NCBI GenBank assembly: GCA_052388375.1
Contig: JBQTIG010000011.1
Location: 92,080-156,079 of the forward strand
Direction of reading: 5' to 3'
Source of the DNA: Planctomycetaceae bacterium
GTDB lineage: Bacteria; Planctomycetota; PLA2
DNA: 64,000 nt
Program-made: the position numbers and the translations under genes
In this document: piece by piece, positions 1-64,000 of the stretch
Layout: the number at the start of each line of letters is the position of its first letter
Position numbering within the stretch: the stretch's first letter is position 1
The notes under the pieces: generated by a model
What the model saw: only the letters and a program-made list of their open reading frames with translations
The model's database searches: none
Told to the model about the DNA's origin: nothing

Positions 1-342
1 TGTCGTCGCAACATCGGACTCCAGCCGCCCCGCGACCAGAAACCTCAGCCGATCGATGCCCCGCTGTTCCGCGAGAAGCCGCGCCCGTCGATGTCGGCGA
101 ACGCGAACGGCGCCTGGATCGAAGGCGCGAGCGCCGCCGCGACGCGCCCCTCCCCGCCCCCGAAATCGAGCATCCAGCCGCGGCAGCCCTCGAGCGCAGC
201 CCGCAGCGTCGCCGCCACATCCCCACGCCGCCGGAAAGCGTAGGCGAGCCTATCCGCGAGGCCGATCGGGTTCACGTCCCGATCCTCGCGCACCGGCGCG
301 CGGAAGGGGAGGGGGAGTCGCCCCCCCCGCACGCTCCGCGGC

Positions 343-3300
343 TCAGGAGCAGCCGGTCGTTGCCCCGCAGGTGTTGCACTTGAGGCAGGTCCCGTTGCGC
401 ACCAGGGTGAACTGGCCGCACTCGCCGCAGGGGTCCCCCTCGTAGCCGAGCATGCGAGCCCGCTTGGCGCGCTCCATCGCGGTCCAGGCGCCGTGCGCCG
501 CCTCCGCCACGAGCAGCTCGCGGGTCTCGATCAAGGTCTCGGACTTGACGGCGAATCCGCGCTCGAGGGCGGCGGGCACCGCGTGGTCCCCGTTCGTGTC
601 GCCGTTCCCGTTCCCGTGGTCCTGCGATTCGTGCTTCCCGGCGTTCGCGCCGCTGCGACGGATGCGGGACGGGATTAGTCCCCCCTTCACCGGCTCCTCG
701 CCGACGTACTCCGGCTCCACCTGGCGATTGAGCGCCTCGGGGCGCAGGTCCTCGGGCGTCACCTGTCCGAGATCGTCGCGGCCGAGGTAGGTGATGGCCA
801 GCTCGCGGAAGATGTAGTCGATGATGGAGGTGGCGATCTTGATGCGGTCGTTGCCCGTGACTGGTCCGTTGGGCTCGAATCGGCTGAAGACGAACGCCTC
901 GATGTACTCTTCGAGCGGGACTCCGTACTGGAAGCCGAGCGAGACCGAGATGGCGAAGGAGTTCATGAGGCTGCGGAACGCCGCCCCCTCCTTGTGCATG
1001 TCGAGGAAGATCTCGCCCAGGGTGCCGTCGTCGTACTCGCCGGTGCGGATGTAGACCTTGTGGCCGCCCACCATCGCCTTTTGCGTGTAGCCCTTGCGGC
1101 GGTTCGGCATGCGGCGCCGCTTGGCCAGATAGCGGTAGACGATCTTCTCGACCACCTTTTCCACTCGCCCCTGCGCGTCCCCGGCGAAGAGGAGGCTCGT
1201 GTCGTCCCCGACGGTCGTATTGAGCGGCTGGGAGAGCTTGCTCCCATCGCGATAGAGCGCGTTCGCCTTCAGCCCGAGCTTCCAGGAAAGGAGGTAGGCC
1301 TCCTTCACCTGCTCCACCGTGGCATCCTCGGGCATGTTGATCGTCTTGGAGATGGCTCCGCTGATGAAGGGCTGCGCGGCGGCCATCATGCGGGTGTGCG
1401 CCTCGGTGCCGAGCGCGCGCTGGCCGCGCCGCCCGCACCGGCTGGCGCAATCGAAGATGGGGTAGTGCTCGGGCCGCAGGTGGGGCGCGCCCTCGATGGT
1501 CATGGTGCCCAGGACGTGGTCGTTGGCAGCGCGGATCTGCTCGGCGGTGAAGCCGAGCGCTTCCAGGAGCCGGAAGGAGGACTCGGCAAGCTTCGCCTCG
1601 GGGATCCGGAGCTGCTCGCGGCAGAAGTCCGCGCCGAGGGTGCCGACATTGAAGACGAAGGAGAGGTCGAACGCCCCTTGGAGGGACTCCTCGATGCGGG
1701 AGAGCGCCTCCTCGTGGAATCCCTTGGCGCGCAGCGCCTCGTGGTTGACGTGGGGGGCGCCCCGGAGTGTTCCGGTGCCGCGGCCGTACCGGACGATGGC
1801 GTCGATCTGCTCTTTGGAATAGCCGAGGCGCCGGAGCGCCGGGGGGATCGACTCGTTGATGATCTTGAAGTACCCGCCGCCCGCGAGCTTCTTGTACTTG
1901 ACCAGGGCGAAGTCGGGCTCGATGCCGGTCGTGTCGCAATCCATCACGAGACCGATCGTCCCGGTGGGGGCGATGACGGTGGCCTGGGCGTTGCGGAAGC
2001 CGAGTTTCTCACCCAACTGGAGCGCCTGGTCCCAAGCCTTCCGCGCCGCCTGGAGGAGGTCGGGCGGGCAGTGCCGCTCCTCGATGCCCACCGGCAGGAT
2101 CGCGAGGCCCTCGTATTCGCCCTCGGGCGCGTCGTAGGCGGCGCGCCGGTGGTTCCGGATGACGCGGAGCATCGCCTCGCGGTTGCGCGCGAACCCGGCG
2201 AAGGGGCCCATCTGCGCCGCCATCTCGGCGCTGGCGGCGTAGGCGACGCCGGTGAGGATCGCCGTGATGGCGCCGGCGATCGCCCGCGCTTCCTCGCTGT
2301 CGTAGGGGATGCCGCGCACCATGAGATAGGTGCCCAGGTTTGCGTAACCCAGGCCGAGGGTGCGGAACTCGTGGCTCAGGCGCGCGATCTCGCGGCTCGG
2401 GAACTGCGCCATCGCGACGCTCGTTTCGAGGGTGAGCGTCCAGAGGCGGCAGGCGTGCCGGAACCCCTCGATGTCGAAGGCGCCGCTCTCCGGATGCGCG
2501 AAGCGCATGAGGTTCAGGGAGGCGAGGTTGCAGGCCGTGTTGTCGAGGAACATGTACTCGCTGCAGGGATTGCTCGCGCGGATACGCCCATCCTTGGGGC
2601 AGGTGTGCCACTCGTTGATGGTGGTGTCGAACTGGACGCCCGGATCGGCGCAGGCCCACGCGGCGTACGCGATCTCCTCCCACAACTCGCGGGCGGGGAG
2701 GGTCTTGGCCACCTTCCGCGCCGTGCGGTAGGTGAGGCGCCACTCCTCGTCGCGCTCCACCGACTCGAGAAACGCGTTGGTGATTCGCACGGAGTTGTTG
2801 CTGTTCTGGCCCGAGACCGTCAGGTAGGACTCGGAGGTCCAGCTCGTGTCGTAGGTGGGGAACTCGATGGAGGTGTACCCCTGCTTCGCCAGCTGGAGCA
2901 CGCGCCGGATGTAGTTCTCGGGGATCTCGGCGGCGCGCGCCGCGGCGACCGCGTCGCGCAGCCCGGGGTTCTTCGCCGCCTCGAACCGCGTCTCGGCATC
3001 GGGATACTCGTGGCACGCCTTCAGGACCGCGTTCAGGTGGCGCTGGGCAAGGCGCGACCCGGCCACCAGCGAAGCCACCTTCTGCTCCTCGCGCACCTTC
3101 CAATTGATGAACGCCTCGATGTCGGGGTGGTCGATGTCGACCACCACCATCTTGGCGGCGCGACGCGTGGTGCCCCCCGACTTGATGGCGCCCGCGGCGC
3201 GGTCGCCGATCTTCAGGAAGCTCATCAGCCCGGACGACTTGCCACCGCCGGAGAGCGCCTCGTTCTCGGCGCGGAGGTCGGAGAAGTTCGTGCCGGTTCC

Positions 3301-3987
3301 CGAGCCGTACTTGAAGAGGCGAGCCTCGCGGACCCAGAGGTCCATGATGCCGCCCTCGCCGACAAGGTCATCGGTCACGCCGGAGATGAAGCAGGCGTGG
3401 GGCTGCGGTCGGGAGTAGGCGTCCTTGCTGCGGAGGACGCGGGCGCTCTTGGAGTCGACGTAGTAGTGCCCTTGCGCCGGCCCATGGATCCCGTAGGCCC
3501 AATGGAGGCCGGTATTGAACCACTGGGGGCTGTTGGGCGCGGCCATCTGGCGCGCCAGCATGGCGCACATCTCCTCGTAGTAGACCCGCGCGTCCTCCTC
3601 GCGATCGAAGGCGCCTTCCCGGAAGGCCCAGTAGGTCCAGCAGCCCGCGAGCCGGTGGAAGACCTGGCGACAGTCCTCCTCCAACCCATTTCGTTCCAGC
3701 TCCGGCAGCTCGCTCATCGCCGCGACGTCCGCCTCGCTCCTCCAGAGCCACTCCGGCACCCCCTCCTCGGGCACCCTGCGCAGCCGGGCGGGCACGCCCG
3801 CCTTGCGGAAGTACTTCTGCGCCAAGACGTCGGTGGCGACCTGGCTCCAGAACGAGGGGACGATCACCCCGTCGCATTCGAACACGACCCTCCCGTCGGG
3901 CTCCACGATGCGCGAGGTGCGCGTGTCGAACTGGATCTCCCCATAGGGCCCTTCTCCCGCCCGCGTGAATCGCCGCTCGATCCTCAT
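343..3987 (-). CDS. nrdJ: Adenosylcobalamin-dependent (class II) ribonucleoside-diphosphate reductase, with C-terminal CxxC..CxxC zinc ribbon
   Basis: 1215 aa from internal Met MRIERRF of ORF 343..4377; conserved class II RNR core (glycyl-less, NrdJ motifs); C-terminal CGECGQ...CLKCNTCG; start ATG confirmed as cat at 3985-3987. Confidence 0.88.
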
Positions 3988-4112
3988 GCCGATCCTCCGT
4001 CCCGAATCCGTCCGATCCGTTCCCAACCGACCCGCAATCCATCCGCCCACCGAGTCGTCCGGGCCCCTCCCGGGGCCTCGCTCCGCCCGGGTGGCGGCGC
4101 GGGGAGCCGACG

Positions 4113-4159
4113 CTCCCATATGTAGTGTCGGATCATCGACCGTACACCATATATCGTGG
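4113..4159. promoter_or_regulatory. Two tandem NrdR boxes (about 31 bp centre-to-centre) in nrdJ upstream region
   Basis: CTCCCATATGTAGTGT (4113-4128) and ACACCATATATCGTGG (4144-4159) match NrdR 16-bp palindrome consensus acaCwAtATaTwGtgt; located 126-170 nt upstream of nrdJ start on the divergent intergenic region. Confidence 0.5.
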
Positions 4160-4319
4160 TTTTCAAGGGGAAACCGCAGCCCGCCCGTCCGAAGCGGGGG
4201 TCGATTTTCGGTCGGTGGGGGGACGGAATCCGGCCTGCGCGCGGAAACCGTGGGAGGGGGCGGGGAGGCCGGCCGCCGGCCTCGCGGCGACCTCGCCAGC
4301 CGCCCGTACAATCGCCCCG

Positions 4320-6203
4320 ATGCCCGCCCGCTTGGCCTATCCGGCCCTTGTGCTGCTCCTCGTGGCCCCCGCCGCATGGTTCCTGAGCGGTTGTTCAGAG
4401 GAGAGCCAGCCTGCTCCGCCTGAGCCCGGGCAATCGGCCTTGGCCCCGCCCCCTCCCGCGCTGGCGCCCCCCGCGGAGACGGAGGAGGAGTGGTTCGTGG
4501 ACGAAGCGGCTGCCCGCGGCATCACCCTGCTCAATCAGACCGGCGAGCCCCGCAACAAGGAGCTGATCATGGGCACCGTCGGACCGGGCTGCGCCTGGTT
4601 CGACGCCAACGGGGATGGGCTGCTCGATCTCTACATCGTGAATGGCACCTGGCTCGTGGGGGGCCGCCGCGAAGAGGTCTATTCGGGTCCGGATCGGCCG
4701 CGCAACGCGCTCTACATGCAGCAGCCGGACGGGACGTTCCGGGACGAGGCGCGTGCGCGCGGCGTGGATGACGACGCCTGGGGCTTCGGCGCCTGCGCCT
4801 TCGATTTCGACAACGACGGGGACCAGGATCTCTACGTGGCCAACCTGGGGCCGAATCGGCTCTACCGCAACGACGGCCAGGGGGGGTTCGTCGACATCGC
4901 CGCCGAGGCCGGCGTCGCGGGGGTCAAGGCGGACTGGTCGACGGGCGCCGCCGTGGGGGACTACGACCGCGACGGCCTGCTCGACCTCTACGTCTCCAAT
5001 TACGCGGACATGTTCCTCTGGCTGCGGGAGGCGGGCCAAGTGCGGCGCGACGAACAGGGAAACGTCACCGATGCCCGCACCTGCGAGTGGCAGCGGCTCC
5101 GCGTCTACTGCGGGCCGGTCGGCCTCCCCAAGCAGCAGCACTACCTGTTCCGCAATCTGGGGAAGGGTCGCTTCGAGGACGTCACCAAGTCCAGCCGCGT
5201 CTGGCGGCCGGAGGCGGAAGGGGGCCCCGAATATGGCTTCCAGCCGCTCTTCACCGACTTGAACAAGGATGGCTGGCCCGACATCTACGTCGCGAACGAC
5301 TCCGTCCCCGCGTTCTTCTTCGAGAACCAGCGCGACGGCACGTTCCGCGAGTGCGCCGCAGCCTACGGCATCCAGTTGAGCTCCACGGGCGCGGAGATGG
5401 CGGGCATGGGCGCGGATAGCTGCGACATCAACGAGGACGGCTGGCCCGATCTCCACAAGACCAACTTCGCCGACGACACCAACAGCCTCTACATCGCGGA
5501 GCCGGTGCAGGGGATGCCGCTCACCTTCCGCGACCACTCCGACCGCGCCGGCATCCGTCAGGTGGTCTACAAGGACCTCGCCTGGGGGGTCCTGGTCTTC
5601 GACTACGACCACGACGGGGACCGCGACCTCTTCTACGCCAACGGCCACGTCTATCCCGAGGTGGACGGGGTCGAGGGATTGAACATGAAGTTCGAGCAGA
5701 CCAACCGCCTCCTGCGCAACGACAGCACGCGCAGGGCGGGGGGCGGGGTCCGGCTCGCCTTCAAGGACGTCTCGGCCACGAGCGGACCGGGCATGCGCAT
5801 CGAGAAGTGCTCGCGCGGGGCGGCGATGGCGGACTTCGACAACGACGGTGATCTCGACATCCTCGTGGTCAATCTGAACGACAAGCCCAATCTCCTGGTG
5901 AACCGCCTGGGCCAGTCGCGCGGGCACTGGTTGACGATCCGCCTGCGCGGGGATCCCGCCCGCGGCACGAACCGCGATGCCGTCGGCGCCAAGCTCTGGA
6001 TCGACGACGGCCGGCGGCGCCAGTACGTCGAGACGCTCCGCGGCCAGAGCTTCCTCAGCTGCAACGACCCGCGCGTGCATGTCGGGCTCGGCGCGGGGGC
6101 GGGTCCCATCCGGATCGAGATCGTCTGGCCGGACGCCGCCCAAAGCCGGTCCTCGCACACCGTCGAGACGGGCGATCGCGAGATCCTGATCGAGCAGCCC
6201 TGA
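4320..6203 (+). CDS. CRTAC1-family lipoprotein with FG-GAP/VCBS repeats and C-terminal ASPIC/UnbV domain
   Basis: Signal peptide plus lipobox LSGC; repeated DxDGDGxxDLYVxN motifs; C-terminal UnbV_ASPIC-like segment; start at internal Met MPARLAY of ORF 4125..6203. Confidence 0.75.
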
Positions 6204-6212
6204 GCGCCGCGC

Positions 6213-7424
6213 TCAGCAGCGCGCTTTCCCGCGGTGGTCGAAGCGCTCCTTGCCGAGCACTTCCTCCTTTTTCGTCTCGTGCAACCGCTCGTAGCGCGCG
6301 AGCTTCTCCGGCTCGCGCAGGAGGCGGTAGATGCGCGTGAGGTGCCAGTAGGCAGGAGGGCACTCGGGGCGCACCTCCACTTGGCGCAGCAACAACGCCT
6401 CCACCTCCCGGATCAGTCCCATGTGCGCCTCCACCTCCGCGGGGTGGACCCGGGTGTCCATGATCTCGGCCATCTCGCAGACGAGCCGGTAGGTATCCTC
6501 CTCGCGCAAGGCAAGGATCGAGGCGCGGTAGAGCGCCAGCGCGGCGTCCATCGCAGGGCCCTCCGGGTCGCGCAGCGCCTCGATCTTGGCCGCCAGGCAG
6601 CGCGCCGAGACGATCTCGAAGCCCTTCGCGTCGGGCCCCGCCTCGGCGAGCACCTTTCGCGCCTCGTCGGTGCGCTCGCCGCGCAGGAGGATGACGGCGA
6701 TGCCCGCCAGCATCTCCTCCTTGCGCCCGGGCGCCAGCTCCATCACCTGCCGCAGCCGAGCCATCGCCGCCTCGTCCCGATTCATCTGCTCGTCGACGAT
6801 GGCGAAGTTCTGCAGGAATTCCTCGCGAGCCGGGTGGTCCTCGGCGAGGTGCGTCTCCACCTGCACGAGATACTCATCCGCGCGCTGCCAGTTGCCGAAC
6901 ATGATCATCCGCTGGGCGAGACTGAGCGCGGCGATGGCGTAGGCGGTCTTCACATTGCCATCGAGCCCCACCTCGGCGTAGGGCGCGAAGCTGTCCGCCC
7001 TGCAGGTGATCGCGCGGGAAAGCCGTTCGTAGGCGCGGGGGTGGTCGCCGGCGATATTCGCGATGAGCCCCTCGAGGTAGAGCGCGAGGGGGTCGGTGTA
7101 GTTCAGGTCGGCCCGGGCGATCATCCGCTCGGTGAGCTTCTGCGCCTGCTTGAGCGTTTCGGCCCTGCGTGCGAGGTCCTCCATGCGTCGCCCGATCTCC
7201 GTCGTGCAGAGGGCGGTCCAGAAATAGCCCCGCCAATTCTTGGGAAGCAGCCGCGTGCACTCGTCGAAGCTGGCGAGCGCCTTGGGCCAGTCGCGGGCGA
7301 TGTAGGCCTGGAGTCCGGCGTTGTAGGCGACCACGAAGGGGTCCTCCTCGGCTCGGGCGCGCGGCGCGGGAAGGAGGAGGAGCGCGGGAAGGAGGAGCGC
7401 GAGCCTCACGGCACGTCGCTCCAT
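6213..7424 (-). CDS. Secreted TPR-like repeat protein
   Basis: 403 aa from MERRAVRLALLLPALLLLPAPRARA signal peptide; helical repeat composition; rest of the 857-aa ORF upstream is a different frame. Confidence 0.55.
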   Translation of the reverse strand: MERRAVRLALLLPALLLLPAPRARAEEDPFVVAYNAGLQAYIARDWPKALASFDECTRLLPKNWRGYFWTALCTTEIGRRMEDLARRAETLKQAQKLTERMIARADLNYTDPLALYLEGLIANIAGDHPRAYERLSRAITCRADSFAPYAEVGLDGNVKTAYAIAALSLAQRMIMFGNWQRADEYLVQVETHLAEDHPAREEFLQNFAIVDEQMNRDEAAMARLRQVMELAPGRKEEMLAGIAVILLRGERTDEARKVLAEAGPDAKGFEIVSARCLAAKIEALRDPEGPAMDAALALYRASILALREEDTYRLVCEMAEIMDTRVHPAEVEAHMGLIREVEALLLRQVEVRPECPPAYWHLTRIYRLLREPEKLARYERLHETKKEEVLGKERFDHRGKARC

Positions 7425-8698
7425 TGCACGACGCGTAGGCCACGCGATCCGCCGCAGCAGAGCAGGAACCGCCCGGTCGCGGAGGAGCGCGGGGCGAGGC
7501 CGCGGAGCACGATCGGGGAGGCGAAAATCACCTCGGCGGCCTGCGTGAAGCTGATTCCGCCCACGTTGAGATAGACCTTCACCCGGTCCCCCGCGCCCAC
7601 GGCCAGGGAGCCTCCCGTTCCCGCGACCGCGATGGTGCTCGCGCCGGAATCGGCGACGGGCGCCGTGGGAACCGGGACGACCGGATTGGCCAGATTGAAG
7701 GTGGCGACGGTCCCGCGTCCCGCGACATAGAGCGTCGTCCCTTCGCGGGCGAGATCGAGGCCGAAGTTGCCCGGCCCCGCGATGGGGTCGGTGGCGAGGT
7801 TGGCGAAGTTGCCCGCCACGGCTATGACGCTGGCGGTGGTCACCGTCGGGACGGGAAGCAGCGTGATGGCGAGGATCCCGAACACGCCTCCCGACTGGAC
7901 GCTGACGTAGGCGTTGGTTCCGTTCACCAGGACGTCGAGGAAGCGGTCCACCGGCGGCGTGACCGACGCGAAGCCGGGGCCCGCCGACCAGCTGCCGGGA
8001 GTACCGGGCAGGATCGTGCCGGTGGCCAGGGTGGGGCCGCCCGTCGCCACGAGGAAGGCATTCGAGGCGCCCGATACCCCCCCGGCCTTCCCGTTCGCGT
8101 CGCCGGGAGCGGCAATGACGCCGGGCCCGGACCGGAGCAGCATCGCCGCCGAGAAGTCGTGCGGGCCGGGAGTCGCGAGGATTCCGAGCAGCGTCGGGAT
8201 GTGGAAGATCGTCAGCCCGTTCCCATCGGCGTCGACGGCGCCGGCGCCGACGGCGAGGCATACGAGGTAGATCTCGTCCACGACGGCCAGGGCGTCCACC
8301 CGCCCCCCCGCCAGGGCCGCCGGCGGCGTGGTCAGGCTCGAAGCGCGTAAGGTCCCCCGATACGCGGTGGAGGAGATCGCGTTGGGTGCGGTGGCGTCGA
8401 CGATGTGGACGCCCTCCGTGCCCGCCGCGAGGAAGGCGAGGGTCTGCGCTCCGACCACCGCCAGGGCGATGTTGCGGACGTCCCCGGTCACGCCCTGCGC
8501 ATCGTCGAGGAACGCGGTCTCCTTGGGCGTGAAGGTGTCCCCGCCCCCCCCTCCGCCGCCTCCGCCCCCGCCCCCTCCTCCGCGGTCCCCGCCGGGGAAC
8601 TGGTCCGCGGGGAACTGGTGCCAGATGTCGGCAAGTGTCCCGCCGCCGCAAGAGGGGAGGAGCGCGCAGAAGAGGACGAGGAGCGGAGAGCGGAGCAT
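7406..8698 (-). CDS. Lipoprotein, putative beta-propeller (LVIVD/YncE-like repeats) with poly-Gly linker
   Basis: Start MLRSPLLVLFCALLPSCGGG lipobox; 14-residue Gly run after lipobox; repeated beta-strand rich units. Confidence 0.55.
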   Translation of the reverse strand: MLRSPLLVLFCALLPSCGGGTLADIWHQFPADQFPGGDRGGGGGGGGGGGGGGDTFTPKETAFLDDAQGVTGDVRNIALAVVGAQTLAFLAAGTEGVHIVDATAPNAISSTAYRGTLRASSLTTPPAALAGGRVDALAVVDEIYLVCLAVGAGAVDADGNGLTIFHIPTLLGILATPGPHDFSAAMLLRSGPGVIAAPGDANGKAGGVSGASNAFLVATGGPTLATGTILPGTPGSWSAGPGFASVTPPVDRFLDVLVNGTNAYVSVQSGGVFGILAITLLPVPTVTTASVIAVAGNFANLATDPIAGPGNFGLDLAREGTTLYVAGRGTVATFNLANPVVPVPTAPVADSGASTIAVAGTGGSLAVGAGDRVKVYLNVGGISFTQAAEVIFASPIVLRGLAPRSSATGRFLLCCGGSRGLRVVQWSDVP

Positions 8699-8789
8699 GA
8701 GCGGTGGACTGCAATTGTAACTCCCGCCCTCCACGACGTTTCCGCCGCTTGATTTTGGGTGCGGCAGGGATAGGTTGGGGGACCACGCC

Positions 8790-8867
8790 GGTGGATATAG
8801 CTCAGTTGGTTAGAGCACCAGACTGTGGATCTGGGGGTCGGCGGTTCAAATCCGCTTATCCACCCCA
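8790..8867 (+). tRNA. tRNA-His (GTG) with G-1 and encoded CCA
   Basis: GGTGGATATAGCTCAGTTGGTTAGAGC...anticodon loop CTGTGGA...TTCAAATCCGCTTATCCACCCCA; antisense ORF 8488..8868 has typical tRNA-derived translation. Confidence 0.85.
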
Positions 8868-8915
8868 TTGGGCGCGCGGTCCCGGGGCCTCCCGGGGCCG
8901 CGCCCGCTCTGAACG

Positions 8916-9338
8916 CTAGACCTCTTCGTCAAACTCCTCGTCGAGTTCCTCCGCAGGCGGCTCGGTCCCCGCCGGCGGCGGCGGGTCGCCCCGCTGGCGC
9001 GCCAGCTCGGCCAGGATCTCCTGGACACGCAGCGCCTTCTCCCCGGTTTCGTCGAAGTGGAAGAGCAGCCGCGGCGTGGTGCGGGTGCCGAGGTCGCCGG
9101 CCACGGCGCCCTGCAGCCGCCCGCGGGCGTGCTCGAGGGCGTGGGCGGCCTTGGACCGGTCGGCCTCGCTCCCGATGCAGGACCAGTTCACGCGGGCGAT
9201 TCCCAGATCGGCGCTCAGGCGCACCCGGGTGACGGTCACGAGCCTCAGGCGCGGATCGAGCAGGCCGTGGGAGATCAGGGGTGCCAGGGTGTGCAGGATC
9301 TGCTTCTCCAGGCGGCGCAGGCGGCGGTCGTCGGGCAT
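8916..9338 (-). CDS. rbfA: Ribosome-binding factor A
   Basis: 140 aa from MPDDRRLRRLEKQILHTL; RbfA KH-like core; position after infB/DUF503; acidic C-terminal tail. Confidence 0.85.
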   Translation of the reverse strand: MPDDRRLRRLEKQILHTLAPLISHGLLDPRLRLVTVTRVRLSADLGIARVNWSCIGSEADRSKAAHALEHARGRLQGAVAGDLGTRTTPRLLFHFDETGEKALRVQEILAELARQRGDPPPPAGTEPPAEELDEEFDEEV

Positions 9339-9619
9339 CAGATCACCTCGAGTTGATGGTCGGTCACGCGAGCTTCCCGGTGGCGCATCAGGTGGTTCAG
9401 GACTCTCTGGAGCAGGCCCCGCACGTGCTTGGCATCGTTGCTCGCGGCGCAGAACCCGAGGCCGGAACTCTGCCAGAGATCCAGGTCCGACACCTCGGCG
9501 GCGCTCACGTTGAACCCGGCGCGGATCCGGTCCAGCACGGACCGCACGATCCGCCTCTTCTCCTTCAGGGAGAGGCAACCCTCGAGGGAGAGGGAGACCT
9601 GCAAGATGCCGACGTACAT
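9338..9619 (-). CDS. DUF503 (YlxP-like) protein
   Basis: 93 aa; conserved position between infB and rbfA; 1-nt TGATG overlap with rbfA. Confidence 0.8.
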   Translation of the reverse strand: MYVGILQVSLSLEGCLSLKEKRRIVRSVLDRIRAGFNVSAAEVSDLDLWQSSGLGFCAASNDAKHVRGLLQRVLNHLMRHREARVTDHQLEVI

Positions 9620-9652
9620 GGCCCGCGCCTCCCGGGGGGTGGGGGAGCCGGG

Positions 9653-11821
<2,169 letters not shown>

Positions 11822-11823
11822 GG

Positions 11824-12900
11824 CTACTTCCTGCCTTCCAGGTCCGGCTCCTCGACGTCGGTGGCGCCGGTGAGGCCGGCGCCGCCGAGTTCGATATCGT
11901 CGTCGAATCGGCCGATGCGGTCGGGGGACTCCTCGAGTTCGGCCGATCCCGCCTCGAGTTCGCTTTCGGTCAGGATGCTGATGTCCCACTTGCAGAGCTT
12001 GGCGGCGAGGCGCACGTTCTGGCCCCGCCGTCCGATCGCCAGGGAGAGTTGGTCGTCGTCGACGATGACCTTGGCCCGCATGTTCTCGGAATCAAGGTTG
12101 ATGTAGTTCACCTGGGCCGGCTTGAGGGCGTTGGCGATGAGCTCTTCCGCCTGGTCGCTCCAGCGGATGATGTCCACCTTCTCGCCGCGCAGCTCGTCCA
12201 GGACGTTCTTGATCCGCGTGCCGCGCACTCCGACGCAGGCGCCGATGGCGTCCACCTTGCCATCCAGCGACTGGACGGCCATCTTGGTCTTGTAGCCCGC
12301 CTCGCGCACCAGCCCCTTCACGCCGATGAGCCCTTCCGCCAGCTCCGGCACCTCGAGCTCGAAGAGCTTCTTGATGAAGTCCGGATGGCTGCGGCTCAGG
12401 ATGATCTTCACCTTCTGGCCCGCCTTCTTCAGGTCGAGGACGAAGGCGCGCAGGCGATCCCCGACATGGTAGTCCTCGCCGCGCACCTGCTCGTGCTTGG
12501 GCAGGATCCCCTCCGTCTTGCCGAGGTTGACGATGATCGTCCCGCCCTCGAACCGCTGGATGCCCCCCGTGAGGATGCCGTGGAGGTTGGGGACGAATTC
12601 GTCGTAGATTACGTCCCGCTCCGCCTCGCGGATTTTCTGGATGATGACCTGCTTGGCGGTCTGGGCGGCGATGCGCCCCAGATCCAGCGGGATGGTCACC
12701 CGCCCCTCCGGCGTCTCCTCGAAGGCCCGGATTTCGCCGGTGGTGCGGTCGATCCGGACGGCGATCTCGCCTTCCGTCCCGTACTGGCGGCGGGCGGCGG
12801 TGAGGAGTGCCGACTCGATCCCCTCGAAGAGGGCATCGGGGTCGATGTCCTTCTCGCGGTGGATCGTATCGACGATCCGCAGCAACTCGGCGCCCTGCAT
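11824..12900 (-). CDS. nusA: Transcription termination/antitermination factor NusA (short form without AR domains)
   Basis: 358 aa from MQGAELLRIVDTIHREKDID; S1 and KH domains; upstream of infB. Confidence 0.9.
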   Translation of the reverse strand: MQGAELLRIVDTIHREKDIDPDALFEGIESALLTAARRQYGTEGEIAVRIDRTTGEIRAFEETPEGRVTIPLDLGRIAAQTAKQVIIQKIREAERDVIYDEFVPNLHGILTGGIQRFEGGTIIVNLGKTEGILPKHEQVRGEDYHVGDRLRAFVLDLKKAGQKVKIILSRSHPDFIKKLFELEVPELAEGLIGVKGLVREAGYKTKMAVQSLDGKVDAIGACVGVRGTRIKNVLDELRGEKVDIIRWSDQAEELIANALKPAQVNYINLDSENMRAKVIVDDDQLSLAIGRRGQNVRLAAKLCKWDISILTESELEAGSAELEESPDRIGRFDDDIELGGAGLTGATDVEEPDLEGRK

Positions 12901-13157
12901 CCGGCCTCCCTTGCAGGTGCTTCCGCGCTCGCAGAAACGGCCTACAAAAGAGAAGAAGTGGGCGTCGACCCACTTCCTGTCCGCACGACGCGGGCGCGAG
13001 CTAGGAAGCACTCTCCAAACCTATGAACCTATGCGCAATCGCATGGAAGTCAAGGGAGGGGGGCGGGGGCAGGCCCGCGGGGGGCGCGGCTCCCCTCCGC
13101 CTGGGGCGCGCGCGGCTTTCCGGGGACCGCCCTCTTCGTCCGCGTAGAATCGGGCCC

Positions 13158-14444
13158 GTGAAGCCGGTCCTTCAACTGGCCCTCGACTTCGTGGACCTGC
13201 ACCGCGCCCTTGGGGTGGCCCGGGAGGCGGCGGCCGGGGGGGTGGACTGGATCGAGGTGGGTACCCCCCTTCTCAAGGCGGAGGGTCTCTCCGCCGTACG
13301 GACCCTGCGGGCGGAATTCCCCCACCTGACCCTGGTTTGCGACACGAAGACCATGGACGCGGGTCGGATCGAGATGGAGTCCGCCGCCAAGGCGGGGGCC
13401 GACGTGGCCACGGTCCTGGGAGCCGCCCCCGACGCCACCATTCGCGAATGCATCGAGGCGGGACGCAACTACGGCATCCGCGTGGCGGTCGATCTCGTGG
13501 AGGTCGCCGACCCCGTGGCGCGCGCCCGTCAGGTCGCGGACTGGGGAGCCTCCCTGGTGGGGGTCCACTGTCCGATCGACCGCCAGATGGAGGGCCAGGA
13601 CCCCTTCGAGGCGCTGCGCGCGGTGGCCACCGCGGTCTCGATTCCGGTCTCGGTGGCCGGAGGGATCCACACCGAGTCGGCTGCCCTGGCGGTGGGCGCG
13701 GGCGCCTCGGTGATCGTGGTCGGCGGCGCGATCACCAAGGCCGAAGACGCGGCGGCGGCGACCCGGGCGCTCAAGCGGGTCATCGCCAGCGGAGTTCCCG
13801 AGGCGACCACCCTCTTCCGCAGGGGCGGCGCGGAGGCGCTGGCGGAACTCCTGGCGCGGCCCTCGGTTCCCAACATCTCCGACGGCTTTCACCACATGCC
13901 GGTCCTCGCCGGACTGCAGCCGATCGTCCCGGGCGTCCACATGGTGGGGCGCGCTCTCACCGTGCGCGCCTATCCCGGGGACTGGGCCAAGCCGGTGGAG
14001 GCGATCGACAAGGCGTCGGCGGGGGACGTGATCGTCGTCGACGCCGGGGGGGTGCCGCCCGCGCTCTGGGGCGAGCTGGCGACGCACAGCGCGCTGCAGC
14101 GCAAGCTCGCCGGCGTCGTCATCCACGGCGCCATCCGGGACACGCCGGAGATCCGGCGTCTCGGGTTCCCCGCGTTCGCGCGCCACGTCACCGCGCGGGC
14201 GGGGGAGCCTAAGGGGTTCGGCGAGATCGGCGTGGCCATCGAGATTGAGGGCATCCGGATCGAGAGCGGCGACTGGATCGTGGGGGACGACGACGGCGTG
14301 GCGGTGCTGCCGCGCGCCCGGGCGGTGGAGATGGCGAACCGCGCCCTGGACCGGCTCGAGATGGAGAACCGGGTGCGCAAGGAGATCGCGGCGGGATCCA
14401 CCTTGGCCCAGGTCGTGGATCTCTACAAGTGGGAAAAGCGGTGA
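13158..14444 (+). CDS. Bifunctional 3-hexulose-6-phosphate synthase-like (OMPDC/KGPDC fold) / RraA-like (class II aldolase/RraA family) fusion protein
   Basis: N-terminal LQLALDF..WIEVGTPL..VCDTKTMD..AGADVATVLG HPS signature; C-terminal 200 aa RraA-like (VDAGG..LWGEL..GVVIHGAIRD); probable GTG start at VKPVLQLALDF; first gene of an operon with thiS and thiG. Confidence 0.7.
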   Translation: MKPVLQLALDFVDLHRALGVAREAAAGGVDWIEVGTPLLKAEGLSAVRTLRAEFPHLTLVCDTKTMDAGRIEMESAAKAGADVATVLGAAPDATIRECIEAGRNYGIRVAVDLVEVADPVARARQVADWGASLVGVHCPIDRQMEGQDPFEALRAVATAVSIPVSVAGGIHTESAALAVGAGASVIVVGGAITKAEDAAAATRALKRVIASGVPEATTLFRRGGAEALAELLARPSVPNISDGFHHMPVLAGLQPIVPGVHMVGRALTVRAYPGDWAKPVEAIDKASAGDVIVVDAGGVPPALWGELATHSALQRKLAGVVIHGAIRDTPEIRRLGFPAFARHVTARAGEPKGFGEIGVAIEIEGIRIESGDWIVGDDDGVAVLPRARAVEMANRALDRLEMENRVRKEIAAGSTLAQVVDLYKWEKR

Positions 14445-14641
14445 GGATCCGGCTGAACGGCGAGACTTTGGAGGTCGCGCGCGGCACCACGGTGGGCTCC
14501 CTGGTGGACCGGGCGGTTCCGGACCGCTCGCGCGTCGCCGTGGAGCGCAACCGCGCCATCCTGCCGCGGTCGGAGTACGATCGCCACGAAGTGGCGGAGG
14601 GCGACGAACTCGAGATCGTCACCCTCGTGGGAGGCGGTTGA
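14429..14641 (+). CDS. thiS: Sulfur carrier protein ThiS
   Basis: 70 aa ending in GG (VTLVGGG); immediately upstream of thiG with TGATG overlap. Confidence 0.75.
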   Translation: MGKAVRIRLNGETLEVARGTTVGSLVDRAVPDRSRVAVERNRAILPRSEYDRHEVAEGDELEIVTLVGGG

Positions 14642-15417
14642 TGCAACCGCTCCGCGTGCGCGACTTCGTCTTCGAGAGCCGCCTATTCCTCGGCTCGGGG
14701 CGCTACCCCGACCGCGCCACGATGCTGCGCGCCTGGGAGGCGTCGGGCACCCGCTGCGTCACCGTCGCGCTGCGACGCATCGACCTGAAGCACGAACGCG
14801 AGGAGAAAAACCTCCTCGATGTCATCGACCGCGAGCGCTACACGATCCTGCCCAACACCGCGGGCTGCTACTCCACCGAGGAGGCGCTGCGCACCGCCCG
14901 ACTCGCGCGGGAGCTTGGACTCGGCGACCTCGTCAAGCTGGAGGTGATCGCCGACGAGCAGACGCTGCTCCCCGACGTGGCGGCCACCTGCGAGGCGACG
15001 CGGCAGCTGGCGCGCGAGGGGTTTGTCGTGTTCGCCTACACCAACGACGACCCGGTCTACGCGCTCCGGCTGGAGGAGGCGGGTGCGGCGGCGGTGATGC
15101 CTCTCGGCGCGCCGATCGGTTCCGGCCTCGGCATCCTCAACCCCACCAACCTGCGCATCATCCTCACCCGGGCGAAGGTGCCCATCCTCGTCGACGCCGG
15201 CGTGGGCACGGCCAGTGACGTCGCCGTCGCCATGGAGCTCGGGGCGGACGGGGTGCTGCTCAACACCGGCGTCGCCCTCGCCCAGGACCCGGTCTCGATG
15301 GCGCGCGCCATGGGATTGGCCTGCGAGGCGGGGCGGCTCGCCTGGCTCGCGGGCCGCATGCCGCGCCGCGAATTCGCCGCCCCCTCCAGCCCCCGGGAAG
15401 GGCGCATCGGCACTTGA
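14641..15417 (+). CDS. thiG: Thiazole synthase
   Basis: 258 aa from MQPLRVRDFVFESRLFLGSG; conserved ThiG TIM-barrel motifs (TILPNTAGC, LVKLEVI, VMPLGAPIGSG, ILVDAGVGT). Confidence 0.9.
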   Translation: MQPLRVRDFVFESRLFLGSGRYPDRATMLRAWEASGTRCVTVALRRIDLKHEREEKNLLDVIDRERYTILPNTAGCYSTEEALRTARLARELGLGDLVKLEVIADEQTLLPDVAATCEATRQLAREGFVVFAYTNDDPVYALRLEEAGAAAVMPLGAPIGSGLGILNPTNLRIILTRAKVPILVDAGVGTASDVAVAMELGADGVLLNTGVALAQDPVSMARAMGLACEAGRLAWLAGRMPRREFAAPSSPREGRIGT

Positions 15418-16172
15418 TCGCGCAGATCGACCTTCCCCCGCCCCCCATCCTCGCGGCGTGCGGCGCGGGGCTCGCGCTCCTCCTGCCGCTCGTCGCGAGG
15501 GCGCGGCGCGGCGCGGCGTTTCCCGAGCGCCACCCCGCCCCCTTCCTGCCCGCCTCCCCCGCCCCGCTGCTCCTCGCCGGCTTCGGCCTGCTCCTCCTCA
15601 CGCATCCGCTCATGCTCCCCGCGCACAAAGGCTGGGGGCCGTTCCTGGCGCTGGGAGGGGGCGCTCTCCTCGTGGCCGCGTCGCTCGCCGTCTGGTTCTT
15701 CCTGCTTCGCAAGGTCTTCCGGCCGCGCGGTTCGGATGCGCGGCGCGCGGGAGAGGGCCTCGTGATCTGCGCCGCCTCGCTGCCGCTGGTCTACGGCGCC
15801 GGGGTGCTGATGCAGGCGTTCGGCATCGACGAAGTCCAATCCTCGGTGGATGAGATCGCCCAGCGCCGTCCGGGATGGGTGGTGAAGGCGGTGTTCGCGG
15901 TGGCCGTGGCGCCGGTCGTGGAGGAGGTCATCTTCCGGGGATGCGTCTACCCCGCGCTGCGCGCGATCCACGGTTGGCGGCCCGCCCTCCTCGTGAGCGC
16001 GGTGCTGTTCGGCCTCGTCCATGCGGTCCCCGCGGTCATCCTGCCCATGATCCTCTTCGGCCTCGCCCTCGGCTGGCTGGCGGAGCGGACGGGGTCCCTG
16101 CTCGCCCCCGTCGTCGCGCACGCAGCCTTCAACGGCCTCACGGTGGCCACGCTCCTCGTCTACGGCCGGTAG
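15414..16172 (+). CDS. CPBP family intramembrane glutamic endopeptidase (CAAX protease/Abi-like)
   Basis: EEVIFRG, FGLVH, HAAFN motifs; multiple TM helices; TTG start overlapping thiG stop by 4 nt (start uncertain). Confidence 0.6.
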   Translation: MIAQIDLPPPPILAACGAGLALLLPLVARARRGAAFPERHPAPFLPASPAPLLLAGFGLLLLTHPLMLPAHKGWGPFLALGGGALLVAASLAVWFFLLRKVFRPRGSDARRAGEGLVICAASLPLVYGAGVLMQAFGIDEVQSSVDEIAQRRPGWVVKAVFAVAVAPVVEEVIFRGCVYPALRAIHGWRPALLVSAVLFGLVHAVPAVILPMILFGLALGWLAERTGSLLAPVVAHAAFNGLTVATLLVYGR

Positions 16173-16214
16173 CGCATTGCCAGCGGGGCCCGGGCCGCGT
16201 ATTCTCCGCCCGCG

Positions 16215-16721
16215 ATGGCGGAGCGGGCGATGCGGACGCGGGGCGGCGCACTCGTCGCTTCGACGGCGGTCGTGGAGGGCGATGTCGCGCTGGGGGAGCG
16301 CGTGAGCGTCTGGTGGAACGCCGTGCTGCGCGGCGACGACGCGCCCATCGCCGTGGGTCCCGGCACCAACCTGCAGGATCTCGTCCTGGTCCACCCCGAC
16401 CCCGGGATCCCTCTCGTCATCGGACGGGACGTCACCGTGGGGCACCACGCCATCCTGCACTGCGCGCGCATCGGCGATCGCGCCCTCATCGGGATGGGAT
16501 GCATCCTGCTCAAGGGAGCCGTCATCGGAGAGGAGGCGGTGGTGGCGGCCGGTGCCCTCGTGCCGGAGGGGATGGAGGTGCCGGCGCGCGCGGTGGTGGC
16601 TGGCGTGCCGGCCAAGGTGAAGCGGGAGGCCACCCGGGAGGAGATCGCCGCCGCGCTCCCGCGCGCGGCGAAGTACTGGGCCACGGCCCAGGAACGGGCG
16701 GGAGGGGGGCGGGGGCCGTGA
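16215..16721 (+). CDS. Gamma-class carbonic anhydrase family protein (hexapeptide repeat, YrdA/PaaY-like)
   Basis: 168 aa; left-handed beta-helix hexapeptide repeats and conserved His ligands (VHP..., GHHAILH). Confidence 0.8.
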   Translation: MAERAMRTRGGALVASTAVVEGDVALGERVSVWWNAVLRGDDAPIAVGPGTNLQDLVLVHPDPGIPLVIGRDVTVGHHAILHCARIGDRALIGMGCILLKGAVIGEEAVVAAGALVPEGMEVPARAVVAGVPAKVKREATREEIAAALPRAAKYWATAQERAGGGRGP

Positions 16722-18277
16722 CGGAGCGGCTCGCCTCGCTTCTCGGCATCGTCACGCTTGTCGGCATCGCCTACGCCTGCAGCACCGACCGGCGCCGCGT
16801 GCCCTGGCGCATCGTCGTGGTGGGGATCCTCCTCCAGTTCTACCTCGCGCTGTTCCTCGTGCGCGTGGAGTGGGTGCCGGTGACGCTCACCGCGGCGGCG
16901 GCCGTCTGCGCCGTCGTCCTTGTTCTCGACGGGATTCGCCAGTTGGGAGGGCACTGGGCGTCCACGGCGCGGGGCCTCGGGCTCGTTGGATTCGCGGTCA
17001 CCTTCGTGTGGGCCATCGTCTTGGGAGGGAAGGAGAGTCTTGGCCTCTCCACCCTCGCGGCGCTGGTCGGCTTCGGCCTGCTCCTGGGCGCGCGCCCCGA
17101 CACGCGGCGATCGTTCTGCGCGGCCGCCGCCCTCGGCGGGTGCGTCGCCCCGGTGCTGCTCCTCTGGCGCGGTGCGCTGCCCCGCGATTTCGTCTTCCGC
17201 TCTTTCGAAGGGCTCGGGAGCGGCGTCGCCTGGGTCGCCGGATTCGCCGCGAAGGGCGCGGACCAGGTTTTCGGAGGCCTGCGCACCGGGGGGGGATTCG
17301 TCTTCGCCATCGAGGTGGGGTCGATCATCCTCCTGTTCAGCGCCCTGCTCTCCGTTCTCTACTACGTGGGCTTCCTGCCCTGGCTCGTCGGGTGGATGGC
17401 GCGCCTTCTCCATCGTGCGCTGGGCGTGAGCGGGGCGGAGTCCCTCGTCACGGCGTCCAACATCTTCCTGGGCCAGACGGAAGCGCCCCTCGTCGTGCGC
17501 CCCTATCTCGATCGCATGACGCAGAGCGAGACGAATGCGCTCATGACCGGGGGCTTCGCCACCATCGCCGGAAGCGTCCTCGCGGCCTACGTCCAGATGC
17601 TGAACCAAGCGGGGCTCTCCCGCGGCGCCGCCGACCTTATCGCCGCTTCGGTGATGAGCGCGCCCGCGGCGTTCGTGTTCGCCAAGTTGTTCGTACCGGA
17701 GACGGAGATCCCCGAGACGCTGCAGGGGGCGAAGCTGGAGCGGGAGCAGGTGGGGTCGAGCCTGCTCGACGCGCTGGCTGGCGGCGTGACCGCGGGATTG
17801 CGGCTGGCGATCAACGTCGTCGCGATGCTCCTCGTCTTCTACGCGTTCATCGCCATGCTGAACGCGGCGGTGGACTGGGCGGCCCGCGAATTCCTGACCG
17901 TCGAGAAGCCGGTCACCTTCCAGAGAATCTACTCCTACGCGTTCTGGCCGCTGGCATGGCTGATGGGAGTGCCCTCCCACGAGTGCTTGAACGTGGGGCA
18001 GCTGCTCGGAACCAAGACGATCTTCAACGAGTTCGTGGGCTACATGGAGCTCTCCGGCATGCTGCGCAACGGCGAGATCTCCACTCGCTCGGCGGTCCTC
18101 TCTACCTACGTCCTCTGCGGATTCGCCAACTTCATGTCCATCGGCATCCAGATCGGCGGCCTCTCCGGCCTCTGCCCCGCGCGCCGCGGCTCCTACGTCA
18201 AGCTCGCCTTCCGAGCGATGGTCGCCGGATCCTTCGCCTGCCAGCTCACCGCCTGCATCGTCAGCCTCCTCTACTGA
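16718..18277 (+). CDS. nupC: NupC/CNT family concentrative nucleoside transporter
   Basis: GTG start overlapping previous stop (GTGA); CNT motifs GFATIAGSVLAAYV and YVLCGFANFMSIGIQIGG; about 519 aa with N-terminal extra TM region. Confidence 0.78.
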   Translation: MTERLASLLGIVTLVGIAYACSTDRRRVPWRIVVVGILLQFYLALFLVRVEWVPVTLTAAAAVCAVVLVLDGIRQLGGHWASTARGLGLVGFAVTFVWAIVLGGKESLGLSTLAALVGFGLLLGARPDTRRSFCAAAALGGCVAPVLLLWRGALPRDFVFRSFEGLGSGVAWVAGFAAKGADQVFGGLRTGGGFVFAIEVGSIILLFSALLSVLYYVGFLPWLVGWMARLLHRALGVSGAESLVTASNIFLGQTEAPLVVRPYLDRMTQSETNALMTGGFATIAGSVLAAYVQMLNQAGLSRGAADLIAASVMSAPAAFVFAKLFVPETEIPETLQGAKLEREQVGSSLLDALAGGVTAGLRLAINVVAMLLVFYAFIAMLNAAVDWAAREFLTVEKPVTFQRIYSYAFWPLAWLMGVPSHECLNVGQLLGTKTIFNEFVGYMELSGMLRNGEISTRSAVLSTYVLCGFANFMSIGIQIGGLSGLCPARRGSYVKLAFRAMVAGSFACQLTACIVSLLY

Positions 18278-18423
18278 CTGTCAGGCGTGCCAATGGCGTA
18301 AGATGCTATTTGCAAAGTGGTTATGAGCGCGACGTGCGGCACTCGTGCCGCAGGGAGACGACTGGCCCCGAGGGGGAGCCTGCGCCCCCCTCTTCCAGGA
18401 TCTCCTCCGGCAAACCCCAATCC

Positions 18424-18900
18424 CTAGAACGGGATGCCGATGATGCGGGTCTCGAAGACCATGCGATCCGCGAGGAACCCCTGGGCGTCGAAAATGGCGC
18501 GGCGGGGTTTCAGTTCGTGCGACTTTCCCACCACGATCAGGCGGTCCCCGGGCACTACGGTGCCGCGAAACCGGGTGTTTTCGATGCCCCCGAAGCCAAA
18601 GAACTTCTCCACCTCGGGGAACGCGCAGCGCCAGAAAAAACTGCAGAGCTGCGCCGCGGTCTCCACCATGAGGACCCCGGGGAAAAGCGGCCTTCCCGGG
18701 ATGTGGCCCCGCGCCCAGAAGGGCTCCTTGGGGATGCGGTTTTCCCCCACGATCGCGCCCTCTTCGGGGCGAAACGAGAGGATGGCGGTCAGCAGCTCCA
18801 TCTCGTATCGGTGGGGGTTCCGGCGGCGGATCTCCTCCGGCCCGAACTCCACGTGATCCAGGTCGATGCGGGAGAGGTCTACGAGCAGTTCCGGGGGCAT
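18424..18900 (-). CDS. fabZ: 3-hydroxyacyl-ACP dehydratase FabZ (hotdog fold)
   Basis: 158 aa; FabZ catalytic His/Glu context (HIPGRPLFPGVLMVETAAQ). Confidence 0.8.
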   Translation of the reverse strand: MPPELLVDLSRIDLDHVEFGPEEIRRRNPHRYEMELLTAILSFRPEEGAIVGENRIPKEPFWARGHIPGRPLFPGVLMVETAAQLCSFFWRCAFPEVEKFFGFGGIENTRFRGTVVPGDRLIVVGKSHELKPRRAIFDAQGFLADRMVFETRIIGIPF

Positions 18901-18979
18901 TCCCCTGAAGGGTAGCGGAAACCGCCAGGGATTGGGTGCCCCCGCCTTGTTATCCTAGGGGGCGGGCAGGAAACTCTGC

Positions 18980-19744
18980 ATGCGCACCCTTTGGACGCTC
19001 GTCCTCATCGTCGCCTTGTCCGTCGCGGACGACGAGCCGTCGCCTCCGCCCGAGCCCAAACCCAGACTGGCCGGCGAAGTGGAGGTGGGCGAGACCGGCG
19101 TGAAGATCGAGGATCCCGCCGTCGCCCGCGACAAGATCGCCCGCTTCCAGAGTGCATACAAGGAAGCGGACGAGGATACGGCGAAGGCGGAGCTGGTGAA
19201 GAAGCTGGGCGACTGGGACCACCCCGAGATCCTCAAGACGCTGGCGAAGATGATCGGGGACCGAAATCGTTTCGCGGCGATCGAGGCGGCGTTGGGGTGC
19301 GCGCGGCAGAGCGATCCGGGGAAGGCGGGCGCGGCGCTCCACCGCGCCCTGCTGAGCGAGAAGCGCATCGACGTCGCCTGCGCCCTTCTCGTCGCCCTCG
19401 GGAGAACAGGCTACGTCAAGGCCTCCAAGGACGCCGAGAAGTGGTTCAAGAAGGACAGCGCGGAGGGGCGCAAGGCCGCCGCGCGCTACTTCGGCGGCGT
19501 GAAGGCGAAGGAGGCGTTCCGCCTCCTCGCCGAGGAGCTCGACGAGCCGAAACCGGGCCGCATCGACGATCCGAAGAATCCCCCCGCCTCCTGGTGGAAG
19601 GTGCGCTGGGAGGAGTGGGACTCCAATCTGCCCTACGTGAAGAAGGCGCTGAGCGAAATCGTGCCAGGCGAGACGTTCGACACGCGCAAGGAGGCGGAGG
19701 AGTGGGCGCGGGTCGAGGGGCGCAAGCACGGCATCGAGTGGTGA
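18980..19744 (+). CDS. Secreted HEAT-like repeat protein
   Basis: Signal peptide MRTLWTLVLIVALSVA; repeated helical KxLG/ALG units. Confidence 0.5.
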   Translation: MRTLWTLVLIVALSVADDEPSPPPEPKPRLAGEVEVGETGVKIEDPAVARDKIARFQSAYKEADEDTAKAELVKKLGDWDHPEILKTLAKMIGDRNRFAAIEAALGCARQSDPGKAGAALHRALLSEKRIDVACALLVALGRTGYVKASKDAEKWFKKDSAEGRKAAARYFGGVKAKEAFRLLAEELDEPKPGRIDDPKNPPASWWKVRWEEWDSNLPYVKKALSEIVPGETFDTRKEAEEWARVEGRKHGIEW

Positions 19745-19747
19745 CGC

Positions 19748-20536
19748 TCACGCCCACGCGCGACAGTGTGGCCGGAGCGGGCAGGGTGCGCAGAGCGCCG
19801 CGACCGGACGCCGCGGGCAGTCGCCGGAGATCCCCAGGTGCGCGAGGGCGAAGTCGTAGCGCACGGGGTCGAGCGGATCGAAACGCCGCAGGGCGGCCGT
19901 CACCTCCAGCGCCGCCCGCCAGGAGGGCGATTTCCGCTCCGTGAGACCGAGCCAGTAGGCGATTCGGTGCACATGGGTATCGAGGGGGACCACGAGCCGG
20001 CGGGTGGGAAGGCCGCTCCAGAGCCCCAGATCGGCCCCGTCGTCCGGCCGCGCCACCCAGCGGAGAAAGAGCAGGGAGCGCTTGCATGCGCTCCCGTCCG
20101 CCGGCCGCGGCAGCAGGAAGCGCACTCCGGGGGTGGGGCGCCTGCCCCGGAGTTCGCGCGAGAAGCCGTCCAGCCCGGCGCCCACATCCTCCGCCTCCGG
20201 GCGGTCGTGCCGGAGGAAGGCCGCCTCGAGGGACCCGTGGCGCGCCCGCGCCTCGCGGAGGGAGCCGAAGAGCCGCGCGAGATCCGCTTCGCCGATCCAG
20301 CGGTAGCGGAACCCGCGCGGGGGGCCCCCGCCCCCCTCCCACGCTTCGATGGCTCGGGCCGCCGCGACGCGGATCGACGCCGCGTTCCCGAAGGCGAGAC
20401 ATGCGGCGAGGAGCGCCGCGCCCTCGCGATCCCGCGAAGCGCGCACGACCCCGAGAGGATCGCGCGCCAGTCGCCGCGGATCGGCGCGACCCGCGAGCCG
20501 CTCCAGACGGACGCCCAGGCCCACCATGGCGCCCAT
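19748..20536 (-). CDS. TIGR02757/DUF2400 family protein
   Basis: LDTHVHRIAYWLGLT and DPVRYDFALAHLGISGDC conserved blocks. Confidence 0.55.
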   Translation of the reverse strand: MGAMVGLGVRLERLAGRADPRRLARDPLGVVRASRDREGAALLAACLAFGNAASIRVAAARAIEAWEGGGGPPRGFRYRWIGEADLARLFGSLREARARHGSLEAAFLRHDRPEAEDVGAGLDGFSRELRGRRPTPGVRFLLPRPADGSACKRSLLFLRWVARPDDGADLGLWSGLPTRRLVVPLDTHVHRIAYWLGLTERKSPSWRAALEVTAALRRFDPLDPVRYDFALAHLGISGDCPRRPVAALCAPCPLRPHCRAWA

Positions 20537-20583
20537 CGTAGCCGCGCCGCTCCGCGTACAATGCTCCGCCGGGAAACGAGCGA

Positions 20584-22251
20584 TTGGCCCTCATCCTGCC
20601 CTGCCCCTCCTGCGGCGCGCCCGCCGACGCTTCCGCACAACGACCCGGCGCGCGATTCCCCTGCGCCCATTGCGGCAAGGTGATCGCGGTGCCGGCGTCG
20701 GGACCGGCGGTGCGCGCGGGGAGGCGCCGCGCCCTCGCCGTCGTCGGCCTGCTGGTCGCCGCGGGGGGCCTCTACGCCCTCCTGCCGCGGGACCGCACTC
20801 CGGAGGCGCCGGCGCAGGATAGGGCCACGGCGACGCTGGATCGCGAGACATGGTGGACTCGCGCCACGGCGCGCCCCTCCGGCGCGGAGCGTCTCCTGGC
20901 CCCGCGCGAATTGCGCGCGGTGCTCGCGGAAGGCGAGCGGCGGGGATTCTCGGCCGACGCGACCTGGTGGGCGGAACGGCGGCGATGGGCCTTCGAGCGC
21001 ATCCTCTCGATGGACCCCCTCGACACGGAGGCGAACACCGCCGCGGGCCGGCGCGTGCTCCAGACCTACCCCGGGTTTCGAGAGCTCTGGGACCGGATGC
21101 TGGCGGCCCGCACGCTCCACGAGACGACCGAAACGCTGCTGGGCCTCTACGACGACCGCGTGCAGGCCGACGAGGCGATCTTCCTGGACGAGGAGGAGTG
21201 GGCGCGCACTTCGGCCCTTTTGAAGGACGCCGCGGAGCACCTCCGCCGCATGGGAGAGGATCCGGCCTACCGCGCCCTCCAGCGCGCGCTCCAGATGGTC
21301 CGGAGCGACGGCGCGCTGCAGGAGTACGCGTTCGTCCGGATGCAGGCGGGGCCCTTCCTGGTCTTCTACACGGCGCGCGATCTGCGGCGCATCCGGGGGG
21401 AGGGCGAAGAGGCGGAGAACGCGCGCATCGCCGGGCGCGCCGCGATCTACGAGAAAGCCCTCGCCGCCCGCGCCGCGATCTACACCGGGCTCCTCGACGA
21501 CCTCAGGGCGCTCTACCCCGAGATTCTCGCCGCCCACCCGATCGCGCCCGGCGATCTCTTCTTCCAGTGGATCTTCGCCGACGAGGCGACCTATCTCGAC
21601 TTCTGCGAGCGCACCGGAAGCCGCGGCCAGGTGCGCGCCTACCGCGCGGGCCATCTGCGCAAGCGGGACGGCTGGGCGTTCCTGTTCGAGCCGGCGGAGG
21701 AACGCCCCGAGGCGAGCGACCCCGTGGGGGAGAGCGCCGCCTACCTGGGCTGCCTGCAACTGCTCACGCACTGGTCCATCGACCCCGCCGTTCCCGGCAC
21801 GCGGCACATCGACAGCTCCCGCGCGCTCTGGATCCAGGAAGGGTGGGCGTCGCTCCTGGCGTCGCGTCGCGTCGCGAAGAGCGAGCTGGGCGCCTCGCTC
21901 CGGCAGGCCAACCTCGCCGGACGGGCGCTGCCCTCGATCCAGCGCATCGTCGATCGCGAGAGCTGGCACGAGCTGGAGCAGTACCGGGAGCCGGTGGAGG
22001 AGACCGCCGAGGGGCCGCCCCCGCTCACGGTGCGGGAGTCCTTCGCGGATCTGGCCTGGGTGCTGACCGAGGTCCTCCACGGCGGGAACTACCGGCCGGG
22101 ATTCTCCCGATTCCTCCTCGCCCAGATCGAGGGGAGGCGGGGCGGCGAGGACTCCTTCGAGGCCTGCTTCCTCGCCGGGGGTCGCGGCGGATGGGCCGTC
22201 CTCGACGGCTTGGTGCACCAACGCGTGGCAAGCCTCGGTCCGGGCAGGTAG
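20584..22251 (+). CDS. Zinc-ribbon/TM/DUF1570-like domain protein, HExxH motif degenerate (putative pseudoprotease)
   Basis: N-terminal CPSCG..CAHCG zinc ribbon, one TM, C-terminal domain paralogous to next gene but LQLLTH replaces HESTH; only TTG start available after upstream stop. Confidence 0.6.
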   Translation: MALILPCPSCGAPADASAQRPGARFPCAHCGKVIAVPASGPAVRAGRRRALAVVGLLVAAGGLYALLPRDRTPEAPAQDRATATLDRETWWTRATARPSGAERLLAPRELRAVLAEGERRGFSADATWWAERRRWAFERILSMDPLDTEANTAAGRRVLQTYPGFRELWDRMLAARTLHETTETLLGLYDDRVQADEAIFLDEEEWARTSALLKDAAEHLRRMGEDPAYRALQRALQMVRSDGALQEYAFVRMQAGPFLVFYTARDLRRIRGEGEEAENARIAGRAAIYEKALAARAAIYTGLLDDLRALYPEILAAHPIAPGDLFFQWIFADEATYLDFCERTGSRGQVRAYRAGHLRKRDGWAFLFEPAEERPEASDPVGESAAYLGCLQLLTHWSIDPAVPGTRHIDSSRALWIQEGWASLLASRRVAKSELGASLRQANLAGRALPSIQRIVDRESWHELEQYREPVEETAEGPPPLTVRESFADLAWVLTEVLHGGNYRPGFSRFLLAQIEGRRGGEDSFEACFLAGGRGGWAVLDGLVHQRVASLGPGR

Positions 22252-22262
22252 AAAGGAACACC

Positions 22263-24278
22263 ATGAGAACCCAGAAGTGCGGCGGTTGCGGATCGGTGCT
22301 CGACGTTGCGCAGCTGCAGAAGGGGTCCAAGTTCGCCTGTTCCGCCTGCGGCACGGTGCTCACCGTGGGGGAGGCGACGGCGGCGAAGCGTTCCCTCAAG
22401 GACGCGGGACCGGCCTTCAAGCCGAAGGCAGCCCAGGAGAAGGAGGCCCCCGCCACCGTGCGCCGCAGTCGTCGCGCCCCCGGGGACGCGCCCGATGCCG
22501 TGGAGGCGCAGCGCAGCCGCATGCCGCTCTTCGTGGCGGGAGGAGCGATCGTCGTGGCGGTGGTGGTCGCGATCGCGCTCGGCTCCGGCAAGGGAGGGGG
22601 CGGCGGCGGGACGATGACAGGGGGAGGGGGCGGGGGCGGCGCGGCCCGCGAGCCCGCGCCGGTGAAGGTGCCGCCGGACCAGTGGTGGCTCCAAGCGACG
22701 ACCAATCCCGACCGCTCGCCCAAGACCCTCGACGCCGCGGCGATCGAGACGATCCTCGCCGAGGCGCAGCGGAGCGGGTTCACCGCAGACCCTGGCTTCT
22801 GGAAGCCCAAGGCGGAGAAGCTCTACGGCGATCTCCTCAAGCTCAAGCCGTCCCATCGCGCGGCCAACGAGTTCTTCGGGCGTAAGTCCTTGCGGGACTA
22901 TCCCGGCTTCGCCGACGTCTGGCGCTCCATGGAGGAGAGCTTCCGCGAGCTTCCGCGCGAGCGGCGCGACCTCCTCACGGCCTACGAGGAGCGGGTGCAG
23001 CAGGGGGATCCGCTCTGGATGAGCCCCGAGGAGTACGAAGCGGAGAAGGCTCGCTTGGACGACTTCGTCGCGTGGAAGAAGCAGTGCGATGCCGACCCGA
23101 TCTTCAAGGAGATCCAGGCGGGCATCGTGCGCGTCCTCGAGACCGATCCGGTCCTCTCGCACTACGGCGCCACCTACATCGACGCCCACCCCTTCATTCT
23201 CTTCGTCGGCTCGCGCGAGCTCTTTCCCCAGCCGGTCCAGGGGGAGACCGCCGAGGAGGCGAAGGCGCGCATCGCCAAGAAGACCGAGGAGCTGCAGCCG
23301 CGCCTCCAGCGGCTGCGCATGCTCTACCGGGCCTACGTCGCGAACTTCGAGGAGCGCTACCGCAAGCCGCTGGGCCTCCCGGAGTTCAAGCCCACCGACC
23401 TGCTCTTCCAGTGGGTCTTCGAGGATCGCGAGGGGTTCGATCGCTACAACAAGGACGCCACAGGGCACGAGATCGCCGGCGGCATCCTGGGCTACTTCTC
23501 GCCGAAGAACCGCTGGGTCTTCCTCTACGAGCGCGAGGACGCGGAGGCGGAGGGGATCAGCAACGAGAACGTCATGGCCCACGAGTCCACCCACCAGATC
23601 CAGTGGTTCTTCTCCAAGGATCCCGAGAAGCGGGGCGTGAACTACAGCGAGGAGTTCGAGTCGGCCTGGTTCGGGGAGGGCTGGGCCGAGTACGTGGGCG
23701 GATCCTGCCGCACCCATCCCGAGACCGGGGAGACCCAGTTCTCCTGGTATGCCCTCGGGCGCGCGGACTGGCTCCGCTTCATGAAGAAGAACGGCATCCC
23801 GCTCATCCCCATCCGCTACCTGGCGGAGCGCGGCAACTACTCCGAGTTCAACCTGTGGATCGCGAACTTCTGGCTGGAGGAGGCGCGCAGCAAGGCCTCC
23901 GAGGCGGCCGAGAAGTTCCTCAACCAGCCGGTCTACTTCAGCTCGCTCTACGCGCAGGCCTGGTACTTCGTCTACTTCCTCAATGAGTTCGAGAACGGAA
24001 AGTACCGGAAGCCCTTCCTGGGGTTCGTCCTCACGGCCATGCGCGGCCGCCAGAAGCCGGCGGCCTACCGTAGCGATCCCGCCGTGGCGGAGCGCTGGCC
24101 CAGCGTCATCAGCGCCTTCGAGGAGATCTTCGCGATGAAGACCCCGGAGGACTGGGAGCGTCTCCAGCGGGAACATGACCAGTTCCTCGAGAAGGTCCTG
24201 CAGGATGCGCCGGTGCCCAAGAAGCGTGAGGGGGCGAAGAGCGAGGAGGGCGCGAAGAGCGACGAGGGGGGGGAGTAG
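22263..24278 (+). CDS. Zinc-ribbon/TM/DUF1570-like putative zinc metalloprotease (HExxH)
   Basis: MRTQKCGGCG..CSACG zinc ribbon, TM, poly-Gly linker, HESTHQ metal-binding motif plus downstream EGWAEY; strong RBS AAAGGAA; internal Met of ORF 20850..24278. Confidence 0.68.
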   Translation: MRTQKCGGCGSVLDVAQLQKGSKFACSACGTVLTVGEATAAKRSLKDAGPAFKPKAAQEKEAPATVRRSRRAPGDAPDAVEAQRSRMPLFVAGGAIVVAVVVAIALGSGKGGGGGGTMTGGGGGGGAAREPAPVKVPPDQWWLQATTNPDRSPKTLDAAAIETILAEAQRSGFTADPGFWKPKAEKLYGDLLKLKPSHRAANEFFGRKSLRDYPGFADVWRSMEESFRELPRERRDLLTAYEERVQQGDPLWMSPEEYEAEKARLDDFVAWKKQCDADPIFKEIQAGIVRVLETDPVLSHYGATYIDAHPFILFVGSRELFPQPVQGETAEEAKARIAKKTEELQPRLQRLRMLYRAYVANFEERYRKPLGLPEFKPTDLLFQWVFEDREGFDRYNKDATGHEIAGGILGYFSPKNRWVFLYEREDAEAEGISNENVMAHESTHQIQWFFSKDPEKRGVNYSEEFESAWFGEGWAEYVGGSCRTHPETGETQFSWYALGRADWLRFMKKNGIPLIPIRYLAERGNYSEFNLWIANFWLEEARSKASEAAEKFLNQPVYFSSLYAQAWYFVYFLNEFENGKYRKPFLGFVLTAMRGRQKPAAYRSDPAVAERWPSVISAFEEIFAMKTPEDWERLQREHDQFLEKVLQDAPVPKKREGAKSEEGAKSDEGGE

Positions 24279-24280
24279 CG

Positions 24281-24730
24281 CTACTTACCCTGGGGCTGCC
24301 AGAGTTCGTAGCCGGGGAGGCGCTCCCGCATCCGGGCCAGCGCCTCCTCGTCCCCAGCCTCGCTGAAGGCGCGGAACGCTTCGCGCCAGCGGCCCGCTTT
24401 CTCCGCGGCGCAACCGGCCTTCTTCCACTCCGCAGCGGCGACCGCGCGACCCTCCCTGCGGAGCGCGAGCAGGAGGATCACCTGCCCCTCCTCCGCCGCT
24501 CGCTGCGAGAGCCGAGCGATTCCGGGTTCGTCGTGAGCGAGCAGTAAGAGATCGAGCGCCTCGGTCAGGCGCCCCGCCCGTTCGAGGCTCGCAGCGGCGG
24601 CGATGCGCTCGGCGGAAGTCGTCTTGAGCGAGTACTTGATCTCCCGGAGCTCGAGCGTGTTGGGGAGTCCATCAGCCATGGGGGAACTATACCGCGACGC
24701 TCCCTCGGGCCTCGTGTCGTCGTAACTCAT
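24281..24730 (-). CDS. Hypothetical helical protein
   Basis: ORF 149 aa (or 132 aa from MADGLPN); no recognisable family; convergent with previous gene. Confidence 0.4.
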   Translation of the reverse strand: MSYDDTRPEGASRYSSPMADGLPNTLELREIKYSLKTTSAERIAAAASLERAGRLTEALDLLLLAHDEPGIARLSQRAAEEGQVILLLALRREGRAVAAAEWKKAGCAAEKAGRWREAFRAFSEAGDEEALARMRERLPGYELWQPQGK

Positions 24731-24824
24731 TGTGCGTGAAACGGTTATGTTTACGGATCGATGGGCTCGCGTGCCAAGTGAGCGTAAACCCTTGCCACTT
24801 CGCGGGTTGCCGAAAAAAATGGCG

Positions 24825-24852
24825 TTGACTGCGGCAGGAGGGAGTCTAGATT
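24825..24852 (+). promoter_or_regulatory. Sigma70-like promoter (TTGACT-16nt-TAGATT) upstream of HU-like gene
   Basis: Located in AT-richer 195-bp intergenic region about 75 nt upstream of ATG at 24927. Confidence 0.4.
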
Positions 24853-24926
24853 CAGGGACGTAAGAGCCGATGGATAAAGGATATAAGGCGTTCCGGCTCT
24901 AGCCGACCGGAAATGAGTGACCAAGC

Positions 24927-25319
24927 ATGACCGGTGAGCAACATTCCTCCCCCTCCCGCGGCCCCTCGGCCGTTCCCGGGGTCGCAGCACAGCGGCCCCA
25001 TGCCCCTCCCGCCCGGGTCTCCCGCGACGACGACTCCACCATCACGAAAAAGGAGTTGGTGAGCCGGATCGCGGATCGCACGGGCCAGACGAAGGTGATC
25101 ACCAAGGACATCATTCAGATGTTCCTGGACGAGATCATCACGGAGCTGGCCCGCGGCAACCGGCTCGAGTTTCGCGAATTCGGGGTGTTCGAGATCAAGA
25201 AGCGGGCCGCACGAAAGGCGCAAAACCCTCGCACCCTCGAAAAGGTGAGCGTCCCGGCCAAGAAGATCGTGAAATTCAAGGTCGGACGGCTCATGAAGGA
25301 GCGCGTCGGACTCGCCTAG
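24927..25319 (+). CDS. HU/IHF family DNA-binding protein with N-terminal extension
   Basis: C-terminal 95 aa match HU/IHF fold (KKELVSRIADRTG..., RNPRT arm); 35-aa N-terminal Pro/Ala-rich extension. Confidence 0.8.
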   Translation: MTGEQHSSPSRGPSAVPGVAAQRPHAPPARVSRDDDSTITKKELVSRIADRTGQTKVITKDIIQMFLDEIITELARGNRLEFREFGVFEIKKRAARKAQNPRTLEKVSVPAKKIVKFKVGRLMKERVGLA

Positions 25320-25637
25320 GGCCGGCGGGTTCGCGGGATGCGGCCCGCGCAGGTCGCCGGCTCGCCTCGACCGCATCGTGGGACCCGCCGTCGCGGGGGC
25401 TGGAGCTGCTCCTCCGGAAGGCTCCCCTCCCGGCGTACTCCCGCGCGGCCATGGCCCTCAGTGCCGGCGACCCTGTCCGGCCTGGGGCGCGAGCGCCCGG
25501 CAAGGCCCCCCCCGGTCTTGCTCTCCTCGACCATGGGGGGCGGGAGAGTACGAGCGTCCCGGTTCGATGCCTCTCCCGGGGCCGGGCCGCACGATCTCTC
25601 CTGAAACTCGCCGCGTCCGCCCGTTTACAATCGGGAC

Positions 25638-26762
25638 ATGCCCCCCGAAAAGGCGAGCCTCGTTCCCGGGGAGATCCAGCTTCACTTCTGTCAGCGCTGC
25701 GGGATCTCCATCCCGGTCACGGAGGTGGCGAGCGGGAGAGCCACGGCTGCGCCCGGCGGGTACGTGTGCAGCACCTGCACGAGCGCGGAGGCGCCGGCCA
25801 CGGGCGCTCCCGTCTCCGCGAGGCAGGGGCTGGGAGCCGTCGCCGTCGCGGCGTTGCTTTTCCTGGTCGGGGCGACCGCCTTTCTCCTCTATCGCGAGAC
25901 GACACGCACCGCTCCCGTCCTGAAGCTGCCGCCCACGGCGGCACCCGAGGATGTGGCGGGGGTGAGCCGCCGCCTGGAAGAGGCGCAGCAGCGCTCGCGC
26001 GAGGGCTTCGTCGCGCTTTCCGAGGCGCTGCAGGCGCAACAGCAGCGGATCGATGCGCTTCGGCGAGACCAGGCGGAGGCGGAGCAGGCGGCCCTGGACC
26101 GCGAGAAGGCCTCCCTCGAGCGCGATCGCAATCTCCTCGCGGCCATCGACGCGCTGGCCAGCCGCACCGGCATCAGCCGAGGCGACCTGACGGAGATCCT
26201 GGCGCGCGAGATGGAGAAGTTCCGCAGGGAGGCCGCCGCGCAGAAGACGACGCAGCCCACCCCGACGGAGACGCCGAAACAGCCCGATCCGCCGCCGGTC
26301 GATCCGCGGCAAGCGGAGCAGGATCGCCTGGTCCGGGAATACGTCTTGAAGCTGCAGTCCAAGGAGGCCACCCCGCGGGAGCGCTACACCGCGGCCGTCC
26401 GGCTGGGCGAGCTCATGGACCCCTCCGCCATCACTCCCCTCATCCAGGTGCTGGAGAGCGACGAGGACGATCTCGTCTTGCGCGGCGCGGCCTGGTCCCT
26501 CGGGAAGTTCGGGAAGGTCGCGGTGCGGGCGATTCCCGCCCTCATCAAGCAGGTCGGCGAGAAGCGTGAATACGTCGGCTACATGTGCGACCGCGCCCTG
26601 AGCGACATCTCCCTCGACGCGCTCGGCGCCAGGATCACCTTCGGCTACGACCCGACGATGACTTCCAAGCAGCGGCGCGCTATCGAGAAGCAGTGGGAGG
26701 AGTGGTGGACGAAGAACCGCCCTCTTCTCGAACGGGAGGGCGGTTCGGCGGGAGCCGGCTGA
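25638..26762 (+). CDS. Zinc-ribbon/TM/coiled-coil/HEAT (PBS-lyase-like) repeat protein
   Basis: N-terminal CQRCG..CSTC, one TM helix, long coiled coil (QQRIDALRRDQAEAEQ), C-terminal HEAT-like repeats (DEDDLVLRGAAWSLGKFG). Confidence 0.6.
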   Translation: MPPEKASLVPGEIQLHFCQRCGISIPVTEVASGRATAAPGGYVCSTCTSAEAPATGAPVSARQGLGAVAVAALLFLVGATAFLLYRETTRTAPVLKLPPTAAPEDVAGVSRRLEEAQQRSREGFVALSEALQAQQQRIDALRRDQAEAEQAALDREKASLERDRNLLAAIDALASRTGISRGDLTEILAREMEKFRREAAAQKTTQPTPTETPKQPDPPPVDPRQAEQDRLVREYVLKLQSKEATPRERYTAAVRLGELMDPSAITPLIQVLESDEDDLVLRGAAWSLGKFGKVAVRAIPALIKQVGEKREYVGYMCDRALSDISLDALGARITFGYDPTMTSKQRRAIEKQWEEWWTKNRPLLEREGGSAGAG

Positions 26763-27243
26763 TCCGACGCAGCGCCGCCGCGAACGGATCGCTGCCCCCG
26801 CGAGCCTCCAGCTCCTCCAGCGCCACGCCGCCCGCCCCGAACGTCTCGAGGAACGCCAACAGCTCCAGGGCTCCCTGGATGCCCCGGACCCGGGAACGCT
26901 GCGCCTCGGCGTGCAGGAGGGCATAGGCGCGCGCCGAGGGCAGCACCTCGCGCAGGTCGAAACGGAGGGACTTCCCCTCGGGCAGCGCGGCAAGCGCGCG
27001 GCGCAGGATGAGGACGCTGTCGGCGGCCTCCCCTCCCTCCGCCGCCACCGCCACTCCGAGGAAGGCGAGCGCCACGGGCTGCCTCGGGGCGCGGAGCACG
27101 CACTCGGAGAGCGCGGCCCGCGCGCGAGCGTAGAGCCCCACGCGGAGGTAGCCGACTCCCGCCTCGAAGTAGGCGGGGGCGTCGAAGTCCGCGGAGGCGC
27201 TGGACGCCAGGGCGAGGAGGAGGGCAGGGGTGGGCCGCCTCAT
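26680..27243 (-). CDS. Secreted TPR-like protein, last gene of the spt/bCerS operon
   Basis: 187 aa from MRRPTPALLLALASSASA signal peptide; 4-nt ATGA overlap with upstream gene; 3' end overlaps convergent gene by about 80 nt (true stop uncertain). Confidence 0.45.
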   Translation of the reverse strand: MRRPTPALLLALASSASADFDAPAYFEAGVGYLRVGLYARARAALSECVLRAPRQPVALAFLGVAVAAEGGEAADSVLILRRALAALPEGKSLRFDLREVLPSARAYALLHAEAQRSRVRGIQGALELLAFLETFGAGGVALEELEARGGSDPFAAALRRISRLPPNRPPVREEGGSSSTTPPTASR

Positions 27244-28340
27244 CCCGAACTTGGACGCTCTCGCCCCCTCCCCCCTTCCGCAAGATCCTTCTCGAAGAGC
27301 CGCCAGCGCTTGTAGGGATGGAGCCCGTAGTGCCCCAGGCCGTTGAGGAGCGCGGCGTTGTGCTCGAGCACCCAGGAGGCCTCGCACCAGTCGTACCGCT
27401 CGCGGATCCTGCCGAAGCTGTCGGCGAGGAGGAGCGCCTCGAGCCCGCGCATGCGGCGGTTCGGGACGACGCCGAGAGCCACGCAGCGCGCCCGCCGCAC
27501 CGTCTTGCGCGCCCGGAGGAAGTGGAGCCATCCCAGGGGGAACATGCGGCCTCGGCAGCGACGCGAGACCACGTTCAAGTCGGGCAGCGAGAGGAGGAAC
27601 CCGACCGCCTGGCCGTCGAGCTCCGCGACCCGCACGAGATCGGGGTCGAGGATCGCCTTCAGGTCCTTGGCCTTGAAGGCGAACTCCTCCGGCCCTACGG
27701 GGACGTGCCCCCAGTTGGAGTCCCAGGCGGCGTTGTAGACGCGGCGGATGCGCTCGACCTCGTCCAGAAACCGCCGCGCATCGATGGGCCGTACGGTGAC
27801 GTTCTTGCGCCGCGCCAATTCGGCGAACGCGCGGGTGCGGTCGAACCCCTTGTCCACGAGACGCCCGGCCACCCCGAGGAGGTCCTGGGCGCCCACGTAG
27901 CCGGCCCGCTCCCACATCGCGACCTGGTAGGCGGGGTTCCAGGTGGTATCCACGACGGGAGGCGTGTCGAAGCCTTCCACGAGAAGGCCCGCGGTGTCGT
28001 GGATGGAGTAGTTGAGAGGACCGCGCGCCAACCTGAGGCCGCGCGACGCCAGCCAGGCCTCGGCGGCGGCGAAGAGCGAGGAGGCCGTCTCCTCGTCGTC
28101 CGCGCAGTCGAAGAAGCCGAGGACGCCGCAGCCCGGCACCCGCGCCTCCAGATCGCGATCGTGGCAGGCGCCGATCCGGCCCACCGGCCGCCCTCCGCGC
28201 CGAGCCAACCACTCCGCCCCCTCCGCATGACGCCAGAAGGGGTTGCGCCGGCGGTCGAGCACGGCGTCCACCGATGCCCGGATGGGGGGGATGAAGGCGG
28301 GATGGTCGCCGTGCAGAAGTTCGGGAAGGTCGCGGAACAT
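27240..28340 (-). CDS. GNAT/FemAB-like acyltransferase, candidate bacterial ceramide synthase (bCerS)
   Basis: 366 aa from MFRDLPELLHG; Acetyltransf_6/BioF2-like C-terminal block; immediately downstream of spt as in Caulobacter-type sphingolipid loci. Confidence 0.6.
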   Translation of the reverse strand: MFRDLPELLHGDHPAFIPPIRASVDAVLDRRRNPFWRHAEGAEWLARRGGRPVGRIGACHDRDLEARVPGCGVLGFFDCADDEETASSLFAAAEAWLASRGLRLARGPLNYSIHDTAGLLVEGFDTPPVVDTTWNPAYQVAMWERAGYVGAQDLLGVAGRLVDKGFDRTRAFAELARRKNVTVRPIDARRFLDEVERIRRVYNAAWDSNWGHVPVGPEEFAFKAKDLKAILDPDLVRVAELDGQAVGFLLSLPDLNVVSRRCRGRMFPLGWLHFLRARKTVRRARCVALGVVPNRRMRGLEALLLADSFGRIRERYDWCEASWVLEHNAALLNGLGHYGLHPYKRWRLFEKDLAEGGRGRERPSSG

Positions 28341-28381
28341 CCGGCGGGCCCGCCGGCCGCCGACCCGCTCCAGGACCAGCG

Positions 28382-29563
28382 TCACTGGAGGATCTGGAGC
28401 TCGCGTCCAACGCGCGCGAACACTTCGAGGCAGCGTGTCAGCTGTTCGCGGGTGTGGGTCGCCATGTAGGAGGTGCGCAGGAGGGATTGGCCCTGCGGGA
28501 CCGCGGGCGGGACCACCGCGTTCGTGAAGACGCCCTGGTCGAAGAGCGTGCGCCATGCCATGAAGGTCGCGGCGTCGTCGCCGATGCGGAGGGGGATGAT
28601 GGCGCTTTCGCAGCCGTTGGTGTCGAAGCCGAGCTCCGCGAACCCCCTCTTCATGAACTCCACGTTGGAGCGCAACCGTTCGCGATGCTCGGGCTCGCGC
28701 TCCATGAGGTCCAGGGCGGCCAGGGCGGCCGCCGCGCTGCTCGGCGTGATGGCGGCGCTGAAGATGAGCGCCCGGGCGGTGTGCTTGACGTAGTGGATCA
28801 CATCCTCGTCGCCCACCACGAAGCCCCCCAGGCTGGCGAAGGACTTCGAGAAGGTGCCGGTGATTAGATCCACGTCGAGGCCGAAGTGTTCGCAGGTCCC
28901 GCGCCCGCCCCGGCCCAGCACGCCGACGCCGTGAGCGTCGTCCACCAGGACCTTGGCGCCGTGCTTCTTGGCCACGGCGCAGAGGCGCGGGAGGTTGACG
29001 AGGTCGCCGAGCATGGAAAAGACCCCGTCGGTCACGACCAGCTTGCCCGCCTCCGGATCGCACTGCCCCAGGAGGCGATCCAGATCGTCCATGTCGTTGT
29101 GCCGGTACTTCTTGATGGTCCCGAAGCTGAGCCGCGCGCCGTCGAAGATGGAGGCGTGGTTCTCCCGATCGCAGAAGACGAAGTCGTTCTTCCCGGCCAG
29201 GACGCTCAGGACCCCCAGATTGGTCTGGAATCCGGTGCTGAAGGTGAGGGCCGCTTCCTTGCCGAAGAAGGCCGCGAGGCGCCGTTCGAGCTCGACGTGC
29301 AGCTCCAGCGTCCCGTTCAGGAAGCGCGACCCGCTGCACCCGGTTCCGAACTCGTCGATCGCCGTTCGGGCGGCCTGCTGGACGCGGGGGTGGTGCGTCA
29401 GGCCCAGGTAGTTGTTGGACCCGATCATGACCATCCGCCGCCCCTCGATCGTCACTTCGGTGGCGTGGTGCGAGAGGGAGATGGGGTGGAAGTAGGGATA
29501 GAGATTCGCCGCCTGGATCTCCTTGGGGCGGGTGTATCGCTGGCACTTGTCGAAGAGGCTCAC
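28382..29563 (-). CDS. spt: Serine palmitoyltransferase / alpha-oxoamine synthase family PLP enzyme
   Basis: 393 aa from GTG (VSLFDKCQRY...); AOS motifs GSNNYLGL, GTFSKS (PLP lysine), conserved His; genomic context with bCerS and CerR-like genes. Confidence 0.78.
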   Translation of the reverse strand: MSLFDKCQRYTRPKEIQAANLYPYFHPISLSHHATEVTIEGRRMVMIGSNNYLGLTHHPRVQQAARTAIDEFGTGCSGSRFLNGTLELHVELERRLAAFFGKEAALTFSTGFQTNLGVLSVLAGKNDFVFCDRENHASIFDGARLSFGTIKKYRHNDMDDLDRLLGQCDPEAGKLVVTDGVFSMLGDLVNLPRLCAVAKKHGAKVLVDDAHGVGVLGRGGRGTCEHFGLDVDLITGTFSKSFASLGGFVVGDEDVIHYVKHTARALIFSAAITPSSAAAALAALDLMEREPEHRERLRSNVEFMKRGFAELGFDTNGCESAIIPLRIGDDAATFMAWRTLFDQGVFTNAVVPPAVPQGQSLLRTSYMATHTREQLTRCLEVFARVGRELQILQ

Positions 29564-29751
29564 GTGGGATTCTCGAACCGGGCGGGCGATTTTCCCCTCG
29601 TCCCTGCGGTACCGCCGGGGAGACCGTGCCGACCCATAAGCTACCAACCCTTCAAGCCGCGAAAGGGCCGCGGTATTCCTATCTCGCCCCCTAGGGGGTG
29701 TCAATAGAATAGTACCCCTCGGCGACCCCTCGAACGGGCGCAACACCTTAT

Positions 29752-30792
29752 ATGCAAAGCAGAAAGGTCAATCGCGTGCTCGTGACGGGGGGCCACGGCT
29801 TCCTGGGCAGCCACCTCGTCGACCTGCTCCTGCGGCGCGGCTGCGAGGTGCGCTGCCTCTTGCGGCCCGGGCGGGGTGAGGCTGGGTTCCGTGGCCTGCC
29901 GGTGGAAGTCGTGCGGGGTGATCTGCGGCGGGCCGAGGGGCTCGAAGCTGCGGTGGAGGGGGTGGAGACGGTCTACCACGTCGCCGGCCTCATCGCCGCG
30001 CGCAGACCGGCCGACTTCTATGAGGTGAACGAGGGAGGCACGCGCAGACTGGCCGCGGCTGTGGCGCGTGCGAACCCGGGCTGCCGCCGATTCGTTCTCG
30101 TCTCGAGCCAGACCGCGGGGGGCCCCAGCCGGGACGGGACGCCGGTGCGCGAAGAGGATCCTGCGCGCCCGCTCAGCCACTACGGCCGGAGCAAGCTGGC
30201 CGCCGAGCGAGCCCTCCCCGGCGCCCTGGGCGGGGTTCCCCATGCCGTCCTCCGCGCCCCTGCGATCTACGGCCCGCGGGACGAGGCGATCTTCCCCTTC
30301 TTCCAGATGGCACGCTCCGGGCTCCGCCCCGGGCTGGAGGGACGCGGGCGGCGGTTCAACCTCCTCCACGCGGAGGATGTCGCCGAGGCGATCCTCCTCG
30401 CAGGGACGCGCGGGGAGGCAAGAAACCGGCTCTACTATCTGGCCGAGGGACCTGGGTGCACCCACGGGGAGGTGGGGGAGGCGCTCTCCGCGGCGTACGG
30501 GAGACGACTGCGCAGGGTTCCCCTCCCCGACCTCCTCCTCGACCTCGCGGGCGTGCTCACCGACGAGCTGGCGGGGCTCCTGGGGCGGACGCCGGTATTC
30601 GGGCGGGACAAGGCGAAGGATCTCAAGGCGCGCTTTTGGGTCTGTTCCGCGCTGCGTGCCGGTCGCGAGCTCGGGTGGACCCCCCGGATCACGCTCCAGG
30701 AGGGCATGGCGGCCACGGCGCGCTGGTACGAGGAGCAGGGGTGGATTCGCGCGAGGCCAGGGGGGCGGGGCCCGGGGGCGGGCGCGCTATGA
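29752..30792 (+). CDS. NAD-dependent epimerase/dehydratase (extended SDR), candidate ceramide/3-ketosphinganine reductase (CerR-like)
   Basis: VLVTGGHGFLGSHLV Rossmann, YGRSK catalytic motif; divergent from spt. Confidence 0.62.
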   Translation: MQSRKVNRVLVTGGHGFLGSHLVDLLLRRGCEVRCLLRPGRGEAGFRGLPVEVVRGDLRRAEGLEAAVEGVETVYHVAGLIAARRPADFYEVNEGGTRRLAAAVARANPGCRRFVLVSSQTAGGPSRDGTPVREEDPARPLSHYGRSKLAAERALPGALGGVPHAVLRAPAIYGPRDEAIFPFFQMARSGLRPGLEGRGRRFNLLHAEDVAEAILLAGTRGEARNRLYYLAEGPGCTHGEVGEALSAAYGRRLRRVPLPDLLLDLAGVLTDELAGLLGRTPVFGRDKAKDLKARFWVCSALRAGRELGWTPRITLQEGMAATARWYEEQGWIRARPGGRGPGAGAL

Positions 30793-31214
30793 TGCGCGCT
30801 GCCATGGGACCCGGCCCCCTCCTCCTCGCGGCGCTGCTTCTCGCCGGCTGCCGCGGTGTCGAGACCTCCTATCGCTACCCCGACGACCTCTGGCACCCCA
30901 ACTACGTGAAGCGCACCAAGGCGGCGCGGGAGTTCGCGGCGCGCTCCGATGCCACCCAGCTCCCCCGCGCCTTCGATCTCCTCCTCGACCGCGAAGACCA
31001 CATCCGGGACATGGCCTACCTTACCCTCCGCACGCTGTCCGCCGGCGGAAGGGACTTCGGCTACAAGCCCTGGATGCCGGAGCCGGTGCGGGAGGGGATC
31101 GTGGCGCGCTGGCGCGCCTGGTGGGAGGCGGGGCAGCCGGGCGAGGCCGGCGCGCCGGCCGCGCCTCCCGCCGCCGACGCCCCGGCGGATGGCGGAGGGG
31201 CGGCGCGTGGCTGA
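30789..31214 (+). CDS. Small lipoprotein of unknown function
   Basis: MMRAAMGPGPLLLAALLLAGC lipobox; ATGA overlap with preceding gene. Confidence 0.5.
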   Translation: MMRAAMGPGPLLLAALLLAGCRGVETSYRYPDDLWHPNYVKRTKAAREFAARSDATQLPRAFDLLLDREDHIRDMAYLTLRTLSAGGRDFGYKPWMPEPVREGIVARWRAWWEAGQPGEAGAPAAPPAADAPADGGGAARG

Positions 31215-31650
31215 AGGCTGGCGCGGCATCCGGGTCACGATCCCCTCGGAGATCCGTTTCCTGGGCCCCATCCGGATCATGATCGACGAGGCGTGCGGCA
31301 TCGCGGGGCTCTCCGAGGAGGATCGCGCGGAGGTGCAGCTCGCGGTGCAGGAGGGCTGCGCGAACGTGATCCGCCACTGCTACAAGTGCGAGGCCGGCAA
31401 GCGGATCGATCTGCGGGTGAGCTTCCTCGAGGACTCGCTGGAGATCCGCGTGGACGACTACGGGACCTTCGTGGATCCTGCGCAGATCCGTGGCCGGGAG
31501 CTGGAAGACGTGCGGCCCGGCGGTCTCGGCGTGCACCTGATGCGCAAGTCCATGGATGAGGTCCGGTACGACAAGAACGCCTGGGGCGGGACCACGCTGA
31601 CCCTGGTGAAGCGGTTTGGCAAAGACGGCGGCGCGAAGGAGAACGAATGA
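31189..31650 (+). CDS. Anti-sigma regulatory factor, GHKL Ser/Thr kinase (RsbW/SpoIIAB-like)
   Basis: 153 aa; N-box QEGCANVIRHC, G1 VDDYG, G2 GGLGVHLM. Confidence 0.75.
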   Translation: MAEGRRVAEGWRGIRVTIPSEIRFLGPIRIMIDEACGIAGLSEEDRAEVQLAVQEGCANVIRHCYKCEAGKRIDLRVSFLEDSLEIRVDDYGTFVDPAQIRGRELEDVRPGGLGVHLMRKSMDEVRYDKNAWGGTTLTLVKRFGKDGGAKENE

Positions 31651-31976
31651 AAGTCAATCGGGAGACCCGGAATACGGACGTGCTCGTGAGCGTGCAGGGC
31701 AGCGTGGACATTTACTCCTCGCCGGAGCTGCGCGGAGAACTGAAAGTGGCCCTCGAGCAGCGCGCGCCGAGGATCGTGATCGACCTGGAGAAGGTCACGT
31801 TCGTCGACTCGTCGGGGCTCGCAACGCTCATCGAGGCGCTCCAGCGGGTGCACGAGTACCAGGGCAAGCTGGTCCTCTGCGGCCTCAAGGCCACGGTGCT
31901 CAGCGTCTTCCAGCTGACCAACCTGGACAACCTCTTCGAAATCCGCCCCAACGTGAAGGCTGCCCTGGAAGGCTGA
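31647..31976 (+). CDS. STAS-domain anti-sigma factor antagonist (RsbV/SpoIIAA-like) with phosphorylatable DSSGL motif
   Basis: 109 aa; FVDSSGLATL; ATGA overlap with kinase gene; 6 nt upstream of mlaE. Confidence 0.8.
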   Translation: MKVNRETRNTDVLVSVQGSVDIYSSPELRGELKVALEQRAPRIVIDLEKVTFVDSSGLATLIEALQRVHEYQGKLVLCGLKATVLSVFQLTNLDNLFEIRPNVKAALEG

Positions 31977-31982
31977 TCGCGC

Positions 31983-32774
31983 GTGGCCGGCGAGTCGCTC
32001 GCGACGCTGGGCAAGAAGGGCCTCGAGCTGGCGCGCTTCCTGAGCGCCTGCGGAAGGCTCCTCTGGGACTTCGGCTACTGGTTCCTGGTCGCCCCTTTCC
32101 GCGGGTTCCGGCTCCGAGGCGCGGAAACCGCCCGCCAGATGGTGCGCGTCGGCGTCCACTCCGTGCCGATCGTCTTCCTGGTCAATTTCTTCGTCGGCGT
32201 CACGCTCGCCATCACCGTCGCCGACATCCTCGACGAGTTCGGCGTGACCGAGTACACCAGCGCGGCGATGGGCGTGGGGTTCTGGCGCGAGCTGGCGCCG
32301 CTCCTCACCGGGATCATCATGGCCGGCTTCGTGGGCGCCTCCCTCGCCGCCGAGATCGGGACGATGAAGGTGGGCGAGGAGCTCATGGCGCTGGAGGGGA
32401 TGGCGCTCAACCCGGTCCGCGTGCTCGGCGTCCCGCGCCTGGTCGCGGTGCTCGTCATGGTCCCCATGGTCACGCTCCTCGGCACCCTCTTCGGCATCTA
32501 CGGCGGCTTCGTCGTCTGCACCGGCCTCCTGGATCTGACGCCGACGCTCTTCTACGACCGCATGATCGATGCGCTCACGTTCAAGGACATCTGGGTCGGA
32601 GGCTTGAAGAGCGTCCTCTTCGGCTGCATCGTGGGCCTCGTCGGGCTGGCGCAGGGGTTCCAGGTGCGCGGCGGCGCCGAGGGCGTGGGCCGCGCCACCA
32701 CGAACGCCGTGGTCTACTCCATCATTCTCATCATCCTGGGCGACTGCCTGCTCACGGTGGCGTTCTACTTCTGA
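31983..32774 (+). CDS. mlaE: MlaE-family ABC transporter permease
   Basis: 263 aa, MlaE/Ttg2B conserved TM core. Confidence 0.85.
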   Translation: MAGESLATLGKKGLELARFLSACGRLLWDFGYWFLVAPFRGFRLRGAETARQMVRVGVHSVPIVFLVNFFVGVTLAITVADILDEFGVTEYTSAAMGVGFWRELAPLLTGIIMAGFVGASLAAEIGTMKVGEELMALEGMALNPVRVLGVPRLVAVLVMVPMVTLLGTLFGIYGGFVVCTGLLDLTPTLFYDRMIDALTFKDIWVGGLKSVLFGCIVGLVGLAQGFQVRGGAEGVGRATTNAVVYSIILIILGDCLLTVAFYF

Positions 32775-32778
32775 ACCC

Positions 32779-33615
32779 ATGACCGAACCTCGCGCTTCCG
32801 AACCCTCCCCCGGCGATGAACCGCCGGTCGTCATCCGCTGCCGCGACGTGGAGAAGAGCTACGACGGACGCCCCATCCTGCAGGGGATCAACCTGGAGGT
32901 GCGCAAGGGGGAGACCCTCGTGATCATGGGGGGATCGGGCCATGGCAAGAGCACGCTCCTCCGGCTCCTCATCGCCGCGGAGCGGACGGACGGGGGACGG
33001 ATCGAGCTGTTCGGCCAGGACATCAGCAACCTGAGCGAGGAGGAGATGTACCCGCTCAAGCGCCGGTACGGGATCTTGTTCCAGTCCGGGGCGCTCTTCG
33101 GCTCCATGACGGTGGGCGAGAACATCTCCCTGCCCATCCGCGAGCACACCAAGCTCGACGAGAAGATCATCCGCATCATCGTCAAGCTGAAACTCGACAT
33201 GGTCGGCCTGCGGGACTTCGAACACCTCAACCCCTCCCAGCTCTCCGGCGGCATGCGCAAGCGCGTGGGGTTGGCGCGCGCCATCGCCCTCGATCCCGAG
33301 GTGATCTTCTACGACGAGCCCGGGGCGGGCCTCGATCCGGTCATGCTCGCGGTCATCGACGAATTGATCACGGGCCTCGGGAAGAAGCTGGGCGTCGCGT
33401 CGATCGTCGTGACGCACGAGATGAACTCCGCCTTCCGGATCGCGGACCGGATGGTGCTCCTCTACCGCGGAAAGCTGATCGCGGAGGGGACCCCGGACGA
33501 GATCCGGAATTCCCCCGATCCGATCGTGCAGCAATTCATCCAGGGCAAGGCCGAAGGGCCGATCCCCCTGCGTCTGGCGAGCCGGGATCTCGCCGAGGAT
33601 CTCTTGGGAGGCTGA
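32779..33615 (+). CDS. mlaF: MlaF-family ABC transporter ATP-binding protein
   Basis: Walker A GGSGHGKST, signature LSGGMRKR, Walker B IFYDEPGAGLD. Confidence 0.9.
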   Translation: MTEPRASEPSPGDEPPVVIRCRDVEKSYDGRPILQGINLEVRKGETLVIMGGSGHGKSTLLRLLIAAERTDGGRIELFGQDISNLSEEEMYPLKRRYGILFQSGALFGSMTVGENISLPIREHTKLDEKIIRIIVKLKLDMVGLRDFEHLNPSQLSGGMRKRVGLARAIALDPEVIFYDEPGAGLDPVMLAVIDELITGLGKKLGVASIVVTHEMNSAFRIADRMVLLYRGKLIAEGTPDEIRNSPDPIVQQFIQGKAEGPIPLRLASRDLAEDLLGG

Positions 33616-33618
33616 CCG

Positions 33619-34866
33619 ATGGCAAGCAAGGCAATGGAAGTGCGTGCGGGGATCGTGGTCCTCCTGGGCCTGGGCATCCTGGGACTCGGGCTCTTCCTCG
33701 TGAGCGGCGGCACCGACCAGCTGCGCGACAAGGGCTACTACACGATCCTCTTCGAGGACGCGGGGGGGATCGGCGGGGGGGACGCGGTCTATCTCGCGGG
33801 CCAGCGGATCGGGAGCGTCGAGCGCGTCGAGGCGCGCAAGGTGGGGGACACGAGCAAGGTGGCCGTTACGATCAAGGTCTACGCCACCGCCGAGATCCAC
33901 CAGAACGCGACGTTCCGCATCTCCCAGACCATCACCGGGATCACGACGATGCGCATTCTCTACGGCAGCGGGGCCCTGGCCGACGCGGAGACCCTGTTGT
34001 CGGGCACGAAGCTGGCCACCTTCGAGGAAGCGATCGACGGCGCGACGCTGCTGATCAACGACGCGCGGGCGATGGTGGGGGACCTCCAGCGCGCCGCCAA
34101 GGGCATCGACTCCATGGTGGCCGACCTCCAGGAGCGGAAGCTGCCCGAGAAGGTGGAGGCGATCGTCAAGGAGGTCGCGGGCGCCATCGAGGACGCTCGA
34201 CGCATCGTGCGCAACGCCGAAGCGCCCGTGGACGAGGTCCTCGCCCGGCTCCGCTCCGCGGCGCGGGCGCTCGACGAGACGATCGTGCAGATCAAGGCCG
34301 ACTACGGCGAGAAGATGGAGCCGCGCGTCACGGCCGCCCTGGAGAGCCTGCGGAAGGCGGCAGCGGACGTGGAGGGACTGCTCTCCACCAACCGGCCGCG
34401 CATCGACGCCCTGGTGCAGAACCTCAAGGACGCCAGTGAGCGCGTCTCGCCGGTGCTCCAGCGCATCGAGGGGCTGGCGCGCGGCGCGGACGAGACCGTC
34501 ATCGAGGTGCGCCCGCGGCTCGTCGCCACCCTCGAAAACGCCAAGCGGGCGATGAAGAACTTCGAAGCGGTGACCCAGGACCTCAAAACCGCGCCCTGGA
34601 AGCTCGTGAACAAGCCGACCGACGAGGAGGCGCGGGAGGTCCACCTCTACAACGCCGCGAGCCTCTATACGGCGGCGGTGGGCGACGTCGCGGCCGGTAT
34701 CGAGGAATTGGGTACGTTGAAGGACCTCGGGCTGCTCGCCTCGCCGGAGGGAGCCGCGCGCGTGGTGGAGGCGCTGGCCAGGCTCAACCGGGCGATCGAG
34801 GAGCACGATCGGCTGCAGCAAGCGCTGGTCGATCTGATCGTCGCGGGGGCGAAGGCGAAAAACTAG
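33619..34866 (+). CDS. mlaD: MlaD/MCE domain protein with long C-terminal helical extension
   Basis: N-terminal TM plus MCE domain; 415 aa. Confidence 0.8.
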   Translation: MASKAMEVRAGIVVLLGLGILGLGLFLVSGGTDQLRDKGYYTILFEDAGGIGGGDAVYLAGQRIGSVERVEARKVGDTSKVAVTIKVYATAEIHQNATFRISQTITGITTMRILYGSGALADAETLLSGTKLATFEEAIDGATLLINDARAMVGDLQRAAKGIDSMVADLQERKLPEKVEAIVKEVAGAIEDARRIVRNAEAPVDEVLARLRSAARALDETIVQIKADYGEKMEPRVTAALESLRKAAADVEGLLSTNRPRIDALVQNLKDASERVSPVLQRIEGLARGADETVIEVRPRLVATLENAKRAMKNFEAVTQDLKTAPWKLVNKPTDEEAREVHLYNAASLYTAAVGDVAAGIEELGTLKDLGLLASPEGAARVVEALARLNRAIEEHDRLQQALVDLIVAGAKAKN

Positions 34867-34888
34867 CCGCCGTGGGGAGAATGGCCGC

Positions 34889-35818
34889 ATGGCCAAAGTG
34901 AGCGTGATCGGCGCGGGGCACGTCGGCGAGTCGGTGGGATTCCAGATCGCGGAGCGCAGCCTCGCGGAAGTCGTCCTCGTGGATGTCGTGGAGGGCATGC
35001 CCCAGGGCAAGGCGCTCGACATGGCGCAGGCGGGAGCGCTCTTCGACTACGACCTGCCGCTCCAGGGGTCCAACGACTTCGCGTCGATCCGCGGCAGCGA
35101 TGTCGTCGTCGTGACCTCCGGCATCGCCCGCAAGCCCGGCATGGACCGCATGGACCTGCTCAAGACCAACGCGGGCATCGTGAAGGATGTCTCGGCGGCG
35201 ATCCGGAAGCACGCGCCCGACTCCATCGTGATCATGGTGACGAACCCCCTCGACGTGATGGCCTTCGTCGCGTTCCGCGTGACCGGCTTTCCGCGCGAGC
35301 GGGTGGTGGGCATGGCCGGCGTCCTGGACGCGGCGCGCTACCGCCGCTTCGTCGCCTGGGAACTGAAGGTCTCCGTGCGCGACGTGGCCGCCATGGTGCT
35401 GGGGGGCCACGGCGACCAGATGGTGCCCCTCCCGCGCTTCACCACGGTCAACGGCGTTCCGCTGCCGGAGCTGCTCCCGGCCGCCCGCATCGCCGCGCTC
35501 GTGGAGCGGACGCGCCACGGCGGCGCGGAGATCGTGAAGCTGCTCAAGACGGGCAGCGCCTACTACGCGCCGGCCGCCTCCTGCACCGTGATGGTCGAGG
35601 CGATCCTGCGCGACTCGAACCACCTCCTCCCGGCGGCCGCGTTCCTCGAGGGGGAGTACGGGCATCGGGGGATCCACCTCGGCGTGCCCGTGCGGATGGG
35701 TCGCCGCGGCGTGAGCCAGATCGTGGAGGTCCCGCTCGACGGGGCGGAACGAAAGGCGCTCGATGCGAGCGCCGAGGCGGTCCGCAAGGGCGTGGCCGAA
35801 GTGCAGCCCTTCCTCTAG
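34889..35818 (+). CDS. mdh: Malate dehydrogenase (LDH-like type)
   Basis: VSVIGAGHVG Rossmann, catalytic His, MVTNPLD; 309 aa. Confidence 0.9.
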   Translation: MAKVSVIGAGHVGESVGFQIAERSLAEVVLVDVVEGMPQGKALDMAQAGALFDYDLPLQGSNDFASIRGSDVVVVTSGIARKPGMDRMDLLKTNAGIVKDVSAAIRKHAPDSIVIMVTNPLDVMAFVAFRVTGFPRERVVGMAGVLDAARYRRFVAWELKVSVRDVAAMVLGGHGDQMVPLPRFTTVNGVPLPELLPAARIAALVERTRHGGAEIVKLLKTGSAYYAPAASCTVMVEAILRDSNHLLPAAAFLEGEYGHRGIHLGVPVRMGRRGVSQIVEVPLDGAERKALDASAEAVRKGVAEVQPFL

Positions 35819-35871
35819 GGCCTGTCTCACTACCCCATCCGGCTTCGCCCGGCTGCGCCGGCGGGAGGGCG

Positions 35872-37356
35872 CTACTCCTCCGGTTCGATCACGACCACCT
35901 GCCGCAAGCCGGGGAGAGCGGCGTCCGTGGGCAGCCCTCCGGTGAGCCAGATGGACCCGTCCGCGGCGGTCGTGGCCGCGTGATGGGAGGTTGGGCGCGG
36001 GAGCCGCACGCCCACCAGCGGAAACATCCTTCCGGTGCTGCCGATCGGGTGGAACACCTCGATGGAGGTGCGCAGGAGCGCGGGGGAAGACTTGAAGTCG
36101 GTGCCTCCGGTGAGGATCACCCGGCCGTCTGCGAACGCCGCGGCGGCCGCGAAGGTGCGCTCTTCCCCGACCTGATTGACGGTTCCCAGGAACCCGAAGG
36201 TCGGGTCGAAGATCGAGACGCCGAGGGTGTCGAACCCGCCCGCCACGAACGCGCGACCGTCGGGGAGCAGCGTCGCGGCGGGGAAGACATGGAAGGCGGG
36301 AGCCGAGGGGGAGGGGGTCTCGAATCGCCCCAACGCCAGCCGGTAGCGCTCTCCGGAGGTTCCGGCGGAGGTGCCGCCCACGAGGATCACGTCGCCCCCC
36401 GGAAGGAGCGCCGTGAAGTGGCCGGAGCGGGCGCTCGCCATCCGCCCCGGGGCGGGGGTCCAGCGGTCGGCGACCGGATCGTAGATTTCGGCGTCGTCCA
36501 GGAACCGGAACCCGCCCGGCCCGGTCGTCTGGCCTCCGCTGAGGAAGACCCGTCCGTCGGCGAGGAGAACCCCGTGCGCGAAGCTGCGCGGCTGACCGAG
36601 GGGCGCGGCGGGCGTGGTGGCGACGAGCGCCGGATCGTAGATCTCGCAGGAGGCAAGGGGCTGGAAGGGGTCGTCGGAGCTCTCGCCCCCGGCCAGCAGC
36701 ACCCGCCCGTCCGCCAGAAGGACCTGCACATGCGCGGCGCGAGCCTCGCGGAGGGGCGTGGGGAGGAGGAACCCCTGGCGCGTGCGCGTGCTCAGCACCT
36801 CGATCCTCCCCAGCGCGGTCCCCAGGGCCGCGTACCCGCCGGCCACGAGGATCTGCGCGTCGTTGAGCACCGTCGCGCGATGGAAGAACCGGCCGAAGGC
36901 GAGCAGGTCGCCGAGATCGACGATCTGCTGCTGCGTGAGCAGCACCGGATCCTCCTCCACCGTCTGGAATTCGAACTCGTAGGGGCCGTCGAGTGGGGCG
37001 CCGTCGCGATCGCGCACTCCCGTGGAGACGCGGATGCGGTGCACGGCGAAGGGGTAGTAAGGCTGGATCGGGGAGAACCGCACGACCCCGGGATTGAGGG
37101 GCGCCACGCTCCGGCTGCCGAAGATCCGGTCACCCGATTCGACGACGATCTGCAGCGAATCCTCGTTCAACGTGGCCGCGTCGACCGGCCTGCTGAAGAA
37201 GAGCAGGATGTCGGCGTTGCGGGGAATGTCGCTCGCTTGATCCGGAGGTGCGACCTGATCCACCCGAAACGTGACGACGAACGCGCCGCCCCCGCCGCCT
37301 CCGCCGCAGGCCGCGGTGCAGGCGAGGAGCATCCCGAGAAGAAGGCGTTCCCACAT
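35872..37356 (-). CDS. Kelch-repeat beta-propeller lipoprotein with N-terminal Ig-like domain
   Basis: 494 aa from MWERLLLGMLLACTAACGGGGGGG; repeated ADGRV..GG Kelch units; upstream ORF portion is another frame. Confidence 0.68.
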   Translation of the reverse strand: MWERLLLGMLLACTAACGGGGGGGAFVVTFRVDQVAPPDQASDIPRNADILLFFSRPVDAATLNEDSLQIVVESGDRIFGSRSVAPLNPGVVRFSPIQPYYPFAVHRIRVSTGVRDRDGAPLDGPYEFEFQTVEEDPVLLTQQQIVDLGDLLAFGRFFHRATVLNDAQILVAGGYAALGTALGRIEVLSTRTRQGFLLPTPLREARAAHVQVLLADGRVLLAGGESSDDPFQPLASCEIYDPALVATTPAAPLGQPRSFAHGVLLADGRVFLSGGQTTGPGGFRFLDDAEIYDPVADRWTPAPGRMASARSGHFTALLPGGDVILVGGTSAGTSGERYRLALGRFETPSPSAPAFHVFPAATLLPDGRAFVAGGFDTLGVSIFDPTFGFLGTVNQVGEERTFAAAAAFADGRVILTGGTDFKSSPALLRTSIEVFHPIGSTGRMFPLVGVRLPRPTSHHAATTAADGSIWLTGGLPTDAALPGLRQVVVIEPEE

Positions 37357-37584
37357 CGTTCTGCCACCCAGCGCCGACGCACGCCCTTGCTTTCCTGACA
37401 AGCCCACACGGATTGTACCCCCGGTTCCTCCCGAGGGGAGGGGGGGTCTCGCGGCGCCCCTACCCCATCCCCAGAGGCGTTTCCCCGGGCCTCCGCCCTG
37501 GGCAGAGGGCCCCCCCGGGAGTAGCATCGGGGCTGGACTCTCCCCGGGTCGCCGCGCCCGCCTGGGAGTGTACCGGAGGCGCCC

Positions 37585-38076
37585 TTGCTCGATGTCGAAC
37601 ACCTCGATCTCGTCAGCCGATGGCTCGGCGAGAAGGAGAACTACCAGTGGCTCGACTTCGGCGCGGGGCACCAGGTGATCGCGCGCACGGCGCTCGCGCT
37701 CATGCGCCAGCGCGATCACCACTGCTTCCGGTTGCAGTTCGCCGGGGAGGGGGGGCCGCCGGTCGGCCTCGTCGCGTTGAGCAACATCTCCCCCAATTTC
37801 CGCAGCGCCATGCTCTGGTACCTTCTCGGCGACAAGCGCCATGCCGGCAAAGGCATCACGCGCCGCGGGGTCGAGGAAATCCTGCGCCACGCCTTCGGCC
37901 CGCTCGGTCTCCACTCCGTGTACGCCTGGTGCGTCGTCGAAAACGCTCCTTCCCAGCGCATCCTCCAGAGGAGCGGCTTCCGGGAGATCGGGCGCCAGCG
38001 CGAGTGCCACTTCATCGACGGCCGGCCGCACGATCGGATGCTCTACGATCTCCTGGCGCGCGAGTTCACGGGCTAG
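37585..38076 (+). CDS. GNAT family N-acetyltransferase
   Basis: 163 aa; acetyl-CoA binding block RHAGKGITRRGVEEIL; TTG start. Confidence 0.55.
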   Translation: MLDVEHLDLVSRWLGEKENYQWLDFGAGHQVIARTALALMRQRDHHCFRLQFAGEGGPPVGLVALSNISPNFRSAMLWYLLGDKRHAGKGITRRGVEEILRHAFGPLGLHSVYAWCVVENAPSQRILQRSGFREIGRQRECHFIDGRPHDRMLYDLLAREFTG

Positions 38077-38839
38077 CGCGCGCGACGAACAGCATCTCCT
38101 TGGAGTCGTCGCGGAACGGGCCGCGTCCGAAGTCGCCGTAGAGGGTCTCGACTTCGAGGCCGCACCGCGCGAGGAGGTGTTCCAGCTCGAACCGGTGGTA
38201 CCAGCGCATGGCGAAGGAGATGCGCTCCTCCCGTCGGCCCCCGCCGATCTCCTCGATCTCCCAGCGAAACGTGACCTCGGTGGTCTGGGAGGCCAGGTGG
38301 GGCGTGGCGGTGGAGAAGCGCCGGATGCGCCGTGTCCCCTCCTGCCGCTCCAGGTCGAGCCGCTCCGGCCGCGGCTCCATGAGGAAGCGCGGGTCGGGAT
38401 GGAAGAAGTCGAAGACGAGGCGCCCGCCCGGGGCGAGGTGGCTGCGGGCGTTCCGGAACGCGGCGAGCTGGGACGCGGTGTCGAGGAGGTGGGCGATGGG
38501 GCGGAAGGGGATCGTGACGAGGGGGAAGGTCCGCCCTGCAACGAAGCCGCGGAGGTCCCCCTCATGGAGGGTGACGCGAGCGCGCACAGCCGCCGTCTCG
38601 CCCGCGAGGGCGGCCCGCGCCTTTTCCAGCATGCTCCCGCTGAGGTCGACCCCGACGATCTCGACGCCTGCGCGCGCGATGGGCAGCAGCACGCGGCCCG
38701 TGCCGCAGGCCAGCTCCAGCACCGGTCCGCCGCTCCTCTGCCCCTCTTCGACGTAGAACGCGACGTCCCCCGAGGGCGTGCGGAACGCGGCATAGTCGCC
38801 GTCGTAGAACTCCGCGATGAGGCCGCTCTCGTACGCCAT
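38066..38839 (-). CDS. Class I SAM-dependent methyltransferase
   Basis: 257 aa from MAYESGLIAEFYDGDY; motif I VLELACGTGRVLL; last gene of arg operon. Confidence 0.7.
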   Translation of the reverse strand: MAYESGLIAEFYDGDYAAFRTPSGDVAFYVEEGQRSGGPVLELACGTGRVLLPIARAGVEIVGVDLSGSMLEKARAALAGETAAVRARVTLHEGDLRGFVAGRTFPLVTIPFRPIAHLLDTASQLAAFRNARSHLAPGGRLVFDFFHPDPRFLMEPRPERLDLERQEGTRRIRRFSTATPHLASQTTEVTFRWEIEEIGGGRREERISFAMRWYHRFELEHLLARCGLEVETLYGDFGRGPFRDDSKEMLFVARASP

Positions 38840-38876
38840 GGGGATGCCGCGTGGAACCGCCGCGGGGGGCGGCGGT

Positions 38877-40262
38877 TCACTCGCGCGCGGCGAGGCGGCG
38901 CTTCCAAGCGGCGAGTTCGCGACGCACGAGGGCCGGGGCGGTGCCGCCCCGCGCGCGCTTCGAGCGCAGGGCGGCGGCAAGGGTGAGGTGCCGCGCGACA
39001 TCGGGGCCGAACTCCCGAGCCGCCGCGCGCAGGCGCGCCTGGGGGAGAGCGGTCACGTCGATGCCCGCCTCCTCCGCCTCCCGCACCAGTCCCCCCACCA
39101 CCGCATGGGCGCGACGAAACGGGAGCCCCTTGCGCACGAGGTAGTCGGCCAACTCCACCGCGAGCAGGTGGCCTCCCTGGAGCGCCCGCGCGCACGCCTC
39201 GGGCGCGACCCGGCAGTCCCCCAGGGTCGCCGCCAGCCCACCCGCCACCGCCTCGACGGTGTCGGCGGCGTCGAAACAGGCCTCCTTGTCCTCCTGGAGG
39301 TCCTTGTTGTAGGCCAGCGGCAGCCCCTTGAGCGTCGTGGCCAGGGCGACGAACCGGCCCAGGAGCCGCCCCGCCTTTCCGCGCGCCAGCTCCGCCGCGT
39401 CGGGATTGCGCTTTTGGGGAAGCAGACTCGAGCCGGTGGAGGCCCTGTCCCCCAGCTTCAGGAAGCCGAATTCGCTCGAGGTCCAGGCGACCAACTCGGC
39501 GCCGAGGCGCGAGAACGTGAGGCCGAGGAGGGAGGCCGCGGCGAGATACTCCAGGGCGGCATCGCGCGAGCCCACGGCGTCGAGGCTGTTGGCGGAGATC
39601 CGGCGGAAGCCGAGACTCTTCGCCAACGCCCGGCGGTCCACCGGGACGCCGCTGCCCGCCGCGGCGCCCGAACCGAGGGGAAGCAGGTCGGCCCGGGTGC
39701 GGGCGCCGAGGAGCCGCGCGCGGTCGCGCTCGAGCATCTCCGCGTAGGCGAGCAGGTGGTGGGCGAAGAGGACCGGCTGGGCGCGCTGCCCATGGGTGTA
39801 GGCGGGAATCGCCGCCGCCCCGGCCCGCTCCGCGAGTTCCACGATAGCGCGGGCCACCGCCGTCGCCGCCGCGCAAGCCGCGTCGCAGGCCTTCTTGAGC
39901 CAGAGATGCAGGTCGCAAGCGACCTGGTCGTTGCGGCTGCGCCCGGTGTGCAGCTTCCCCCCCGCGGGCCCCGCCAGCTCCAGCAGTCTCCGCTCCACCG
40001 CGGTGTGGATGTCTTCGTCGGTCTCCCGCGCCGCGAAGCGCCCCTGGGCGAACTCCCGCCGGATCCGTTCCAGCCCCGACGTGATGCGGGTGAGCTCGGC
40101 GGCGGTGAGCAGGCCGGCGCGGCGCAGCGCCCGCGCCCAGGCGACCGAGCCGTCGATCTCCTCGCCGACCAGGCGGCGGTCGAAGGCGAACGAGCGGTTG
40201 AGCCGGTCGATCCGCACGTCCAGCTTTCCCGTGAAGCGTCCGCCCCACATCCGCCCGCTCAT
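38877..40262 (-). CDS. argH: Argininosuccinate lyase
   Basis: 461 aa from MSGRMWGGRF; fumarate lyase signature GSSLLPQKRNPD. Confidence 0.9.
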   Translation of the reverse strand: MSGRMWGGRFTGKLDVRIDRLNRSFAFDRRLVGEEIDGSVAWARALRRAGLLTAAELTRITSGLERIRREFAQGRFAARETDEDIHTAVERRLLELAGPAGGKLHTGRSRNDQVACDLHLWLKKACDAACAAATAVARAIVELAERAGAAAIPAYTHGQRAQPVLFAHHLLAYAEMLERDRARLLGARTRADLLPLGSGAAAGSGVPVDRRALAKSLGFRRISANSLDAVGSRDAALEYLAAASLLGLTFSRLGAELVAWTSSEFGFLKLGDRASTGSSLLPQKRNPDAAELARGKAGRLLGRFVALATTLKGLPLAYNKDLQEDKEACFDAADTVEAVAGGLAATLGDCRVAPEACARALQGGHLLAVELADYLVRKGLPFRRAHAVVGGLVREAEEAGIDVTALPQARLRAAAREFGPDVARHLTLAAALRSKRARGGTAPALVRRELAAWKRRLAARE

Positions 40263-41290
40263 GAGAGGAACGCCTCCGCGGTGGCGCGGTAGACCTCCAC
40301 GCCGCGCTCCAGCATCGCCGTCTCGATCCACTCGTCGGCCGCGTGGCTTTGCTCGCTGCGCCCGGGCCCCAGCACGACGCCGGGGAGGTCGCGCACATGG
40401 AACAGGTCGCTCACCCCGCCGAACGCCTGGGGCGGACCCGTCCCGGCGGCGTCCAGCGCCGCGGCGACGATCGCCTCGTGCGCGGGCGTCTCCACCGGCG
40501 CCATGCGGTCGCTGATCAGCTCCGCCTCGCCGCCGAGCAGCTTCCGCAGGGCGGGAAACATCTCGCGGTGGGAGGCGCCGGGAAGGGTGCGCGCGTCCAC
40601 CTCGAAGACGCACTCCGGAGGGACGACGTTCACCTTCACCCCGCCGCGGATCACCGTGACCTGGAGCGTGGCGGGTCCGAGAAGGGGGTGGGGGGCGGGG
40701 AGGGGGAACGCCTCGAGGGCCGCGACGTCGCGGCACGCCTTGAAGAAGGCGTTCTCGCCCAGCCAGGGGCGGGCGGCGTGGGCGCGCTTCCCCTTCGCCG
40801 TGACGCGGAACCGGAGCAGGCCGCGCTGGGCGGAGCAGACCCGGAGGCCCGTCGGCTCCCCGATCACCGCCGCATGGAGCTCCGGGAGCTCGGGGCGGAG
40901 CACGCCGAGCCCCTGGCCCCCGGTCTCTTCGTCGCAGGTCGCGGCAAAGACGAGCCGCGCGCCCTTCGGCAGCCGCGCTGTCGCGAAGGCGACGGCCAAG
41001 GCGGCGAGCGGTCCCTTAGCGTCGTTGCTCCCCAGCCCGTGCACCTTCCCCTCCCGCAGCTCCGCCGCGTGGGGGTCGATGGTCCACTCCTGCGAGGCGG
41101 GCACGGTGTCGGTGTGGCTGTTGAAGAGGAGCGTGCGCGGCCCGTCGCCGCGCACGGCGTAGAGGTTGCGCCCCGAGACGCGGGGCCCGAACGCCGCCAG
41201 CTCCTCGCGCAGGAGCGCGACGCAGCCCGCCTCGCTCCCCGAGACCGAGGGGATGCGCACCAGCGCGCGGGTCAGCTCGACGACGTTCAT
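40259..41290 (-). CDS. argE: M20 family metallopeptidase, probable acetylornithine deacetylase
   Basis: 343 aa; M20 metal ligands (HTDTV, DAKG, EETGG); within arg operon; 4-nt overlaps both sides. Confidence 0.72.
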   Translation of the reverse strand: MNVVELTRALVRIPSVSGSEAGCVALLREELAAFGPRVSGRNLYAVRGDGPRTLLFNSHTDTVPASQEWTIDPHAAELREGKVHGLGSNDAKGPLAALAVAFATARLPKGARLVFAATCDEETGGQGLGVLRPELPELHAAVIGEPTGLRVCSAQRGLLRFRVTAKGKRAHAARPWLGENAFFKACRDVAALEAFPLPAPHPLLGPATLQVTVIRGGVKVNVVPPECVFEVDARTLPGASHREMFPALRKLLGGEAELISDRMAPVETPAHEAIVAAALDAAGTGPPQAFGGVSDLFHVRDLPGVVLGPGRSEQSHAADEWIETAMLERGVEVYRATAEAFLS

Positions 41291-42204
41291 TCGTCGAGGT
41301 AGCGCGCTTCCTCTTCGCGGGTCGTCACCATCGTGCCGGTTCCCTCGTGGGTGAAGAGCTCCACGAGGATGCTGTGCGGGGCCTTGCCGTCCAGGATGTG
41401 CGCGCGGCGGACCCCGGCCCGCACCGCATAGAGCACGGTCTCGATCTTGGGCACCATGCCGCCGCGGATGACCCCGGAACCGAGGAGCTCCTCGCAGCGC
41501 GCCGCGGAGAGGTGGGAGATCAGGGAGGCGGGGTCCTTGGGGTCGGCCAGAACGCCGGGCGCGCTGGTGAGGAGGATGAGCTTGTCGGCTTTCAGGTCGA
41601 CCGCTATGCGCGCCGCGACGGTGTCGGCGTTGATGTTGAAGACGCGCCCCTGGCTGTCGCCGCCGAGGGAGGAGACGACGGGCACGTAGTCCTCCTCCGC
41701 GAGCTTGCGAAGCAGGCGCGTATCGACGCGTTCGATGTCGCCGACGTGGCCGAAGTCGATGGTCCGCGTCACCCCGGTGTCGGGATCGGAGATCTCGGTG
41801 GCGGGGCGCCGCACCGCGCTCACGATGCCCCCATCCACGCCGCTCAGGCCGACCGATTGCAGGCCGTGGCGCCGGAGCGCGCTCAGAATGTCGATGTTGA
41901 TCTGCCCGGCGAACACCATCTTGGCCACCTCCAGGGTGGCGTCGTCGGTGACCCGCCGTCCCTGGACGATTTCCGGCTCCACCCCGAGCTTGCGGGAGAG
42001 TTCGGTCGCCTGGGGCCCCCCCCCGTGGACAAGCACCATGCGCACGCCGATGGCGTGGCAGAGCGAGAGGTCGCCGGCGAGGAGATCGAGGGCCGCGCGG
42101 TCGCGGGCGATCTCCCCGCCGCACTTCACGACGAAGAAGGCGCCCCGGTGGCGCCGCATGTAGGGCAAGGCTTCGAGCAAGGTGGAGACGTTGGTTCCGT
42201 TCAT
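41287..42204 (-). CDS. argB: Acetylglutamate kinase
   Basis: 305 aa; VVKCGG, VHGGGPQ amino-acid kinase motifs. Confidence 0.9.
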   Translation of the reverse strand: MNGTNVSTLLEALPYMRRHRGAFFVVKCGGEIARDRAALDLLAGDLSLCHAIGVRMVLVHGGGPQATELSRKLGVEPEIVQGRRVTDDATLEVAKMVFAGQINIDILSALRRHGLQSVGLSGVDGGIVSAVRRPATEISDPDTGVTRTIDFGHVGDIERVDTRLLRKLAEEDYVPVVSSLGGDSQGRVFNINADTVAARIAVDLKADKLILLTSAPGVLADPKDPASLISHLSAARCEELLGSGVIRGGMVPKIETVLYAVRAGVRRAHILDGKAPHSILVELFTHEGTGTMVTTREEEARYLDE

Positions 42205-43208
42205 GCGTCCTTCAGGAGTTCGTGCAGGGCGGCCGCCTGGACCAGCACCCGGGAACGGGACTGCTCGGCGACCCAGGAATGGGGCCCGTCGATGACCTCG
42301 TCCGCCACGACCACGTTGCGGCGCACCGGCAGGCAGTGCATGAAGGCGCCCGGATCGCCGAGCGCCTGCCGCCGCCGATCCACGATCCAGCTCCGGAGGG
42401 GGGCGCGCAGCGCCGCGTCCCCCTCGGGATTCGCATAGGCGGAGAGCGCGCCCCACGCCTTGGCGTAGACGACCCGCGCGCCGGAGAGCCCCTCGTCCAT
42501 GTCGCCATGGAGCGTGAGGCGGCCGCCCGCGGACTCCCGCGCGTGCTCCATCACCTCCGCGTCCAACTCGAATCCGGGAGGATGCACGAGGCGGACGCGG
42601 TAGCCCGCGCGGCAGAAAGCGAGAAGCGCCGAATTGGGCACCGCGGTCGGAAGCGCCCGCGGATGCCAGGCCCAGGTGATCGCGATGGCATGCTCCGCGG
42701 GATCCCCTTCCAGGTGGTTGCGCAGCACGAGCAGGTCGGCGAGGGACTGCATCGGGTGAAACAGCACCGACTCGAGGTTGATCACCGGGACCTCCGAGCA
42801 GCGCGCGACGGCTTGGAGCACCGGATCCTGGCGCTGCTCCTCCCAGGGGCGCGCAAGGTCGGCGAAGCAGCGCACGCCGATGCAGTCCACCACGCCGCTC
42901 AGGAACTTCCCCACGGCGTCGCGCACATGCTCGGCCTTGTCGCCGTCCATGACCGCCCCGTCCCGCGTCTCCAGCGCCCAGACGCTCCTCCCGACGTCGT
43001 GGCAGCTGCAGAGCGCGCCCAGGGAGTAGCAGGCGACCTCCAGGGCGGTGCGCGTGCGCAGGGAGGGGTTGAAGAAGAGACCGCAGACCACCCGACCGAC
43101 GAGCGCGGGCGGGATCTCCGACTCGCGGAAACGGTCGGCAAGATCGAGGAGCGTGGTGACCTCCCCGTCCGACAGGTCCTCGAGGCTCAGGATCGAGCGG
43201 CCCCTCAC
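42201..43208 (-). CDS. argF: Ornithine (or N-acyl-ornithine) carbamoyltransferase
   Basis: SLRTR carbamoyl-phosphate motif, HCLP motif; GTG start giving 4-nt overlap with argD. Confidence 0.78.
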   Translation of the reverse strand: MRGRSILSLEDLSDGEVTTLLDLADRFRESEIPPALVGRVVCGLFFNPSLRTRTALEVACYSLGALCSCHDVGRSVWALETRDGAVMDGDKAEHVRDAVGKFLSGVVDCIGVRCFADLARPWEEQRQDPVLQAVARCSEVPVINLESVLFHPMQSLADLLVLRNHLEGDPAEHAIAITWAWHPRALPTAVPNSALLAFCRAGYRVRLVHPPGFELDAEVMEHARESAGGRLTLHGDMDEGLSGARVVYAKAWGALSAYANPEGDAALRAPLRSWIVDRRRQALGDPGAFMHCLPVRRNVVVADEVIDGPHSWVAEQSRSRVLVQAAALHELLKDA

Positions 43209-44383
43209 GCGAGCACGCTCCGCAGGGCATCGAGCGCCTCGTCGACTTCGCCTGGCGTCATCGTGAGCGGCGGAAAGATGCGGATCACCCGGGGGTCGCC
43301 TGGGCACTCGCCCACGAGGACCCGTCGTTCGGTGCGCAGGGCCGCCCGGGCGCGCGCGGCGTCGCCGCGCAGCCGCAACCCGAGCAGCGCTCCGTGACCC
43401 CGCACCTCCTCCAGGGCGCGCAGCCCGGCGAGCCCCCGCCGGAACGCTTCCTCCATCGCCAACGCACGAGACGGTCCGTCGATCTCCTCGAGGAGGGCGA
43501 GCGTGGCGTCGATGGCCGCGCAGGCGAGCGGGCCGCCGCCGAAGGTCGTTCCGAGGTCCCCGGGCTTCGTCGCGGCGGCGATCTCCCCGCGCGCGAGGAG
43601 CACCGAGGCGGGGAACCCGCCCGCCACCGCCTTGGCCATCGTGATGAGATCGGGGGCGATGCCCCAGCGCTCCCCGGCGAACCAGAAGCCCGTGCGGGCG
43701 GGCGCCGTCTGGATCTCGTCGAAGACGAGGAGCGCGCCGGTGGCGTCGCAGCGGCGACGCAGGGCCACGGCGAACGCCGGATCGAGGACACGCACTCCGC
43801 CCATGGACTGGATGGGCTCCACGAGGACGGCGGCGCAGCCGGTGTCGATGAGGCCCTCGAGCCCTGCGATGTCGTTGAACTCCCCGAACACGAACGCGCC
43901 CGCCGGGTCGAGGAGCGGCGCGGCGGCGTCGCGGTAGTGGCCGAGGGCGGTCGCCCCCAGGGCGCCGAGCGTGCGGCCGTGGAACCCGCCCTGGAACGCG
44001 GCGACGCGGATGCGCCCGGTGGCCTGGCGCGCCATGCGGAGAGCCGCTTCGTTCGCCTCCGCCCCCGAATTGACGAAGAAGGCGCGCGCGTCGGGCCAGG
44101 GGGCGAGGCGGCAGAGCCGTTCCGCGGCGCGCGCGCGCACCGGGAGGTGGACGAGGCTGGAGTAGAAGAGGAGATCCCGCGCCTGGTTGGCGATGGCGTC
44201 GACGACGCGCGCGGGGCTGTGGCCCAGGAGGCAGACCGCGTGGCCCCCGTAGAGATCGAGGTAGGCGGTGCCGTCCAGGTCATGGACGCGCGACCCCTCG
44301 CCGCGCGCCAGGACCAGGTCGGCGCGGGTGTAGGCGTTCGCCTCGCAGCGCGCCTGCGCCTCGATGATGGCGGCCCGGTTCAC
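43205..44383 (-). CDS. argD: Acetylornithine aminotransferase
   Basis: 392 aa class III PLP aminotransferase (LVFDEIQT, PLP Lys in MAKAVAGG). Confidence 0.85.
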   Translation of the reverse strand: MNRAAIIEAQARCEANAYTRADLVLARGEGSRVHDLDGTAYLDLYGGHAVCLLGHSPARVVDAIANQARDLLFYSSLVHLPVRARAAERLCRLAPWPDARAFFVNSGAEANEAALRMARQATGRIRVAAFQGGFHGRTLGALGATALGHYRDAAAPLLDPAGAFVFGEFNDIAGLEGLIDTGCAAVLVEPIQSMGGVRVLDPAFAVALRRRCDATGALLVFDEIQTAPARTGFWFAGERWGIAPDLITMAKAVAGGFPASVLLARGEIAAATKPGDLGTTFGGGPLACAAIDATLALLEEIDGPSRALAMEEAFRRGLAGLRALEEVRGHGALLGLRLRGDAARARAALRTERRVLVGECPGDPRVIRIFPPLTMTPGEVDEALDALRSVLA

Positions 44384-45411
44384 GGGTTGGCCCCAGGGAC
44401 GAGGAGGCCCGCCGTCTCCTCCATCCCGAAGAGCAGGTTGAGGTTTTGGAGCGCCTGCCCGCTCATCCCCTTCGTGAGGTTGTCGATCGCCGTGAGCACC
44501 ACCACGCGGCGGCCGCGCTGGGTGACGCTCAGGTCGCAGAAATTGGTGCGGACGACATGGCGCAGGGCCGGCGACTCCGTGCGGAGGCGCACGAACGGCT
44601 CACGGGCGTAGCGCGTCCCGTAGAGCGCGGCGGCGTCGACATCACGGTCGAGGCGCACGTGGGCGACGGTGAAGATGCCGCGGCTGAAGGCGCCCGACTG
44701 GGGCACCATGCCGAGGTCGAAGCCGGCGCCGCCGAGCCGCTTCAGCTCCTGCGCCACCTCGGGCTCGTGCTGGTGCGCCAGCACCTTGTAGGCGCGCTGG
44801 TCCTGCGCGCGTTCCGGGTGGTGCGTTCCCTCCTTCGGCTCCGCGCCGGAGCCGGAGGAGCCGGTGGTCTGCGCCAAGGTCACGTCGCCCGAGAGCAGCC
44901 CCGCTTCCGCCAAGGGCGCCAGCGCGAGGAGGGCGCCGGTGGCGAAGCAGCCTGGATTGGAGACGAAACGGCTGCGCGCGACGGCGGCGCGGTTGGTCTC
45001 CGGGAGTCCATAGGCGAAGAGGCTGCGATCTTCGAGAAAGGGGATCTCCTTGCCGTACGCCGCCTCGTGGGCCGCGCGGTCCTTCAACCGGAAGTCGCCG
45101 CTCAGGTCGACGACCCGCGCCTCGGGGAGCGCCGCCGTGACCTGCCGCCAGAGCGTGTGGGAGACCCCGTGCGGGGTGGCGAGGACAACCGCCCGGCAGG
45201 TGCGGGGAAGTTCGTCCGGCGCGCGGAAGAGCAGCTCGGGGTAGCAGCCGGCGAGCTGCGGCATCGCCTCCTCGACGCGGCGGCCCGCAAGGCGCTCGCT
45301 GCAGGCGGCGGCGACGCGAAACCCCGGATGGCTCGCGAGCAGGCGCAGGAGTTCCTGCCCTCCATAGCCGGTCGCGCCCAGGATCGCGAGATCGACGCGG
45401 GTTGCGGTCAC
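44380..45411 (-). CDS. argC: N-acetyl-gamma-glutamyl-phosphate reductase
   Basis: 343 aa from GTG; ILGATGYGG Rossmann; catalytic Cys in SNPGCFATG. Confidence 0.85.
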   Translation of the reverse strand: MTATRVDLAILGATGYGGQELLRLLASHPGFRVAAACSERLAGRRVEEAMPQLAGCYPELLFRAPDELPRTCRAVVLATPHGVSHTLWRQVTAALPEARVVDLSGDFRLKDRAAHEAAYGKEIPFLEDRSLFAYGLPETNRAAVARSRFVSNPGCFATGALLALAPLAEAGLLSGDVTLAQTTGSSGSGAEPKEGTHHPERAQDQRAYKVLAHQHEPEVAQELKRLGGAGFDLGMVPQSGAFSRGIFTVAHVRLDRDVDAAALYGTRYAREPFVRLRTESPALRHVVRTNFCDLSVTQRGRRVVVLTAIDNLTKGMSGQALQNLNLLFGMEETAGLLVPGANP

Positions 45412-46436
45412 GGAGCGAACGCCTCCGCCTCCACCAGGTCGGCCAGCCGCACCCCGTCGGTGCGGGCGTTGGCGGCGGGCACGCCCAACTGCTCGCTGAC
45501 GTAGCGCGTGCCGACCTCGTTGTCGGTGGCGGGCCCCGCCATCACGCCCAGCTTCAGCCCCAGCTCCTTCTCCAGGATCTGCTTGGCGCCCCAGGCCGCC
45601 ACCAAGTCGTTGGCGCAGAGGACGTGGCAGCGCGCGGCGGCGCGGATCTCCGGGTCCTCCAGGAGGGTGCGCACGCCGTAGTTGCCGATGATCCCGTCCC
45701 CGGTCTCTGCGACGACGACGTCCGGCTCGGCCGGGGCGAGCGCATTCAGGACCCCCTTGGCGATGGAGGGCAGGTTCTCCACGTCGCTCGTGCTCGGCAG
45801 GCCGCAGTCGAGGAACGAGAGCCCCTGCACGGCGCCGTGGTCCATCATGTTGAGCGTGTCGCGGAGCGCGGCGACGCCGGTCAGCTTCGCAGCGCCGACC
45901 CGGTAGCCGCGCTGGGTGAGATGGAAGATGATCTCCACCGCCGCTCGCGTCTTCCCGCTGTTCATGCAGGAGCCGGAGACGACGATGAGCGGGCAGGGCA
46001 GCGCGAGGGTGTCGGAGGGCGGGAGCGCCCCGTCGCGGATGTTCACCGGCTTGCCGTCCGGGCGGACGGCCATGCCGATCACCTCCACCTGGAGCGGGTG
46101 GCCCACCTCGCTCGTCGCGGAGGTGCATTCGCCCAGCACGCCGCCTAGGTTGAGCACGTGGATCTTGTCCCCGGCGCGCAGCGTCTGCGGCACCCGACCG
46201 ACGAAGCCCCGCAGCGCCGCCCGGGACCCGAGGGCGCCGGCGATCACGTCCCCCTTGGAGATGTGGGCCATGCGCCCCGTGGTGAGCTCCAGGACGTCAT
46301 AGACCTTTTTTTCCTCGAGGGCGCGCACCACGAGCACGTTCCCCACGCGCGCCTCGAGGATGCGGGAGACCTCGATCTCCTGCCCCAGGGCGAGACGGCT
46401 GGTGACCGATCCGAGCTTGTGGACGAAGACCTTCAC
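45408..46436 (-). CDS. DUF1611-like P-loop-containing protein (DgcN-like?) embedded in arg operon
   Basis: 342 aa; Walker-A-like GSCMNSGKT in Rossmann-like C-terminal domain, N-terminal beta-rich domain; 4-nt overlaps with argG and argC; family assignment from memory, not verified. Confidence 0.5.
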   Translation of the reverse strand: MKVFVHKLGSVTSRLALGQEIEVSRILEARVGNVLVVRALEEKKVYDVLELTTGRMAHISKGDVIAGALGSRAALRGFVGRVPQTLRAGDKIHVLNLGGVLGECTSATSEVGHPLQVEVIGMAVRPDGKPVNIRDGALPPSDTLALPCPLIVVSGSCMNSGKTRAAVEIIFHLTQRGYRVGAAKLTGVAALRDTLNMMDHGAVQGLSFLDCGLPSTSDVENLPSIAKGVLNALAPAEPDVVVAETGDGIIGNYGVRTLLEDPEIRAAARCHVLCANDLVAAWGAKQILEKELGLKLGVMAGPATDNEVGTRYVSEQLGVPAANARTDGVRLADLVEAEAFAP

Positions 46437-47623
46437 GCGGGATTCTCCTCCGCCGCGAGACGCGACGGGACACCGAGGATCTTGCAGAATCCGGCGGCGT
46501 CGCGCCCGTCCCAGAGCGCGGAGCCTTCGCCGTAGCGGGCGCCGGGCCGCACCAGGGCGTGGGGGGACCGGACGCCGGTGACCTCTGCGCGGCCCCGGCG
46601 CAACCGGACGCGCACGTCGCCGGAGACCCGCGCCTGGGACGAGAGGAGCAGCGCCTCGAGGTCCCGGCAGACCGGGTCGAAGTAGTGCCCCTCGTGGAGG
46701 TAGTCGCCGAAGAGCGCCCCGGCGCTGTTCTTGAGCTCGGCCTGGCGTTTCGTGAGGACCAGCTTCTCCAGCTCGCGGTGGGCGGCGATGAGGAGGGTGG
46801 CCGCGGGGGCGACGAATCCGACGCGCCCCTTGATGCCCAGGATCGTGTCGCCCAGGTGGACCCCGCGGCCGATGCCCAGGGGCCGTGCGCGGCGGTCCAA
46901 CTCCGCCAGGAGTTCGAGGGGGGGGCGGGGGGAGCCGTCCAGCGCGACCGGCAGTCCCTTGGCGAACCCGAGGACGAGTTCCGTCTCGCGGGCGTCCGGA
47001 GCAAGGCGCGAGCCCGCCGCTTCGTAGGCCTCCTCCGGAATCTCCATCCAGGGATCGTGGGTGTCGCCGCCCCCCACGGTGGTGCCGACGAGCCCATGGT
47101 TGACGGAGTAGCGCGTCGTCTTGGGCGGCACGTCGACTCCCGCGGCGCGCAGCGCCGCGGTGGAGGCTTCCCGCGAGACCTGTTTCTCGCGGATGGGGGC
47201 GAGGATGGTCAGGTGCGGGGCGAGGGTCGCGATGGCGACATCGAAGCGGACCTGGTCGTTGCCCGCTCCGGTGCAGCCGTGGGCGACCGCCGCCGCATCG
47301 AGGCGGCGCGCGGCGCGCACCAGCTCCTCCGCTTGGACCACCCGCTCGGCTCCCACCGCCACTGGGTAGACCCCCCCGCGCAGCGCGTTGCCGCGCAGGA
47401 GGTAGGCGAAGAATCGCTCGTAGACGGCGAGGCGGCCGTCCACGTTGAGGTGCTCGCGGGCCCCCAGCTTGCGCGCGCGGTCGGCGATGGCCCGCAACTC
47501 CTCGGGGCCGAAGCCCCCCGCGTCGACGGTTACGGTGACGACGTCATAGCCTTCGCGCCGGAGCGCGAGGAGGCAATAGGAGGTATCCAGACCCCCGGAG
47601 AAGGCGAGCGTGGCGAGGGGCAT
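46433..47623 (-). CDS. argG: Argininosuccinate synthase
   Basis: 396 aa from MPLATLAFSGGLDTS (PP-loop); first gene of operon. Confidence 0.85.
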   Translation of the reverse strand: MPLATLAFSGGLDTSYCLLALRREGYDVVTVTVDAGGFGPEELRAIADRARKLGAREHLNVDGRLAVYERFFAYLLRGNALRGGVYPVAVGAERVVQAEELVRAARRLDAAAVAHGCTGAGNDQVRFDVAIATLAPHLTILAPIREKQVSREASTAALRAAGVDVPPKTTRYSVNHGLVGTTVGGGDTHDPWMEIPEEAYEAAGSRLAPDARETELVLGFAKGLPVALDGSPRPPLELLAELDRRARPLGIGRGVHLGDTILGIKGRVGFVAPAATLLIAAHRELEKLVLTKRQAELKNSAGALFGDYLHEGHYFDPVCRDLEALLLSSQARVSGDVRVRLRRGRAEVTGVRSPHALVRPGARYGEGSALWDGRDAAGFCKILGVPSRLAAEENPA

Positions 47624-47888
47624 TGCGGTCGGCCTCGGGCATGGGAAACGGACAACCTTAGCACCCAGGCCCACCCCCCGCTAGGGTTTGCGGAACGACC
47701 GGGCGCGCGCTGGCGGAGGCGCTCCGTTTCGCCAGCCGGCGAGCCCTCCCGCGGAGGTCTCGCCGGGGCTGGTCGCGCGCCCCACACGAGGCTGCGGCCG
47801 GCGCGCCGGCCTTGGGATCGGGGGTCCCCCGCTCCCCTCGCCCATTTCCTTGGTTGCTCGCCGCGCGAGCCGATATAGCCTCTTGACC

Positions 47889-48644
47889 GTGATCGTCGCC
47901 GAGGGACTCACCAAGGTCTTCCACGACCCCAAGCGCGGCGGGGAGTTCCGTGCCGTGGACGGCGTGAGCTTCCGCTGCGAGCCGGGGCGCATCTTCGGGC
48001 TCCTGGGCCCCAACGGAGCCGGCAAGACGACCACGCTGCGCATTCTCTCCACGACGCTGCAGCCCACGGCGGGCCGCGCCGTCGTGGCCGGCCACGACGT
48101 CGTGCGCGAGCCTTCGGAGGCGCGGCGCAAGCTCGGGTTCTGCACCGGCACCACCGGCGTCTACGAGCGGCTGACCCCGCGCGAGATGACCGGCTACTTC
48201 GGCCGCCTCTACGGCATGGCGGAGGAGGCGGTCGAGGCGCGCACGGAGGAGCTCTTCGATCTCCTGGACATGCGCTCCTTCGGCGACACGCCCTGCGGCC
48301 GGCTCTCCGCCGGCATGCGCCAGAAGGTCTCGCTGGCGCGCACCATCGTCCACGATCCCCCGGTGCTCATCTTCGACGAGCCGACCACGAGCCTCGACGT
48401 TCTCGTGGCGCGCACGGTCACGGAGTTCATCGGCTCCTGCAAGGCGCGCGGGAGAACCGTCATCCTCTCCACGCACATCATGGCGGAGGCGGAGAAGCTC
48501 TGCGACGACCTCGCGATCCTCTATCGAGGCAGGATCCTGGAGCAGGGGACCGTAGGCGTGATGAAGGCGCGCGCCGGGCGCGACACCATCGAGGATCTTT
48601 TCTTCACCCTGGTGGATCGATGCGACGCAGCACCCTCGGCCTGA
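47889..48644 (+). CDS. ABC transporter ATP-binding protein (NatA-like)
   Basis: GLLGPNGAGKTT, LSAGMRQKV, LIFDEPTTSLD; GTG start (or TTG 6 nt upstream). Confidence 0.8.
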   Translation: MIVAEGLTKVFHDPKRGGEFRAVDGVSFRCEPGRIFGLLGPNGAGKTTTLRILSTTLQPTAGRAVVAGHDVVREPSEARRKLGFCTGTTGVYERLTPREMTGYFGRLYGMAEEAVEARTEELFDLLDMRSFGDTPCGRLSAGMRQKVSLARTIVHDPPVLIFDEPTTSLDVLVARTVTEFIGSCKARGRTVILSTHIMAEAEKLCDDLAILYRGRILEQGTVGVMKARAGRDTIEDLFFTLVDRCDAAPSA

Positions 48645-50695
48645 TCGCGCGGAAGGAGCTCCTCGACACGCTGCGGGACCGGCGCACGCTCTTCATCGCC
48701 TTCCTCCTGCCGCTCCTGCTCTACCCGGCGCTCCTCCTCGGGATGACCCAGGTGATCGGCGCCACCCAGCGCAACCTGGACGCGGAGCGGCAGACGATCC
48801 TGGTGGACGGGATCGAGGCCAGGGACGCCCTCGTGGCGCGCCTGCGCACGCGGAACCTCGAGCCGCGGACGGAGGAGGCCGCGCCGCTGGGCGCGCGGTT
48901 GCGCGCGCTGGCGGAGGCCGCGGAGGGGGACGAGGAGGCGCGCGAGGAGCTGCGCCGGGCGCTCAAGGAGAGCGGCCTGGCCGGCGCGATCCTCTTCGAC
49001 GAGGGCTTCGCCGAACAGGTCGCCGCGGACCGCCGCGCCGCCGCGCGGCTCCTCTTCGATCCCACCGACGAGCCGAGCAAGTTCGCGCGGATGAAGGCGA
49101 GGGCGGTGCTGGAGGAATTCGGCAAGGAGCGGAGGGAGGCGTTCCTCGAGAGCCATCCCGGCGACGAGGTGCGCCTGCGGTTCATGGAGCGGCCGCTGGA
49201 GGTGCGCGAGCTGGAGGTGGCCAGCCGCGGACAGAAGGGCGCCTACTCCTTCGCCCCCATGCTCGGCATGCTCATCGTCCTCATGGCGCTCACCGGCGCG
49301 TTCTATCCCGCCGTCGATCTGGTGGCGGGAGAGAAGGAGCGCGGCACCATGGAGACGCTCCTCGTCACGCCGCTCACGCGCGGGGAGATCGTGGTGGGGA
49401 AGTTCCTCGCGATCTGGCTCTTGGCGGTGGTCACCGCGCTGCTCAATCTTCTGGTGATGGGCCTCACCTTCTCCAAGCTCGCGGGGATGGCGGGGGCCGG
49501 CACGATCGCCTTCTCCTTGCCCGCGGGCGCCTTGCTCGCTGTGACGGCCATCCTGATCCCGACGGCGGCGCTCTTCAGCGCCGTGGCCCTGGCCCTCTCC
49601 TCGTTCGCCACCTCCTACAAGGAGGGGCAGCACTACCTCTCGCCCCTCTTCCTCGTGGCGTCGCCCCTCGCGATGGTGGGGCTCCTGCCCGGGGTCGAGA
49701 TCGGCTACGGCCTCGCGCTGGTGCCCGTGGCCAACGTGGTGCTCCTCGTGAAGGCGATGCTCCTGGGGGGCGCCGGGGGGGCGGCGGGGCCGGCGCTGCT
49801 CGCCACCGCCGTGACGGCGCTCTTCGCCGCCGGGGCGCTCGTCGTGGCGGTGGGGCTCTTCCGGAGGGAGAGCGTGCTCTTCCGGGTGGGGGGCGGGAAG
49901 AGCTTCGACGCGGCCTCGTTCCGGGCGCGGCGCGCGGGGATTCCGGGAGAGGCGCAGGCGGTGCTTCTCTTCTTCACGGTCCTTGCACTCATGTTCTATC
50001 TCGCCTCCGCGCCCCCGGCCTCCCTGGCCGGCGTCGTGAAGGTCTTCCTCCTCACCCAGCTCGCGGCCGTGCTCGCGCCGACGCTTCTCTTTGCGCGTCA
50101 GTTCAAGGCGAACTTCCGCGAGACCTTCTCCCTCCGCCCCCTCGCACCCCGGAGCGCGCTCCTGATCCCGCTCGCCGCCGCATTCGCCCTTGTGCTGGTG
50201 CTTGCCGCGCAGACGCACCTCATGCCGCAGCGCGAGGCCCAGGGGATCGAGGTGCTGGTGGGTGCGCTGGCCGCGGCGCCGCTCTGGCTCGGCCTCCTGC
50301 TCCTTGCGATCGTTCCGCCCCTTTGCGAGGAGGCGCTCTGCCGGGGGTTCCTCCTCTCGTCGTTCCGGGCACGCTATGGCGATGGTCGGGCCATCCTCAT
50401 CACGGCCTGCCTGTTCGGTGCGCTCCACCTCGACCTCCACCGATTCCCGGCCACGGCGGCGGCCGGACTCCTTCTCGGGGTGCTTTGCGTCCGCACGCGG
50501 TCGATCCTCGCGCCGCTGCTGTTCCATGCGGTCTACAACGGGATCCTCGCCTTGACCCTGTACGCGCCCGCGTTCGCCGGGGTGGTCGAGGCGGCGCTCC
50601 AGCCCGGCGTCGCCGCATTCGCCGCACTCCTGGCAGCCTTCGGCCTGGCCGGCGCCTGTTGGCTCCTCCTGCGCGGAACGCGCCCACCGGTTTGA
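48620..50695 (+). CDS. ABC-2 family permease (NatB-like) fused to C-terminal CPBP intramembrane protease domain
   Basis: 691 aa; N-terminal 450 aa ABC-2 permease with large extracytoplasmic loop; C-terminal EEALCRGF, FGALHL, HAVYNG CPBP motifs. Confidence 0.72.
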   Translation: MRRSTLGLIARKELLDTLRDRRTLFIAFLLPLLLYPALLLGMTQVIGATQRNLDAERQTILVDGIEARDALVARLRTRNLEPRTEEAAPLGARLRALAEAAEGDEEAREELRRALKESGLAGAILFDEGFAEQVAADRRAAARLLFDPTDEPSKFARMKARAVLEEFGKERREAFLESHPGDEVRLRFMERPLEVRELEVASRGQKGAYSFAPMLGMLIVLMALTGAFYPAVDLVAGEKERGTMETLLVTPLTRGEIVVGKFLAIWLLAVVTALLNLLVMGLTFSKLAGMAGAGTIAFSLPAGALLAVTAILIPTAALFSAVALALSSFATSYKEGQHYLSPLFLVASPLAMVGLLPGVEIGYGLALVPVANVVLLVKAMLLGGAGGAAGPALLATAVTALFAAGALVVAVGLFRRESVLFRVGGGKSFDAASFRARRAGIPGEAQAVLLFFTVLALMFYLASAPPASLAGVVKVFLLTQLAAVLAPTLLFARQFKANFRETFSLRPLAPRSALLIPLAAAFALVLVLAAQTHLMPQREAQGIEVLVGALAAAPLWLGLLLLAIVPPLCEEALCRGFLLSSFRARYGDGRAILITACLFGALHLDLHRFPATAAAGLLLGVLCVRTRSILAPLLFHAVYNGILALTLYAPAFAGVVEAALQPGVAAFAALLAAFGLAGACWLLLRGTRPPV

Positions 50696-50733
50696 CCGAC
50701 GCCAGGTTTGTGCGACCATACGCCTCCCGAGAC

Positions 50734-50810
50734 GCGCCCGTAGCTCAACTGGATAGAGCGCCTGGCTACGGACCAGGAGGCTGAGGGTTCAAATCCTTCC
50801 GGGCGTACCA
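50734..50810 (+). tRNA. tRNA-Arg (ACG) with encoded CCA
   Basis: GCGCCCGTAGCTCAACTGGATAGAGCG CCTGG CTACGGA CCAGG...GGTTCAAATCC; antisense ORF 50533..50811 typical of tRNA. Confidence 0.85.
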
Positions 50811-50881
50811 ACCTTTCTCACGCGGTCGCGGCGGGAGCAGTCGCCGCTTGCCGGGCCTGCGTGGCCCGACCGTCCCGCACC

Positions 50882-51931
50882 TCAGTCCTTCGGCAGGCTC
50901 TTGTCGGGGGCGACGGCGCGCAGGGCGGATGCGAGGGCTTGCGCCTTGATCTTGCCTGTCAGGAGCTTCGCGAGCTTGCCGTCCTTCTTCAGCACCGCGA
51001 CGGCCGGGGTCTCCGCGGCTCCCACGCGCTCCATCACCTCCGGGTGCGCCGAGGCGTCGAGCTTGACGCAGGCGAGTTGGGCGCCGAACCGGCGCACCAG
51101 AGGGTCGCCCAGGATCTCGTTCTGCAGCGCCTTCGCTTCCGGCTTGGCGGCATCGTCGGCGGAGAATAGATAGACCAGCAGGCCCCCCTTCTTCGCGCCC
51201 TCCACCCGCGCGAGGGCCGCCTCCAGATCGTCGCCCCAGTCGAAGTTGCGGTCCTCCCCCGGCACGAACCGCCCCTCCTGGGCACCCATCCACCAGCGCA
51301 AATAGGCTTCGTGCTCGTTGGGCCAGGAATGGCCGAGCCCGGGCTGGAGCCGCACCTCGACGGAGCGCACCTTCTCCCGGAGCAGGTCCACCGTCTTCCG
51401 CGCCGCGTCGGCGTTGGGGTCGTCCGCCCCCGCCAGGGCAAGGGCGCCCATCCCCTTGCGCGCCCACTTGGGCACCGCGCCCCCGTTGTAGCCGGCCGCC
51501 ACCCAGGTGGCGCTGCAGGGGTGCAGGTCGTCGTCGAAGGCGATCGACGCAAGGTTCCAGCCGCCGTTCGAATACCCCACGACGTGGACCTTGGCCGGGT
51601 CGATGGGAAGCGTGGCCTTGAGATGCGCCCCGATGCGCAGCACCGCCTTGATGTCTGCGGGGCTCCATCCATCACCCTTGGACTTGGGCGCGCAGACGAC
51701 ATAGCCGTCGTCCTCCCAAAGCGCCAGGGTCGCCGCCATGCCCGAGGCCGTCCCTCCGAGACCATGGAGGATGAGGACGAGCGACGCCGGCTTCTCCTTG
51801 TCGATTTCGTCGGGAACCAGGAGCCAGGTGTCCAGCCCCTCGATGACGCGATTCGTCTTTCCGGGGGCGGGGCCTTCGTCGGCCACCGCGACCGCGACGA
51901 GCAGGAGCGAGAAGAGGGCGGAAGCGCGCAT
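50882..51931 (-). CDS. Secreted alpha/beta-hydrolase (esterase/depolymerase-like) fused to C-terminal thioredoxin-like domain
   Basis: 349 aa from MRASALFSLLLVAVAVA; LILHGLGG, GYSNGG nucleophile elbow; C-terminal about 110 aa thioredoxin-fold-like; start coordinate plus/minus 10 nt. Confidence 0.6.
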   Translation of the reverse strand: MRASALFSLLLVAVAVADEGPAPGKTNRVIEGLDTWLLVPDEIDKEKPASLVLILHGLGGTASGMAATLALWEDDGYVVCAPKSKGDGWSPADIKAVLRIGAHLKATLPIDPAKVHVVGYSNGGWNLASIAFDDDLHPCSATWVAAGYNGGAVPKWARKGMGALALAGADDPNADAARKTVDLLREKVRSVEVRLQPGLGHSWPNEHEAYLRWWMGAQEGRFVPGEDRNFDWGDDLEAALARVEGAKKGGLLVYLFSADDAAKPEAKALQNEILGDPLVRRFGAQLACVKLDASAHPEVMERVGAAETPAVAVLKKDGKLAKLLTGKIKAQALASALRAVAPDKSLPKD

Positions 51932-51958
51932 GCCTGGACCCGCATAGAATCCCCGACG

Positions 51959-52933
51959 GTGCGCCTCTTCGCCATCCTCCTCCTCTGCGGCCTGCTCCTG
52001 CCCGCCTGCGCCCGGGACCCGATGGCCCCCGCCCCCCTCCCTCTCGCCCGCCTCGAAGCCAGGCCGCTGCCCGCGGGGCAACGCATCGAGCTGGATGGAC
52101 GCAGGAACGACGCAGCGTGGGACGAAACTCCCGAGCTGGTCGTGGCCCTCACGGGTCCCGGCCCGACGGAGGTGCGGCTCCGGGCGCTCCATGACGGGGA
52201 GAGGCTCTTCCTCCTAGCCGAATGGGAGGACCGAGAGGTCTCCCTGAACCGCTATTGGAAGCTGCAGGAGGGGGGAGCGTGGGTACGCCACGTCGGGGAG
52301 GACGGCATCGCGCTCCTCTGGGTCCCCGGGTCCCTGGGGGAGGTCTTTCGCACACAGGGTTGCGCGATCTCCTGCCACGATGCCAGGCATCAACGCGACG
52401 GCCCGCGCGGCTATTTCGATGTCTGGAGCTGGGGCGCGCAGCGGTCCAGCCAGTTCGGCCAAGCCATCGACATGGTTCTGGATTTCGGGGCGGGCGGGCG
52501 ACTGCGCGGGGACGGCCAGCCCGCCGAGTCGGGAAACCTGCCCAACGAGAACAGCCAGTTCCGCGGCCCGGCGGCCGTGCCGCAGCGGGTCACTCCAGAG
52601 TCGACGCGCTTCCTGCGCTGGGCCAACGCGCAGCCCTTTTCCCTCGAGCGTCACGAGGCGAGGAAGCAGGACTCGGTCGGATGGGAGGTGCCCTACGACC
52701 TGCTGCGCCCGGGCAAGGGGAGCCGCGGCGACGTCGCAGCAGCCGGCTTTCACGCCGAGGGGAGGTGGTGCGTGGAGATGAGCCGGCTGTTTCGCACCGG
52801 CAACGGCGATGACGAGCCCCTCGGGGATCCGATCGCGCCCGCGCACTTCGCCCTGACGCTGCACGATGCGGCGGAAGGGGGCGACCACGCGATCTCGGGC
52901 CCGATCGAACTGCGCTTCGTGGCGGCCCGTTAG
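51959..52933 (+). CDS. Lipoprotein with ethylbenzene-dehydrogenase-like (EB_dh/DOMON-type) haem-binding domain
   Basis: GTG start VRLFAILLLCGLLLPAC lipobox; family call tentative; start plus/minus 10 nt. Confidence 0.45.
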   Translation: MRLFAILLLCGLLLPACARDPMAPAPLPLARLEARPLPAGQRIELDGRRNDAAWDETPELVVALTGPGPTEVRLRALHDGERLFLLAEWEDREVSLNRYWKLQEGGAWVRHVGEDGIALLWVPGSLGEVFRTQGCAISCHDARHQRDGPRGYFDVWSWGAQRSSQFGQAIDMVLDFGAGGRLRGDGQPAESGNLPNENSQFRGPAAVPQRVTPESTRFLRWANAQPFSLERHEARKQDSVGWEVPYDLLRPGKGSRGDVAAAGFHAEGRWCVEMSRLFRTGNGDDEPLGDPIAPAHFALTLHDAAEGGDHAISGPIELRFVAAR

Positions 52934-53036
52934 ACAGGAATGGACAGCGCTCCGCCAAGGCCCCGGCCCGTCCCCGCCCCCGGGGCGGCAGTCTTGCGGC
53001 ACGCGGTGTGCGATTCATCCATGGGAGACTCCGTCC

Positions 53037-54224
53037 ATGAAAAAGCCGTACGTCTGCTTGGCCCTCCTGCTCGGGGCCGCCACCGCCCCCGCCGACGAAG
53101 CGGCGCGATTCCCCGAAGCACGGCGCGCCCTCGAGCGCGGCATCGCCTGGCTCCTGACCCAGCAGAAGGAGGGGGTCTGGTACCTCGAGATGGAGGGCAA
53201 GAACTTGCCCAATCCGGGCTACACCGCGCTCGCGCTCGCGCCGGTGGCGGCCTCCATCCCCAAGGCCGAGCGGGCCAAGCACCCGCTCCTCGCCAAGACG
53301 GCCGGGTTCCTCCTCGCCCTGCAGCAGGAGGACGGCCGTCTCACCGCGCCGGGTTTCGAAGCCTATGAGAACTATCTCACCTCGGCCGCCCTCATGGCCC
53401 TCGTGGTCATCGACGACCCGGCGCAGGCGGCCGCCCGGGACCGCATGAAGGACTATCTTCTCGCTTCGCAGCGGCGGGACGAGAAACGCAACGAGGGCGG
53501 GTTCGGCTACAACAAGCAGAAGGGGGCGGATCTCTCCAACGCGCAGTACGCCATCGAGGCGCTCCGCGCCGCCGGCATCCCCGAGGACCACGAGGCGATG
53601 GTCGCGGCGCGCCGCTACCTCTCGCGGATCCAGAATCGGAGCGAGAACGAGGAGAACGAAGGTGCCGCGTGGGTGGTGGAGGCCGAGGGCCAGGGAAAGG
53701 TCACGGTCGTCCCCGGGAACGACGGCTCGGCCCCCTATGAGCCGGGTGTCTCGAAGGCAGGGCTGCGCAAGCTTCCCGACGGGACTCATGTCGCCCGCGG
53801 CTACGGCTCCATGACCTACGCCCTCCTCAAGTGCTACATCCTCGCGGGCGTCGGGAAAGACGACGCGCGGGTGAAGGCGGCCGTCGAATGGCTGGCCGCG
53901 AATTACACCTGGGAGGAGAACCCCGGCTTCGCGGACGTCGTCCGCGAGGACCCGGCGCGCAAGGACGCACCCTACTTCGGACTCTACTACTACTACCTCA
54001 CCGCCGCGAAGGCGCTCGCGCTGGTGGGGATCGACGAACTCCGCACGCCCCAAGGGATGCGCGACTGGCGGAAGGATCTCGCCGCCGCGATCGTCTCCAG
54101 GCAGGCGGCGGACGGGTCCTGGATCAACTCCCAGAGTCCACGCTGGGACGAAGGGAACGCGGTGCTGGTGACCGCCTACGCGACGGCCGCCCTGCAAGAG
54201 ATCTTGGGCGAACGCGGGCGGTGA
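53037..54224 (+). CDS. Secreted prenyltransferase/squalene-oxidase-repeat (terpene-cyclase alpha/alpha-toroid fold) protein
   Basis: Signal peptide MKKPYVCLALLLGAATAPA; QxxDG(G)W/F-like repeats (QQEDGRL, RQAADGSW); RBS GGGAG. Confidence 0.62.
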   Translation: MKKPYVCLALLLGAATAPADEAARFPEARRALERGIAWLLTQQKEGVWYLEMEGKNLPNPGYTALALAPVAASIPKAERAKHPLLAKTAGFLLALQQEDGRLTAPGFEAYENYLTSAALMALVVIDDPAQAAARDRMKDYLLASQRRDEKRNEGGFGYNKQKGADLSNAQYAIEALRAAGIPEDHEAMVAARRYLSRIQNRSENEENEGAAWVVEAEGQGKVTVVPGNDGSAPYEPGVSKAGLRKLPDGTHVARGYGSMTYALLKCYILAGVGKDDARVKAAVEWLAANYTWEENPGFADVVREDPARKDAPYFGLYYYYLTAAKALALVGIDELRTPQGMRDWRKDLAAAIVSRQAADGSWINSQSPRWDEGNAVLVTAYATAALQEILGERGR

Positions 54225-54910
54225 GCGCCGTCGCGAAGGCCTTCCCCTCACTCCCGGGCGCGGCCGGCGCGGCCGCAAGCTGCGCTGGCTGCGTCGTCGC
54301 CTTCCAGCTCTTCGCCCTCGCGCCGGGGGAGGGCGCCGCCTTCGCCGCCTGCGCGCTCTGCCTCGTCTTCGCTGCGGCGGTAGGGCCCTTCCTCGTCGCG
54401 GGCGCGGACGCCGCGGCGGCCCTTCTGCGCTGCGCGGCCGTGGCGGCCTGCGGAGCCGCGGTCTGCGCGGGACTCGGCGCGGCGCGCGGCTCCGCAGCTT
54501 TCGCCGCAGGGCTCGCGGGCGCCTTCTGCGGGCTCTATGCCCTCGCTTTGGGAGCGCTTGCGCAGCTCGGGAGCCTCCTCCTGGGGCATCGACCGGCCGC
54601 CCTCCTCGCCTCCTCGTTGGGCCTCGTTCTTCTCGCCACGCTCTTTTTCTGGGACGGTGCGTTCTTGCGCGACGCCGCCGACCGGAAAGCGAGCGCGCGA
54701 CGCGCCGTGGCCTGGAACGCCGCGGCGGGCGCGGCGGTGACGCTGGAATTCGACTGGATCCACGCGAAGGCGCTCTACTCGGGCAACGAGACCGCCGAAT
54801 CCCTGGCGGGCGTTCCCCGGGAGGGGCTCGGCGGGGTCTCGCTTCGTGCGGGGATCGTCGCGGTCGTGGCGGGGGGGCTCGCCCGCCTGCTCCGGCGGAG
54901 ACCGTCGTGA
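54221..54910 (+). CDS. Ala/Cys-rich polytopic membrane protein, hypothetical
   Basis: GTG start overlapping upstream stop (GTGA); hydrophobic segments with many Cys; low-complexity so reality of ORF uncertain. Confidence 0.38.
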   Translation: MSAVAKAFPSLPGAAGAAASCAGCVVAFQLFALAPGEGAAFAACALCLVFAAAVGPFLVAGADAAAALLRCAAVAACGAAVCAGLGAARGSAAFAAGLAGAFCGLYALALGALAQLGSLLLGHRPAALLASSLGLVLLATLFFWDGAFLRDAADRKASARRAVAWNAAAGAAVTLEFDWIHAKALYSGNETAESLAGVPREGLGGVSLRAGIVAVVAGGLARLLRRRPS

Positions 54911-55566
54911 TGGGGTCGGTCCTCATCGTCGGGGCTGGAGGGATCGGCTCCCCGGTGGCGTGGATCCTGCGCGAGGCGGGGGTCGAGGCGATCACCGTGG
55001 TCGACCCGGACGGGGTCGAGCTGGAGAACCTCCACCGTCAGATCCTCTTCCGCGACGAGGATCTGGGCCGTGCCAAGGCGGAGGTGCTTGCCGGGCGGCT
55101 CCGGGTGGAGGGGAGGCGCCTGCGCGTCGAGCGGCAGAACGGCCCTGCCCTCCTCAAGGGCCGCGCCTGCGTCGTGGACGGGACCGACAGCTTTGCGTCC
55201 AAGATGCTGCTCAACGACCTCTGCCTCGACGCGGGAGTGCCCCTCGTCCATGCCGGGGCGGCGGGGTTCCGGGGCCAGGTCCTGCTGGTGCGCCGCGGGG
55301 GCCCCTGCCTGCGCTGCCTCCTGCCGGAGCCGCCCGATGCCGCCACCGACGAGTGCCGCATCACGGGCATCCTCGGCCCCGCCGCCGGCTCGGTCGCGGC
55401 CTTGGCGGCGGGCGAGGCGCTGCGCGCCCTCGCCGGGGACCGCGGGCGGTCGGATCTGCTCCTCGTGGACCTGGCGAGCGGGCGCCTGCGCCGGGCCGCC
55501 CTCGCCGCGGCGCCCGGGTGCCGCTGCTCGGCAAGCGCGATTCCCGCGTCGGGTTCCTCCTGCTAG
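54907..55566 (+). CDS. ThiF/MoeB/HesA-family E1-like adenylyltransferase (short, lacks N-terminal RYxRQ segment)
   Basis: VLIVGAGGIGSPVA Rossmann, DxDxxE, catalytic-region Cys, CxxC; start overlaps upstream stop (GTGATG). Confidence 0.7.
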   Translation: MMGSVLIVGAGGIGSPVAWILREAGVEAITVVDPDGVELENLHRQILFRDEDLGRAKAEVLAGRLRVEGRRLRVERQNGPALLKGRACVVDGTDSFASKMLLNDLCLDAGVPLVHAGAAGFRGQVLLVRRGGPCLRCLLPEPPDAATDECRITGILGPAAGSVAALAAGEALRALAGDRGRSDLLLVDLASGRLRRAALAAAPGCRCSASAIPASGSSC

Positions 55567-55578
55567 GCTAGGAGGGGC

Positions 55579-55818
55579 ATGCGCACGAAGAAAAAGTTCA
55601 TCATCACGTTCCCCAAGGATTTGGTGCGCGAGCCCTGGAACTACAACCTCATCACCCGCTACGACATCATCCCCAACATCGTAGCGGGCACGATCTCGGA
55701 AGAGAGCGCCATCCTCGGCTATGAGTTCGACGGCGAGGAGGCCAACGTCCGCCAAGCCATCGCCTATCTCAAGGAGAAGGGCGTGCAGGTCGAGGCCGTC
55801 GACGAGATCCGTCTCTGA
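55579..55818 (+). CDS. Stand-alone NIL domain protein
   Basis: 79 aa; matches NIL-domain pattern (IPNIVAGTI...GYEFDG...A..YLKEKGVQVE); locally lower GC. Confidence 0.62.
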   Translation: MRTKKKFIITFPKDLVREPWNYNLITRYDIIPNIVAGTISEESAILGYEFDGEEANVRQAIAYLKEKGVQVEAVDEIRL

Positions 55819-55871
55819 AGCTCACGCCCAGCCAGGTCCGACGCTACGCGCGCCAGATCCTGCTCCCGGAA

Positions 55872-56207
55872 GTGGGGGGCGACGGACAGGCGCGCATCCT
55901 CGCCGGTTCCATCCTCCTCCGCGGCTACGCCCCGCTCTGCGAAGGCTACCTGAGGGCCGCGGGCGTAGGGCGCGTTGCGGGCGCGGGGGAGGCGGATCTA
56001 GTCGTGGATCTCGCGGACGGCGCGGGGATCGGGCAGGCGGGTTTCTGGGGGGGCGCGCTCGGGCGTCGCGTCCTGGTCGGAGTGCCGCCGGTGCAGGGTG
56101 AGCCTGCGCACCCGGCGGCGCGCGCGCTGGTCGAGGCGCTCGCCGCGGGCGAAGCGCTGCGCATGCTGTTGGGCGTGCGCCCCCACGCCTACGACTTCGT
56201 CCTATAG
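55872..56207 (+). CDS. Degenerate ThiF-like protein (Gly-rich nucleotide loop lost); N-terminal RYARQILLPE segment encoded upstream of first canonical start
   Basis: In-frame upstream region (from about 55822) encodes QVRRYARQILLPEVGGDGQARIL, the ThiF/MoeB N-terminal signature, but contains no ATG/GTG/TTG; possible CTG start overlapping NIL stop, or pseudogene. Confidence 0.42.
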   Translation: MGGDGQARILAGSILLRGYAPLCEGYLRAAGVGRVAGAGEADLVVDLADGAGIGQAGFWGGALGRRVLVGVPPVQGEPAHPAARALVEALAAGEALRMLLGVRPHAYDFVL

Positions 56208-57131
56208 CAGTGGACCGTAGATCCGCAGGATGGTGGCGATCGCGAACCAGGCGATCCAGGCGGCCATGACGCCCCAGAGGATCTTGCCGAGGATCCCGCA
56301 GGAGCGGAGAAAGCCGGTTTCCGCCAATTCCGCCTCCTCGGCGGCGATCGACTCGAGCGCCGCGGTGATGTTGCCGGCGAGCTCCGCGGTGGAGACGCGC
56401 GCGATCTGATCGGGCGCGAGGAGCCCGCCGCGGGCCAAGGCGACCGCCAGGGCCTCGCCGCGCTCGACGGCCGCGCGCGCCTCGCCTCCGTCCGGACTGC
56501 GCGCCCCTCTCGAGGCGACCCCGAGGGCGCGGTCCAGGGGGATCCCCGACTCGTAACCCGCCGCAAGGATCGCGGTGAAGGCTGCACGGCGGCCGTGGCG
56601 CGCCGCGCTGCCGAACCCCGGGAGGCGGTCGACGATGCGCCGGAACCGCGCTTCCCCCTCGGCGGTGCGGCGAAGCAGCACGACGGCGAGGAGTGCGGCG
56701 TAGGCCGGCAGGAGCAGGGCGAGCACCTGCACGAACCAACCCGCGGGGAAGTCACGGCGAGCCACGGCTCCGGGGAGCGGCGCCAGCATCGCCGTCATGT
56801 GGAAGAGCAGGATCGGATAGCCGGCCGCGGACCAGAGGCGGCGTATCGCGACGGCGCGCCGGTCGCGCAGGGCGACGAGGCGGTCCAAGTTGGCGTCGAG
56901 CCGGCCGGTCTCCTCGCCGGCCTGCACCAGCGCGACCTCCTCGGACGGGACGACGCCCTCGAGTGCGGCGGAAAGGGGTGCGCGCCCGGCAAGGGTGGCT
57001 TCCAGCCGCTCTCCCAGTTCCCGGCCCAGGGTGCCGTTCCCGCGCAGGACGCGCACCGCGTCGGCAAGGGTCACCCCGGCGCGCAGGAGCGCGGCCAACC
57101 CCGCGTAGGCGTCCCGCACCGGATCGGGCAT
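56202..57131 (-). CDS. Inner-membrane protein with single T2SS-F/TadB-C-like domain (tentative)
   Basis: 309 aa, C-terminal TM helices; family call from weak motif resemblance. Confidence 0.4.
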   Translation of the reverse strand: MPDPVRDAYAGLAALLRAGVTLADAVRVLRGNGTLGRELGERLEATLAGRAPLSAALEGVVPSEEVALVQAGEETGRLDANLDRLVALRDRRAVAIRRLWSAAGYPILLFHMTAMLAPLPGAVARRDFPAGWFVQVLALLLPAYAALLAVVLLRRTAEGEARFRRIVDRLPGFGSAARHGRRAAFTAILAAGYESGIPLDRALGVASRGARSPDGGEARAAVERGEALAVALARGGLLAPDQIARVSTAELAGNITAALESIAAEEAELAETGFLRSCGILGKILWGVMAAWIAWFAIATILRIYGPLL

Positions 57132-57150
57132 GCGGGTCCGCGGGGCGCGC

Positions 57151-58236
57151 CTACTCCGGATCCACCTCGCCCGCGTATTCGGACGAGGGGTCGAAGGGTC
57201 CGGGCACCTTGTCGAGCTTCTCCAGATCGGTCTTCCAGCGCTTGTAGTGCATCCGAATGATGTAGGCGATGTACTTCTTCTCGCTCCCGGGCCGCAAGAC
57301 CGACTTCCCCTTTGCGCTGAGCCAGCCGTCCATCTCGCGCAGCGCCTCGTCGCAGAGCTTGAGCGAGGACTCGAGGAGCCGCTCCTCGAAGCTGTCGACG
57401 TCCGTGATGGTGTCGCGCAATTGGGCCATCGCGCCGAGGATGCGCAGGAAGGCGGGCTTCCCGATGAGGATGAGTTCGCTCTTGGCGCGCAGCGAGGCCG
57501 CTCCCGCGTCGGGGTCCATGACGAGCTTGATCAACTCGTCGATGCGCGCCCGGACTTCGGGCGGCGTGTCCTCCAGGTGGGGGAGGTCGGCCGGGGCGTC
57601 GTACGCGCTCACCAACTCGCGCGGCCTCTCCCCGCCGATCTTGGGCTTGTCCGGAGCGACCGGCGGGTTGTCAGAAGCGACGGGCGGCTTGTCGGAAGAG
57701 TCCGGCGGCTTGTCGGGCGTGGGGGGGGTGTCGCTGGTGGGTTGGGTGGGGACCGCGGGCTTCCTCGCCTCGCCACCCGTTCCGGGATTCGCCGGGTTCT
57801 CCGCGGTGGGGGTTCCGCCGGTCAGTTCCGGCGCGGGACCCTTGTCCTTCTTCTTCATGGTGACGAAGAGGACCAGAATGAGCGCCAGGACCAGGGCGCC
57901 CCCGATCACGACGACCTTCTGGCCTCCTCCCTGACCCCCGCGCTGGGAGCGGGAGCCGCGACCGCCGCGCTGCTCCTCCTGCTCCGCGCCCGCGTCCCTC
58001 CTCGAAGCGCGCCCGCGTGCGGCGGCGGGCTTCTCGGCGCGGCCCCGTCCTGCCCGCGCCGCGGGGCGGACGCGGGACGAGGAGGAGCGGCCGGAGACGG
58101 GGGAGGCCGGCTTCGCCTCACCCACCTTGACGGTGGCGCCGCACTCCTTGCAGGCGAATCCGGAAGCGGTAAAGCCCTCCTTGAGCTTGTACTTCTTCCC
58201 GCAGCGGGGGCAGACGGCGACGGTTCCTTCGGTCAT
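57151..58236 (-). CDS. Zinc-ribbon/TM/Pro-rich repeat protein
   Basis: N-terminal CPRCG..CKECG, one TM, DKPP-type Pro-rich repeats, C-terminal helical domain. Confidence 0.55.
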   Translation of the reverse strand: MTEGTVAVCPRCGKKYKLKEGFTASGFACKECGATVKVGEAKPASPVSGRSSSSRVRPAARAGRGRAEKPAAARGRASRRDAGAEQEEQRGGRGSRSQRGGQGGGQKVVVIGGALVLALILVLFVTMKKKDKGPAPELTGGTPTAENPANPGTGGEARKPAVPTQPTSDTPPTPDKPPDSSDKPPVASDNPPVAPDKPKIGGERPRELVSAYDAPADLPHLEDTPPEVRARIDELIKLVMDPDAGAASLRAKSELILIGKPAFLRILGAMAQLRDTITDVDSFEERLLESSLKLCDEALREMDGWLSAKGKSVLRPGSEKKYIAYIIRMHYKRWKTDLEKLDKVPGPFDPSSEYAGEVDPE

Positions 58237-58358
58237 GGGATCGCTCCTCGTCTTGACAACGGCTCATGATACCGCAGGTTCGACCTCCCCCGCCCCCCTC
58301 CCTCGCGTCGGGAGGGCGAGGTCCGTCTCGCGCCGGGGAGCGGGGAGACGGTCCTAGA

Positions 58359-60368
58359 ATGGCTCTCATGTCCGCCTTTCGACTGCGGTCCGAATTCGAA
58401 CCGAAGGGGGACCAGCCCGACGCCATCGAGGCGCTCACCCTGGGGATCGCTCAGGGGGCGCGGGAGCAGACGCTTCTCGGGGTGACCGGATCGGGCAAGA
58501 CCTTCACGATCGCCCACACCCTGGCCCGCGCGGGACGGCCGGCCCTGGTGCTCGCGCCCAACAAGGTGCTCGCCGCCCAGCTGTTCGACGAGTTCCGCCA
58601 CCTCTTTCCCGAGAACGCGGTGGAGTACTTCGTCTCCTACTACGACTACTACCTGCCCGAGGCCTACGTCCCGTCCACCGACACCTTCATCGAGAAGGAG
58701 GCGACAATCAACGACCGCATCGACCGGATGCGTCATCGCGCCACCTACTCGGTGCTCACGCGGCGCGACGTGATCGTGGTCGCCTCGATCTCCTGTATCT
58801 TCGGCCTCGGCTCGCCGGAGTCCTACCACGATATGCACCTCCACCTGGAGGCGGGGCAGATCCAGGCGCGGGACGACCTGCTGCGCAAGCTCGCGATCAA
58901 CCTGTACAACCGCGCGGGGATGGACTTCCACCGCGGCACGTTTCGCGTGCGCGGCGACGTCGTGGATGTCTTCCCGGTCTACGCCGACGACCACGTGGTG
59001 CGCCTCGAGTTCTTCGGGGACACGCTGGAGGCGATCCGCATCATCGACCCTCTCACCGGGGAGGTTCGGGAGACCCGCGCCAGCGTCGACATCTACCCGG
59101 GGAGCCACTACGTGACGCCGCAGGAGCGCATGGATCAGGCCTGCACGACCATCGAGGCGGAGCTGGAGGAGCGCATCCGGTTCTTCCGCGCGCACCGGAA
59201 GCTGCTGGAGGCGCAGCGCATCGAGCAGCGCACCCGCTACGACCTGGAGCTCCTGCGGGAAGTCGGGACCTGCGCCGGCATCGAGAACTATTCGCGCCAC
59301 CTGGACGGGCGCGCGCCGGGCCAGGCGCCCTGGACGCTCCTCAGCTACTTCCCCGCAGATTTCCTTCTCATCGTGGACGAGAGCCACATCTCCCTCCCCC
59401 AGGCGGGGGGGATGTATCGCGGGGATCGATCGCGCAAGGAGGTCCTCGTGGAGCACGGCTTCCGGCTCCCCTCCGCCCTCGACAACCGTCCCCTCACGTT
59501 CGAGGAGTTCGAGGAGCGCGCGGGCCAGCGCATCTACGTGAGCGCGACCCCCTCCGAGTTCGAGCTGCGCCGCTCGTCGGGGCGCGTGGCGGAGCAGATC
59601 GTCCGCCCCACGGGACTGATCGATCCCGTGGTGGAGGTGCGTCCGGTGGAGCACCAGGTGGACGACCTGATGGCAGAGATCCGGGCCCGGGCGGCGCTCC
59701 GCGAGCGCACCCTGGTGACCACCCTCACCAAGCGGATGGCGGAGGAGCTGACCGAGTACTACGCCGAGGCGGGGGTGCGCTGCCGCTACCTGCACAGCGA
59801 CGTCGAGACCCTGGAACGGACCGAGATCGTGCGCGAGCTCCGCCAGGGCCTCTTCGACGCGCTCATCGGGATCAACCTCCTGCGCGAGGGGCTCGATCTC
59901 CCCGAGGTCTCCCTCGTGGCGGTGCTGGATGCCGACAAGGAGGGGTTCCTGCGCGACACGCGCTCGCTCATCCAGACGAGCGGCCGCGCCGCACGCAACC
60001 TCAACGGCAAGGTGATCTTCTATGCCGACACCGTGACCGGGTCGATGCGGCGCGCCCTCGACGAGATGGACCGCCGCCGCACCCGCCAGCTCGCCTACAA
60101 CGCGAAGCACGGGATCACGCCGGAGAGCGTGCGCAAGCGCATCGGCGACCTCCTGGCCAGCGTCTACGAGGCGGACTACGCGCCGGTTCCCGAGGCGCGG
60201 GAGGAGGCGCCGCCCTTCGAGCGCTGGTCGCCGGAGCGCACCGCCCAGGAGATCGCCCGGCTCCAGCGGGAGATGCTGCGATCGGCGGAAGAGCTGAAAT
60301 TCGAACGGGCCGCGGAGCTGCGCGACCGGATCCGCGAACTCGAGGCGCACGAGCTTCGCGTCCGATGA
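58359..60368 (+). CDS. uvrB: Excinuclease ABC subunit B
   Basis: GVTGSGKT Walker A, helicase motifs, C-terminal UVR domain; start at MALMSAF or MSAFRL 9 nt later. Confidence 0.9.
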
Positions 60369-62179
60369 GCGACGAGGCAAGACTGGCGGCGTTGCGGGAG
60401 AGGATCGAGGCGCTCCCCCGCGCCCCGGGCGTCTACCTCCTCCAGGACGGGCAGGGCCGCGTGGTCTACGTCGGCAAGGCGGTGGATCTGCGCGCCCGGG
60501 TTCGCTCCTACCTGCGTCCGGAGGGGGACGGCCGGGCCGCCGCTCCGTTCCTCGCGCGCCGCGTGGCCGGCGTGGACTTCATCGCCACCGGCAACGAGAA
60601 GGAGGCGCTCCTCCTCGAGAACACCCTCATCAAGCGCCACCGCCCGCGCTACAACGTGCGGCTCCGCGACGACAAGGCGCACCTCTGCATACGCGTCGAC
60701 ACCGCGCACGCCTGGCCGCGCCTCCACATGGTGCGGCGGTTCCGGCGCGACGGCGCCGTCTATTTCGGCCCCTTCACCGATGCGAAGGCGGTGCGCCGGA
60801 CGATCCGCACCCTCGGCGCCGTCTACCCGCTCCGCCTCTGCAGCGACGGCGTCCTCGCCTCGCGCTCCCGCCCCTGCCTCTACTACCAGCTGAAGCGCTG
60901 CGGCGCCCCGTGCGTCGGCTACGTGCGCCCCGAGGAGTACCGGGAGCATGTGGAGGGCATGCTGGAGCTGCTGCGCGGCCGCACCGGGCCGCTCCTGGAG
61001 ACGATGGAGCGGGCGATGGCGGAGGCGGCCGAAGCGCGCGACTACGAGCGGGCCGCGGCCTACCGCGACCGCATCGAGGCGCTGCGACGCACCACCCAGG
61101 CGCAACGAGTCGCGGGGGCGGACCTCGCCGACCGCGACGCCATCGGCCTGGCGCGCCGCGGCGAGGTGGTCGCCGCCGCCGTGCTGCACCTGCGCGAGGG
61201 ACGCCTCCTCTCCCTGCGCACGCACCACTTCCCATCCATTCTTCCCGACGGCGCGATCCTCGCCCGGCTCCTCGAGACGGTCTACCGCGAAGGGCGCTTC
61301 GTGCCCCCGGAGGTCCTCCTCCCCGCGGAACCGGAGGACGCGGAGGCGCTCGCCGGGACCCTCGCGTCGCGTCGCGGCGGGCCGGTGCGACTCCTTGCGC
61401 CGGAGCGCGGCCCGGCGCGAGCCCTCGTGGACCTGGCGGAGCAGAACGCCATCGAGGCGATCGCGGCGGCGGAGGGGGACGCGGAGCAGCGCGAGACGCT
61501 CCTCGGCAAGCTCCAGGAGCGGCTCTCCCTCGCGCGGCTTCCGCGCCGCATCGAGTGCTTCGATATCTCGACGATCCAGGGCGCGAGCACCGTCGGCAGC
61601 CGCGTGGTCTTCCTGGAGGGTCTGCCGCACAAGGAAGGGTACCGACGGTTCCGCATCCGGACCGTGCCCGGGCAGGACGACTTCGCTTCCCTGCGGGAAG
61701 TGCTGCGCCGGCGGTTCGCGAAGGAGGAAGGGGTTCCCGACCTCGTCGTGGTGGACGGGGGCGGGGCCCAACTCGCGGCGGTGCGGGCCGCCGTTCCGGC
61801 GGGCGTGGCGCTGGTCGGCCTCGCGAAGGCGCGGACCCTCGAGGGCGGCGGGCGCAGCCCGGAGCGGATCTTCCTGCCCGACACGGTGGCGCCCCTCGCG
61901 CTCCCCATGGACGCCCCGGAGACCTACCTGCTCGCCCGGCTCCGGGACGAGGCGCACCGCTTCGCCGTCGCCTACCATCGGAGACTGCGCAGCCGCAGCG
62001 CCCTGAAGTCGGAACTGGACGCGATTCCGGGCCTTGGTCCCAGGCGGCGCACCGCCCTGCTCCGCCGTTTCGGCTCGGCCCGTGGGGTCCGGGGGGCCTC
62101 CCGCGCGGAGCTGGAGGCGGTCCCCCTCCCGACCCCGGTGGTGGAGGCGATCCTGGATTGGGCGAAATCCTCTCTTTGA
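60365..62179 (+). CDS. uvrC: Excinuclease ABC subunit C
   Basis: GIY-YIG ([18 protein letters not shown]), UVR, RNaseH-like and HhH domains; ATGA overlap with uvrB. Confidence 0.9.
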
Positions 62180-62210
62180 TCCCGTCCCGCGGCGAGGGGA
62201 TACTTCCCCC

Positions 62211-62861
62211 ATGAAGTTCTTCCTCGACACCGCCGACCTGGGCGAGATCCGCCGCTACGCCGAGATGGGCCTTCTGGACGGCATCACCACCAACCCCTCC
62301 CTGGTCGCCAAGTCGGGCAAGAGCCGCGAGGAGGTCATCGCCGCGATCTGCGAGATCGTGGATGGGCCGATCAGCGCCGAGGTCATCGCGCTCGAGCGCA
62401 AGGAGATGGTCGCGGAAGGGTTGCGGCTCGCGGAGATCCACAAGAACGTCACCGTGAAGGTGCCGCTCACTCCGGACGGCCTGGCCGCCTGCCGCGAGCT
62501 GACCCGCTCCAAGGTCAAGGTGAACGTGACGCTCTGCTTCAGCCCCGTGCAGGCGCTCCTGGCGGCGAAGGCGGGTGCGACCTTCATCAGCCCCTTCATC
62601 GGGCGGCTCGACGACATCGGCCTGACCGGCATGGGACTCGTCGCCGACATCCGCGAGATCTACGACAACTACTCCTTCCCGACGGAGATCCTCGTCGCCT
62701 CCATCCGTTCCCCCGACCACGTGCGCGTGGCCGCCAAGATCGGCGCGGATGTGGCCACGGTCCCGCCCGCGGTGATGGGCCAGCTGATCCGGCACCCCCT
62801 CACCGATCTCGGGCTCGAGAAATTCCTCGCCGACCACCGGGCGGCAGGGAAGCCGCGCTGA
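62211..62861 (+). CDS. tal: Transaldolase family protein (fructose-6-phosphate aldolase-like short type)
   Basis: 216 aa from [13 protein letters not shown]; catalytic Lys in VTVKVP. Confidence 0.85.
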
Positions 62862-62872
62862 CGCGGCGCAGG

Positions 62873-63751
62873 TCACGCGCGCGGGTGGTAGCGCGCGTGG
62901 ATCGACTTGAGCCGATCCTGCTCGACGTGCGTGTAGAGCTGCGTCGTGGCCACGGAGGCGTGGCCCAGGAGCTCCTGCACCGCGCGCAGGTCCGCCCTGC
63001 CTTCGAGGAGATGCGTCGCGAAGGCGTGGCGGAGCCCGTGAGGGGAGGGGATCGTGCGCAGGCCGGCGTCGCGCGCGTAGATCCGGAGGAGGCGCAGGAC
63101 CCGGTCCCGCGTGAGGGGCCGGCCGCGCAGGGAGGCGACCAGCGGCTCCTCCGATCCCGCGGCCAGCCGGTCCGCCGCGTGGGCCGCCAGCGCGCGCCCA
63201 GCCGGCCCGGGGACCGGGACCACGCGCTCCTTGCCGCCCTTGCCGCGCAGGCGCAGCAGCCCCAGCTCCCCGTTGAAGTCCCGCCGCTCCGCCCCGAGGA
63301 GTTCCCCCACCCGCGCCCCCGTGGCGTAGAGCAGCTCGAAGAGTGCGCGGTCGCGCCGTCCGCGCGGGGTCTCCTGCGCGATGCCGTCCAGGAGTGCCGC
63401 GACCTCCTCCGCGGCGGGCACGCGGGGGAGCGTGCGCCATCTCCGCGGCGCCTCGACGGCGAGGGAGGGATCGTCGGCGATCGCCCCGTCGGCGGCGAGG
63501 AAGCGGAAGAAGGACCGGAGGCAGGCGAGGCGCCGCGCCACCGTCGCCTCGCTGCGGCCGGCTCGGCGCAACGCGTCGAGGTAACCGCGGAGATGACAGG
63601 GGCGAAGCCGCTTCCCGCGAACGCGCGCGCGCTCGAGATGACGCGCGAAATCGGCGAGATCCCTTGCATACGCGTCGAGGGTGTGGGGGCTCATTCCCGC
63701 CTCGGTGCGCGCCCAGGCCAGGAAATCGGCGATCCAACCATCCATGCCCAT
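62873..63751 (-). CDS. xerC: Tyrosine recombinase XerC/XerD
   Basis: R..HxxR..Y catalytic residues (LRHAFATHLL, LGHASVATTQLYTH); N-terminal SAM-like domain. Confidence 0.85.
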   Translation of the reverse strand: MGMDGWIADFLAWARTEAGMSPHTLDAYARDLADFARHLERARVRGKRLRPCHLRGYLDALRRAGRSEATVARRLACLRSFFRFLAADGAIADDPSLAVEAPRRWRTLPRVPAAEEVAALLDGIAQETPRGRRDRALFELLYATGARVGELLGAERRDFNGELGLLRLRGKGGKERVVPVPGPAGRALAAHAADRLAAGSEEPLVASLRGRPLTRDRVLRLLRIYARDAGLRTIPSPHGLRHAFATHLLEGRADLRAVQELLGHASVATTQLYTHVEQDRLKSIHARYHPRA

Positions 63752-63836
63752 CCCTAGGATCGGCTCGCGCGGGGGCGTTTGGCTTGACGCCCCGGCATTG
63801 CGGCATATGCTTCAACGCTTTCCCCAGGAGACCCCC

Positions 63837-64000
63837 ATGGCCAAGTCGGGGAAGACCCCGAAAGTCGGTTCGAAGCGCAAGACGACCAAGGCTCCCCGCC
63901 CCTCGCCGCCCGTCGCGAAGGGGAAAGCGAAGGCGGCCCCGCCGCCGGCCAAGGCCGCCCCCAAAGCGCTCCGTCCCGCACGACCCGCCTTCACCAAAGC
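63837..64000 (+). CDS. Lys/Ala/Pro-rich histone H1-like nucleoid protein, 5' partial (runs off window)
   Basis: MAKSGKTPKVGSKRKTTKAPRPSPPVAKGKAKAAPPPAKAAPK...; RBS AGGAGA; putative promoter TTGACG-16-TATGCT about 45 nt upstream; not in ORF track because no stop in window. Confidence 0.4.
   Translation, partial: MAKSGKTPKVGSKRKTTKAPRPSPPVAKGKAKAAPPPAKAAPKALRPARPAFTK

Follow-up and report, generated by a model that had tools for sequence, protein, structure and literature searches.

A collagenase-like gluzincin and a degenerate paralog encoded as a tandem pair in a Planctomycetaceae genome

Two neighboring genes of an uncultured Planctomycetaceae bacterium, here called A and B, were analyzed within a window of 64,000 nucleotides (contig JBQTIG010000011.1, forward strand). 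Coordinates are those of the window, and plus signs denote its forward strand. The genes and the features of their N-terminal parts and domains are:

20584..22251 (+), gene A, an open reading frame of 555 amino acids with a TTG start, its product identical to the NCBI product P0011
20602..20673 (+), zinc ribbon of A, CxxC-x16-CxxC, residues 7-30, CPSCGAPADASAQRPGARFPCAHC, predicted to be cytoplasmic
20731..20787 (+), transmembrane (TM) helix of A, residues 50-68, Kyte-Doolittle mean 2.12
20836..22233 (+), extracytoplasmic domain of A, residues ~85-550, with an N-terminal helical part and a gluzincin-fold part
22252..22262 (+), A-B spacer of 11 nt with a Shine-Dalgarno-like AAAGGAA
22263..24278 (+), gene B, an open reading frame of 671 amino acids with an ATG start; the orthologs all begin MRTQKC
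22278..22349 (+), zinc ribbon of B, residues 6-29, CGGCGSVLDVAQLQKGSKFACSAC, predicted to be cytoplasmic
22386..22427 (+), conserved linear motif of B, KRSLKDAGPAFKPK, residues 42-55, predicted to be cytoplasmic, in a disordered basic linker
22527..22583 (+), TM helix of B, residues 89-107, Kyte-Doolittle mean 2.76, preceded by RRSRR..RSR
22584-22643, Gly-rich linker of B, directly after the TM helix

The TTG start of A is also the start in the NCBI MAG annotation (P0011), and GAAAGGAAC lies just before the ATG of B. A consensus scan of the window found no promoter or terminator signals between the two genes, which are probably co-transcribed. The A and B products align with 26% identity over 474 amino acids (BLASTP, E 4e-43), and their N-terminal ribbons align as a separate segment at E 3e-5, far beyond chance. 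The common strand, the 11-nt separation and the BLASTP alignment bear out the original prediction of tandem paralogs; by sequence comparison, the pair goes back to an ancient tandem duplication and has remained co-directional. Both follow one plan, in which an N-terminal CxxC..CxxC ribbon and a single TM helix precede an outside domain of about 500 amino acids. A shared C-terminal domain had been foreseen, but its size is about 470-520 amino acids and not 450. A third paralog, P0010 (with the motif HELTH), occurs as a singleton elsewhere.

A and B each have four cysteines in these segments, as expected of a rubredoxin-like zinc ribbon, whose two CxxC pairs typically sit on beta-hairpins at a distance of 15-17 residues. 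Four short strands were predicted by AF2 for each ribbon, with pLDDT values of 87-92 in A; the Pfam ribbon matches were all sub-threshold. No other segment of the B orthologs is as well conserved as the ribbon, and residues L13, K23, F24, C26, C29, L33 and G36 are invariant in 16 B1/B2 sequences, catalytically dead ones included. The linear motif has the consensus KRSLKDSGPAFxPR, in which S44 and G49 are nearly invariant, and the linker around it was modeled with pLDDT below 50. Segments rich in K and R lie N-terminal to the TM helix in both proteins; in A the sequence RAGRRR immediately precedes the helix, and the net charge is +4 before it and 0 after it. The ribbon of A is limited to the window's subclade of A (the window sequence, L010 and P0013). 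The remaining A orthologs are lipoproteins, and in most A orthologs a lipobox signal peptide replaces the ribbon and TM helix. Because of the positive-inside rule and these lipoprotein signal peptides, the ribbon is placed in the cytoplasm, as had been proposed, and the large domain outside. Both ectodomains would lie on the periplasmic face of the cytoplasmic membrane, with the B ribbon and the KRSLKDxGPAFxP motif on its cytoplasmic side.

Neither protein scored above Pfam or NCBIfam thresholds in HMM searches, DUF1570 included. The wider A/B family comprises 703 representative clusters, none of which is annotated, and each source name seen was 'hypothetical protein'. In a PDB profile search the top matches were ColG and ColH (E 1e-4), in alignments that take in the sheet and the helices bearing HExxH and the Glu; the family profile aligned to both without gaps and with the same spacing, through WFxEGxAE. 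Of the Pfam models, Peptidase_M9 was matched most often by the family, by 8 of 25 members (best E 8.2e-5). B itself reached 15.4 bits against Pfam M9 (PF01752; E 0.012), short of the gathering threshold of 26 bits, and A gave no match to this model. The original label of DUF1570-like was not sustained: neither A nor B matched DUF1570 at E<=1, a single member of 25 did so (E 0.0045), and M9 is nearest.

The AF2 models (pLDDT 81 for B and 87.6 for A) have the same order of secondary-structure elements, and in both the strands are followed by two site helices, as in a thermolysin-like fold. The best Foldseek matches in the PDB were ColH, ColG and the Vibrio/Grimontia collagenases (E 1.5e-5 to 8.7e-4, probability 1.0). 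For B the top folds were ColH and Vibrio collagenases, and for A they were the ColH/ColG peptidase domains (E 2e-4 to 7e-4 against ColG/ColH, probability 1.0). Top matches of both proteins were exclusively MA(E) peptidases, namely M9, then M1 and M3. TM-scores to the collagenases were modest (0.3-0.47). Peptidase_M9_N gave no Pfam match, and Foldseek alignments to full collagenase units spanned 500-550 columns at a high rmsd of 20-23 A. Judged from profiles and predicted models, A and B are nearest to the M9 collagenases of the gluzincin clan MA(E); the structure prediction and the clan comparison that had been suggested as checks agree in placing both proteins there.

The residues of the active site, and their counterparts in A, are:

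21742..21756 (+), YLGCL of A, residues 387-391, degenerate, aligned with the HExxH of B
21835..21855 (+), QEGWASL of A, residues 418-424, with E419 and G420 of the third-ligand helix kept and the second Glu lost
23580..23594 (+), HESTH of B, residues 440-444, two predicted zinc-ligand His and the catalytic Glu, aligned with HEYTH of ColG
23676..23693 (+), EGWAEY of B, residues 472-477, predicted third zinc ligand E472 and E476, aligned with DEGTAEF of ColG
23949..23951 (+), Tyr563 of B (LYAQ motif), candidate transition-state-stabilizing Tyr

The gluzincin arrangement originally proposed for B was recovered. E472 lies 32 residues past H440, the PDB profile alignment shows an identical spacing in ColG, and B also has the M9 pattern of a third-ligand Glu about 28-30 residues past the second His on a (D/x)EGxAE(F/Y) helix. 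An HExxH helix and a Glu on a later helix were predicted in B (residues 434-450 and 468-478), whereas A lacks this combination. Among 96 family members with intact HExxH and Glu, conservation is 1.00 for E472 and 0.96 for E476; A475, E476 and Y563 are conserved at 0.96-0.98 and are lost jointly with HExxH in degenerate members. The value for Y563 is 0.98 in the intact members and about 0.29 in other degenerate members, and the residue is present in 0 of 21 A-clade sequences. By analogy, Y563 may be the catalytic tyrosine that stabilizes the transition state. The six constellation residues are strictly conserved in all nine sequences of the B1 clade, to which the window's B belongs, and the site helices of this clade are the best conserved part of the domain (0.80 and 0.81 vs 0.66). 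B is predicted from its sequence to be a metallopeptidase with the full constellation H440, E441, H444, E472, E476 and Y563. Across the family, 53 of 149 scorable representatives are degenerate at the active site.

In A, relative to HESTH of B, the first His is replaced by Tyr, the Glu by Leu and the second His by Leu. The YLGCL/HESTH register was identical in BLASTP, in MAFFT (25 sequences) and in hmmalign, so that the difference is not an alignment artifact. The original prediction of a degenerate motif in A stands, but its register was wrong: LQLLTH (residues 391-396 of A), which had been taken as the equivalent of HExxH, was rejected, as it sits four residues downstream of the aligned site. 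Its Gln corresponds to a conserved Gln after the second His in both families. The predicted EGWAEY of B and EGWAS of A were both found, the latter within QEGWASL at the aligned place. At the former HExxH the A clade has conserved Tyr (0.86) and Leu (0.86) and a variable third position. The E472 and G473 positions are invariant across both families in the 25-sequence alignment, and an equivalent of E476 is absent from all 21 A-clade sequences scored. Of the six constellation residues, A retains the equivalent of E472 alone, the other five being lost.

The dN/dS ratio of A is 0.152 (vs L010), like those of B (0.161) and of six neighboring genes (0.09-0.18), so that A is not decaying; the original view of A as a pseudoprotease is upheld. 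Its dead-site helices are conserved at 0.61 and 0.70 vs 0.60 for the rest of the domain, and the A-clade sequences, more than 21 in number and each with a degenerate site, form a monophyletic group. A thus combines the loss of essential residues in a confidently aligned homolog with persistence under purifying selection and is, on sequence grounds, a conserved pseudo-peptidase. The TTG start, the missing HExxH and the lack of any database annotation might instead suggest a decaying pseudogene, or a motif difference created by alignment. This reading, to which almost no weight is given, is refuted by the intact frame of 555 codons, the neighbor-like dN/dS, the monophyly of the clade and its common Y-L substitutions, and the agreement of the three alignments; the confident AF2 model of A also argues against it.

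In each of the 10 related loci examined, A immediately precedes B, at B identities down to 30%. The spacers are 1-98 nt in the nine other loci, and 1-15 nt in 8 of the 10. A neighborhood of about 10 genes is syntenic in these genomes, housekeeping FabA and HU included; the block consists of a nucleoside transporter, FabA, a HEAT protein, DUF2400, A, B, a small ORF, HU and a Zn-ribbon/HEAT protein. Since the whole block is syntenic, adjacency on its own is weak evidence of functional coupling between A and B. No fused (Rosetta-stone) A-B proteins occur among 168 family members, and the genes beside the pair include no evident cytoplasmic partner, sigma factor or regulator. In 4 of the 10 loci the B ortholog is catalytically dead, with HALVH, HVAIH, SAAVQ/LG or RGGVQ at the site, and the A partner and the ribbon are kept; L007 and L015 have lost the catalytic Glu, and L021 and L022 have lost all zinc ligands. 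The conserved role of the pair therefore cannot depend on proteolysis by B. Judging from these sequences, A cannot have been conserved in order to regulate B proteolysis, which weakens the iRhom-like logic originally proposed, that of an active protease under the control of a pseudoprotease.

The best explanation, held with about as much belief as doubt, is that the two genes are transcribed together and yield a pair of membrane-tethered periplasmic proteins, B having kept its peptidase activity in this genome and A serving as a non-catalytic partner. The two ectodomains would act jointly as a heteromeric unit. In this genome the most likely substrate of B, whose activity is predicted from its residues, is a periplasmic or envelope polypeptide, and A may supply a binding or scaffolding surface through a conserved, metal-free cleft, by analogy with the inactive chain of M16B heterodimers or with degenerate LytM factors. 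Because sister lineages keep the pair and the ribbon after the B site has died, the conserved core function is probably the binding of a ligand or partner, coupled across the membrane to the ribbon, and proteolysis would be an add-on retained in the window's lineage.

Independent neofunctionalization, in which A, derived from a duplicated peptidase, has become an independent binding protein (periplasmic or a lipoprotein) and has ceased to act with B, is considered fairly unlikely. Adjacency would then be a relic of tandem duplication in a region of conserved order, as is consistent with the synteny of the whole block, which makes adjacency not specific to A and B, with the different anchors in most lineages (lipoprotein in A, ribbon and TM helix in B) and with P0010 standing alone. 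However, the two genes are always on the same strand with mostly short spacers, no promoter or terminator consensus separates them in the window, and the pair is intact to 30% B identity, through independent losses of the B active site. It is unlikely, but conceivable, that the pair is instead a non-proteolytic transmembrane sensor or anchor, in which the ectodomains bind a ligand, B relays through its ribbon and KRSLKDxGPAF, and the intact HExxH that B has here is a remnant or serves zinc-dependent binding instead of proteolysis. Loss of the Glu or of all ligands has occurred in B orthologs on at least three to four occasions, each time with ribbon, TM helix and A retained; the ribbon is the most invariant B segment; and degenerate sites are frequent among the scorable representatives (53/149). 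The strict B1-clade conservation of the six residues (9/9) and of the site helices, however, argues for continued selection on catalysis in the window's lineage, and no likely cytoplasmic partner or regulator gene adjoins the pair. In a bolder form, put forward tentatively and thought improbable, A-B would be an unrecognized two-protein transmembrane device of a Planctomycetota lineage with the ectodomains as periplasmic ligand receptors, one always dead and the other optionally so, and with occupancy relayed by the B ribbon and KRSLKDxGPAF. If so, the wider family, with its many ribbon-TM-HExxH members, would serve in signaling or anchoring and not in degradation.

Several known systems resemble parts of the preferred arrangement of an active B with a non-catalytic A. 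The M9 enzymes (ColG/ColH, Vibrio/Grimontia) are the best profile and fold match of A and B; B shares with them HExxH and, at an identical spacing, a third-ligand Glu on a helix of the EGxAE(F/Y) type, and the Foldseek alignments of about 500 columns hint at a possible collinear layout with a helical domain N-terminal to the peptidase domain. M9 enzymes are secreted and collagenolytic and carry PKD or collagen-binding accessory domains; the Pfam/NCBIfam search found no such domains in A and B, which are tethered by ribbon and TM helix or by a lipid anchor. Collagen is an unlikely substrate, as the host is a free-living planctomycete. DUF1570 (PF07607, clan Peptidase_MA) is, like the A/B family, a planctomycete-rich HExxH family; it scores 20.6 bits against the distant relative P0078 (cut-off 22), but M9 scores better and matches the family more often. 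M1 aminopeptidases are a second-tier fold match of A and B (Foldseek, E 0.015 or worse). M1 gluzincins have HExxH-x18-E, a Glu helix of the (N)EG(F/W)A type and a catalytic Tyr; the A/B family has HExxH..E, an EG(F/W)A-type Glu helix and a candidate catalytic Tyr (Y563 in B), but lacks the GxMEN exopeptidase motif and differs in spacing.

The LytM (M23) factors EnvC and NlpD are periplasmic pseudo-metallopeptidases without zinc ligands, membrane-tethered or lipid-anchored, whose former active-site groove binds and controls another envelope enzyme. Their fold is unrelated to that of A, their partners are amidases and not an active paralog, and their coupling is to FtsEX, where the pair has a zinc ribbon. 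The M16B proteins TTHA1264/1265, SPH2681/2682 and AlbF/AlbE are active/inactive heterodimers from neighboring genes; the zinc motif is confined to one chain, and substrate handling requires the inactive one (PMC12731061). Like M16B (and MPP alpha/beta), A and B are paralogous neighbors with a zinc motif in one chain only, but M16B proteins belong to another clan and fold (an inverzincin HxxEH clam-shell) and are soluble, and an A-B heterodimer is putative. In the iRhom/rhomboid and FtsHi/FtsH systems a conserved dead paralog works with or regulates a membrane protease (PMC8197885, PMC13277793); these have unrelated folds and are eukaryotic, iRhom regulates ADAM17 and not its own active paralog, and, unlike them, A and B are both dead in some lineages.

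Established views stand, as tandem pairs of enzyme and pseudo-enzyme and membrane-tethered zincins are already well known; as such a pair, A/B is unstudied but not unprecedented. For annotation, A should not be named a protease, and activity should not be assumed for B orthologs. A sizeable gluzincin family, for which Pfam and NCBIfam have no model, emerges from the analysis; its fold is collagenase-like, and its ribbon-TM-ectodomain architecture is unusual. Within it, the same syntenic pair forms a natural series in which the 'active' member is intact, Glu-less or fully degenerate, and this series permits a direct test of the role of a pseudo-peptidase partner once catalysis has gone.

The window has a G+C content of about 70%, and long spurious open reading frames (ORFs) therefore abound in it. 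Two real genes, on the same strand, were identified in the interval of interest and are hereafter called A and B. These and two neighboring genes are as follows.

20584-22251, + strand: gene A, 555 aa, TTG start
22263-24278, + strand: gene B, 671 aa, ATG start
24281-24730, - strand: small helical protein, 149 aa (129-132 aa in orthologs), no Pfam match, dN/dS 0.18
25638-26762, + strand: Zn-ribbon/TM/HEAT protein with, in order, an N-terminal CxxC-x21-CxxC, one TM helix, a long coiled-coil-like stretch and HEAT_2/HEAT_PBS repeats

The A product is identical to an NCBI MAG protein, 'hypothetical protein ACT4PV_01685 [Planctomycetaceae bacterium]' (P0011). The ATG of B is preceded by GAAAGGAAC, and MRTQKC forms the N-terminus of every B ortholog. 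The spacer between the two genes is 11 nt, and a consensus scan found neither a promoter nor a terminator between them. Overlapping ORFs of 695-1142 aa at 19900-22221 (-), 20850-24278 (+) and 22089-24176 (-) were rejected as high-G+C artefacts; the 1142-aa ORF is the frame of B itself, open upstream of the true B start. No further family members were found within the 64-kb window. The only RNA genes observed there (ARAGORN and Rfam) were tRNA-His(GTG) at 8791-8867 (+) and tRNA-Arg(ACG) at 50734-50810 (+).

The original prediction of tandem paralogs was confirmed by BLASTP, which aligned A and B at 26% identity across 474 residues (E 4e-43) and matched their N-terminal ribbons separately (E 3e-5). 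Both proteins contain CxxC-x16-CxxC (residues 7-30 in A, 6-29 in B) together with a single highly hydrophobic helix (A 50-68, B 89-107), the N-terminal side of which is enriched in basic residues in A and B alike. A Gly-rich low-complexity tether, SGKGGGGGGTMTGGGGGGGA, leads from the TM helix of B to its ectodomain (residues 108-127, 22584-22643); it varies in length and sequence from one ortholog to the next and is absent from A. B contains the motifs HESTH (440-444) and EGWAEY (472-477). QEGWASL of A (418-424) aligns to the latter, and HESTH pairs with Y387-L-G-C-L391 of A in BLASTP, MAFFT and hmmalign alignments. The predicted degeneration of HExxH in A was thus correct in that B has the motif and A lacks it, but the register was wrong by four residues: LQLLTH of A, which had been placed opposite HESTH, does not align to it, and the Gln that it contains is one that both families conserve after the second His.

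Neither A nor B reached Pfam or NCBIfam thresholds. The best Pfam matches of B, Peptidase_M9 (15.4 bits versus a cut-off of 26) and M36, were both sub-threshold, and DUF1570, to which the pair had been likened, matched neither protein at E<=1. Among the 25 members of a combined A/B family alignment, Peptidase_M9 was the commonest Pfam match (8/25, best E 8.2e-5) and DUF1570 matched a single member (E 0.0045); the DUF1570-like label was therefore wrong, and an M9-like one fits better. When the profile of this alignment was compared with all PDB sequences, the sole matches were the clostridial collagenases ColG and ColH (E 1.2e-4 to 8.5e-3), with alignments that take in the strand region together with both the HExxH and the Glu helices. 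No gap interrupts this comparison between HExxH and the WFxEGxAE helix, so that the zinc-ligand Glu lies 32 residues past the first His in the family and in ColG/ColH alike. AlphaFold2 models of A and B built on the same alignment had confident ectodomains (mean pLDDT 81 for B, with domain blocks mostly at 86-97, and 87.6 for A) and an identical order of helices and strands. Foldseek comparison with the PDB ranked M9 collagenases first for both models with probability 1.0, followed by M1 aminopeptidases, at modest TM-scores of 0.3-0.47. The matches were ColH 9cme (1.5e-5) and Vibrio/Grimontia collagenases (1e-4 to 1.5e-3) for B, and the ColH and ColG peptidase domains (2e-4 to 7e-4) for A. On these profile and Foldseek matches, the ectodomain is a clan MA(E) gluzincin, in agreement with the gluzincin-like arrangement originally noted. 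It is nearest to the M9 collagenases, which are its best fold matches and have the same HExxH-to-Glu spacing, yet it lies outside M9 as now modelled, both proteins falling below the Pfam M9 threshold.

When 1.84 billion representatives were searched exhaustively with a profile, 703 clusters passed E<=1e-3 and 258 passed E<=1e-10. The family signature is HE[GA]xHQL ... WFxEGxAE[YF], and a zinc ribbon opens many members. A Pfam scan of 10 distant members gave none over threshold (best, DUF1570 at 20.6 bits versus a cut-off of 22). The source names retrieved, for 10 clusters and others, were all 'hypothetical protein', and any organism named belonged to the Planctomycetota. A literature search found no paper on the A/B family; the one mention of DUF1570 found was irrelevant. 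Active-site residues were scored in the 149 sequences that had no gap at any of the four HExxH/Glu columns, comprising top matches, earlier homologs and both window proteins. HExxH and the Glu were intact in 96 of these and not in the other 53. Three more positions, A475, E476 and Y563 (B numbering), were near-invariant in the intact set; E476 and Y563 were retained in 0 of 21 A-clade sequences, and among the remaining degenerate members only some 30% retained the three positions, whose loss goes with that of HExxH. This correlated loss is good evidence that the intact members are genuine enzymes sharing a constellation of six residues, present in full in window B, and that A is thoroughly dead, with only the E472 equivalent left.

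Relative to L010, the closest related contig (87-90% protein identity), dN/dS estimated from this one pair was 0.152 for A and 0.161 for B; six neighbor genes gave 0.086 to 0.179 in the same comparison. With a value like that of its neighbors, A is not read as a pseudogene, and the same register in MAFFT and hmmalign speaks against an alignment artefact; these two explanations of the degenerate motif are essentially excluded. In a simple NJ tree of 64 near-full-length members, A-type sequences formed one clade, and Tyr-Leu at the former His-Glu positions is common to that whole clade. Conservation of the former site helices in A was 0.61 and 0.70, versus 0.60 for the rest of the domain. These comparisons mark A as a conserved gene rather than a remnant, and the proposal of a gluzincin beside a conserved pseudo-paralog is upheld by fold, motif alignment and dN/dS.

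Ten loci, all MAG or metagenome derived like the other sequences, had enough flank for comparison, with B identity falling from 90% to 30%. A contig pattern scan for further loci found at least seven, among them one new and useful (L015). In 10/10 loci an A-type gene directly precedes a B-type gene in the same orientation, the spacer measuring 1-98 nt (<=15 nt in eight). Anchors and active sites are distributed as follows.

B anchor: ribbon and TM helix in all ten loci
A anchor: ribbon and TM helix only in the window subclade (window, L010 and the homologous protein P0013); elsewhere apparently a lipoprotein (lipobox Cys), L004 excepted
A active site: degenerate in 10/10 loci
B active site intact: six loci (window, L010, L001, L004, L006, L008)
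B, catalytic Glu gone: L007 (HALVH, 9636-11531) and L015 (HVAIH, 6001-7935)
B, all ligands gone: L021 (SAAVQ, with LG replacing EG, 3530-5401) and L022 (RGGVQ, 5001-6818)

The lipoprotein form of A gives an independent indication that the large domain lies outside the cytoplasm. The A gene call in L004 is truncated, so its 'lipobox' is spurious; this ortholog, upstream of the B-type protein P0008, is called at 6361-7986 as 416 aa without an N-terminus, with a separate 102-aa ORF before it, which may be due to a frameshift, a misassembly or a wrongly called start. The losses in B appear to be repeated, independent inactivations. Dead B orthologs retain the ribbon, the TM helix and the neighboring A; whatever holds the pair together in this clade therefore needs no proteolysis by B. 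The ribbon is the most invariant part of B (L13, K23, F24, C26, C29, L33 and G36 do not vary among 16 sequences) and is followed by a conserved KRSLKDxGPAFxP motif. A third paralog clade (P0010-like, HELTH, without ribbon) occurs as a singleton in another context and might conceivably compensate for catalysis. P0010 itself (L012, 8001-9746) has an intact HELTH and a TM helix, lacks a ribbon, and lies between two HEAT-repeat proteins of about 670 aa.

The pair belongs to a syntenic block of about 10 genes: nucleoside transporter, FabA, HEAT protein, DUF2400, A, B, small ORF, HU and Zn-ribbon/TM/HEAT protein, with FabA, DUF2400 and the small ORF on the - strand and an aminotransferase farther on. 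Gene order across ~15875-26762 is kept in L001, L004, L006-L008, L010 and L022 though their B proteins are only 30-57% identical, an unusually stable order for such divergence. The small gene converges on B, with 2 nt between stop codons, and its position is kept in every related locus. The Zn-ribbon/HEAT protein, whose ribbon shows no obvious relationship to the A and B ribbons, sits three genes downstream of B in all loci with enough flank. Like P0010, the A-B pair of the window has HEAT-repeat genes on either side (18980-19744 and 25638-26762); the family may recur beside HEAT proteins, or this could be coincidence.

A model in which A and B work as partners has about an even chance of being correct. 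The two genes would be co-transcribed, both ectodomains would lie on the periplasmic side of the inner membrane, and A would be a non-catalytic partner of B. Window B would be a working zinc endopeptidase acting on some envelope or periplasmic polypeptide, and the ribbon and linear motif would bind the unit to a cytoplasmic partner. Adjacency alone is a weak sign of such coupling because the entire block is syntenic, and no fused A-B (two-domain) proteins were found among retrieved members, multiple 'stretches' being split alignments of one domain. A might instead have undergone independent neofunctionalisation, a rather unlikely reading. A fundamentally non-proteolytic sensor or anchor role is judged unlikely; dead B orthologs that keep the ribbon speak for it and the full constellation of window B against it. 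An anti-sigma-factor reading of the ribbon was set aside: the zinc motif of anti-sigma factors is HxxxCxxC, the motif here is CxxC..CxxC, and no sigma-factor gene is adjacent.

The putative regulation of an active protease by a pseudoprotease, originally compared with iRhom, is weakened by the dead/dead pairs. By analogy, the closest mechanistic precedents for a partnered A and B would be degenerate LytM factors and M16B heterodimers. In M16B heterodimers, neighboring genes encode the two chains and only one chain carries the zinc motif (PMC12731061). The A-B system is a family-level variant, as yet uncharacterised, of a kind already known.

Follow-up and report, generated by a model that had tools for sequence, protein, structure and literature searches.

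Results

Three enzyme genes lie together in the window, the 64-kb stretch of DNA analysed here. The source is a Planctomycetaceae MAG by its NCBI label, not a myxobacterium as an earlier sequence-only reading of this DNA had hinted. The gene spt (28382..29563, minus strand, GTG start) encodes a 393-aa serine palmitoyltransferase (SPT)-like alpha-oxoamine synthase (AOS), bcerS (27240..28385, minus strand, GTG start) a 381-aa tandem-GNAT N-acyltransferase of the CC_1154/YghO family, and cerR (29752..30792, plus strand) a 346-aa extended SDR that is a candidate ceramide / 3-keto reductase. All three calls are exactly identical to deposited NCBI proteins; Spt is MGQ0612455.1, and the GNAT is annotated as 'hypothetical protein ACT4PV_01715'. 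All the genes first described are present at or close to the positions given for them, and codon-position GC supports them as coding, with a GC3 of 0.85-0.95 in the proposed frames. A small all-helical, probably secreted protein of 187 aa (26680..27243, minus strand) is ATGA-coupled to bcerS, and a small lipoprotein of 141 aa with the lipobox LLAGC (30789..31214, plus strand) is ATGA-coupled to cerR.

The junction of spt and bcerS had been read as a 41-nt gap. Instead, GTG 28385 is the supported start of the GNAT, with a 4-nt overlap of the AOS stop (GTGA). Upstream of ATG 28340, 15 further residues match an N-terminal block that is conserved in 32 homologues, the NCBI call likewise gives 381 aa, and the same 4-nt overlap is found in relatives. 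The divergent region between spt and cerR (29564..29751), 188 bp as read from the sequence, presumably holds the promoters of both operons. We only infer this role, because no sigma-70-like consensus was found within these 188 bp.

Spt matches the Pfam family Aminotran_1_2 (E 1.3e-54), as expected for the alpha-oxoamine synthase first recognised here. Among NCBIfam models, three for SPT rank 1st, 2nd and 6th, led by SerpalmtaseCFB (NF047600) with 534.5 bits, against 388.6 for bioF and 372.5 for Kbl; the Bacteroidota-type model stands 146 bits over bioF. The leading score is under the NF047600 equivalog cut-off of 640 bits, so 'Spt-like' is the safe label, and the substrate need not be serine: alanine or some other amino acid may take its place. 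The best PDB match is S. multivorum SPT (3a2b; 441.6 bits, 52% identity over 385 columns), and Sphingomonas SPT scores 316 bits, Kbl 265 and BioF 220. In this ranking the characterised SPTs stand above every Kbl (at most 274 bits), BioF (at most 221.8 bits), ALAS and CqsA entry. The PLP residues H136, D208, H211, T237, S239, K240 and R363 align with H159, D231, H234, T262, S264, K265 and R390 of the S. paucimobilis type. The window Spt has a TFSKS motif, which is common to 65 of 65 cluster-linked AOS and to both proteobacterial SPTs; BioF has TFGKG and Kbl TLGKA at this position.

A phylogeny of the AOS, which the sequence-only reading had proposed as a check, places the enzyme with SPT. In this neighbour-joining (NJ) tree, built with only two outgroup enzymes and one paralogue, 99 of 100 bootstraps group the window AOS with S. 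multivorum SPT to the exclusion of E. coli BioF and Kbl. For its pairing with Sphingomonas SPT the figure is 91 of 100, and the cluster-linked AOS as a whole are strictly monophyletic in only 59 of 100. Spt also adjoins homologues of bCerS and CerR, and such co-localisation has been used to define the 'Spt-like' clade (PMC11334938). Spt is thus a predicted member of the Bacteroidota/delta-type subgroup of bacterial SPTs, and is expected to act on serine and an acyl thioester.

The acyltransferase noted downstream of the AOS falls into the GNAT family by its homologues and its structural model. The protein itself has no match in Pfam or NCBIfam; its homologues carry PF00583/PF13480. Its AF2 model (pLDDT 91.6) has tandem GNATs as best Foldseek matches (E about 1e-13, TM 0.6-0.7). 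It aligns over its full length with E. coli YghO (34% identity, 376 columns, E 9e-67) and with the acyltransferase of a Sphingomonas cluster (32% identity, 393 columns, E 5e-55). The tie to the Caulobacter proteins runs via the E. coli proteins published as their counterparts and via a syntenic locus of Sphingomonas. The counterparts of CC_1154 are yghO/ECD_02850 and Swit_3908 (PMC9386255), and the S. wittichii genes are ordered as in the Sphingomonas parapaucimobilis locus (cerR-acpR-spt-...-lptF-lptG-desaturase-acyltransferase) (PMC11324152 S2). Family-invariant residues of bCerS were defined by an alignment (A2) that includes YghO and the Sphingomonas protein, not by a published catalytic-residue list. 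The window GNAT keeps 29 of 29 invariant columns, among them G69, G122-P123, R199, W221, N224-W225-G226, E335, W338 and N343, with the AWxxNWG motif included. Loss of the conserved bCerS residues had been named as a finding that would speak against the assignment; every invariant of the alignment is present. The protein is a predicted bCerS that would N-acylate a sphingoid base.

The divergent gene encodes an NAD-dependent epimerase/dehydratase-family SDR (Pfam Epimerase, E 2.6e-32), in agreement with its first description. The TGxxGxxG motif appears as TGGHGFLG at residues 12-19 and YxxxK as YGRSK at residues 144-148. Both align with the corresponding motifs of the CerR counterparts, in which YxxxK reads YGWSK and YANSK. 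CerR shares 30% identity with the E. coli ECD_02852-type SDR (E 8e-36) and 34% with the SDR of the Sphingomonas cluster (E 1e-31), both over the full length, and carries a 14-residue insertion relative to these proteins. HpnA is its best, though weak, NCBIfam match, and the known counterparts share this best match. Neither CerR nor the proteobacterial counterparts examined show a visible N-terminal signal peptide.

We surveyed 80 GTDB species-representative genomes with a homologue of the GNAT, drawn from many phyla (Gemmatimonadota, Acidobacteriota, Bacteroidota, Ignavibacteria, Zixibacteria, Bdellovibrionota, Planctomycetota and others). Of the 80 genomes, 60 carry a Spt-like gene no more than 6 kb from the GNAT; in 49 it is the next gene upstream, on the same strand. 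An SDR homologue is found within 6 kb in 49 loci, both partners are near the GNAT in 48, and the exact layout of the window recurs in 13. The three ceramide genes frequently cluster, and Planctomycetota MAGs are among those with Spt-like genes (PMC11334938). In a close relative (L096), spt-bcerS is present and the SDR is absent at the locus, so linkage of the reductase to spt-bcerS has exceptions.

On the other strand, cerR heads an operon with the lipoprotein gene, an RsbW/RsbV-like pair and an MlaEFD-type lipid transporter. By Pfam, these plus-strand genes encode an RsbW-like HATPase_c_2 protein (31207-31650), an RsbV-like STAS protein (31647-31976), MlaE (31983-32774), an ABC ATPase (32779-33615) and an MlaD-like protein (33619-34866). 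The block 31207..34866 is tightly packed with cerR, with overlaps or gaps of at most 8 nt, and is possibly linked to the ceramide trio. The arrangement of this block is conserved in the relatives L001, L003, L089 and L096-L098. Only this planctomycete clade conserves the linkage of cerR to the Mla-type operon, and no such operon lies beside the trio in 80 loci of other lineages.

Both small proteins are confined to the same clade. The lipoprotein, recognised earlier from its LAGC lipobox and its coupling to cerR, is kept in clade relatives at 51-88% identity, and its homologue is still in place in L096 despite the missing cerR. The product of 26680-27243 had been described as a secreted TPR protein coupled to the GNAT gene. 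The ATGA coupling to the GNAT stop stands; the TPR label fares poorly. The protein has no Pfam match, one homologue has a faint TPR_2 match, and the low-confidence AF2 model (pLDDT 57) is all-helical with helical hairpins. By inspection only, a Sec-type signal peptide (MRRPTPALLLALASSASA/DF) is plausible. GC3 is high in this frame, and the protein is kept in the clade at 42-80% identity. It is probably a lineage-specific accessory, predicted to be secreted.

Discussion

This stretch of an uncultured Planctomycetaceae genome very probably carries a three-gene bacterial locus, Spt/bCerS/CerR, for the biosynthesis of ceramide (dihydroceramide), ceramide being the core of sphingolipids. The three genes exist, their products have full-length homology to their families and keep the catalytic or family-invariant residues, and the cluster recurs strongly across phyla. 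Each identity given by the sequence-only reading stood up in both homology and context. Ceramide production by the trio is a prediction from this homology.

In the proposed pathway, the PLP-dependent Spt would condense L-serine with a long-chain acyl thioester to form 3-ketodihydrosphingosine. The acyl donor would most likely be acyl-CoA, because no dedicated AcpR or AasR is encoded nearby. The translationally coupled tandem-GNAT bCerS would N-acylate 3-ketodihydrosphingosine, and the divergently transcribed extended SDR CerR would turn the product into dihydroceramide by reduction of its 3-keto group. Caulobacter makes ceramide with this trio (PMC11087976); the chemistry, substrate and step order (acylation before reduction) are carried over from that work and would apply here by analogy.

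The literature disagrees on which of the last two steps comes first (PMC11087976). In a eukaryote-like order, the SDR of this same locus would reduce 3-ketosphinganine to sphinganine, which the GNAT would then N-acylate. The Geiger laboratory proposed reduction first for CC_1164 and CC_1154, and 3-oxo-sphinganine and sphinganine are both reported acylation substrates of bCerS (PMC11324152). The window SDR, with no visible signal peptide and a Rossmann motif from residue 12, could therefore be an early-acting cytoplasmic reductase. We nevertheless consider this order the less likely one. The Caulobacter cerR deletion accumulates oxidised ceramide, and Caulobacter CerR is periplasmic, with a reported association with the inner membrane, whereas Spt and bCerS are cytoplasmic (PMC11087976). 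At our locus, spt-bcerS is GTGA-coupled and cerR stands in a separate operon with envelope proteins, an arrangement that fits acylation first.

The identity of the amino acid raises a further alternative, which we judge improbable: a non-serine lipid, either a 1-deoxyceramide (from alanine) or one of the capnine/sulfonolipid type (from cysteate). The Spt score under the equivalog cut-off is consistent with it, and the same set of enzymes reportedly yields 1-deoxyceramides from alanine (PMC11334938 supplement). The sulfonolipid (capnine) pathway has the same logic of AOS condensation, keto reduction and N-acylation, and its cysteate-C-fatty acyltransferases are AOS relatives found among the PDB matches (28eh, 229.8 bits; 7u7h, 220.3 bits). 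However, at only about 220-230 bits for these enzymes versus 441.6 for SPT, the window AOS is about 210 bits nearer the characterised SPT; it lies inside the SPT clade, and the partner GNAT and SDR match ceramide-pathway proteins specifically. That the AOS is instead a housekeeping BioF or Kbl, with GNAT and SDR as unrelated chance neighbours, is effectively refuted. The BioF and Kbl models score substantially because the AOS family is closely knit, but neither score reaches the cut-off of its model, the SPT model scores far higher, and this identity is excluded in 99 of 100 bootstraps. A nearby bioA or bioD had been named as a sign of BioF; the 64-kb window contains no bioA, bioD, bioB or tdh, and its sole class-III aminotransferase (43205-44599) is ArgD-like. 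Nor does chance adjacency agree with a GNAT-Spt neighbourhood that recurs in 60 of 80 distant genomes.

Read as a ceramide locus, the window shares its three enzyme families with Caulobacter crescentus, where they are Spt (CC_1162), bCerS (CC_1154) and CerR (CC_1164), and the same product, dihydroceramide, is predicted. The Caulobacter AcpR (CC_1163), AasR (CC_1165) and LptF2/G2/C2 paralogues were not found here. Searches by tblastn with AcpR (E. coli and Sphingomonas queries) and AasR gave no match in the 64-kb window at E <= 1e-3, which bears out the earlier remark that the acyl carrier protein and acyl-ACP synthetase are missing, and no LptF/LptG-type Pfam match occurs among the window ORFs scanned. 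With no AcpR or AasR beside spt, we do not file the locus under the Rhodobacteria-type five-gene system. The window Spt belongs to the other bacterial subgroup, with only 38-42% identity to proteobacterial SPTs, and bcerS is coupled to spt, whereas cerS lies in a different operon in the bacteria examined by PMC11324152.

The E. coli BL21-type yghO locus (aasR, SDR, acpR, spt, yghO), whose Spt is active (PMC9386255), has GNAT, SDR and Spt homologous to those of the window, and among homologues of the window GNAT with a characterised context YghO scores best. That locus is ACP-dependent, and yghO is divergent with its own promoter, unlike the window bcerS. The closest characterised enzyme to the window AOS, S. 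multivorum SPT (3a2b, 8guh), aligns end-to-end with the same active-site residues, but it comes from another phylum, and the window AOS is under the cut-off built around the S. multivorum group.

A Black Sea study predicted clusters of Spt, bCerS and CerR for environmental MAGs from about 40 phyla and counts Planctomycetota among the potential sphingolipid producers (PMC11334938). The cluster and the kind of evidence are the same here, and our 80-genome survey reproduces the clustering. There is no fundamental difference between the two; the window represents a lineage with the cluster beside an Mla-type transporter operon. The trio described here would be one more case of a gene cluster known from many bacterial groups.

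Results

At a G+C content of ~70%, raw ORF lists of the window are full of spurious frames; genes were called by choosing one frame per stretch from the codon-position GC profile, and the resulting calls coincide with the deposited NCBI proteins in an exact-sequence look-up. On the reverse strand, a gene for an alpha-oxoamine synthase (AOS; candidate spt, 28382-29563, 393 aa) is followed by genes for an acyltransferase (candidate bcerS, 27240-28385, 381 aa) and a small helical protein (26680-27243, 187 aa). Across a 188-bp gap (29564-29751), the forward strand encodes an SDR (candidate cerR, 29752-30792, 346 aa). The sequence-only reading had suggested a myxobacterial host, which the deposited record, labelled 'Planctomycetaceae bacterium' MAG, contradicts. 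The ATGA overlaps that it described, between the acyltransferase and helical protein genes and between the SDR and lipoprotein genes, are both real in the sequence. Its 41-nt gap between AOS and acyltransferase arises from taking ATG 28340 as the start and disappears when the gene begins at GTG 28385, overlapping the AOS stop as GTGA. This start is backed by an N-terminal block conserved in 32 homologues and is the NCBI gene call, and relatives show the same 4-nt spt/bcerS overlap. The locus was also scanned for promoters, terminators, inverted repeats and Rfam families, with nothing above chance.

The AOS resembles serine palmitoyltransferase (SPT). Its top NCBIfam model is the Bacteroidota-type SPT (534.5 bits, below the cut-off of 640), with lower scores for beta-proteobacterial SPT (407.2), bioF (388.6) and Kbl (372.5). 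Among PDB sequences, two Sphingobacterium multivorum SPTs come top at 441.6 bits and the Sphingomonas SPTs score ~316, while Kbl (at most 274) and BioF (at most 221.8) occupy lower ranks; the alignment with the S. multivorum structure 3a2b runs end to end at 52% identity. We then aligned 71 sequences, comprising the window AOS, 65 AOS of GNAT-containing loci, three SPTs (S. multivorum, Sphingomonas and E. coli), and E. coli BioF and Kbl. The window AOS groups with planctomycete relatives within the cluster-linked clade, and BioF and Kbl fall outside the node uniting it with the S. multivorum SPT in 99/100 neighbour-joining bootstraps, the proteobacterial SPTs in 84/100. Strict monophyly of all cluster-linked AOS is recovered in 59/100, with a small outgroup sample. 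The catalytic residues are intact, and the lysine motif is TFSKS, shared by every aligned SPT, against TFGKG in BioF and TLGKA in Kbl. The ranking, the bootstraps and the catalytic residues together bear out the initial Spt-like assignment, and a BioF/Kbl identity was rejected, since SPT models and structures outscore it and the bootstraps exclude it. No biotin or threonine-catabolism genes were found in the 64-kb window. The sole class-III aminotransferase of the window (43205-44599) was considered as BioA and rejected, being ArgD-like.

The acyltransferase has no match in Pfam, NCBIfam or PDB sequences and is deposited as 'hypothetical protein ACT4PV_01715'; the other two trio genes carry generic names only. 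It has hundreds of homologues, many with weak GNAT domains, and its AF2 model (pLDDT 91.6) resembles tandem GNATs, MshD and the clavulanate tandem GNAT among them. Characterised systems were reached through tblastn of a plasmid collection, which returned full-length matches to E. coli YghO (34% identity, E 9e-67) and a Sphingomonas parapaucimobilis N-acetyltransferase (32% identity, E 5e-55). In an alignment including both, the window protein retains 29/29 invariant positions. The link to Caulobacter bCerS and CerR runs via these E. coli and Sphingomonas counterparts: CC_1154 of Caulobacter, yghO ECD_02850 and Swit_3908 are acyl-CoA N-acyltransferase genes, CC_1164 of Caulobacter, ECD_02852 and Swit_3897 are dehydrogenase genes of dihydroceramide synthesis, the E. 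coli Spt has been shown to be active, and strain BL21 has a yghO/spt locus of its own (PMC9386255). CC_1154 has been named bCerS, and the S. wittichii gene order is that of the Sphingomonas locus (PMC11324152). The E. coli locus is ordered aasR, SDR, acpR, spt and divergent yghO, and the Sphingomonas locus SDR, acpR, spt and, after an interval, lptF, lptG, desaturase and acyltransferase. Judged by its full-length homology and retained invariant residues, the acyltransferase is a bCerS-family protein, as first proposed. On Roseomonas megaplasmids, a GNAT homologue (35-38% identity) annotated 'dATP pyrophosphohydrolase' or 'hypothetical' adjoins a nucleotidyltransferase-family gene; it could be a bCerS under a wrong annotation, or else a paralogue that has a different role.

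The divergent SDR carries intact TGxxGxxG (12-19) and YxxxK (144-148) motifs and aligns over its full length with the SDRs of the E. coli and Sphingomonas loci (30-34% identity), in agreement with its proposed CerR-like nature. The top NCBIfam match of this SDR and its counterparts is a sub-threshold HpnA. NCBIfam (June 2026) has no match for the window GNAT (27240-28385), for E. coli YghO or for the Sphingomonas bCerS counterpart; the genes of these last two lie in the compared loci L085 (12001-13152) and L086 (8929-10071). The public annotation of the trio is uninformative because NCBIfam lacks a model recognising bCerS or CerR, and such loci are therefore unannotated across many phyla.

To place the cluster, one genome per species was scanned, yielding at least 597 GNAT relatives, of which 80 loci were kept and searched by tblastn with the window proteins. 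Among the matches listed, relatives share 33-44% identity and belong to many groups, with no Proteobacteria among them. The 80 loci include Gemmatimonadota, Acidobacteriota, Bacteroidota, Ignavibacteria, Zixibacteria, Calditrichaceae, Bdellovibrionota (including a Bacteriovorax MAG), Planctomycetota and Anaerolineae. An Spt-like gene lies within 6 kb of the GNAT in 60 of these 80, and directly upstream on the same strand in 49; an SDR homologue lies within 6 kb in 49, and both genes are near the GNAT in 48. The exact layout of the window, a divergent SDR, then spt, then bcerS, recurs in 13/80. Six loci lacking Spt are truncated on the upstream side. This agrees with the published observation that Spt, bCerS and CerR genes are often clustered, which also reported Planctomycetota MAGs with Spt-like genes (PMC11334938). 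A metagenome scan with the SDR gave one informative locus (L089). In a Gemmatimonas MAG (L004, 9651-11986), a GT4 glycosyltransferase and an LPG_synthase_TM protein are encoded after the SDR-spt-bcerS trio and are possibly head-group enzymes for a glycosphingolipid. The window trio is one more case of a gene cluster already known from many phyla.

The cerR gene is the first of a tightly packed forward-strand operon encoding a lipoprotein (lipobox LLAGC, 30789-31214, 141 aa), an RsbW-like kinase (HATPase_c_2, 31207-31650), an RsbV/SpoIIAA-like STAS protein (31647-31976), MlaE (31983-32774), the ABC ATPase MlaF (32779-33615) and a 415-aa MlaD-like protein (33619-34866); malate dehydrogenase follows (34889-35818, +). 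The STAS protein carries a VDSSGL motif, in which DSSGL is the phosphoserine motif. It is unusual for a partner-switching pair to lie inside an Mla-type lipid transporter operon. The MlaD-like protein has 41 detectable relatives, and every named source is a Planctomycetota or Planctomycetes MAG. Seven related contigs have the same Mla arrangement beside spt-bcerS, and the operon adjoins spt-bcerS in every clade relative examined. In one, L096 (JGI Ga0131077_10000046, 5741-7557), an spt 80% identical to that of the window and bcerS are present, the small protein and Mla operon come straight after spt across a 273-bp gap, and no SDR/cerR is found at the locus or anywhere in the 21 kb.

The 'TPR' label given to the small helical protein (26680-27243) proved weak. 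Single-sequence AF2 gives a low-confidence all-helical model (pLDDT 57), one homologue has a faint TPR_2 match only, and neither this protein nor the lipoprotein matches Pfam or NCBIfam. A signal peptide on it, judged by eye only, is plausible. Its gene and the convergent HEAT-repeat gene (25638-26762, +) overlap by 83 nt (26680-26762), and a comparable convergent overlap of 107 nt (9633-9739) is called in L001, another compared locus. Beyond this region, two large ORFs (~570 and 666 aa) at 20542-24278 (+) and a 149-aa ORF at 24281-24730 (-) have a strong coding signal and no Pfam match; related contigs encode similar-sized proteins without Pfam matches at the corresponding position. At 343-4521 (-), a ribonucleotide reductase of class II (B12-dependent, ~1390 aa) has a C-terminal TSCPD domain; a gap within its barrel-domain match could be an insertion such as an intein.

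Discussion

Family membership and conserved context support the interpretation of the three genes as spt, bcerS and cerR. Most of the initial description holds, with amendments to the host taxon, the bcerS start and the TPR label. In the best-supported reading, Spt would convert serine and an acyl thioester to 3-ketodihydrosphingosine, bCerS would N-acylate this product, and CerR would reduce the keto group to give dihydroceramide. It is possible that the SDR acts before the GNAT, with reduction preceding acylation. The order Spt, bCerS, CerR is proposed because Caulobacter without cerR accumulates oxidised ceramide, and its Spt and bCerS are cytoplasmic and its CerR periplasmic (PMC11087976). 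Translational coupling of spt and bcerS is consistent with acylation before reduction. The acyl donor is probably acyl-CoA, as for the Spt subgroup of the window enzyme. In line with the initial statement on the acyl carrier protein and acyl-ACP synthetase, neither AcpR nor AasR was found in the 64-kb window; both could be encoded elsewhere.

In this Planctomycetota clade, the ceramide genes might also have a functional link with the neighbouring operon, which would then encode a phosphorylation-switched transporter of the Mla type, dedicated to carrying ceramide or sphingolipid across the envelope, the role of the LptF2/G2/C2 paralogues in Caulobacter. We regard this as unlikely. The linkage is clade-limited, with no Mla genes adjoining the trio in any of the 80 loci from other lineages (kept of at least 597), and the whole neighbourhood is syntenic in related contigs, including HU, the HEAT protein, mdh and arginine genes; common descent therefore accounts for the linkage no less well than a common function.

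This link is the only lead toward something new at the locus; if it held, the Mla operon would give sphingolipid export in bacteria, still a poorly understood step, a second candidate route. The annotation gap for bCerS and CerR is systematic, and a tandem-GNAT family protein with AWxxNWG adjoining an Spt-like gene reliably marks ceramide capacity in a genome. A well-supported sphingolipid-synthesis cluster is now added to a Planctomycetaceae genome.

Follow-up and report, generated by a model that had tools for sequence, protein, structure and literature searches.

A kinase-STAS pair encoded with an MCE-type lipid transporter in Planctomycetota: a candidate phosphorylation switch

An RsbW-type kinase and a single-domain STAS protein are encoded together with a lipid transporter in the window, i.e., the 64-kb stretch of planctomycetal DNA analyzed here. 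ORF and family searches of this stretch place six genes in a run on the + strand in the order lipoprotein, RsbW-type kinase, STAS, MlaE, MlaF and MlaD. We see about an even chance that the STAS protein does the job of MlaB and that the kinase switches this MCE-type transporter via Ser55 of its partner. A preliminary description of the locus saw here a new regulatory layer for Mla transport. Phosphoregulation of MlaB has already been proposed (Thong 2016, Kolich 2020; PMC5016091, PMC7367683), whereas an Mla-type transporter operon with a kinase of its own is new, and no kinase of MlaB was known before. The clade described below thus offers a natural setting in which to test the published idea that Mla-type transporters are switched by phosphorylation of the STAS subunit.

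The kinase stop codon (TGA, 31648-31650) shares bases with the STAS start codon (ATG, 31647-31649), forming an ATGA overlap, and the GTG of mlaE (31983) begins 6 nt past the STAS stop. Gaps of 4 nt and 3 nt separate MlaE from MlaF and MlaF from MlaD, respectively. The features first reported for the locus, an RsbW-like kinase ATGA-coupled to a DSSGL-containing STAS protein that ends 6 nt before mlaE and lies ahead of mlaEFD, are all found in the sequence with agreeing coordinates. The pair is not "translationally fused" to mlaEFD as had been stated; rather, the genes are coupled in translation and share an operon.

The transporter core is readily assigned. The MlaE-family ABC permease (31983..32774, +) matches PF02405 with an E-value of 1.4e-67 and scores 207.5 bits with TIGR00056 (cutoff 212.2). 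The MlaF-type ABC ATPase (32779..33615, +) carries an LSGGM signature and a C-terminal extension, has PRK11831 (MlaF) as its best NCBIfam model (243.7 bits, cutoff 441) and aligns end to end with MlaF of P. aeruginosa and E. coli. It retains a C-terminal hydrophobic triad: L271, L275, and L276 correspond to Y261, L265, and L266 of E. coli MlaF, the residues that dock at the groove between MlaF and MlaB. The elongated MlaD (33619..34866, +; 415 aa) has a hydrophobic N-terminus (TM helix), one MCE domain (PF02470, 34.9 bits, cutoff 25.1) and a mostly helical C-terminus of ~300 aa, and its homologs give faint Helical_needle and ApoLp-III matches. Of the genes scanned in this stretch, none belongs to the MlaC or MlaA families. 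The lack of mlaB and mlaC, which the preliminary description had singled out, is borne out within the window but is no anomaly, since an MlaEFD set that has a long MlaD but no MlaC, MlaA, or MlaB is the common ancestral type outside Proteobacteria (PMC10665443). Such "bridge" systems, e.g., in Veillonella parvula, share the MlaEFD core, the long MlaD and the absence of MlaA, MlaB, and MlaC with the window, but have neither a STAS protein nor a kinase (PMC10665443). MlaD proteins of the PVC group lack the C-terminal β-barrel of the Veillonella type, and the Planctomycetes rows examined from the supplement of the same survey contain no MlaB.

The RsbW/SpoIIAB-type GHKL serine kinase (31207..31650, +) belongs to the HATPase_c_2 family (PF13581, E-value 4.7e-25) and has B. 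subtilis RsbW as its best solved relative (6M36, 5.8e-14), with which the N-box (E/N box), G1 (DxG), and G2 (GGLG) motifs align. The N-box Asn and the G1/G2 ATP-binding motifs are kept across 120 homologs. Alignment of homologs favors the GTG at 31207 as start codon (MAEAWQGIRL...) over the possible ATG at 31189 from which the gene was originally annotated. The window contains no second RsbW-type kinase gene.

The STAS protein (31647..31976, +) is a bare domain of 109 aa that matches PF01740 with an E-value of 2e-22. Its DSSGL motif comprises residues D54-S55-S56-G57-L58; F52 and D54-T60, including Ser55, are invariant across 120 homologs and V53 is nearly so. In the AF2 model (pLDDT 92.8), Ser55 opens helix 55-70. 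The protein closely resembles the phosphorylated antagonists TM1442 and SpoIIAA, and Foldseek TM-scores are 0.85-0.91 to RsbV/SpoIIAA vs. 0.63-0.65 to MlaB. Given this fold and a score of 28 bits with the MlaB model NF033618 (cutoff 90), we reject the STAS protein as an MlaB ortholog. A profile built from the STAS domains of MlaE fusions does not rank it above SpoIIAA. In the HMMER alignment, Ser55 lies opposite MlaB Thr52.

The order lipoprotein-kinase-STAS-MlaE-MlaF-MlaD is found in each of the 13 examined loci of an uncultured Planctomycetota clade, which comprise the window, the representatives of 10/10 GTDB species and two further contigs. Within the module the genes overlap or lie close together, whereas the flanking genes differ between loci (the cluster around serine palmitoyltransferase is present in 9/13 loci; mdh is absent in L002). 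An outgroup locus, L021, whose MlaE is 50% identical, shows the same linkage amid unrelated flanks. Recurrence in the 13 clade loci and in this outgroup with other flanks makes the arrangement more than chance. The clade is shallow, however, and the HU, HEAT, mdh, and Kelch genes are syntenic as well, so part of the conserved adjacency is inherited rather than selected. More distant relatives hint at the role of the STAS protein: in L023 and on the P0242 contig, the order is lipoprotein-STAS-MlaE with no kinase and with STAS directly 5' of mlaE, in L017 and L022 STAS is fused N-terminally to MlaE, and 64 of the 150 nearest MlaE cluster representatives carry such a fused N-terminal STAS domain. 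Adjacency to MlaE without a kinase and fusion to MlaE suggest that the STAS protein is most likely a transporter subunit to which the kinase was added as a regulator. The idea put forward in the preliminary description, an MlaB equivalent gated by the neighboring kinase, is therefore partly supported: gene position and the Ser55/Thr52 alignment make it the reading with the most support, although the STAS protein is not an MlaB ortholog.

Planctomycetota are rich in partner-switching modules. This background favors a conventional switch, in which the kinase would act as anti-sigma factor on a sigma factor whose gene lies elsewhere, the STAS protein as its antagonist, and the transporter would be co-transcribed through a shared envelope-stress regulon or feedback. 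Sequence and fold indeed group both proteins with RsbW and RsbV/SpoIIAA, and the STAS protein passes the cutoff of TIGR00377 ("anti-sigma factor antagonist"; 86 vs. 53 bits). The window resembles RsbW-RsbV and SpoIIAB-SpoIIAA (6M36, 1TH8) in kinase fold and motifs, STAS fold, the phospho-serine motif DSSGL and adjacent, coupled genes. It differs in that the order (kinase, STAS, transporter) is reversed relative to the canonical STAS-kinase-sigma, no sigma factor or PP2C is nearby and a lipid transporter lies downstream. The genes scanned across the 64 kb include neither a sigma factor, which had already been described as missing next to the pair, nor a PP2C phosphatase or a second STAS protein, and none of 14 related loci contains a sigma factor. 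Moreover, the kinase falls far below the cutoff of the RsbW equivalog models (67 vs. 145 bits), and the position of STAS beside mlaE in kinase-less loci and its fusion to MlaE in many relatives argue against an ordinary antagonist. We regard the conventional switch as unlikely.

In E. coli, the MlaB gene is located at the 3' end of its operon. The E. coli MlaFEDB complex (6XGY, 6XBD; Thong 2016, Kolich 2020) shares with the window MlaE, MlaF with LSGGM signature and C-terminal extension, an MCE-domain MlaD, and a small STAS protein from the same operon with a Ser/Thr opening helix α2. In contrast, the window STAS is SpoIIAA/RsbV-like, fails the MlaB model and is encoded 5' of mlaE, and the window adds an RsbW-type kinase, a lipoprotein and a 415-aa MlaD while lacking MlaC and MlaA. 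Closer in layout is the Mla-Pqi chimeric system Mpc of Brucella abortus (PMC12436622), which likewise has STAS on the N-terminal side of MlaE, MlaF, a needle-type long MlaD, an operon-encoded lipoprotein and no MlaC. In Mpc, however, STAS is fused to MlaE, the gene of a PqiC-like lipoprotein comes last and a kinase is absent, whereas the window has a separate STAS gene, a HEAT-like lipoprotein gene in first position and the kinase gene between them.

We propose that the operon encodes a "bridge" transporter for lipids, an MCE-type ABC system built from MlaE, MlaF and the 415-aa MlaD, for which an MlaC shuttle would not be needed. The STAS protein most likely replaces MlaB, or the STAS domain that many relatives carry on MlaE, and would bind MlaF on the cytoplasmic side, so that the ATPase could assemble and function. 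The target of the kinase would be Ser55, the equivalent of SpoIIAA Ser58 and MlaB Thr52, which is predicted to be the first residue of helix α2 and to lie on the face with which MlaB grips MlaF. Once phosphorylated, or captured by the kinase, the STAS protein would leave MlaF and transport would fall, until a PP2C phosphatase encoded elsewhere restored it. In E. coli, the phosphomimetic MlaB T52E weakens MlaF binding (PMC7367683), and T52A leaves binding intact but abolishes ATPase activity.

The T52A phenotype also fits a transporter subunit without phosphoregulation, whose Ser would be structural or catalytic like MlaB Thr52 and whose kinase-like neighbor would be a non-catalytic partner or act on another substrate. 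A Ser/Thr is kept at this position in 60 of 85 N-terminally extended MlaE relatives (at least 320 aa) and in E. coli MlaB, for which no kinase is known; hence, conservation of Ser55 is no proof of phosphorylation. The conserved kinase motifs, the translational coupling of kinase and STAS and the match of the latter to phosphorylated antagonists nevertheless make this explanation very improbable. A different logic is suggested by L021, where the order is kinase-STAS1-STAS2-MlaE: STAS1, the ortholog of the window STAS, has DSSG, while STAS2, next to mlaE, has a degenerate GSAA. Thus, the roles of phosphorylatable and of transporter-bound STAS can fall to separate proteins. This would fit an inverted switch, in which the kinase itself blocks MlaF or a transporter-bound STAS domain, holding the non-phosphorylatable STAS as a pseudo-substrate, and the unphosphorylated STAS frees the transporter by capturing the kinase. 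The STAS protein would then be an antagonist rather than MlaB-like, and MlaF or STAS2 would take the place of sigma in RsbW/SpoIIAB logic. Yet the window clade has no STAS2, and retention of STAS next to mlaE in kinase-less relatives is hard to explain if STAS only antagonizes the kinase, which renders an inverted switch distinctly doubtful.

A switch acting on the transporter through Ser55 may also draw support, by analogy, from partner-switching modules with non-sigma outputs. In CapK-CapS (PMC13373217), HenR/All4160 of Anabaena (bioRxiv 10.64898/2026.04.08.717354) and SypE-SypA of Vibrio (PMC10120452), a GHKL kinase phosphorylates a STAS protein, and the pair is sometimes encoded next to the operon under its control. 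CapS, a repressor of transcription, has a wHTH domain, which the single-domain window STAS lacks, and none of these pairs acts on an ABC or MCE lipid transporter.

The preliminary description did not include the genes upstream of the kinase. The small HEAT-like lipoprotein (30789..31214, +; lipobox LLLAGC) gives weak HEAT/HEAT_2 matches and aligns with its counterparts in L001, L002, L004, and L019 and more distantly in L021 and L023, with the lipobox Cys present in all. Its gene extends 8 nt into that of the kinase, as in L001, L019, and L020, and is the conserved first member of the lipoprotein-kinase-STAS-MlaEFD module. The + strand run itself begins with an NAD-dependent SDR/epimerase-family protein (29752..30792, +; PF01370, E-value 2.6e-32), a candidate ceramide reductase whose best NCBIfam model, HpnA, is far under cutoff. 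Its stop codon (TGA, 30790-30792) overlaps the lipoprotein ATG (30789), and an SDR gene opens the run in 8/13 clade loci and on the P0242 contig. Divergent from the operon lies serine palmitoyltransferase (Spt; 28382..29563, -), which scores 534.5 bits with NF047600 (cutoff 640) vs. ~389 for BioF and 373 for Kbl and finds Sphingobacterium SPT as its best PDB match (3A2B, 2e-131, 441 bits; Kbl 274). In 9/13 clade loci, Spt is adjoined by a gene for a 381-aa tandem-GNAT N-acyltransferase (27240..28385, - in the window), a candidate bacterial ceramide synthase. This protein has no Pfam or NCBIfam match, and its homologs are named "GNAT superfamily N-acetyltransferase"; the top Foldseek matches of its AF2 model (pLDDT 94) are tandem-GNAT enzymes. 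As the operon adjoins or continues this sphingolipid-synthesis cluster in most members, ceramide-type lipids are a plausible cargo of the transporter.

All five genes of the preliminary description are found in the sequence on the + strand, each with the matching Pfam or NCBIfam family. An RsbW-type kinase (31207 or 31189 to 31650; PF13581, E = 4.7e-25) is followed by a STAS protein of 109 aa (31647-31976; PF01740), MlaE (31983-32774; PF02405, E = 1.4e-67), MlaF (32779-33615; best family PRK11831 MlaF, LSGGM signature) and an MlaD of 415 aa (33619-34866; PF02470 above its cutoff, N-terminal TM helix). Although described as translationally fused, the genes are separate ORFs that are translationally coupled: the TGA of the kinase overlaps the ATG of the STAS gene (ATGA), and spacers of 6, 4 and 3 nt separate STAS from MlaE, MlaE from MlaF and MlaF from MlaD. 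The start of the kinase gene is more likely the GTG at 31207 than the ATG at 31189, because the resulting N-terminus MAEGWRGIRV matches MAEAWQGIRL and MAEAWRGIRV of homologues. A small lipoprotein gene (30789-31214, +; 141 aa, lipobox LLLAGC) shares 8 nt with the 5' end of the kinase gene and, by an ATGA, overlaps the stop of an upstream gene for an SDR/epimerase-family protein. The G+C content of the window is ~70%, and its STAS protein is 100% identical to an NCBI entry from a Planctomycetaceae MAG. STAS and MlaE ORFs share a reading frame (31647 to 31983 = 336 nt; one TGA and two codons between), and stop-codon read-through to a STAS-MlaE fusion was considered. The shared frame is probably a coincidence; in three related loci (L001, L019 and L020) the two ORFs are out of frame. 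Promoter/terminator, Rfam and tRNA scans returned nothing bearing on the operon. A malate dehydrogenase gene (34889-35818, same strand) begins 22 nt after mlaD, as in most related loci (not in L002), and may be co-transcribed with the operon; a functional link is not evident.

First, we consider the transporter. MlaE, MlaF with its LSGGM motif and an MCE-domain MlaD lie in one operon and form an MlaEFD core, with MlaE scoring just below the TIGR00056 cutoff (207.5 vs 212.2). Among the scanned window genes there is no match to MlaC or MlaA (PF05494, PF04333); a few housekeeping genes (RNR, IF-2, NusA, ThiS, ArgH, ArgG, UvrB, UvrC, transaldolase) were identified by reading instead of scanning. 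This agrees with a transporter of the long-MlaD type. The lack of mlaB and mlaC, pointed out in the preliminary description, is ordinary: MlaEFD operons of the ancestral and commonest form encode a long MlaD and lack MlaA, MlaB and MlaC; long forms account for 85% of MlaD homologues, and MlaABC are mostly proteobacterial (PMC10665443). In the Planctomycetes rows consulted in the supplement to that survey, no MlaB is listed (PMC10665443). The module differs from the proteobacterial six-component Mla system (MlaA-F), which has an MlaC shuttle and an MlaA lipoprotein. Among characterised systems, Brucella Mpc comes nearest in architecture: its STAS is fused to MlaE, MlaF is present, MlaD is of the needle type, and a lipoprotein of the outer membrane completes the set. 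Unlike Mpc, in which the lipoprotein is PqiC-like, the window has STAS as a separate ORF and a lipoprotein without a match to a PqiC-type family.

The STAS protein belongs to the single-domain antagonist family (TIGR00377, 86.3 bits vs a cutoff of 53.45), and its best matches are phosphorylatable antagonists, TM1442 (7e-14) followed by SpoIIAA and RsbV. It is not an orthologue of MlaB, as it scores 28 bits in NF033618 (cutoff 90) and matches PDB MlaB chains at E values of 0.19-0.25. Structural comparison gives the same picture: the AF2 model (pLDDT 92.8) superposes on RsbV/SpoIIAA (6M36, 1TH8, 1TID) with Foldseek TM scores of 0.85-0.91 and on E. coli MlaB with 0.63-0.65. In the model Ser55 is the first residue of the helix 55-70. 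Across 120 STAS homologues F52 and D54-T60, and hence Ser55, are invariant and V53 is almost so. Ser55 aligns opposite Ser58 of SpoIIAA; its register with Thr52 of MlaB comes from the HMMER alignment to the PDB chain of MlaB (query 43-93, chain 40-90). Placed in DSSGL where helix alpha-2 begins, and with a kinase gene coupled to that of the STAS protein, Ser55 is a candidate phospho-acceptor. At the same time, a small STAS gene 6 nt 5' of mlaE with a Ser at the Thr52 position is an MlaB-type context. A CapS-like transcriptional repressor was also considered and rejected: CapS has a wHTH after its STAS domain, whereas the window protein is a bare 109-aa STAS domain.

The kinase domain is of the HATPase_c_2 (GHKL) type and has the N-box Glu/Asn as well as the G1 DxG and G2 GxG motifs. 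It matches B. subtilis RsbW (6M36) at 5.8e-14 with the E/N box, DxG and GGLG motifs aligned, and these motifs are kept across 120 homologues. RsbW/SpoIIAB equivalog models are not passed (NF003144, 67.4 bits vs a cutoff of 145; TIGR01924, 62.1 vs 155; TIGR01925, 43.3 vs 135). The family assignments of both proteins bear on the reading that the pair is a conventional anti-sigma module whose sigma factor is encoded at an unlinked site: the STAS protein is of the RsbV/SpoIIAA type, and an HMM of MlaE-fused STAS domains does not single it out, since SpoIIAA and TM1442 score equally well. As first described, no sigma factor is adjacent; no sigma-70 family domain occurs among the genes scanned in the 64 kb or in related loci. 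Likewise, no PP2C phosphatase of the SpoIIE/RsbU type was found among Pfam-scanned window genes or in related loci, so that the suggested search for a cognate sigma factor and phosphatase came out empty within the window and these loci. Searching all six-frame ORFs in the window with HMMs of both families gave no second kinase or STAS gene. We regard the anti-sigma reading as unlikely. Partner-switch modules with targets other than sigma factors are known in CapK-CapS, Anabaena HenR/All4160 and SypE-SypA.

The alternative that we favour, in which the STAS protein acts as an MlaB-like subunit under control of the kinase, is partly supported and draws on what is known of E. coli MlaFEDB (Thong 2016, PMC5016091; Kolich 2020, PMC7367683). 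There, helices alpha-1 to alpha-3 of MlaB bind the helical subdomain of MlaF with Thr52 central in the interface, T52E weakens MlaF binding, T52A abolishes ATPase activity, and without MlaB MlaF does not remain on MlaE (PMC7367683, PMC5016091). E. coli MlaF residues Y261, L265 and L266 dock in the MlaF-MlaB groove; the window MlaF can be aligned as far as the C-terminal end of both the E. coli and the P. aeruginosa protein and has L271, L275 and L276 at these positions. In the proposed switch, unphosphorylated STAS would keep MlaF on the transporter. The kinase would phosphorylate Ser55, or sequester the STAS protein, on the same helical face; because this face would be shared, binding of STAS to the kinase and to MlaF would be mutually exclusive and the transporter would be turned off. 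An unlinked PP2C phosphatase would reverse the switch.

The module is conserved among close relatives. When one genome per GTDB species was scanned with the MlaE alignment, the strict peptide patterns limited the yield to 12 loci, ten of them Planctomycetota loci with an MlaE 64-75% identical to that of the window. MAGs that contain the locus include GCA_964570285.1, GCA_021776785.1 and GCA_021776735.1. Lipoprotein, kinase, STAS and MlaE genes follow one another in all ten, continued by MlaF and MlaD where the contig reaches, and the same order recurs in two further metagenome contigs (kinase identity down to 48%). The 8-nt overlap of lipoprotein and kinase genes is also found in L001, L019 and L020. 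However, synteny in this shallow clade extends to HU, HEAT-repeat, mdh and Kelch genes; therefore part of the conserved adjacency is inheritance, not selection. A pair of neighbouring paralogues without a Pfam family (523 and 660 aa; 20680-24278), the larger with an HExxH-like motif (AHESTHQ), has counterparts upstream in two clade members, L004 and L019.

Contexts beyond the clade are more telling than synteny within it. MlaE was compared by full HMMER search with 1.84 billion cluster representatives, and the best 150 matches (P0241-P0390) were analysed; they are 34-50% identical, except for a 166-aa fragment at 64%. A Pfam STAS_2 domain lies N-terminal to MlaE in 64 of the 150, and 85 are at least 320 aa long. 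Examples of STAS-MlaE fusions are found in a Myxococcales MAG (L017, 5509-6660) and in a second locus (L022, 138-1244), and Brucella MpcE is a STAS-MlaE fusion whose STAS domain is described as homologous to MlaB (PMC12436622). Among the nearest relatives with an unfused MlaE, two lack the kinase within contigs of 3-4 kb, so that the gene could sit elsewhere: L023 (MlaE 47% identical) has a HEAT-like lipoprotein, a STAS protein with DSSG and MlaE, and the P0242 contig (49%) has SDR, a HEAT-like protein, STAS and MlaE. Hence, judged by gene context, the constant partners of MlaE are STAS, free or fused, and the small lipoprotein, with the kinase as an optional addition. This pattern fits STAS as a transporter subunit and the kinase as its regulator, and is hard to square with the pair being a mere passenger of the operon. 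The suggested equivalence of the STAS protein to MlaB thus finds support in its place beside or within MlaE across relatives, though not in orthology.

The same relatives also hold counterpoints to a phosphorylated subunit. A Ser or Thr stands at the MlaB Thr52 position in 60 of the 85 N-terminally extended (>=320 aa) MlaE relatives (~70%). The protein could accordingly be a STAS subunit in which the Ser is not phosphorylated, a reading that we consider very unlikely beside a coupled kinase gene and an acceptor position of the antagonist type. The outgroup locus L021 (MlaE 50% identical, unrelated flanks) encodes a HEAT-like lipoprotein, kinase, STAS1 (43% identical to the window STAS, with DSSG), STAS2 (degenerate GSAA), MlaE, MlaF and MlaD. 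Here the kinase and both STAS genes precede mlaE (4796-5995), STAS2 has a hydrophobic N-terminal extension of ~45 aa, and the phosphorylatable STAS and the mlaE-adjacent STAS are separate proteins, an arrangement that suggests a three-protein switch. A metagenome scan with the L021 MlaE for a clade with two STAS genes returned one 1-kb contig. Another reading is an inverted switch, with MlaF or a bound STAS blocked by the kinase itself; it appears quite improbable to us.

How far such a regulatory layer is new to Mla, as the preliminary description held, depends on the part considered. Phosphoregulation of MlaB at Thr52 has already been proposed in both E. coli studies, published in eLife, together with the statement that there is no evidence for it and no known kinase (PMC7367683, PMC5016091). 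Our literature searches returned no MCE transporter operon described as encoding a GHKL serine kinase and no kinase linked to Mla/MCE; such a kinase in the operon is a new feature. The regulation of 'active' MlaB was left open in these studies (PMC5016091, PMC7367683), and the window operon has both a dedicated kinase and a candidate acceptor Ser aligned with Thr52, which makes the phosphoregulation hypothesis testable with recombinant proteins. The main value of the locus is that it turns this question into a simple in vitro experiment with four small proteins (kinase, STAS, MlaF and MlaE). If the proposal is true, partner switching is not confined to transcription but also controls an ABC lipid transporter directly, and post-translational switching of envelope lipid traffic would be shown.

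A further new feature is the HEAT-like lipoprotein as a conserved component of such a module. It has weak HEAT matches and belongs to no known family, PqiC-type families included. Its lipobox Cys is conserved and its gene always lies 5' of the kinase or STAS gene, including in relatives with an MlaE 47-50% identical (L021, 4377-4766; L023, 1955-2362). In the outer membrane or the periplasm, the protein may be the partner of the long MlaD.

A candidate cargo is suggested by the neighbouring sphingolipid-type genes. A probable serine palmitoyltransferase (Spt; 28382-29563, -) is assigned by best family (NF047600, 534 bits, below the cutoff of 640) and best PDB match (Sphingobacterium SPT 3A2B, 2e-131), both by a wide margin. 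It is flanked by a protein of 381 aa that models as a tandem-GNAT acyltransferase (27240-28385, -; AF2 pLDDT 94) and by the SDR (29752-30792, +), from which both genes diverge; these are candidates for the bacterial ceramide synthase (bCerS) and reductase (CerR). In bacteria, ceramide synthesis has a published signature of three genes, for Spt, an N-acyltransferase (bCerS) and a reductase (CerR), which are often clustered, and 138 Planctomycetota MAGs have Spt-like genes (PMC11334938). The Spt cluster is found at 9 of the 13 clade loci (absent from the site in four), and in 8 of 13 the run opens with the SDR. In most clade members translational coupling links the run from SDR through lipoprotein, kinase and STAS to MlaEFD with sphingolipid genes, and the SDR link recurs in the distant P0242 contig. 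As of 2024, the transporters of bacterial sphingolipids counted as "not yet identified" (PMC11087976). An MCE bridge with ceramide as its cargo is thus a possibility. Lpt paralogues have been implicated in Caulobacter sphingolipid transport (2026 preprint). A phospho-switched sphingolipid export may even be envisaged, in which ceramide made by Spt, tandem-GNAT and SDR would pass through a bridge of MlaFE and long MlaD and be received with the aid of the HEAT-like lipoprotein, while a cytoplasmic partner switch with MlaF in the place of the sigma factor would gate the flux. We hold this combined scheme to be unlikely. If true, it would be the first kinase-controlled MCE transporter and a second bacterial sphingolipid transport route, unrelated to the Lpt-like one of Caulobacter.

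Several further genes of the window stand apart from the module. Within an arginine-biosynthesis gene chain with 4-nt overlaps (38877-47623), a 342-aa ORF without a Pfam family lies between argC and argG (45408-46436, -). An ABC-2 permease fused to a CPBP/Rce1-like protease domain adjoins its ATPase (48620-50695), and a second, stand-alone Rce1-like protein follows thiG (15414-16172). One ORF (13158-14444) combines an OMP-decarboxylase/HUMPS-family domain with an RraA-like aldolase domain.

Follow-up and report, generated by a model that had tools for sequence, protein, structure and literature searches.

The question raised by this locus is which protein carries out the first step of arginine biosynthesis in an operon where that step is the only one of the pathway without a recognisable gene. 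On the minus strand, between positions 38066 and 47623 of the 64-kb window (the whole stretch of DNA that was analysed), there are nine genes, listed here from argG onwards, with the one of interest named X:

46433..47623, minus strand: argG, argininosuccinate synthase, 396 aa (Pfam Arginosuc_synth and Arginosuc_syn_C; TIGR00032, 285 bits against a cutoff of 268)
45408..46436, minus strand: X, two-domain P-loop protein, 342 aa, GTG start; candidate N-succinyl-L-glutamate synthase (synteny, AF2 model)
44380..45411, minus strand: argC (TIGR01850, 319 bits against a cutoff of 234)
43205..44383, minus strand: argD, N-acyl-ornithine aminotransferase, 392 aa (Aminotran_3, E 8e-85)
42201..43208, minus strand: argF', knotted N-acyl-ornithine carbamoyltransferase with a SOTCase (succinyl) signature, 335 aa (NF003384, 341.6 bits against a cutoff of 288)
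41287..42204, minus strand: argB, N-acyl-glutamate kinase, 305 aa (TIGR00761, 226 bits against a cutoff of 151)
40259..41290, minus strand: M20 deacylase of the ArgE/DapE family, 343 aa (Peptidase_M20 and M20_dimer)
38877..40262, minus strand: argH, argininosuccinate lyase, 461 aa (TIGR00838, 505 bits against a cutoff of 280)
38066..38839, minus strand: class I SAM-dependent methyltransferase, 257 aa (Methyltransf_25/12/23), 37 nt past argH

The identity of all these genes, except that of X, is backed by Pfam and NCBIfam, with the top NCBIfam models of ArgD being of the acetylornithine/succinylornithine transaminase type, every one of them under its own cutoff. Seven junctions consist of a 4-nt start/stop overlap (four GTGA and three ATGA), as is usual where the genes of a compact, high-GC operon are translationally coupled, and a 37-nt gap precedes the methyltransferase; among the relatives, these overlaps are not kept and the junction spacing differs. 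An earlier note on this DNA had described the nine-gene operon with its overlaps, the trailing SAM methyltransferase after the gap, and a 342-aa two-domain protein carrying a GSCMNSGKT motif, and each of these descriptions was confirmed: all the ORFs lie where it had placed them, the methyltransferase has the domain matches listed above, the motif occupies residues 155–163 of X, and the AlphaFold model has two domains.

Pfam and NCBIfam searches of X, ArgB, ArgH, and some 40 further ORFs of the window revealed no GNAT, ArgJ, or NAT domain, and no ArgA domain is present within the 64 kb, so the observation that the operon contains neither argA nor argJ also held. In the same searches, AA_kinase was the sole domain of ArgB, with the C-terminal NAT domain being absent, and ArgH was found to be devoid of a fused acetyltransferase domain. 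X was also considered as a classical ArgA/GNAT or ArgJ (PF01960) enzyme and rejected, given that neither Pfam nor NCBIfam detected such a domain in it.

The genomic context across the relatives connects X to arginine synthesis. In nearly all of 80 loci, X adjoins argG and/or argC, and the MAGs contributing these loci carry the labels Planctomycetota, Acidobacteriota, Gemmatimonadota, Chloroflexota, and Gammaproteobacteria, among others. Where the locus is from Gemmatimonadota or Chloroflexota, the cluster reads X-argC-argD-argB, with X ahead of the other arg genes found. A protein of the gammaproteobacterium Woeseia oceani aligns with X over its full length with 42% identity (E 4e-88), and its locus (L086) reads argR-argG-X-argC-argD-argF'-argB-argH, without an M20 gene. 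Furthermore, in one metagenomic lineage a single reading frame joins the full-length X to an ArgB-type amino-acid kinase, with the identical product being present in four independent metagenome assemblies, and this kinase is the next pathway enzyme after the step proposed for X. Another protein of the family (P0264) carries a fused receiver domain of the response-regulator type. Within one Planctomycetota clade, argG is the only arg partner of X, the two lying between corA and lipB-nadA, with the other arg genes dispersed, and this pairing could equally be a pointer to a link with ArgG. The close and widespread association of X with arg genes makes it the leading candidate for the N-acyl-glutamate synthase that the operon otherwise lacks.

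The acyl group of the pathway can be approached through the carbamoyltransferase. The earlier note had called this gene argF, a name that has to be corrected since the protein is not an ornithine carbamoyltransferase: by sequence, it belongs to the knotted AOTCase/SOTCase clade, its best PDB matches being the X. campestris AOTCase at 234 bits, with the E92A mutant first, followed by the B. fragilis SOTCase (1js1/2fg6) at 170 bits, against about 81–89 bits for the ordinary OTCases in the PDB. In succinyl enzymes, AOTCase Glu92, Asn185, and Lys302 are replaced by A/S/P/V/Q, P, and V/I/E, respectively, and the E92A change alone turns an AOTCase into a SOTCase (PMC4581275; PMC7311316). The ArgF' of this operon has A92 (42933-42935), P187 (42648-42650), and V300 (42309-42311) in place of the E92/N185/K302 of AOTCase. 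The same non-Glu/P/(V or I) triad was found in all 47 of the 47 ArgF' orthologues in X-containing loci, their position 92 being occupied by A, V, I, T, Q, S, or P, without a single E; the W. oceani enzyme, with Ala at position 92, shows this triad as well. Judging from these residues, the acyl group of the pathway is most likely succinyl and not acetyl.

This reading also changes the role of the M20 protein, taken before as an ArgE closing a linear acetylated pathway. Since the carbamoyltransferase uses acylated ornithine, deacylation by the M20 enzyme has to come after carbamoylation, and in view of the A92/P187/V300 triad of ArgF', this enzyme would therefore act on N-succinylcitrulline and not on N-acetylornithine. 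No NCBIfam model scored above its cutoff for this protein; its best PDB match is 3ct9 at 175 bits, far ahead of 7rsf, deposited as acetylornithine deacetylase (84 bits), and of the acetylcitrulline deacetylase 2f7v (74.5 bits), which favours the succinyl-type reading. Entry 3ct9 comes from structural genomics of B. thetaiotaomicron (NP_812461) and is probably BT3549. By sequence comparison, the M20 protein is thus probably an N-succinylcitrulline desuccinylase.

With regard to X itself, the start codon is backed by homologues starting at the same position (MKV.VHK), and its AF2 model, with a mean pLDDT of 91.5, pairs an all-beta N-terminal domain with a P-loop domain similar to those of dethiobiotin synthetase and SRP proteins. 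The following features were located in it:

45999..46436, minus strand: N-terminal all-beta domain, about residues 1-146 (AF2 secondary structure)
45948..45974, minus strand: Walker A / P-loop GSCMNSGKT, residues 155-163, aligning with the dethiobiotin synthetase P-loop GTDTEVGKT
45876..45893, minus strand: AAKLTG segment holding K184, invariant in 60 diverse members
45693..45707, minus strand: E244-T-G-D-G, Walker-B-like acidic motif, with E244 invariant in 60 diverse members

Among these same 60 diverse members, G161 and K162 of the Walker A are invariant and T163 is nearly so, and in the N-terminal domain E50 and R72 are nearly invariant. In the profile alignment, K184 falls opposite Lys37 of E. 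coli dethiobiotin synthetase, and E244 closes the beta strand E240-246 of the model. X had no sequence match in the PDB, and no Pfam or NCBIfam model matched it, with residues 1-146 giving no Pfam match and Foldseek finding no structure in the PDB that resembles the N-terminal domain (lowest E 0.74). For the P-loop domain, Foldseek found SRP54/FtsY, dethiobiotin synthetase, and HypB at E 8e-7 to 3e-5, with MeaB also among the neighbours, and the A2 sequence profile matches the M. tuberculosis dethiobiotin synthetase 3fgn (E 2.2e-5). The only Pfam signal of X was MobB at E 0.075, with 13.4 bits against a cutoff of 26.6; of the 60 diverse members, 40 matched CbiA and 35 matched MobB, and the relatives matched AAA_26, CbiA, and MobB weakly, with best E values of 3.4e-6 to 1.8e-4 and all inspected per-member scores under the gathering scores. 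X was therefore rejected as an above-threshold member of AAA_26, CbiA, or MobB, given that the Pfam gathering scores were missed.

The proposal that X resembles the DUF1611 family did not survive the HMM search. X gave no match to PF07755 (DUF1611_C) even at E<=10, and its N-terminal domain, all-beta in the model, had no match to DUF1611_N (PF17396). DUF1611_C was matched at E<=0.1 by 31 of the 60 diverse members (best E 1.6e-5), with the scores inspected being of 17–21 bits, under the gathering score of 25 bits, and no better than those of CbiA or MobB. The structure of DgcN (7XRJ) is absent from the best 50 Foldseek neighbours of X, the higher places going to SRP GTPases, dethiobiotin synthetase, and HypB, and was not reached by the sequence profiles of the X family. 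What X and DgcN have in common is a P-loop (SIMIBI-type) C-terminal domain and glutamate N-acylation, the latter being only proposed for X; in contrast, DgcN uses D-Glu, acetyl, and a catabolic setting, where X would use L-Glu and succinyl in biosynthesis.

Taking all of this into account, the operon probably encodes a succinyl-type ("Bacteroides-type") arginine pathway in which X would make N-succinylglutamate, probably from succinyl-CoA. X would convert L-glutamate into N-succinylglutamate, most likely by moving the succinyl group of succinyl-CoA onto the alpha-amino group of L-glutamate; ArgB would phosphorylate this product, ArgC would then reduce it, and ArgD would transaminate it to N-succinylornithine, which the SOTCase-type ArgF' would carbamoylate to N-succinylcitrulline. 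The M20 enzyme would release citrulline by desuccinylation, and ArgG and ArgH would take citrulline to arginine. Whereas the gene identities, the SOTCase signature, the conserved synteny, the X-ArgB fusion, and the fold class were observed, the reaction of X, its acyl donor, and the roles of its two domains are inferred. By analogy with DgcN, a distantly related P-loop D-glutamate N-acetyltransferase, the P-loop domain would hold that portion of CoA which resembles a nucleotide, and the beta domain, itself novel, would aid glutamate binding. The suggestion that X is a non-orthologous N-acetylglutamate synthase is thus retained in part: the first-step gene is indeed missing and X is arg-linked, but the group transferred is most likely succinyl.

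The Bacteroides-type pathway comprises a SOTCase ArgF', an N-succinylglutamate kinase, the GNAT-type ArgA2/BT3761, and the desuccinylase BT3549, and the present operon shares with it the SOTCase triad, a matching set of enzymes, and an M20 protein nearest to 3ct9. In contrast, neither the operon nor the window contains an ArgA2, and the unrelated P-loop protein X is found in that slot, where it would be a non-homologous stand-in for the ArgA2/BT3761 of Bacteroidetes. The classical synthases (ArgA with its AAK plus GNAT domains, ArgJ, the short S-NAGS, and the bifunctional ArgA/B of Xanthomonas) share with X the same proposed committing step, and ArgA and ArgA/B also resemble the fused X lineage in joining a synthase, in X a candidate one, to an amino-acid-kinase domain, whereas their folds are GNAT or ArgJ, and they have no sequence similarity to X.

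An N-acyl-glutamate synthase role for proteins such as X is not new, given that a recent preprint already predicts, on computational grounds, a family fitting the description of X as an alternative ArgA. This family consists of hypothetical proteins inside arginine operons with argB, argC, argD, argF', argG, and argH, where argE and argR may or may not be present, next to an ArgF' that carries a non-Glu residue at position 92; according to the same text, its members are never found together with ArgA homologues, and it has a weak Foldseek similarity to DgcN (PDB 7XRJ). X looks like a member of it, equated by description and via W. oceani rather than directly with the Steroidobacter protein ACG33_RS14135, both sharing the arginine-operon setting and the non-Glu92 ArgF', with any likeness to the DgcN/DUF1611 P-loop protein being only remote. 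Unlike the Steroidobacter and Woeseia operons, which have no M20 gene, that of X includes the M20 deacylase, and this copy of X comes from a Planctomycetota MAG. We found no mention, in the part of the preprint available, of the X-ArgB fusion, of the all-beta N-terminal domain without structural neighbours, or of an alternative based on an ATP ligase.

This last alternative, in which X would be an ATP-dependent succinate:L-glutamate ligase that phosphorylates succinate and has the amino group of glutamate attack the acyl phosphate, without CoA and re-using the succinate released by the desuccinylase, is unlikely in our judgement. Dethiobiotin synthetase and the CobB/CobQ amidases phosphorylate a carboxylate with ATP; by fold and by profile, the neighbours of X are dethiobiotin synthetase, CbiA, MobB, and NTPases of the SRP type. 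Dethiobiotin synthetase and CbiA share with X the fold (Foldseek E of about 1e-5 to 1dae, 1dts, and 3of5), the G-[ST]-x-x-x-x-G-K-T P-loop, the lysine at the K37 position, and an E-x-G-x-G motif after a beta strand, although this likeness is sub-threshold and limited to the P-loop region, with X adding a beta domain of 145 residues. The intact Walker A (G161-K162-T163), the invariant E244 in E-x-G-D-G, and K184 suit a CoA-binding transferase no better, and perhaps less well, than an enzyme of phosphoryl transfer; the absence of DgcN from the best 50 structural neighbours points in the same direction, and all the pathway-context evidence is shared with the succinyl-CoA explanation. On the other hand, these conserved NTPase-type residues may serve CoA binding too, and we know of no N-acyl-amino-acid ligase with the fold of X. 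The sole characterised relative cited for the family in the preprint, DgcN, is described there as an acetyltransferase.

An accessory or regulatory NTPase, such as a metal-insertion chaperone of the M20 enzyme (HypB-, UreG-, or MeaB-like) or a partner or regulator of ArgG or ArgB, with the first enzyme encoded elsewhere, is less probable still. HypB and MeaB are among the structural neighbours, the argG-X pair survives in the clade with dispersed arg genes, and the fusions to ArgB or to the receiver domain would suit a regulatory module; nevertheless, X is present in clusters without M20, such as that of W. oceani, so that it cannot be a chaperone dedicated to M20, just 1 of the 60 members has a match to a G3E chaperone model of Pfam (cobW, MeaB), the large family-specific N-terminal domain with its invariant charged residues suggests substrate binding, and the preprint reports mutual exclusion with ArgA homologues. 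Least probable of all, and very unlikely, is the reading of X as a DUF1611/DgcN-family N-acetylglutamate synthase that uses acetyl-CoA and feeds a linear acetylated pathway ending with an ArgE acetylornithine deacetylase. The missing first step and the arg linkage of X would fit it, as would the name of the NCBIfam carbamoyltransferase model ("N-acetylornithine carbamoyltransferase") and the weak DUF1611_C similarity of about half of the diverse members, but ArgF' has the A/P/V of succinyl-specific enzymes instead of Glu92, Asn185, and Lys302, where E92A suffices by itself for the change of specificity, the M20 enzyme has to follow carbamoylation and hence does not act on acetylornithine, and X falls outside DUF1611.

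As for the methyltransferase, NCBIfam places it nearest to a daptide-type methyltransferase, with 113 bits, under the cutoff of 175; it probably stands outside the arginine pathway, and it is found behind argH solely in the closest relatives (L001, L002, and L006).

The arginine operon of this window (~72% G+C) consists of nine co-directional open reading frames on the minus strand, just as the earlier note had described:

47623..46433, minus strand, argG (Pfam and NCBIfam)
46436..45408, minus strand, X, 342-aa two-domain P-loop protein (no Pfam or NCBIfam match)
45411..44380, minus strand, argC (Pfam and NCBIfam)
44383..43205, minus strand, argD (Pfam and NCBIfam)
43208..42201, minus strand, carbamoyltransferase, argF' (Pfam and NCBIfam)
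42204..41287, minus strand, argB (Pfam and NCBIfam)
41290..40259, minus strand, M20 deacylase (Pfam and NCBIfam)
40262..38877, minus strand, argH (Pfam and NCBIfam)
38839..38066, minus strand, SAM methyltransferase (Pfam and NCBIfam)

The 4-nt overlaps claimed for this operon were also confirmed, at seven start/stop junctions (four GTGA and three ATGA), with 37 nt before the methyltransferase. Such overlaps are the usual mark of translational coupling; the junction spacing differs among related operons, and the 4-nt overlaps are not conserved there. No sigma-70-type promoter was found in the operon search, terminator-like sites showed no excess over the shuffled background, and an Rfam scan found no leader or riboswitch. 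The argR gene is absent from the window, yet it is a member of the cluster in cultured Woeseia oceani and in one of the related loci (L081).

The carbamoyltransferase and the deacylase bear on the acyl group used by this pathway. The argF' product scores above the cutoff of the NCBIfam model NF003384, “N-acetylornithine carbamoyltransferase”. The acetylornithine (AOTCase) and succinylornithine (SOTCase) enzymes are set apart by Glu92, Asn185, and Lys302 in X. campestris numbering, the SOTCase equivalents being A/S/P/V/Q, P, and V/I/E, respectively (PMC4581275), and the same position-90/92 rule is applied by GapMind (PMC7311316). An alignment with the structures from X. campestris gives Ala 92, Pro 187, and Val 300 for the window ArgF', whose best single PDB match is the E92A mutant. 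All 47 ArgF' orthologues of X-containing loci (47/47) and the W. oceani ArgF' conform to this pattern, the three positions holding a residue other than Glu, then Pro, then Val or Ile. In the case of the M20 deacylase, the PDB match to 3ct9 reached 175 bits, vs. 84 for 7rsf (deposited as acetylornithine deacetylase) and 74.5 for the acetylcitrulline deacetylase 2f7v; 3ct9 is a B. thetaiotaomicron protein, probably the one proposed by GapMind as N-succinylcitrulline desuccinylase. Judged from these sequences, the specificity residues of ArgF' together with the M20 similarity point to a pathway of the succinyl type and not of the acetyl type, which would run from glutamate through N-succinylglutamate, N-succinylornithine, N-succinylcitrulline, and citrulline to arginine. 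Because NF003384 does not seem to tell AOTCase and SOTCase apart, automated annotation is likely wrong for this whole group of operons, and the NCBIfam names “N-acetylornithine carbamoyltransferase” and “hypothetical protein” mislabel the operon of the window. The LysW/ArgX carrier-protein pathway was rejected: the operon has an N-acyl-ornithine carbamoyltransferase, and no ATP-grasp ligase turned up in the ORFs that were scanned.

The synthesis of N-succinylglutamate is the sole step of this pathway without an assigned gene. Neither ArgB (305 aa) nor ArgH (461 aa) contains an acetyltransferase domain by Pfam, and Pfam scans of ~40 further ORFs covering the 64-kb window revealed no GNAT, NAT, ArgJ, or ArgR. 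X, annotated as “hypothetical” in its MAG, is our candidate for this step. Pfam and NCBIfam scans of X gave zero matches, with only the MobB P-loop appearing in Pfam at E<=10 (E 0.075), and a single-sequence PDB search returned noise and no relative. Its family is a large one, with >2900 clusters at 90% identity in the first search, all unnamed or “hypothetical”, and 1796 clusters at 50% identity (E<=1e-3) in the representative search; the latter also contained a 519-aa member (P0264) with a response-regulator receiver domain at its N-terminus, an architecture hinting that some family members might be under phosphorelay control or in another role.

The AlphaFold2 model of X, made with a 31-sequence alignment as input (mean pLDDT 91.5), comprises an all-beta N-domain (~1-146) and an alpha/beta P-loop domain (~150-342). 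The P-loop domain has the SIMIBI NTPases SRP54/FtsY, dethiobiotin synthetase, HypB, and MeaB as Foldseek neighbours (E 8e-7 to 5e-5). The N-domain of 146 residues (window 45999-46436, minus strand) is also confidently modelled (pLDDT about 86-92), and a Foldseek search with a model of it alone found no related fold in the PDB (best E 0.74); it may be an undescribed domain. In 60 diverse members of the family, G161 and K162 of the Walker A motif, K184, and E244 are invariant, and T163, D193, D210, and D277, besides E50 and R72 in the N-domain, are nearly so; by alignment, K184 corresponds to Lys37 of dethiobiotin synthetase. The sub-threshold Pfam matches of these 60 members were to CbiA (40), MobB (35), DUF1611_C (31, best E 1.6e-5), and AAA_26 (17). 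In PDB searches, one family profile (A1) reached the P-loops of dethiobiotin synthetase and NDK only, another (A2) those of dethiobiotin synthetase and FtsY (E ~1e-5), and a third (A4), built around members flagged as PF07755, found nothing; DgcN (7XRJ) was reached by none of these profiles nor by the X sequence. The DUF1611 membership suggested in the earlier note did not hold: X has no Pfam match, its relatives remain sub-threshold, and its N-domain differs, and therefore “DUF1611-like” is valid for X only at the level of the shared P-loop superfamily.

In its genomic neighbourhood X is tightly linked to arg genes. Scanning the GTDB species representatives yielded 143 relatives, and 80 loci were kept, from MAGs labelled as Planctomycetota, Acidobacteriota (Thermoanaerobaculia), Gemmatimonadota, Chloroflexota, Wallbacteria, and Gammaproteobacteria, and the arg proteins of the window were placed onto these loci where sequence was available. 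In almost every one of the 80 loci the immediate neighbour of X is argG, argC, or both, and most of the mapped ones have the full order argG-X-argC-argD-argF'-argB-M20-argH. In Gemmatimonadota and Chloroflexota, X is the first arg gene found, in the order X-argC-argD-argB(-argG-argH), and one further locus reads X-argC-argD-argB-M20-argR-argG-argH. The argG-X pair stands alone in ~14 Planctomycetota loci, four of which were inspected; in two (L031 and L058) it lies between corA upstream and lipB-nadA downstream, and in two others (L039 and L048), where nadA alone was scanned, nadA adjoins it, with X at about 10001-11030 in all four. Since in this Planctomycetota clade the arg operon is dispersed yet argG and X remain adjacent, the tightest link of X is to argG (the seventh step), and not to argB or argC. 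Further searches also found the family in Myxococcota, Blastocatellia, Pyrinomonadaceae, and the abundant marine Woeseiaceae, including cultured W. oceani, whose cluster is argR-argG-X-argC-argD-argF'-argB-argH and whose X is 42% identical to that of the window over its full length (E 4e-88).

Besides this neighbourhood, there is a natural fusion of X to an ArgB-type amino-acid kinase (P0167; L082:9860-11881, also in L083, L084, and L085), that is, to the enzyme using the product of the missing step. Its product has 626 aa as called, or ~673 aa from an upstream ATG in the same frame that gives it a complete X N-terminus. Four separate JGI metagenomes have this gene in identical form, each time inside a contig; the fusion is no artefact of assembly. 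It lies outside any arg operon, divergent from an arginase-family gene, and belongs to a single lineage, with no second fusion among the 120 best relatives of P0167. This arrangement resembles classical ArgA and the Xanthomonas ArgA/B, in which a synthase domain is joined to a kinase domain. What looked like a fusion of X to ArgC (P0254) was discarded as a frameshift/low-complexity artefact.

A first-enzyme role had already been proposed computationally, in a preprint, for a family of which X is very probably a new member. According to that preprint, Steroidobacter denitrificans grows in minimal medium without ArgA, and its arg cluster holds a hypothetical protein, ACG33_RS14135 (A0A127FCT3), whose homologues lie almost without exception in arg operons and do not occur together with ArgA homologues; the predicted structure of the protein is weakly like DgcN (PDB 7XRJ, E 1.4e-7), position 92 is A/P/S/V/I/T in 90-97% of the neighbouring ArgF', and the protein was entered in GapMind as a predicted ArgA. 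This description appears to fit X in each of its points, and the gene of W. oceani is a gammaproteobacterial bridge between X and the ACG33_RS14135 family, so that, by description and bridge together, the two very probably form one family. The GNAT-type ArgA2 of Bacteroidetes and the ArgA3 of Ashniev et al. (PMC9026213) are proteins other than X.

Other readings of X have to be weighed against the favoured one, an N-succinylglutamate synthase that would most likely take its acyl group from succinyl-CoA. A succinate:L-glutamate ligase of the dethiobiotin-synthetase type that would use ATP and not CoA, working via succinyl phosphate and with succinate cycling through the pathway desuccinylase, seems unlikely to us; it would agree with the closest detectable relatives of X, which are phosphoryl-transfer enzymes activating carboxylates or carbamates, and with the retention of the Walker A Lys and Thr, an invariant acidic residue, and the Lys aligned with Lys37 of dethiobiotin synthetase. 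Were it true, it would bring new chemistry to the committing step of arginine biosynthesis and a new two-domain architecture, that of a neighbourless beta domain plus a P-loop domain. Somewhat less probable is a purely regulatory or chaperone role, against which stand the clusters having X without an M20 gene, the exclusion of ArgA reported in the preprint, and the conserved N-domain, which looks substrate-binding; a metallochaperone of the M20 enzyme in particular was rejected because X is found in clusters without an M20 gene. The acetyl version of the first reaction, put forward in the earlier note, is the least probable, being at odds with the SOTCase-type A/P/V signature of ArgF', which speaks for succinyl. 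The non-orthologous first enzyme proposed there was right in kind and wrong in its family assignment and acyl group.

Few steps are reported as “missing” from annotated bacterial genomes as often as the one committing glutamate to arginine. Should X be the first enzyme, arginine prototrophy could be called correctly in groups represented largely by MAGs (Planctomycetota, Thermoanaerobaculia and other Acidobacteriota, Gemmatimonadota, Chloroflexota, Woeseiaceae, and Myxococcota), the succinyl variant, so far tied to Bacteroidetes, would be widespread, and GNAT acyltransferases would be replaceable by P-loop proteins. What we add to the earlier prediction is the distribution over Planctomycetota and other MAG-labelled groups, the uniform SOTCase signature in all X-linked carbamoyltransferases examined, the natural X-ArgB fusion, the domain anatomy of X, and the question of the acyl donor, which could yield new chemistry.

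The trailing methyltransferase is of the generic class I SAM type, its top NCBIfam match being a daptide-type (RiPP) methyltransferase below threshold (113 bits vs. a cutoff of 175). Only the nearest relatives (L001, L002, and L006) have it 3' of argH, no terminator-like site was found between the two genes, and the methyltransferase gene is probably a passenger specific to this lineage. A convergent ORF with no Pfam match (37413-38141, plus strand) shares ~76 nt with it, the two overlapping at their 3' ends. A 1508-aa ORF (35872-40398, minus strand) over argH and the methyltransferase has an atypical codon-position pattern (GC2 0.64, GC3 0.80); such very long other-frame ORFs are shadow ORFs typical of DNA with 72% G+C, and not genes. 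Four large ORFs of up to 1142 aa (20850-24278 and 35980-37398, plus strand; 50882-52213 and 60176-62230, minus strand) show coding-type GC3 bias and had no Pfam match at E<=0.001. A tRNA-Arg(ACG) (50734-50810, plus strand) lies 3 kb upstream of the operon, right after a divergent ABC-2 transporter/CAAX-protease gene, a closeness that is probably coincidental, and a tRNA-His(GTG) lies at 8791-8867 (plus strand). Directly upstream of thiG there is an unusual fusion ORF (13023-14444, plus strand) of an OMP-decarboxylase/HUMPS-family domain (residues 49-249) with an RraA-like aldolase domain (residues 283-428).
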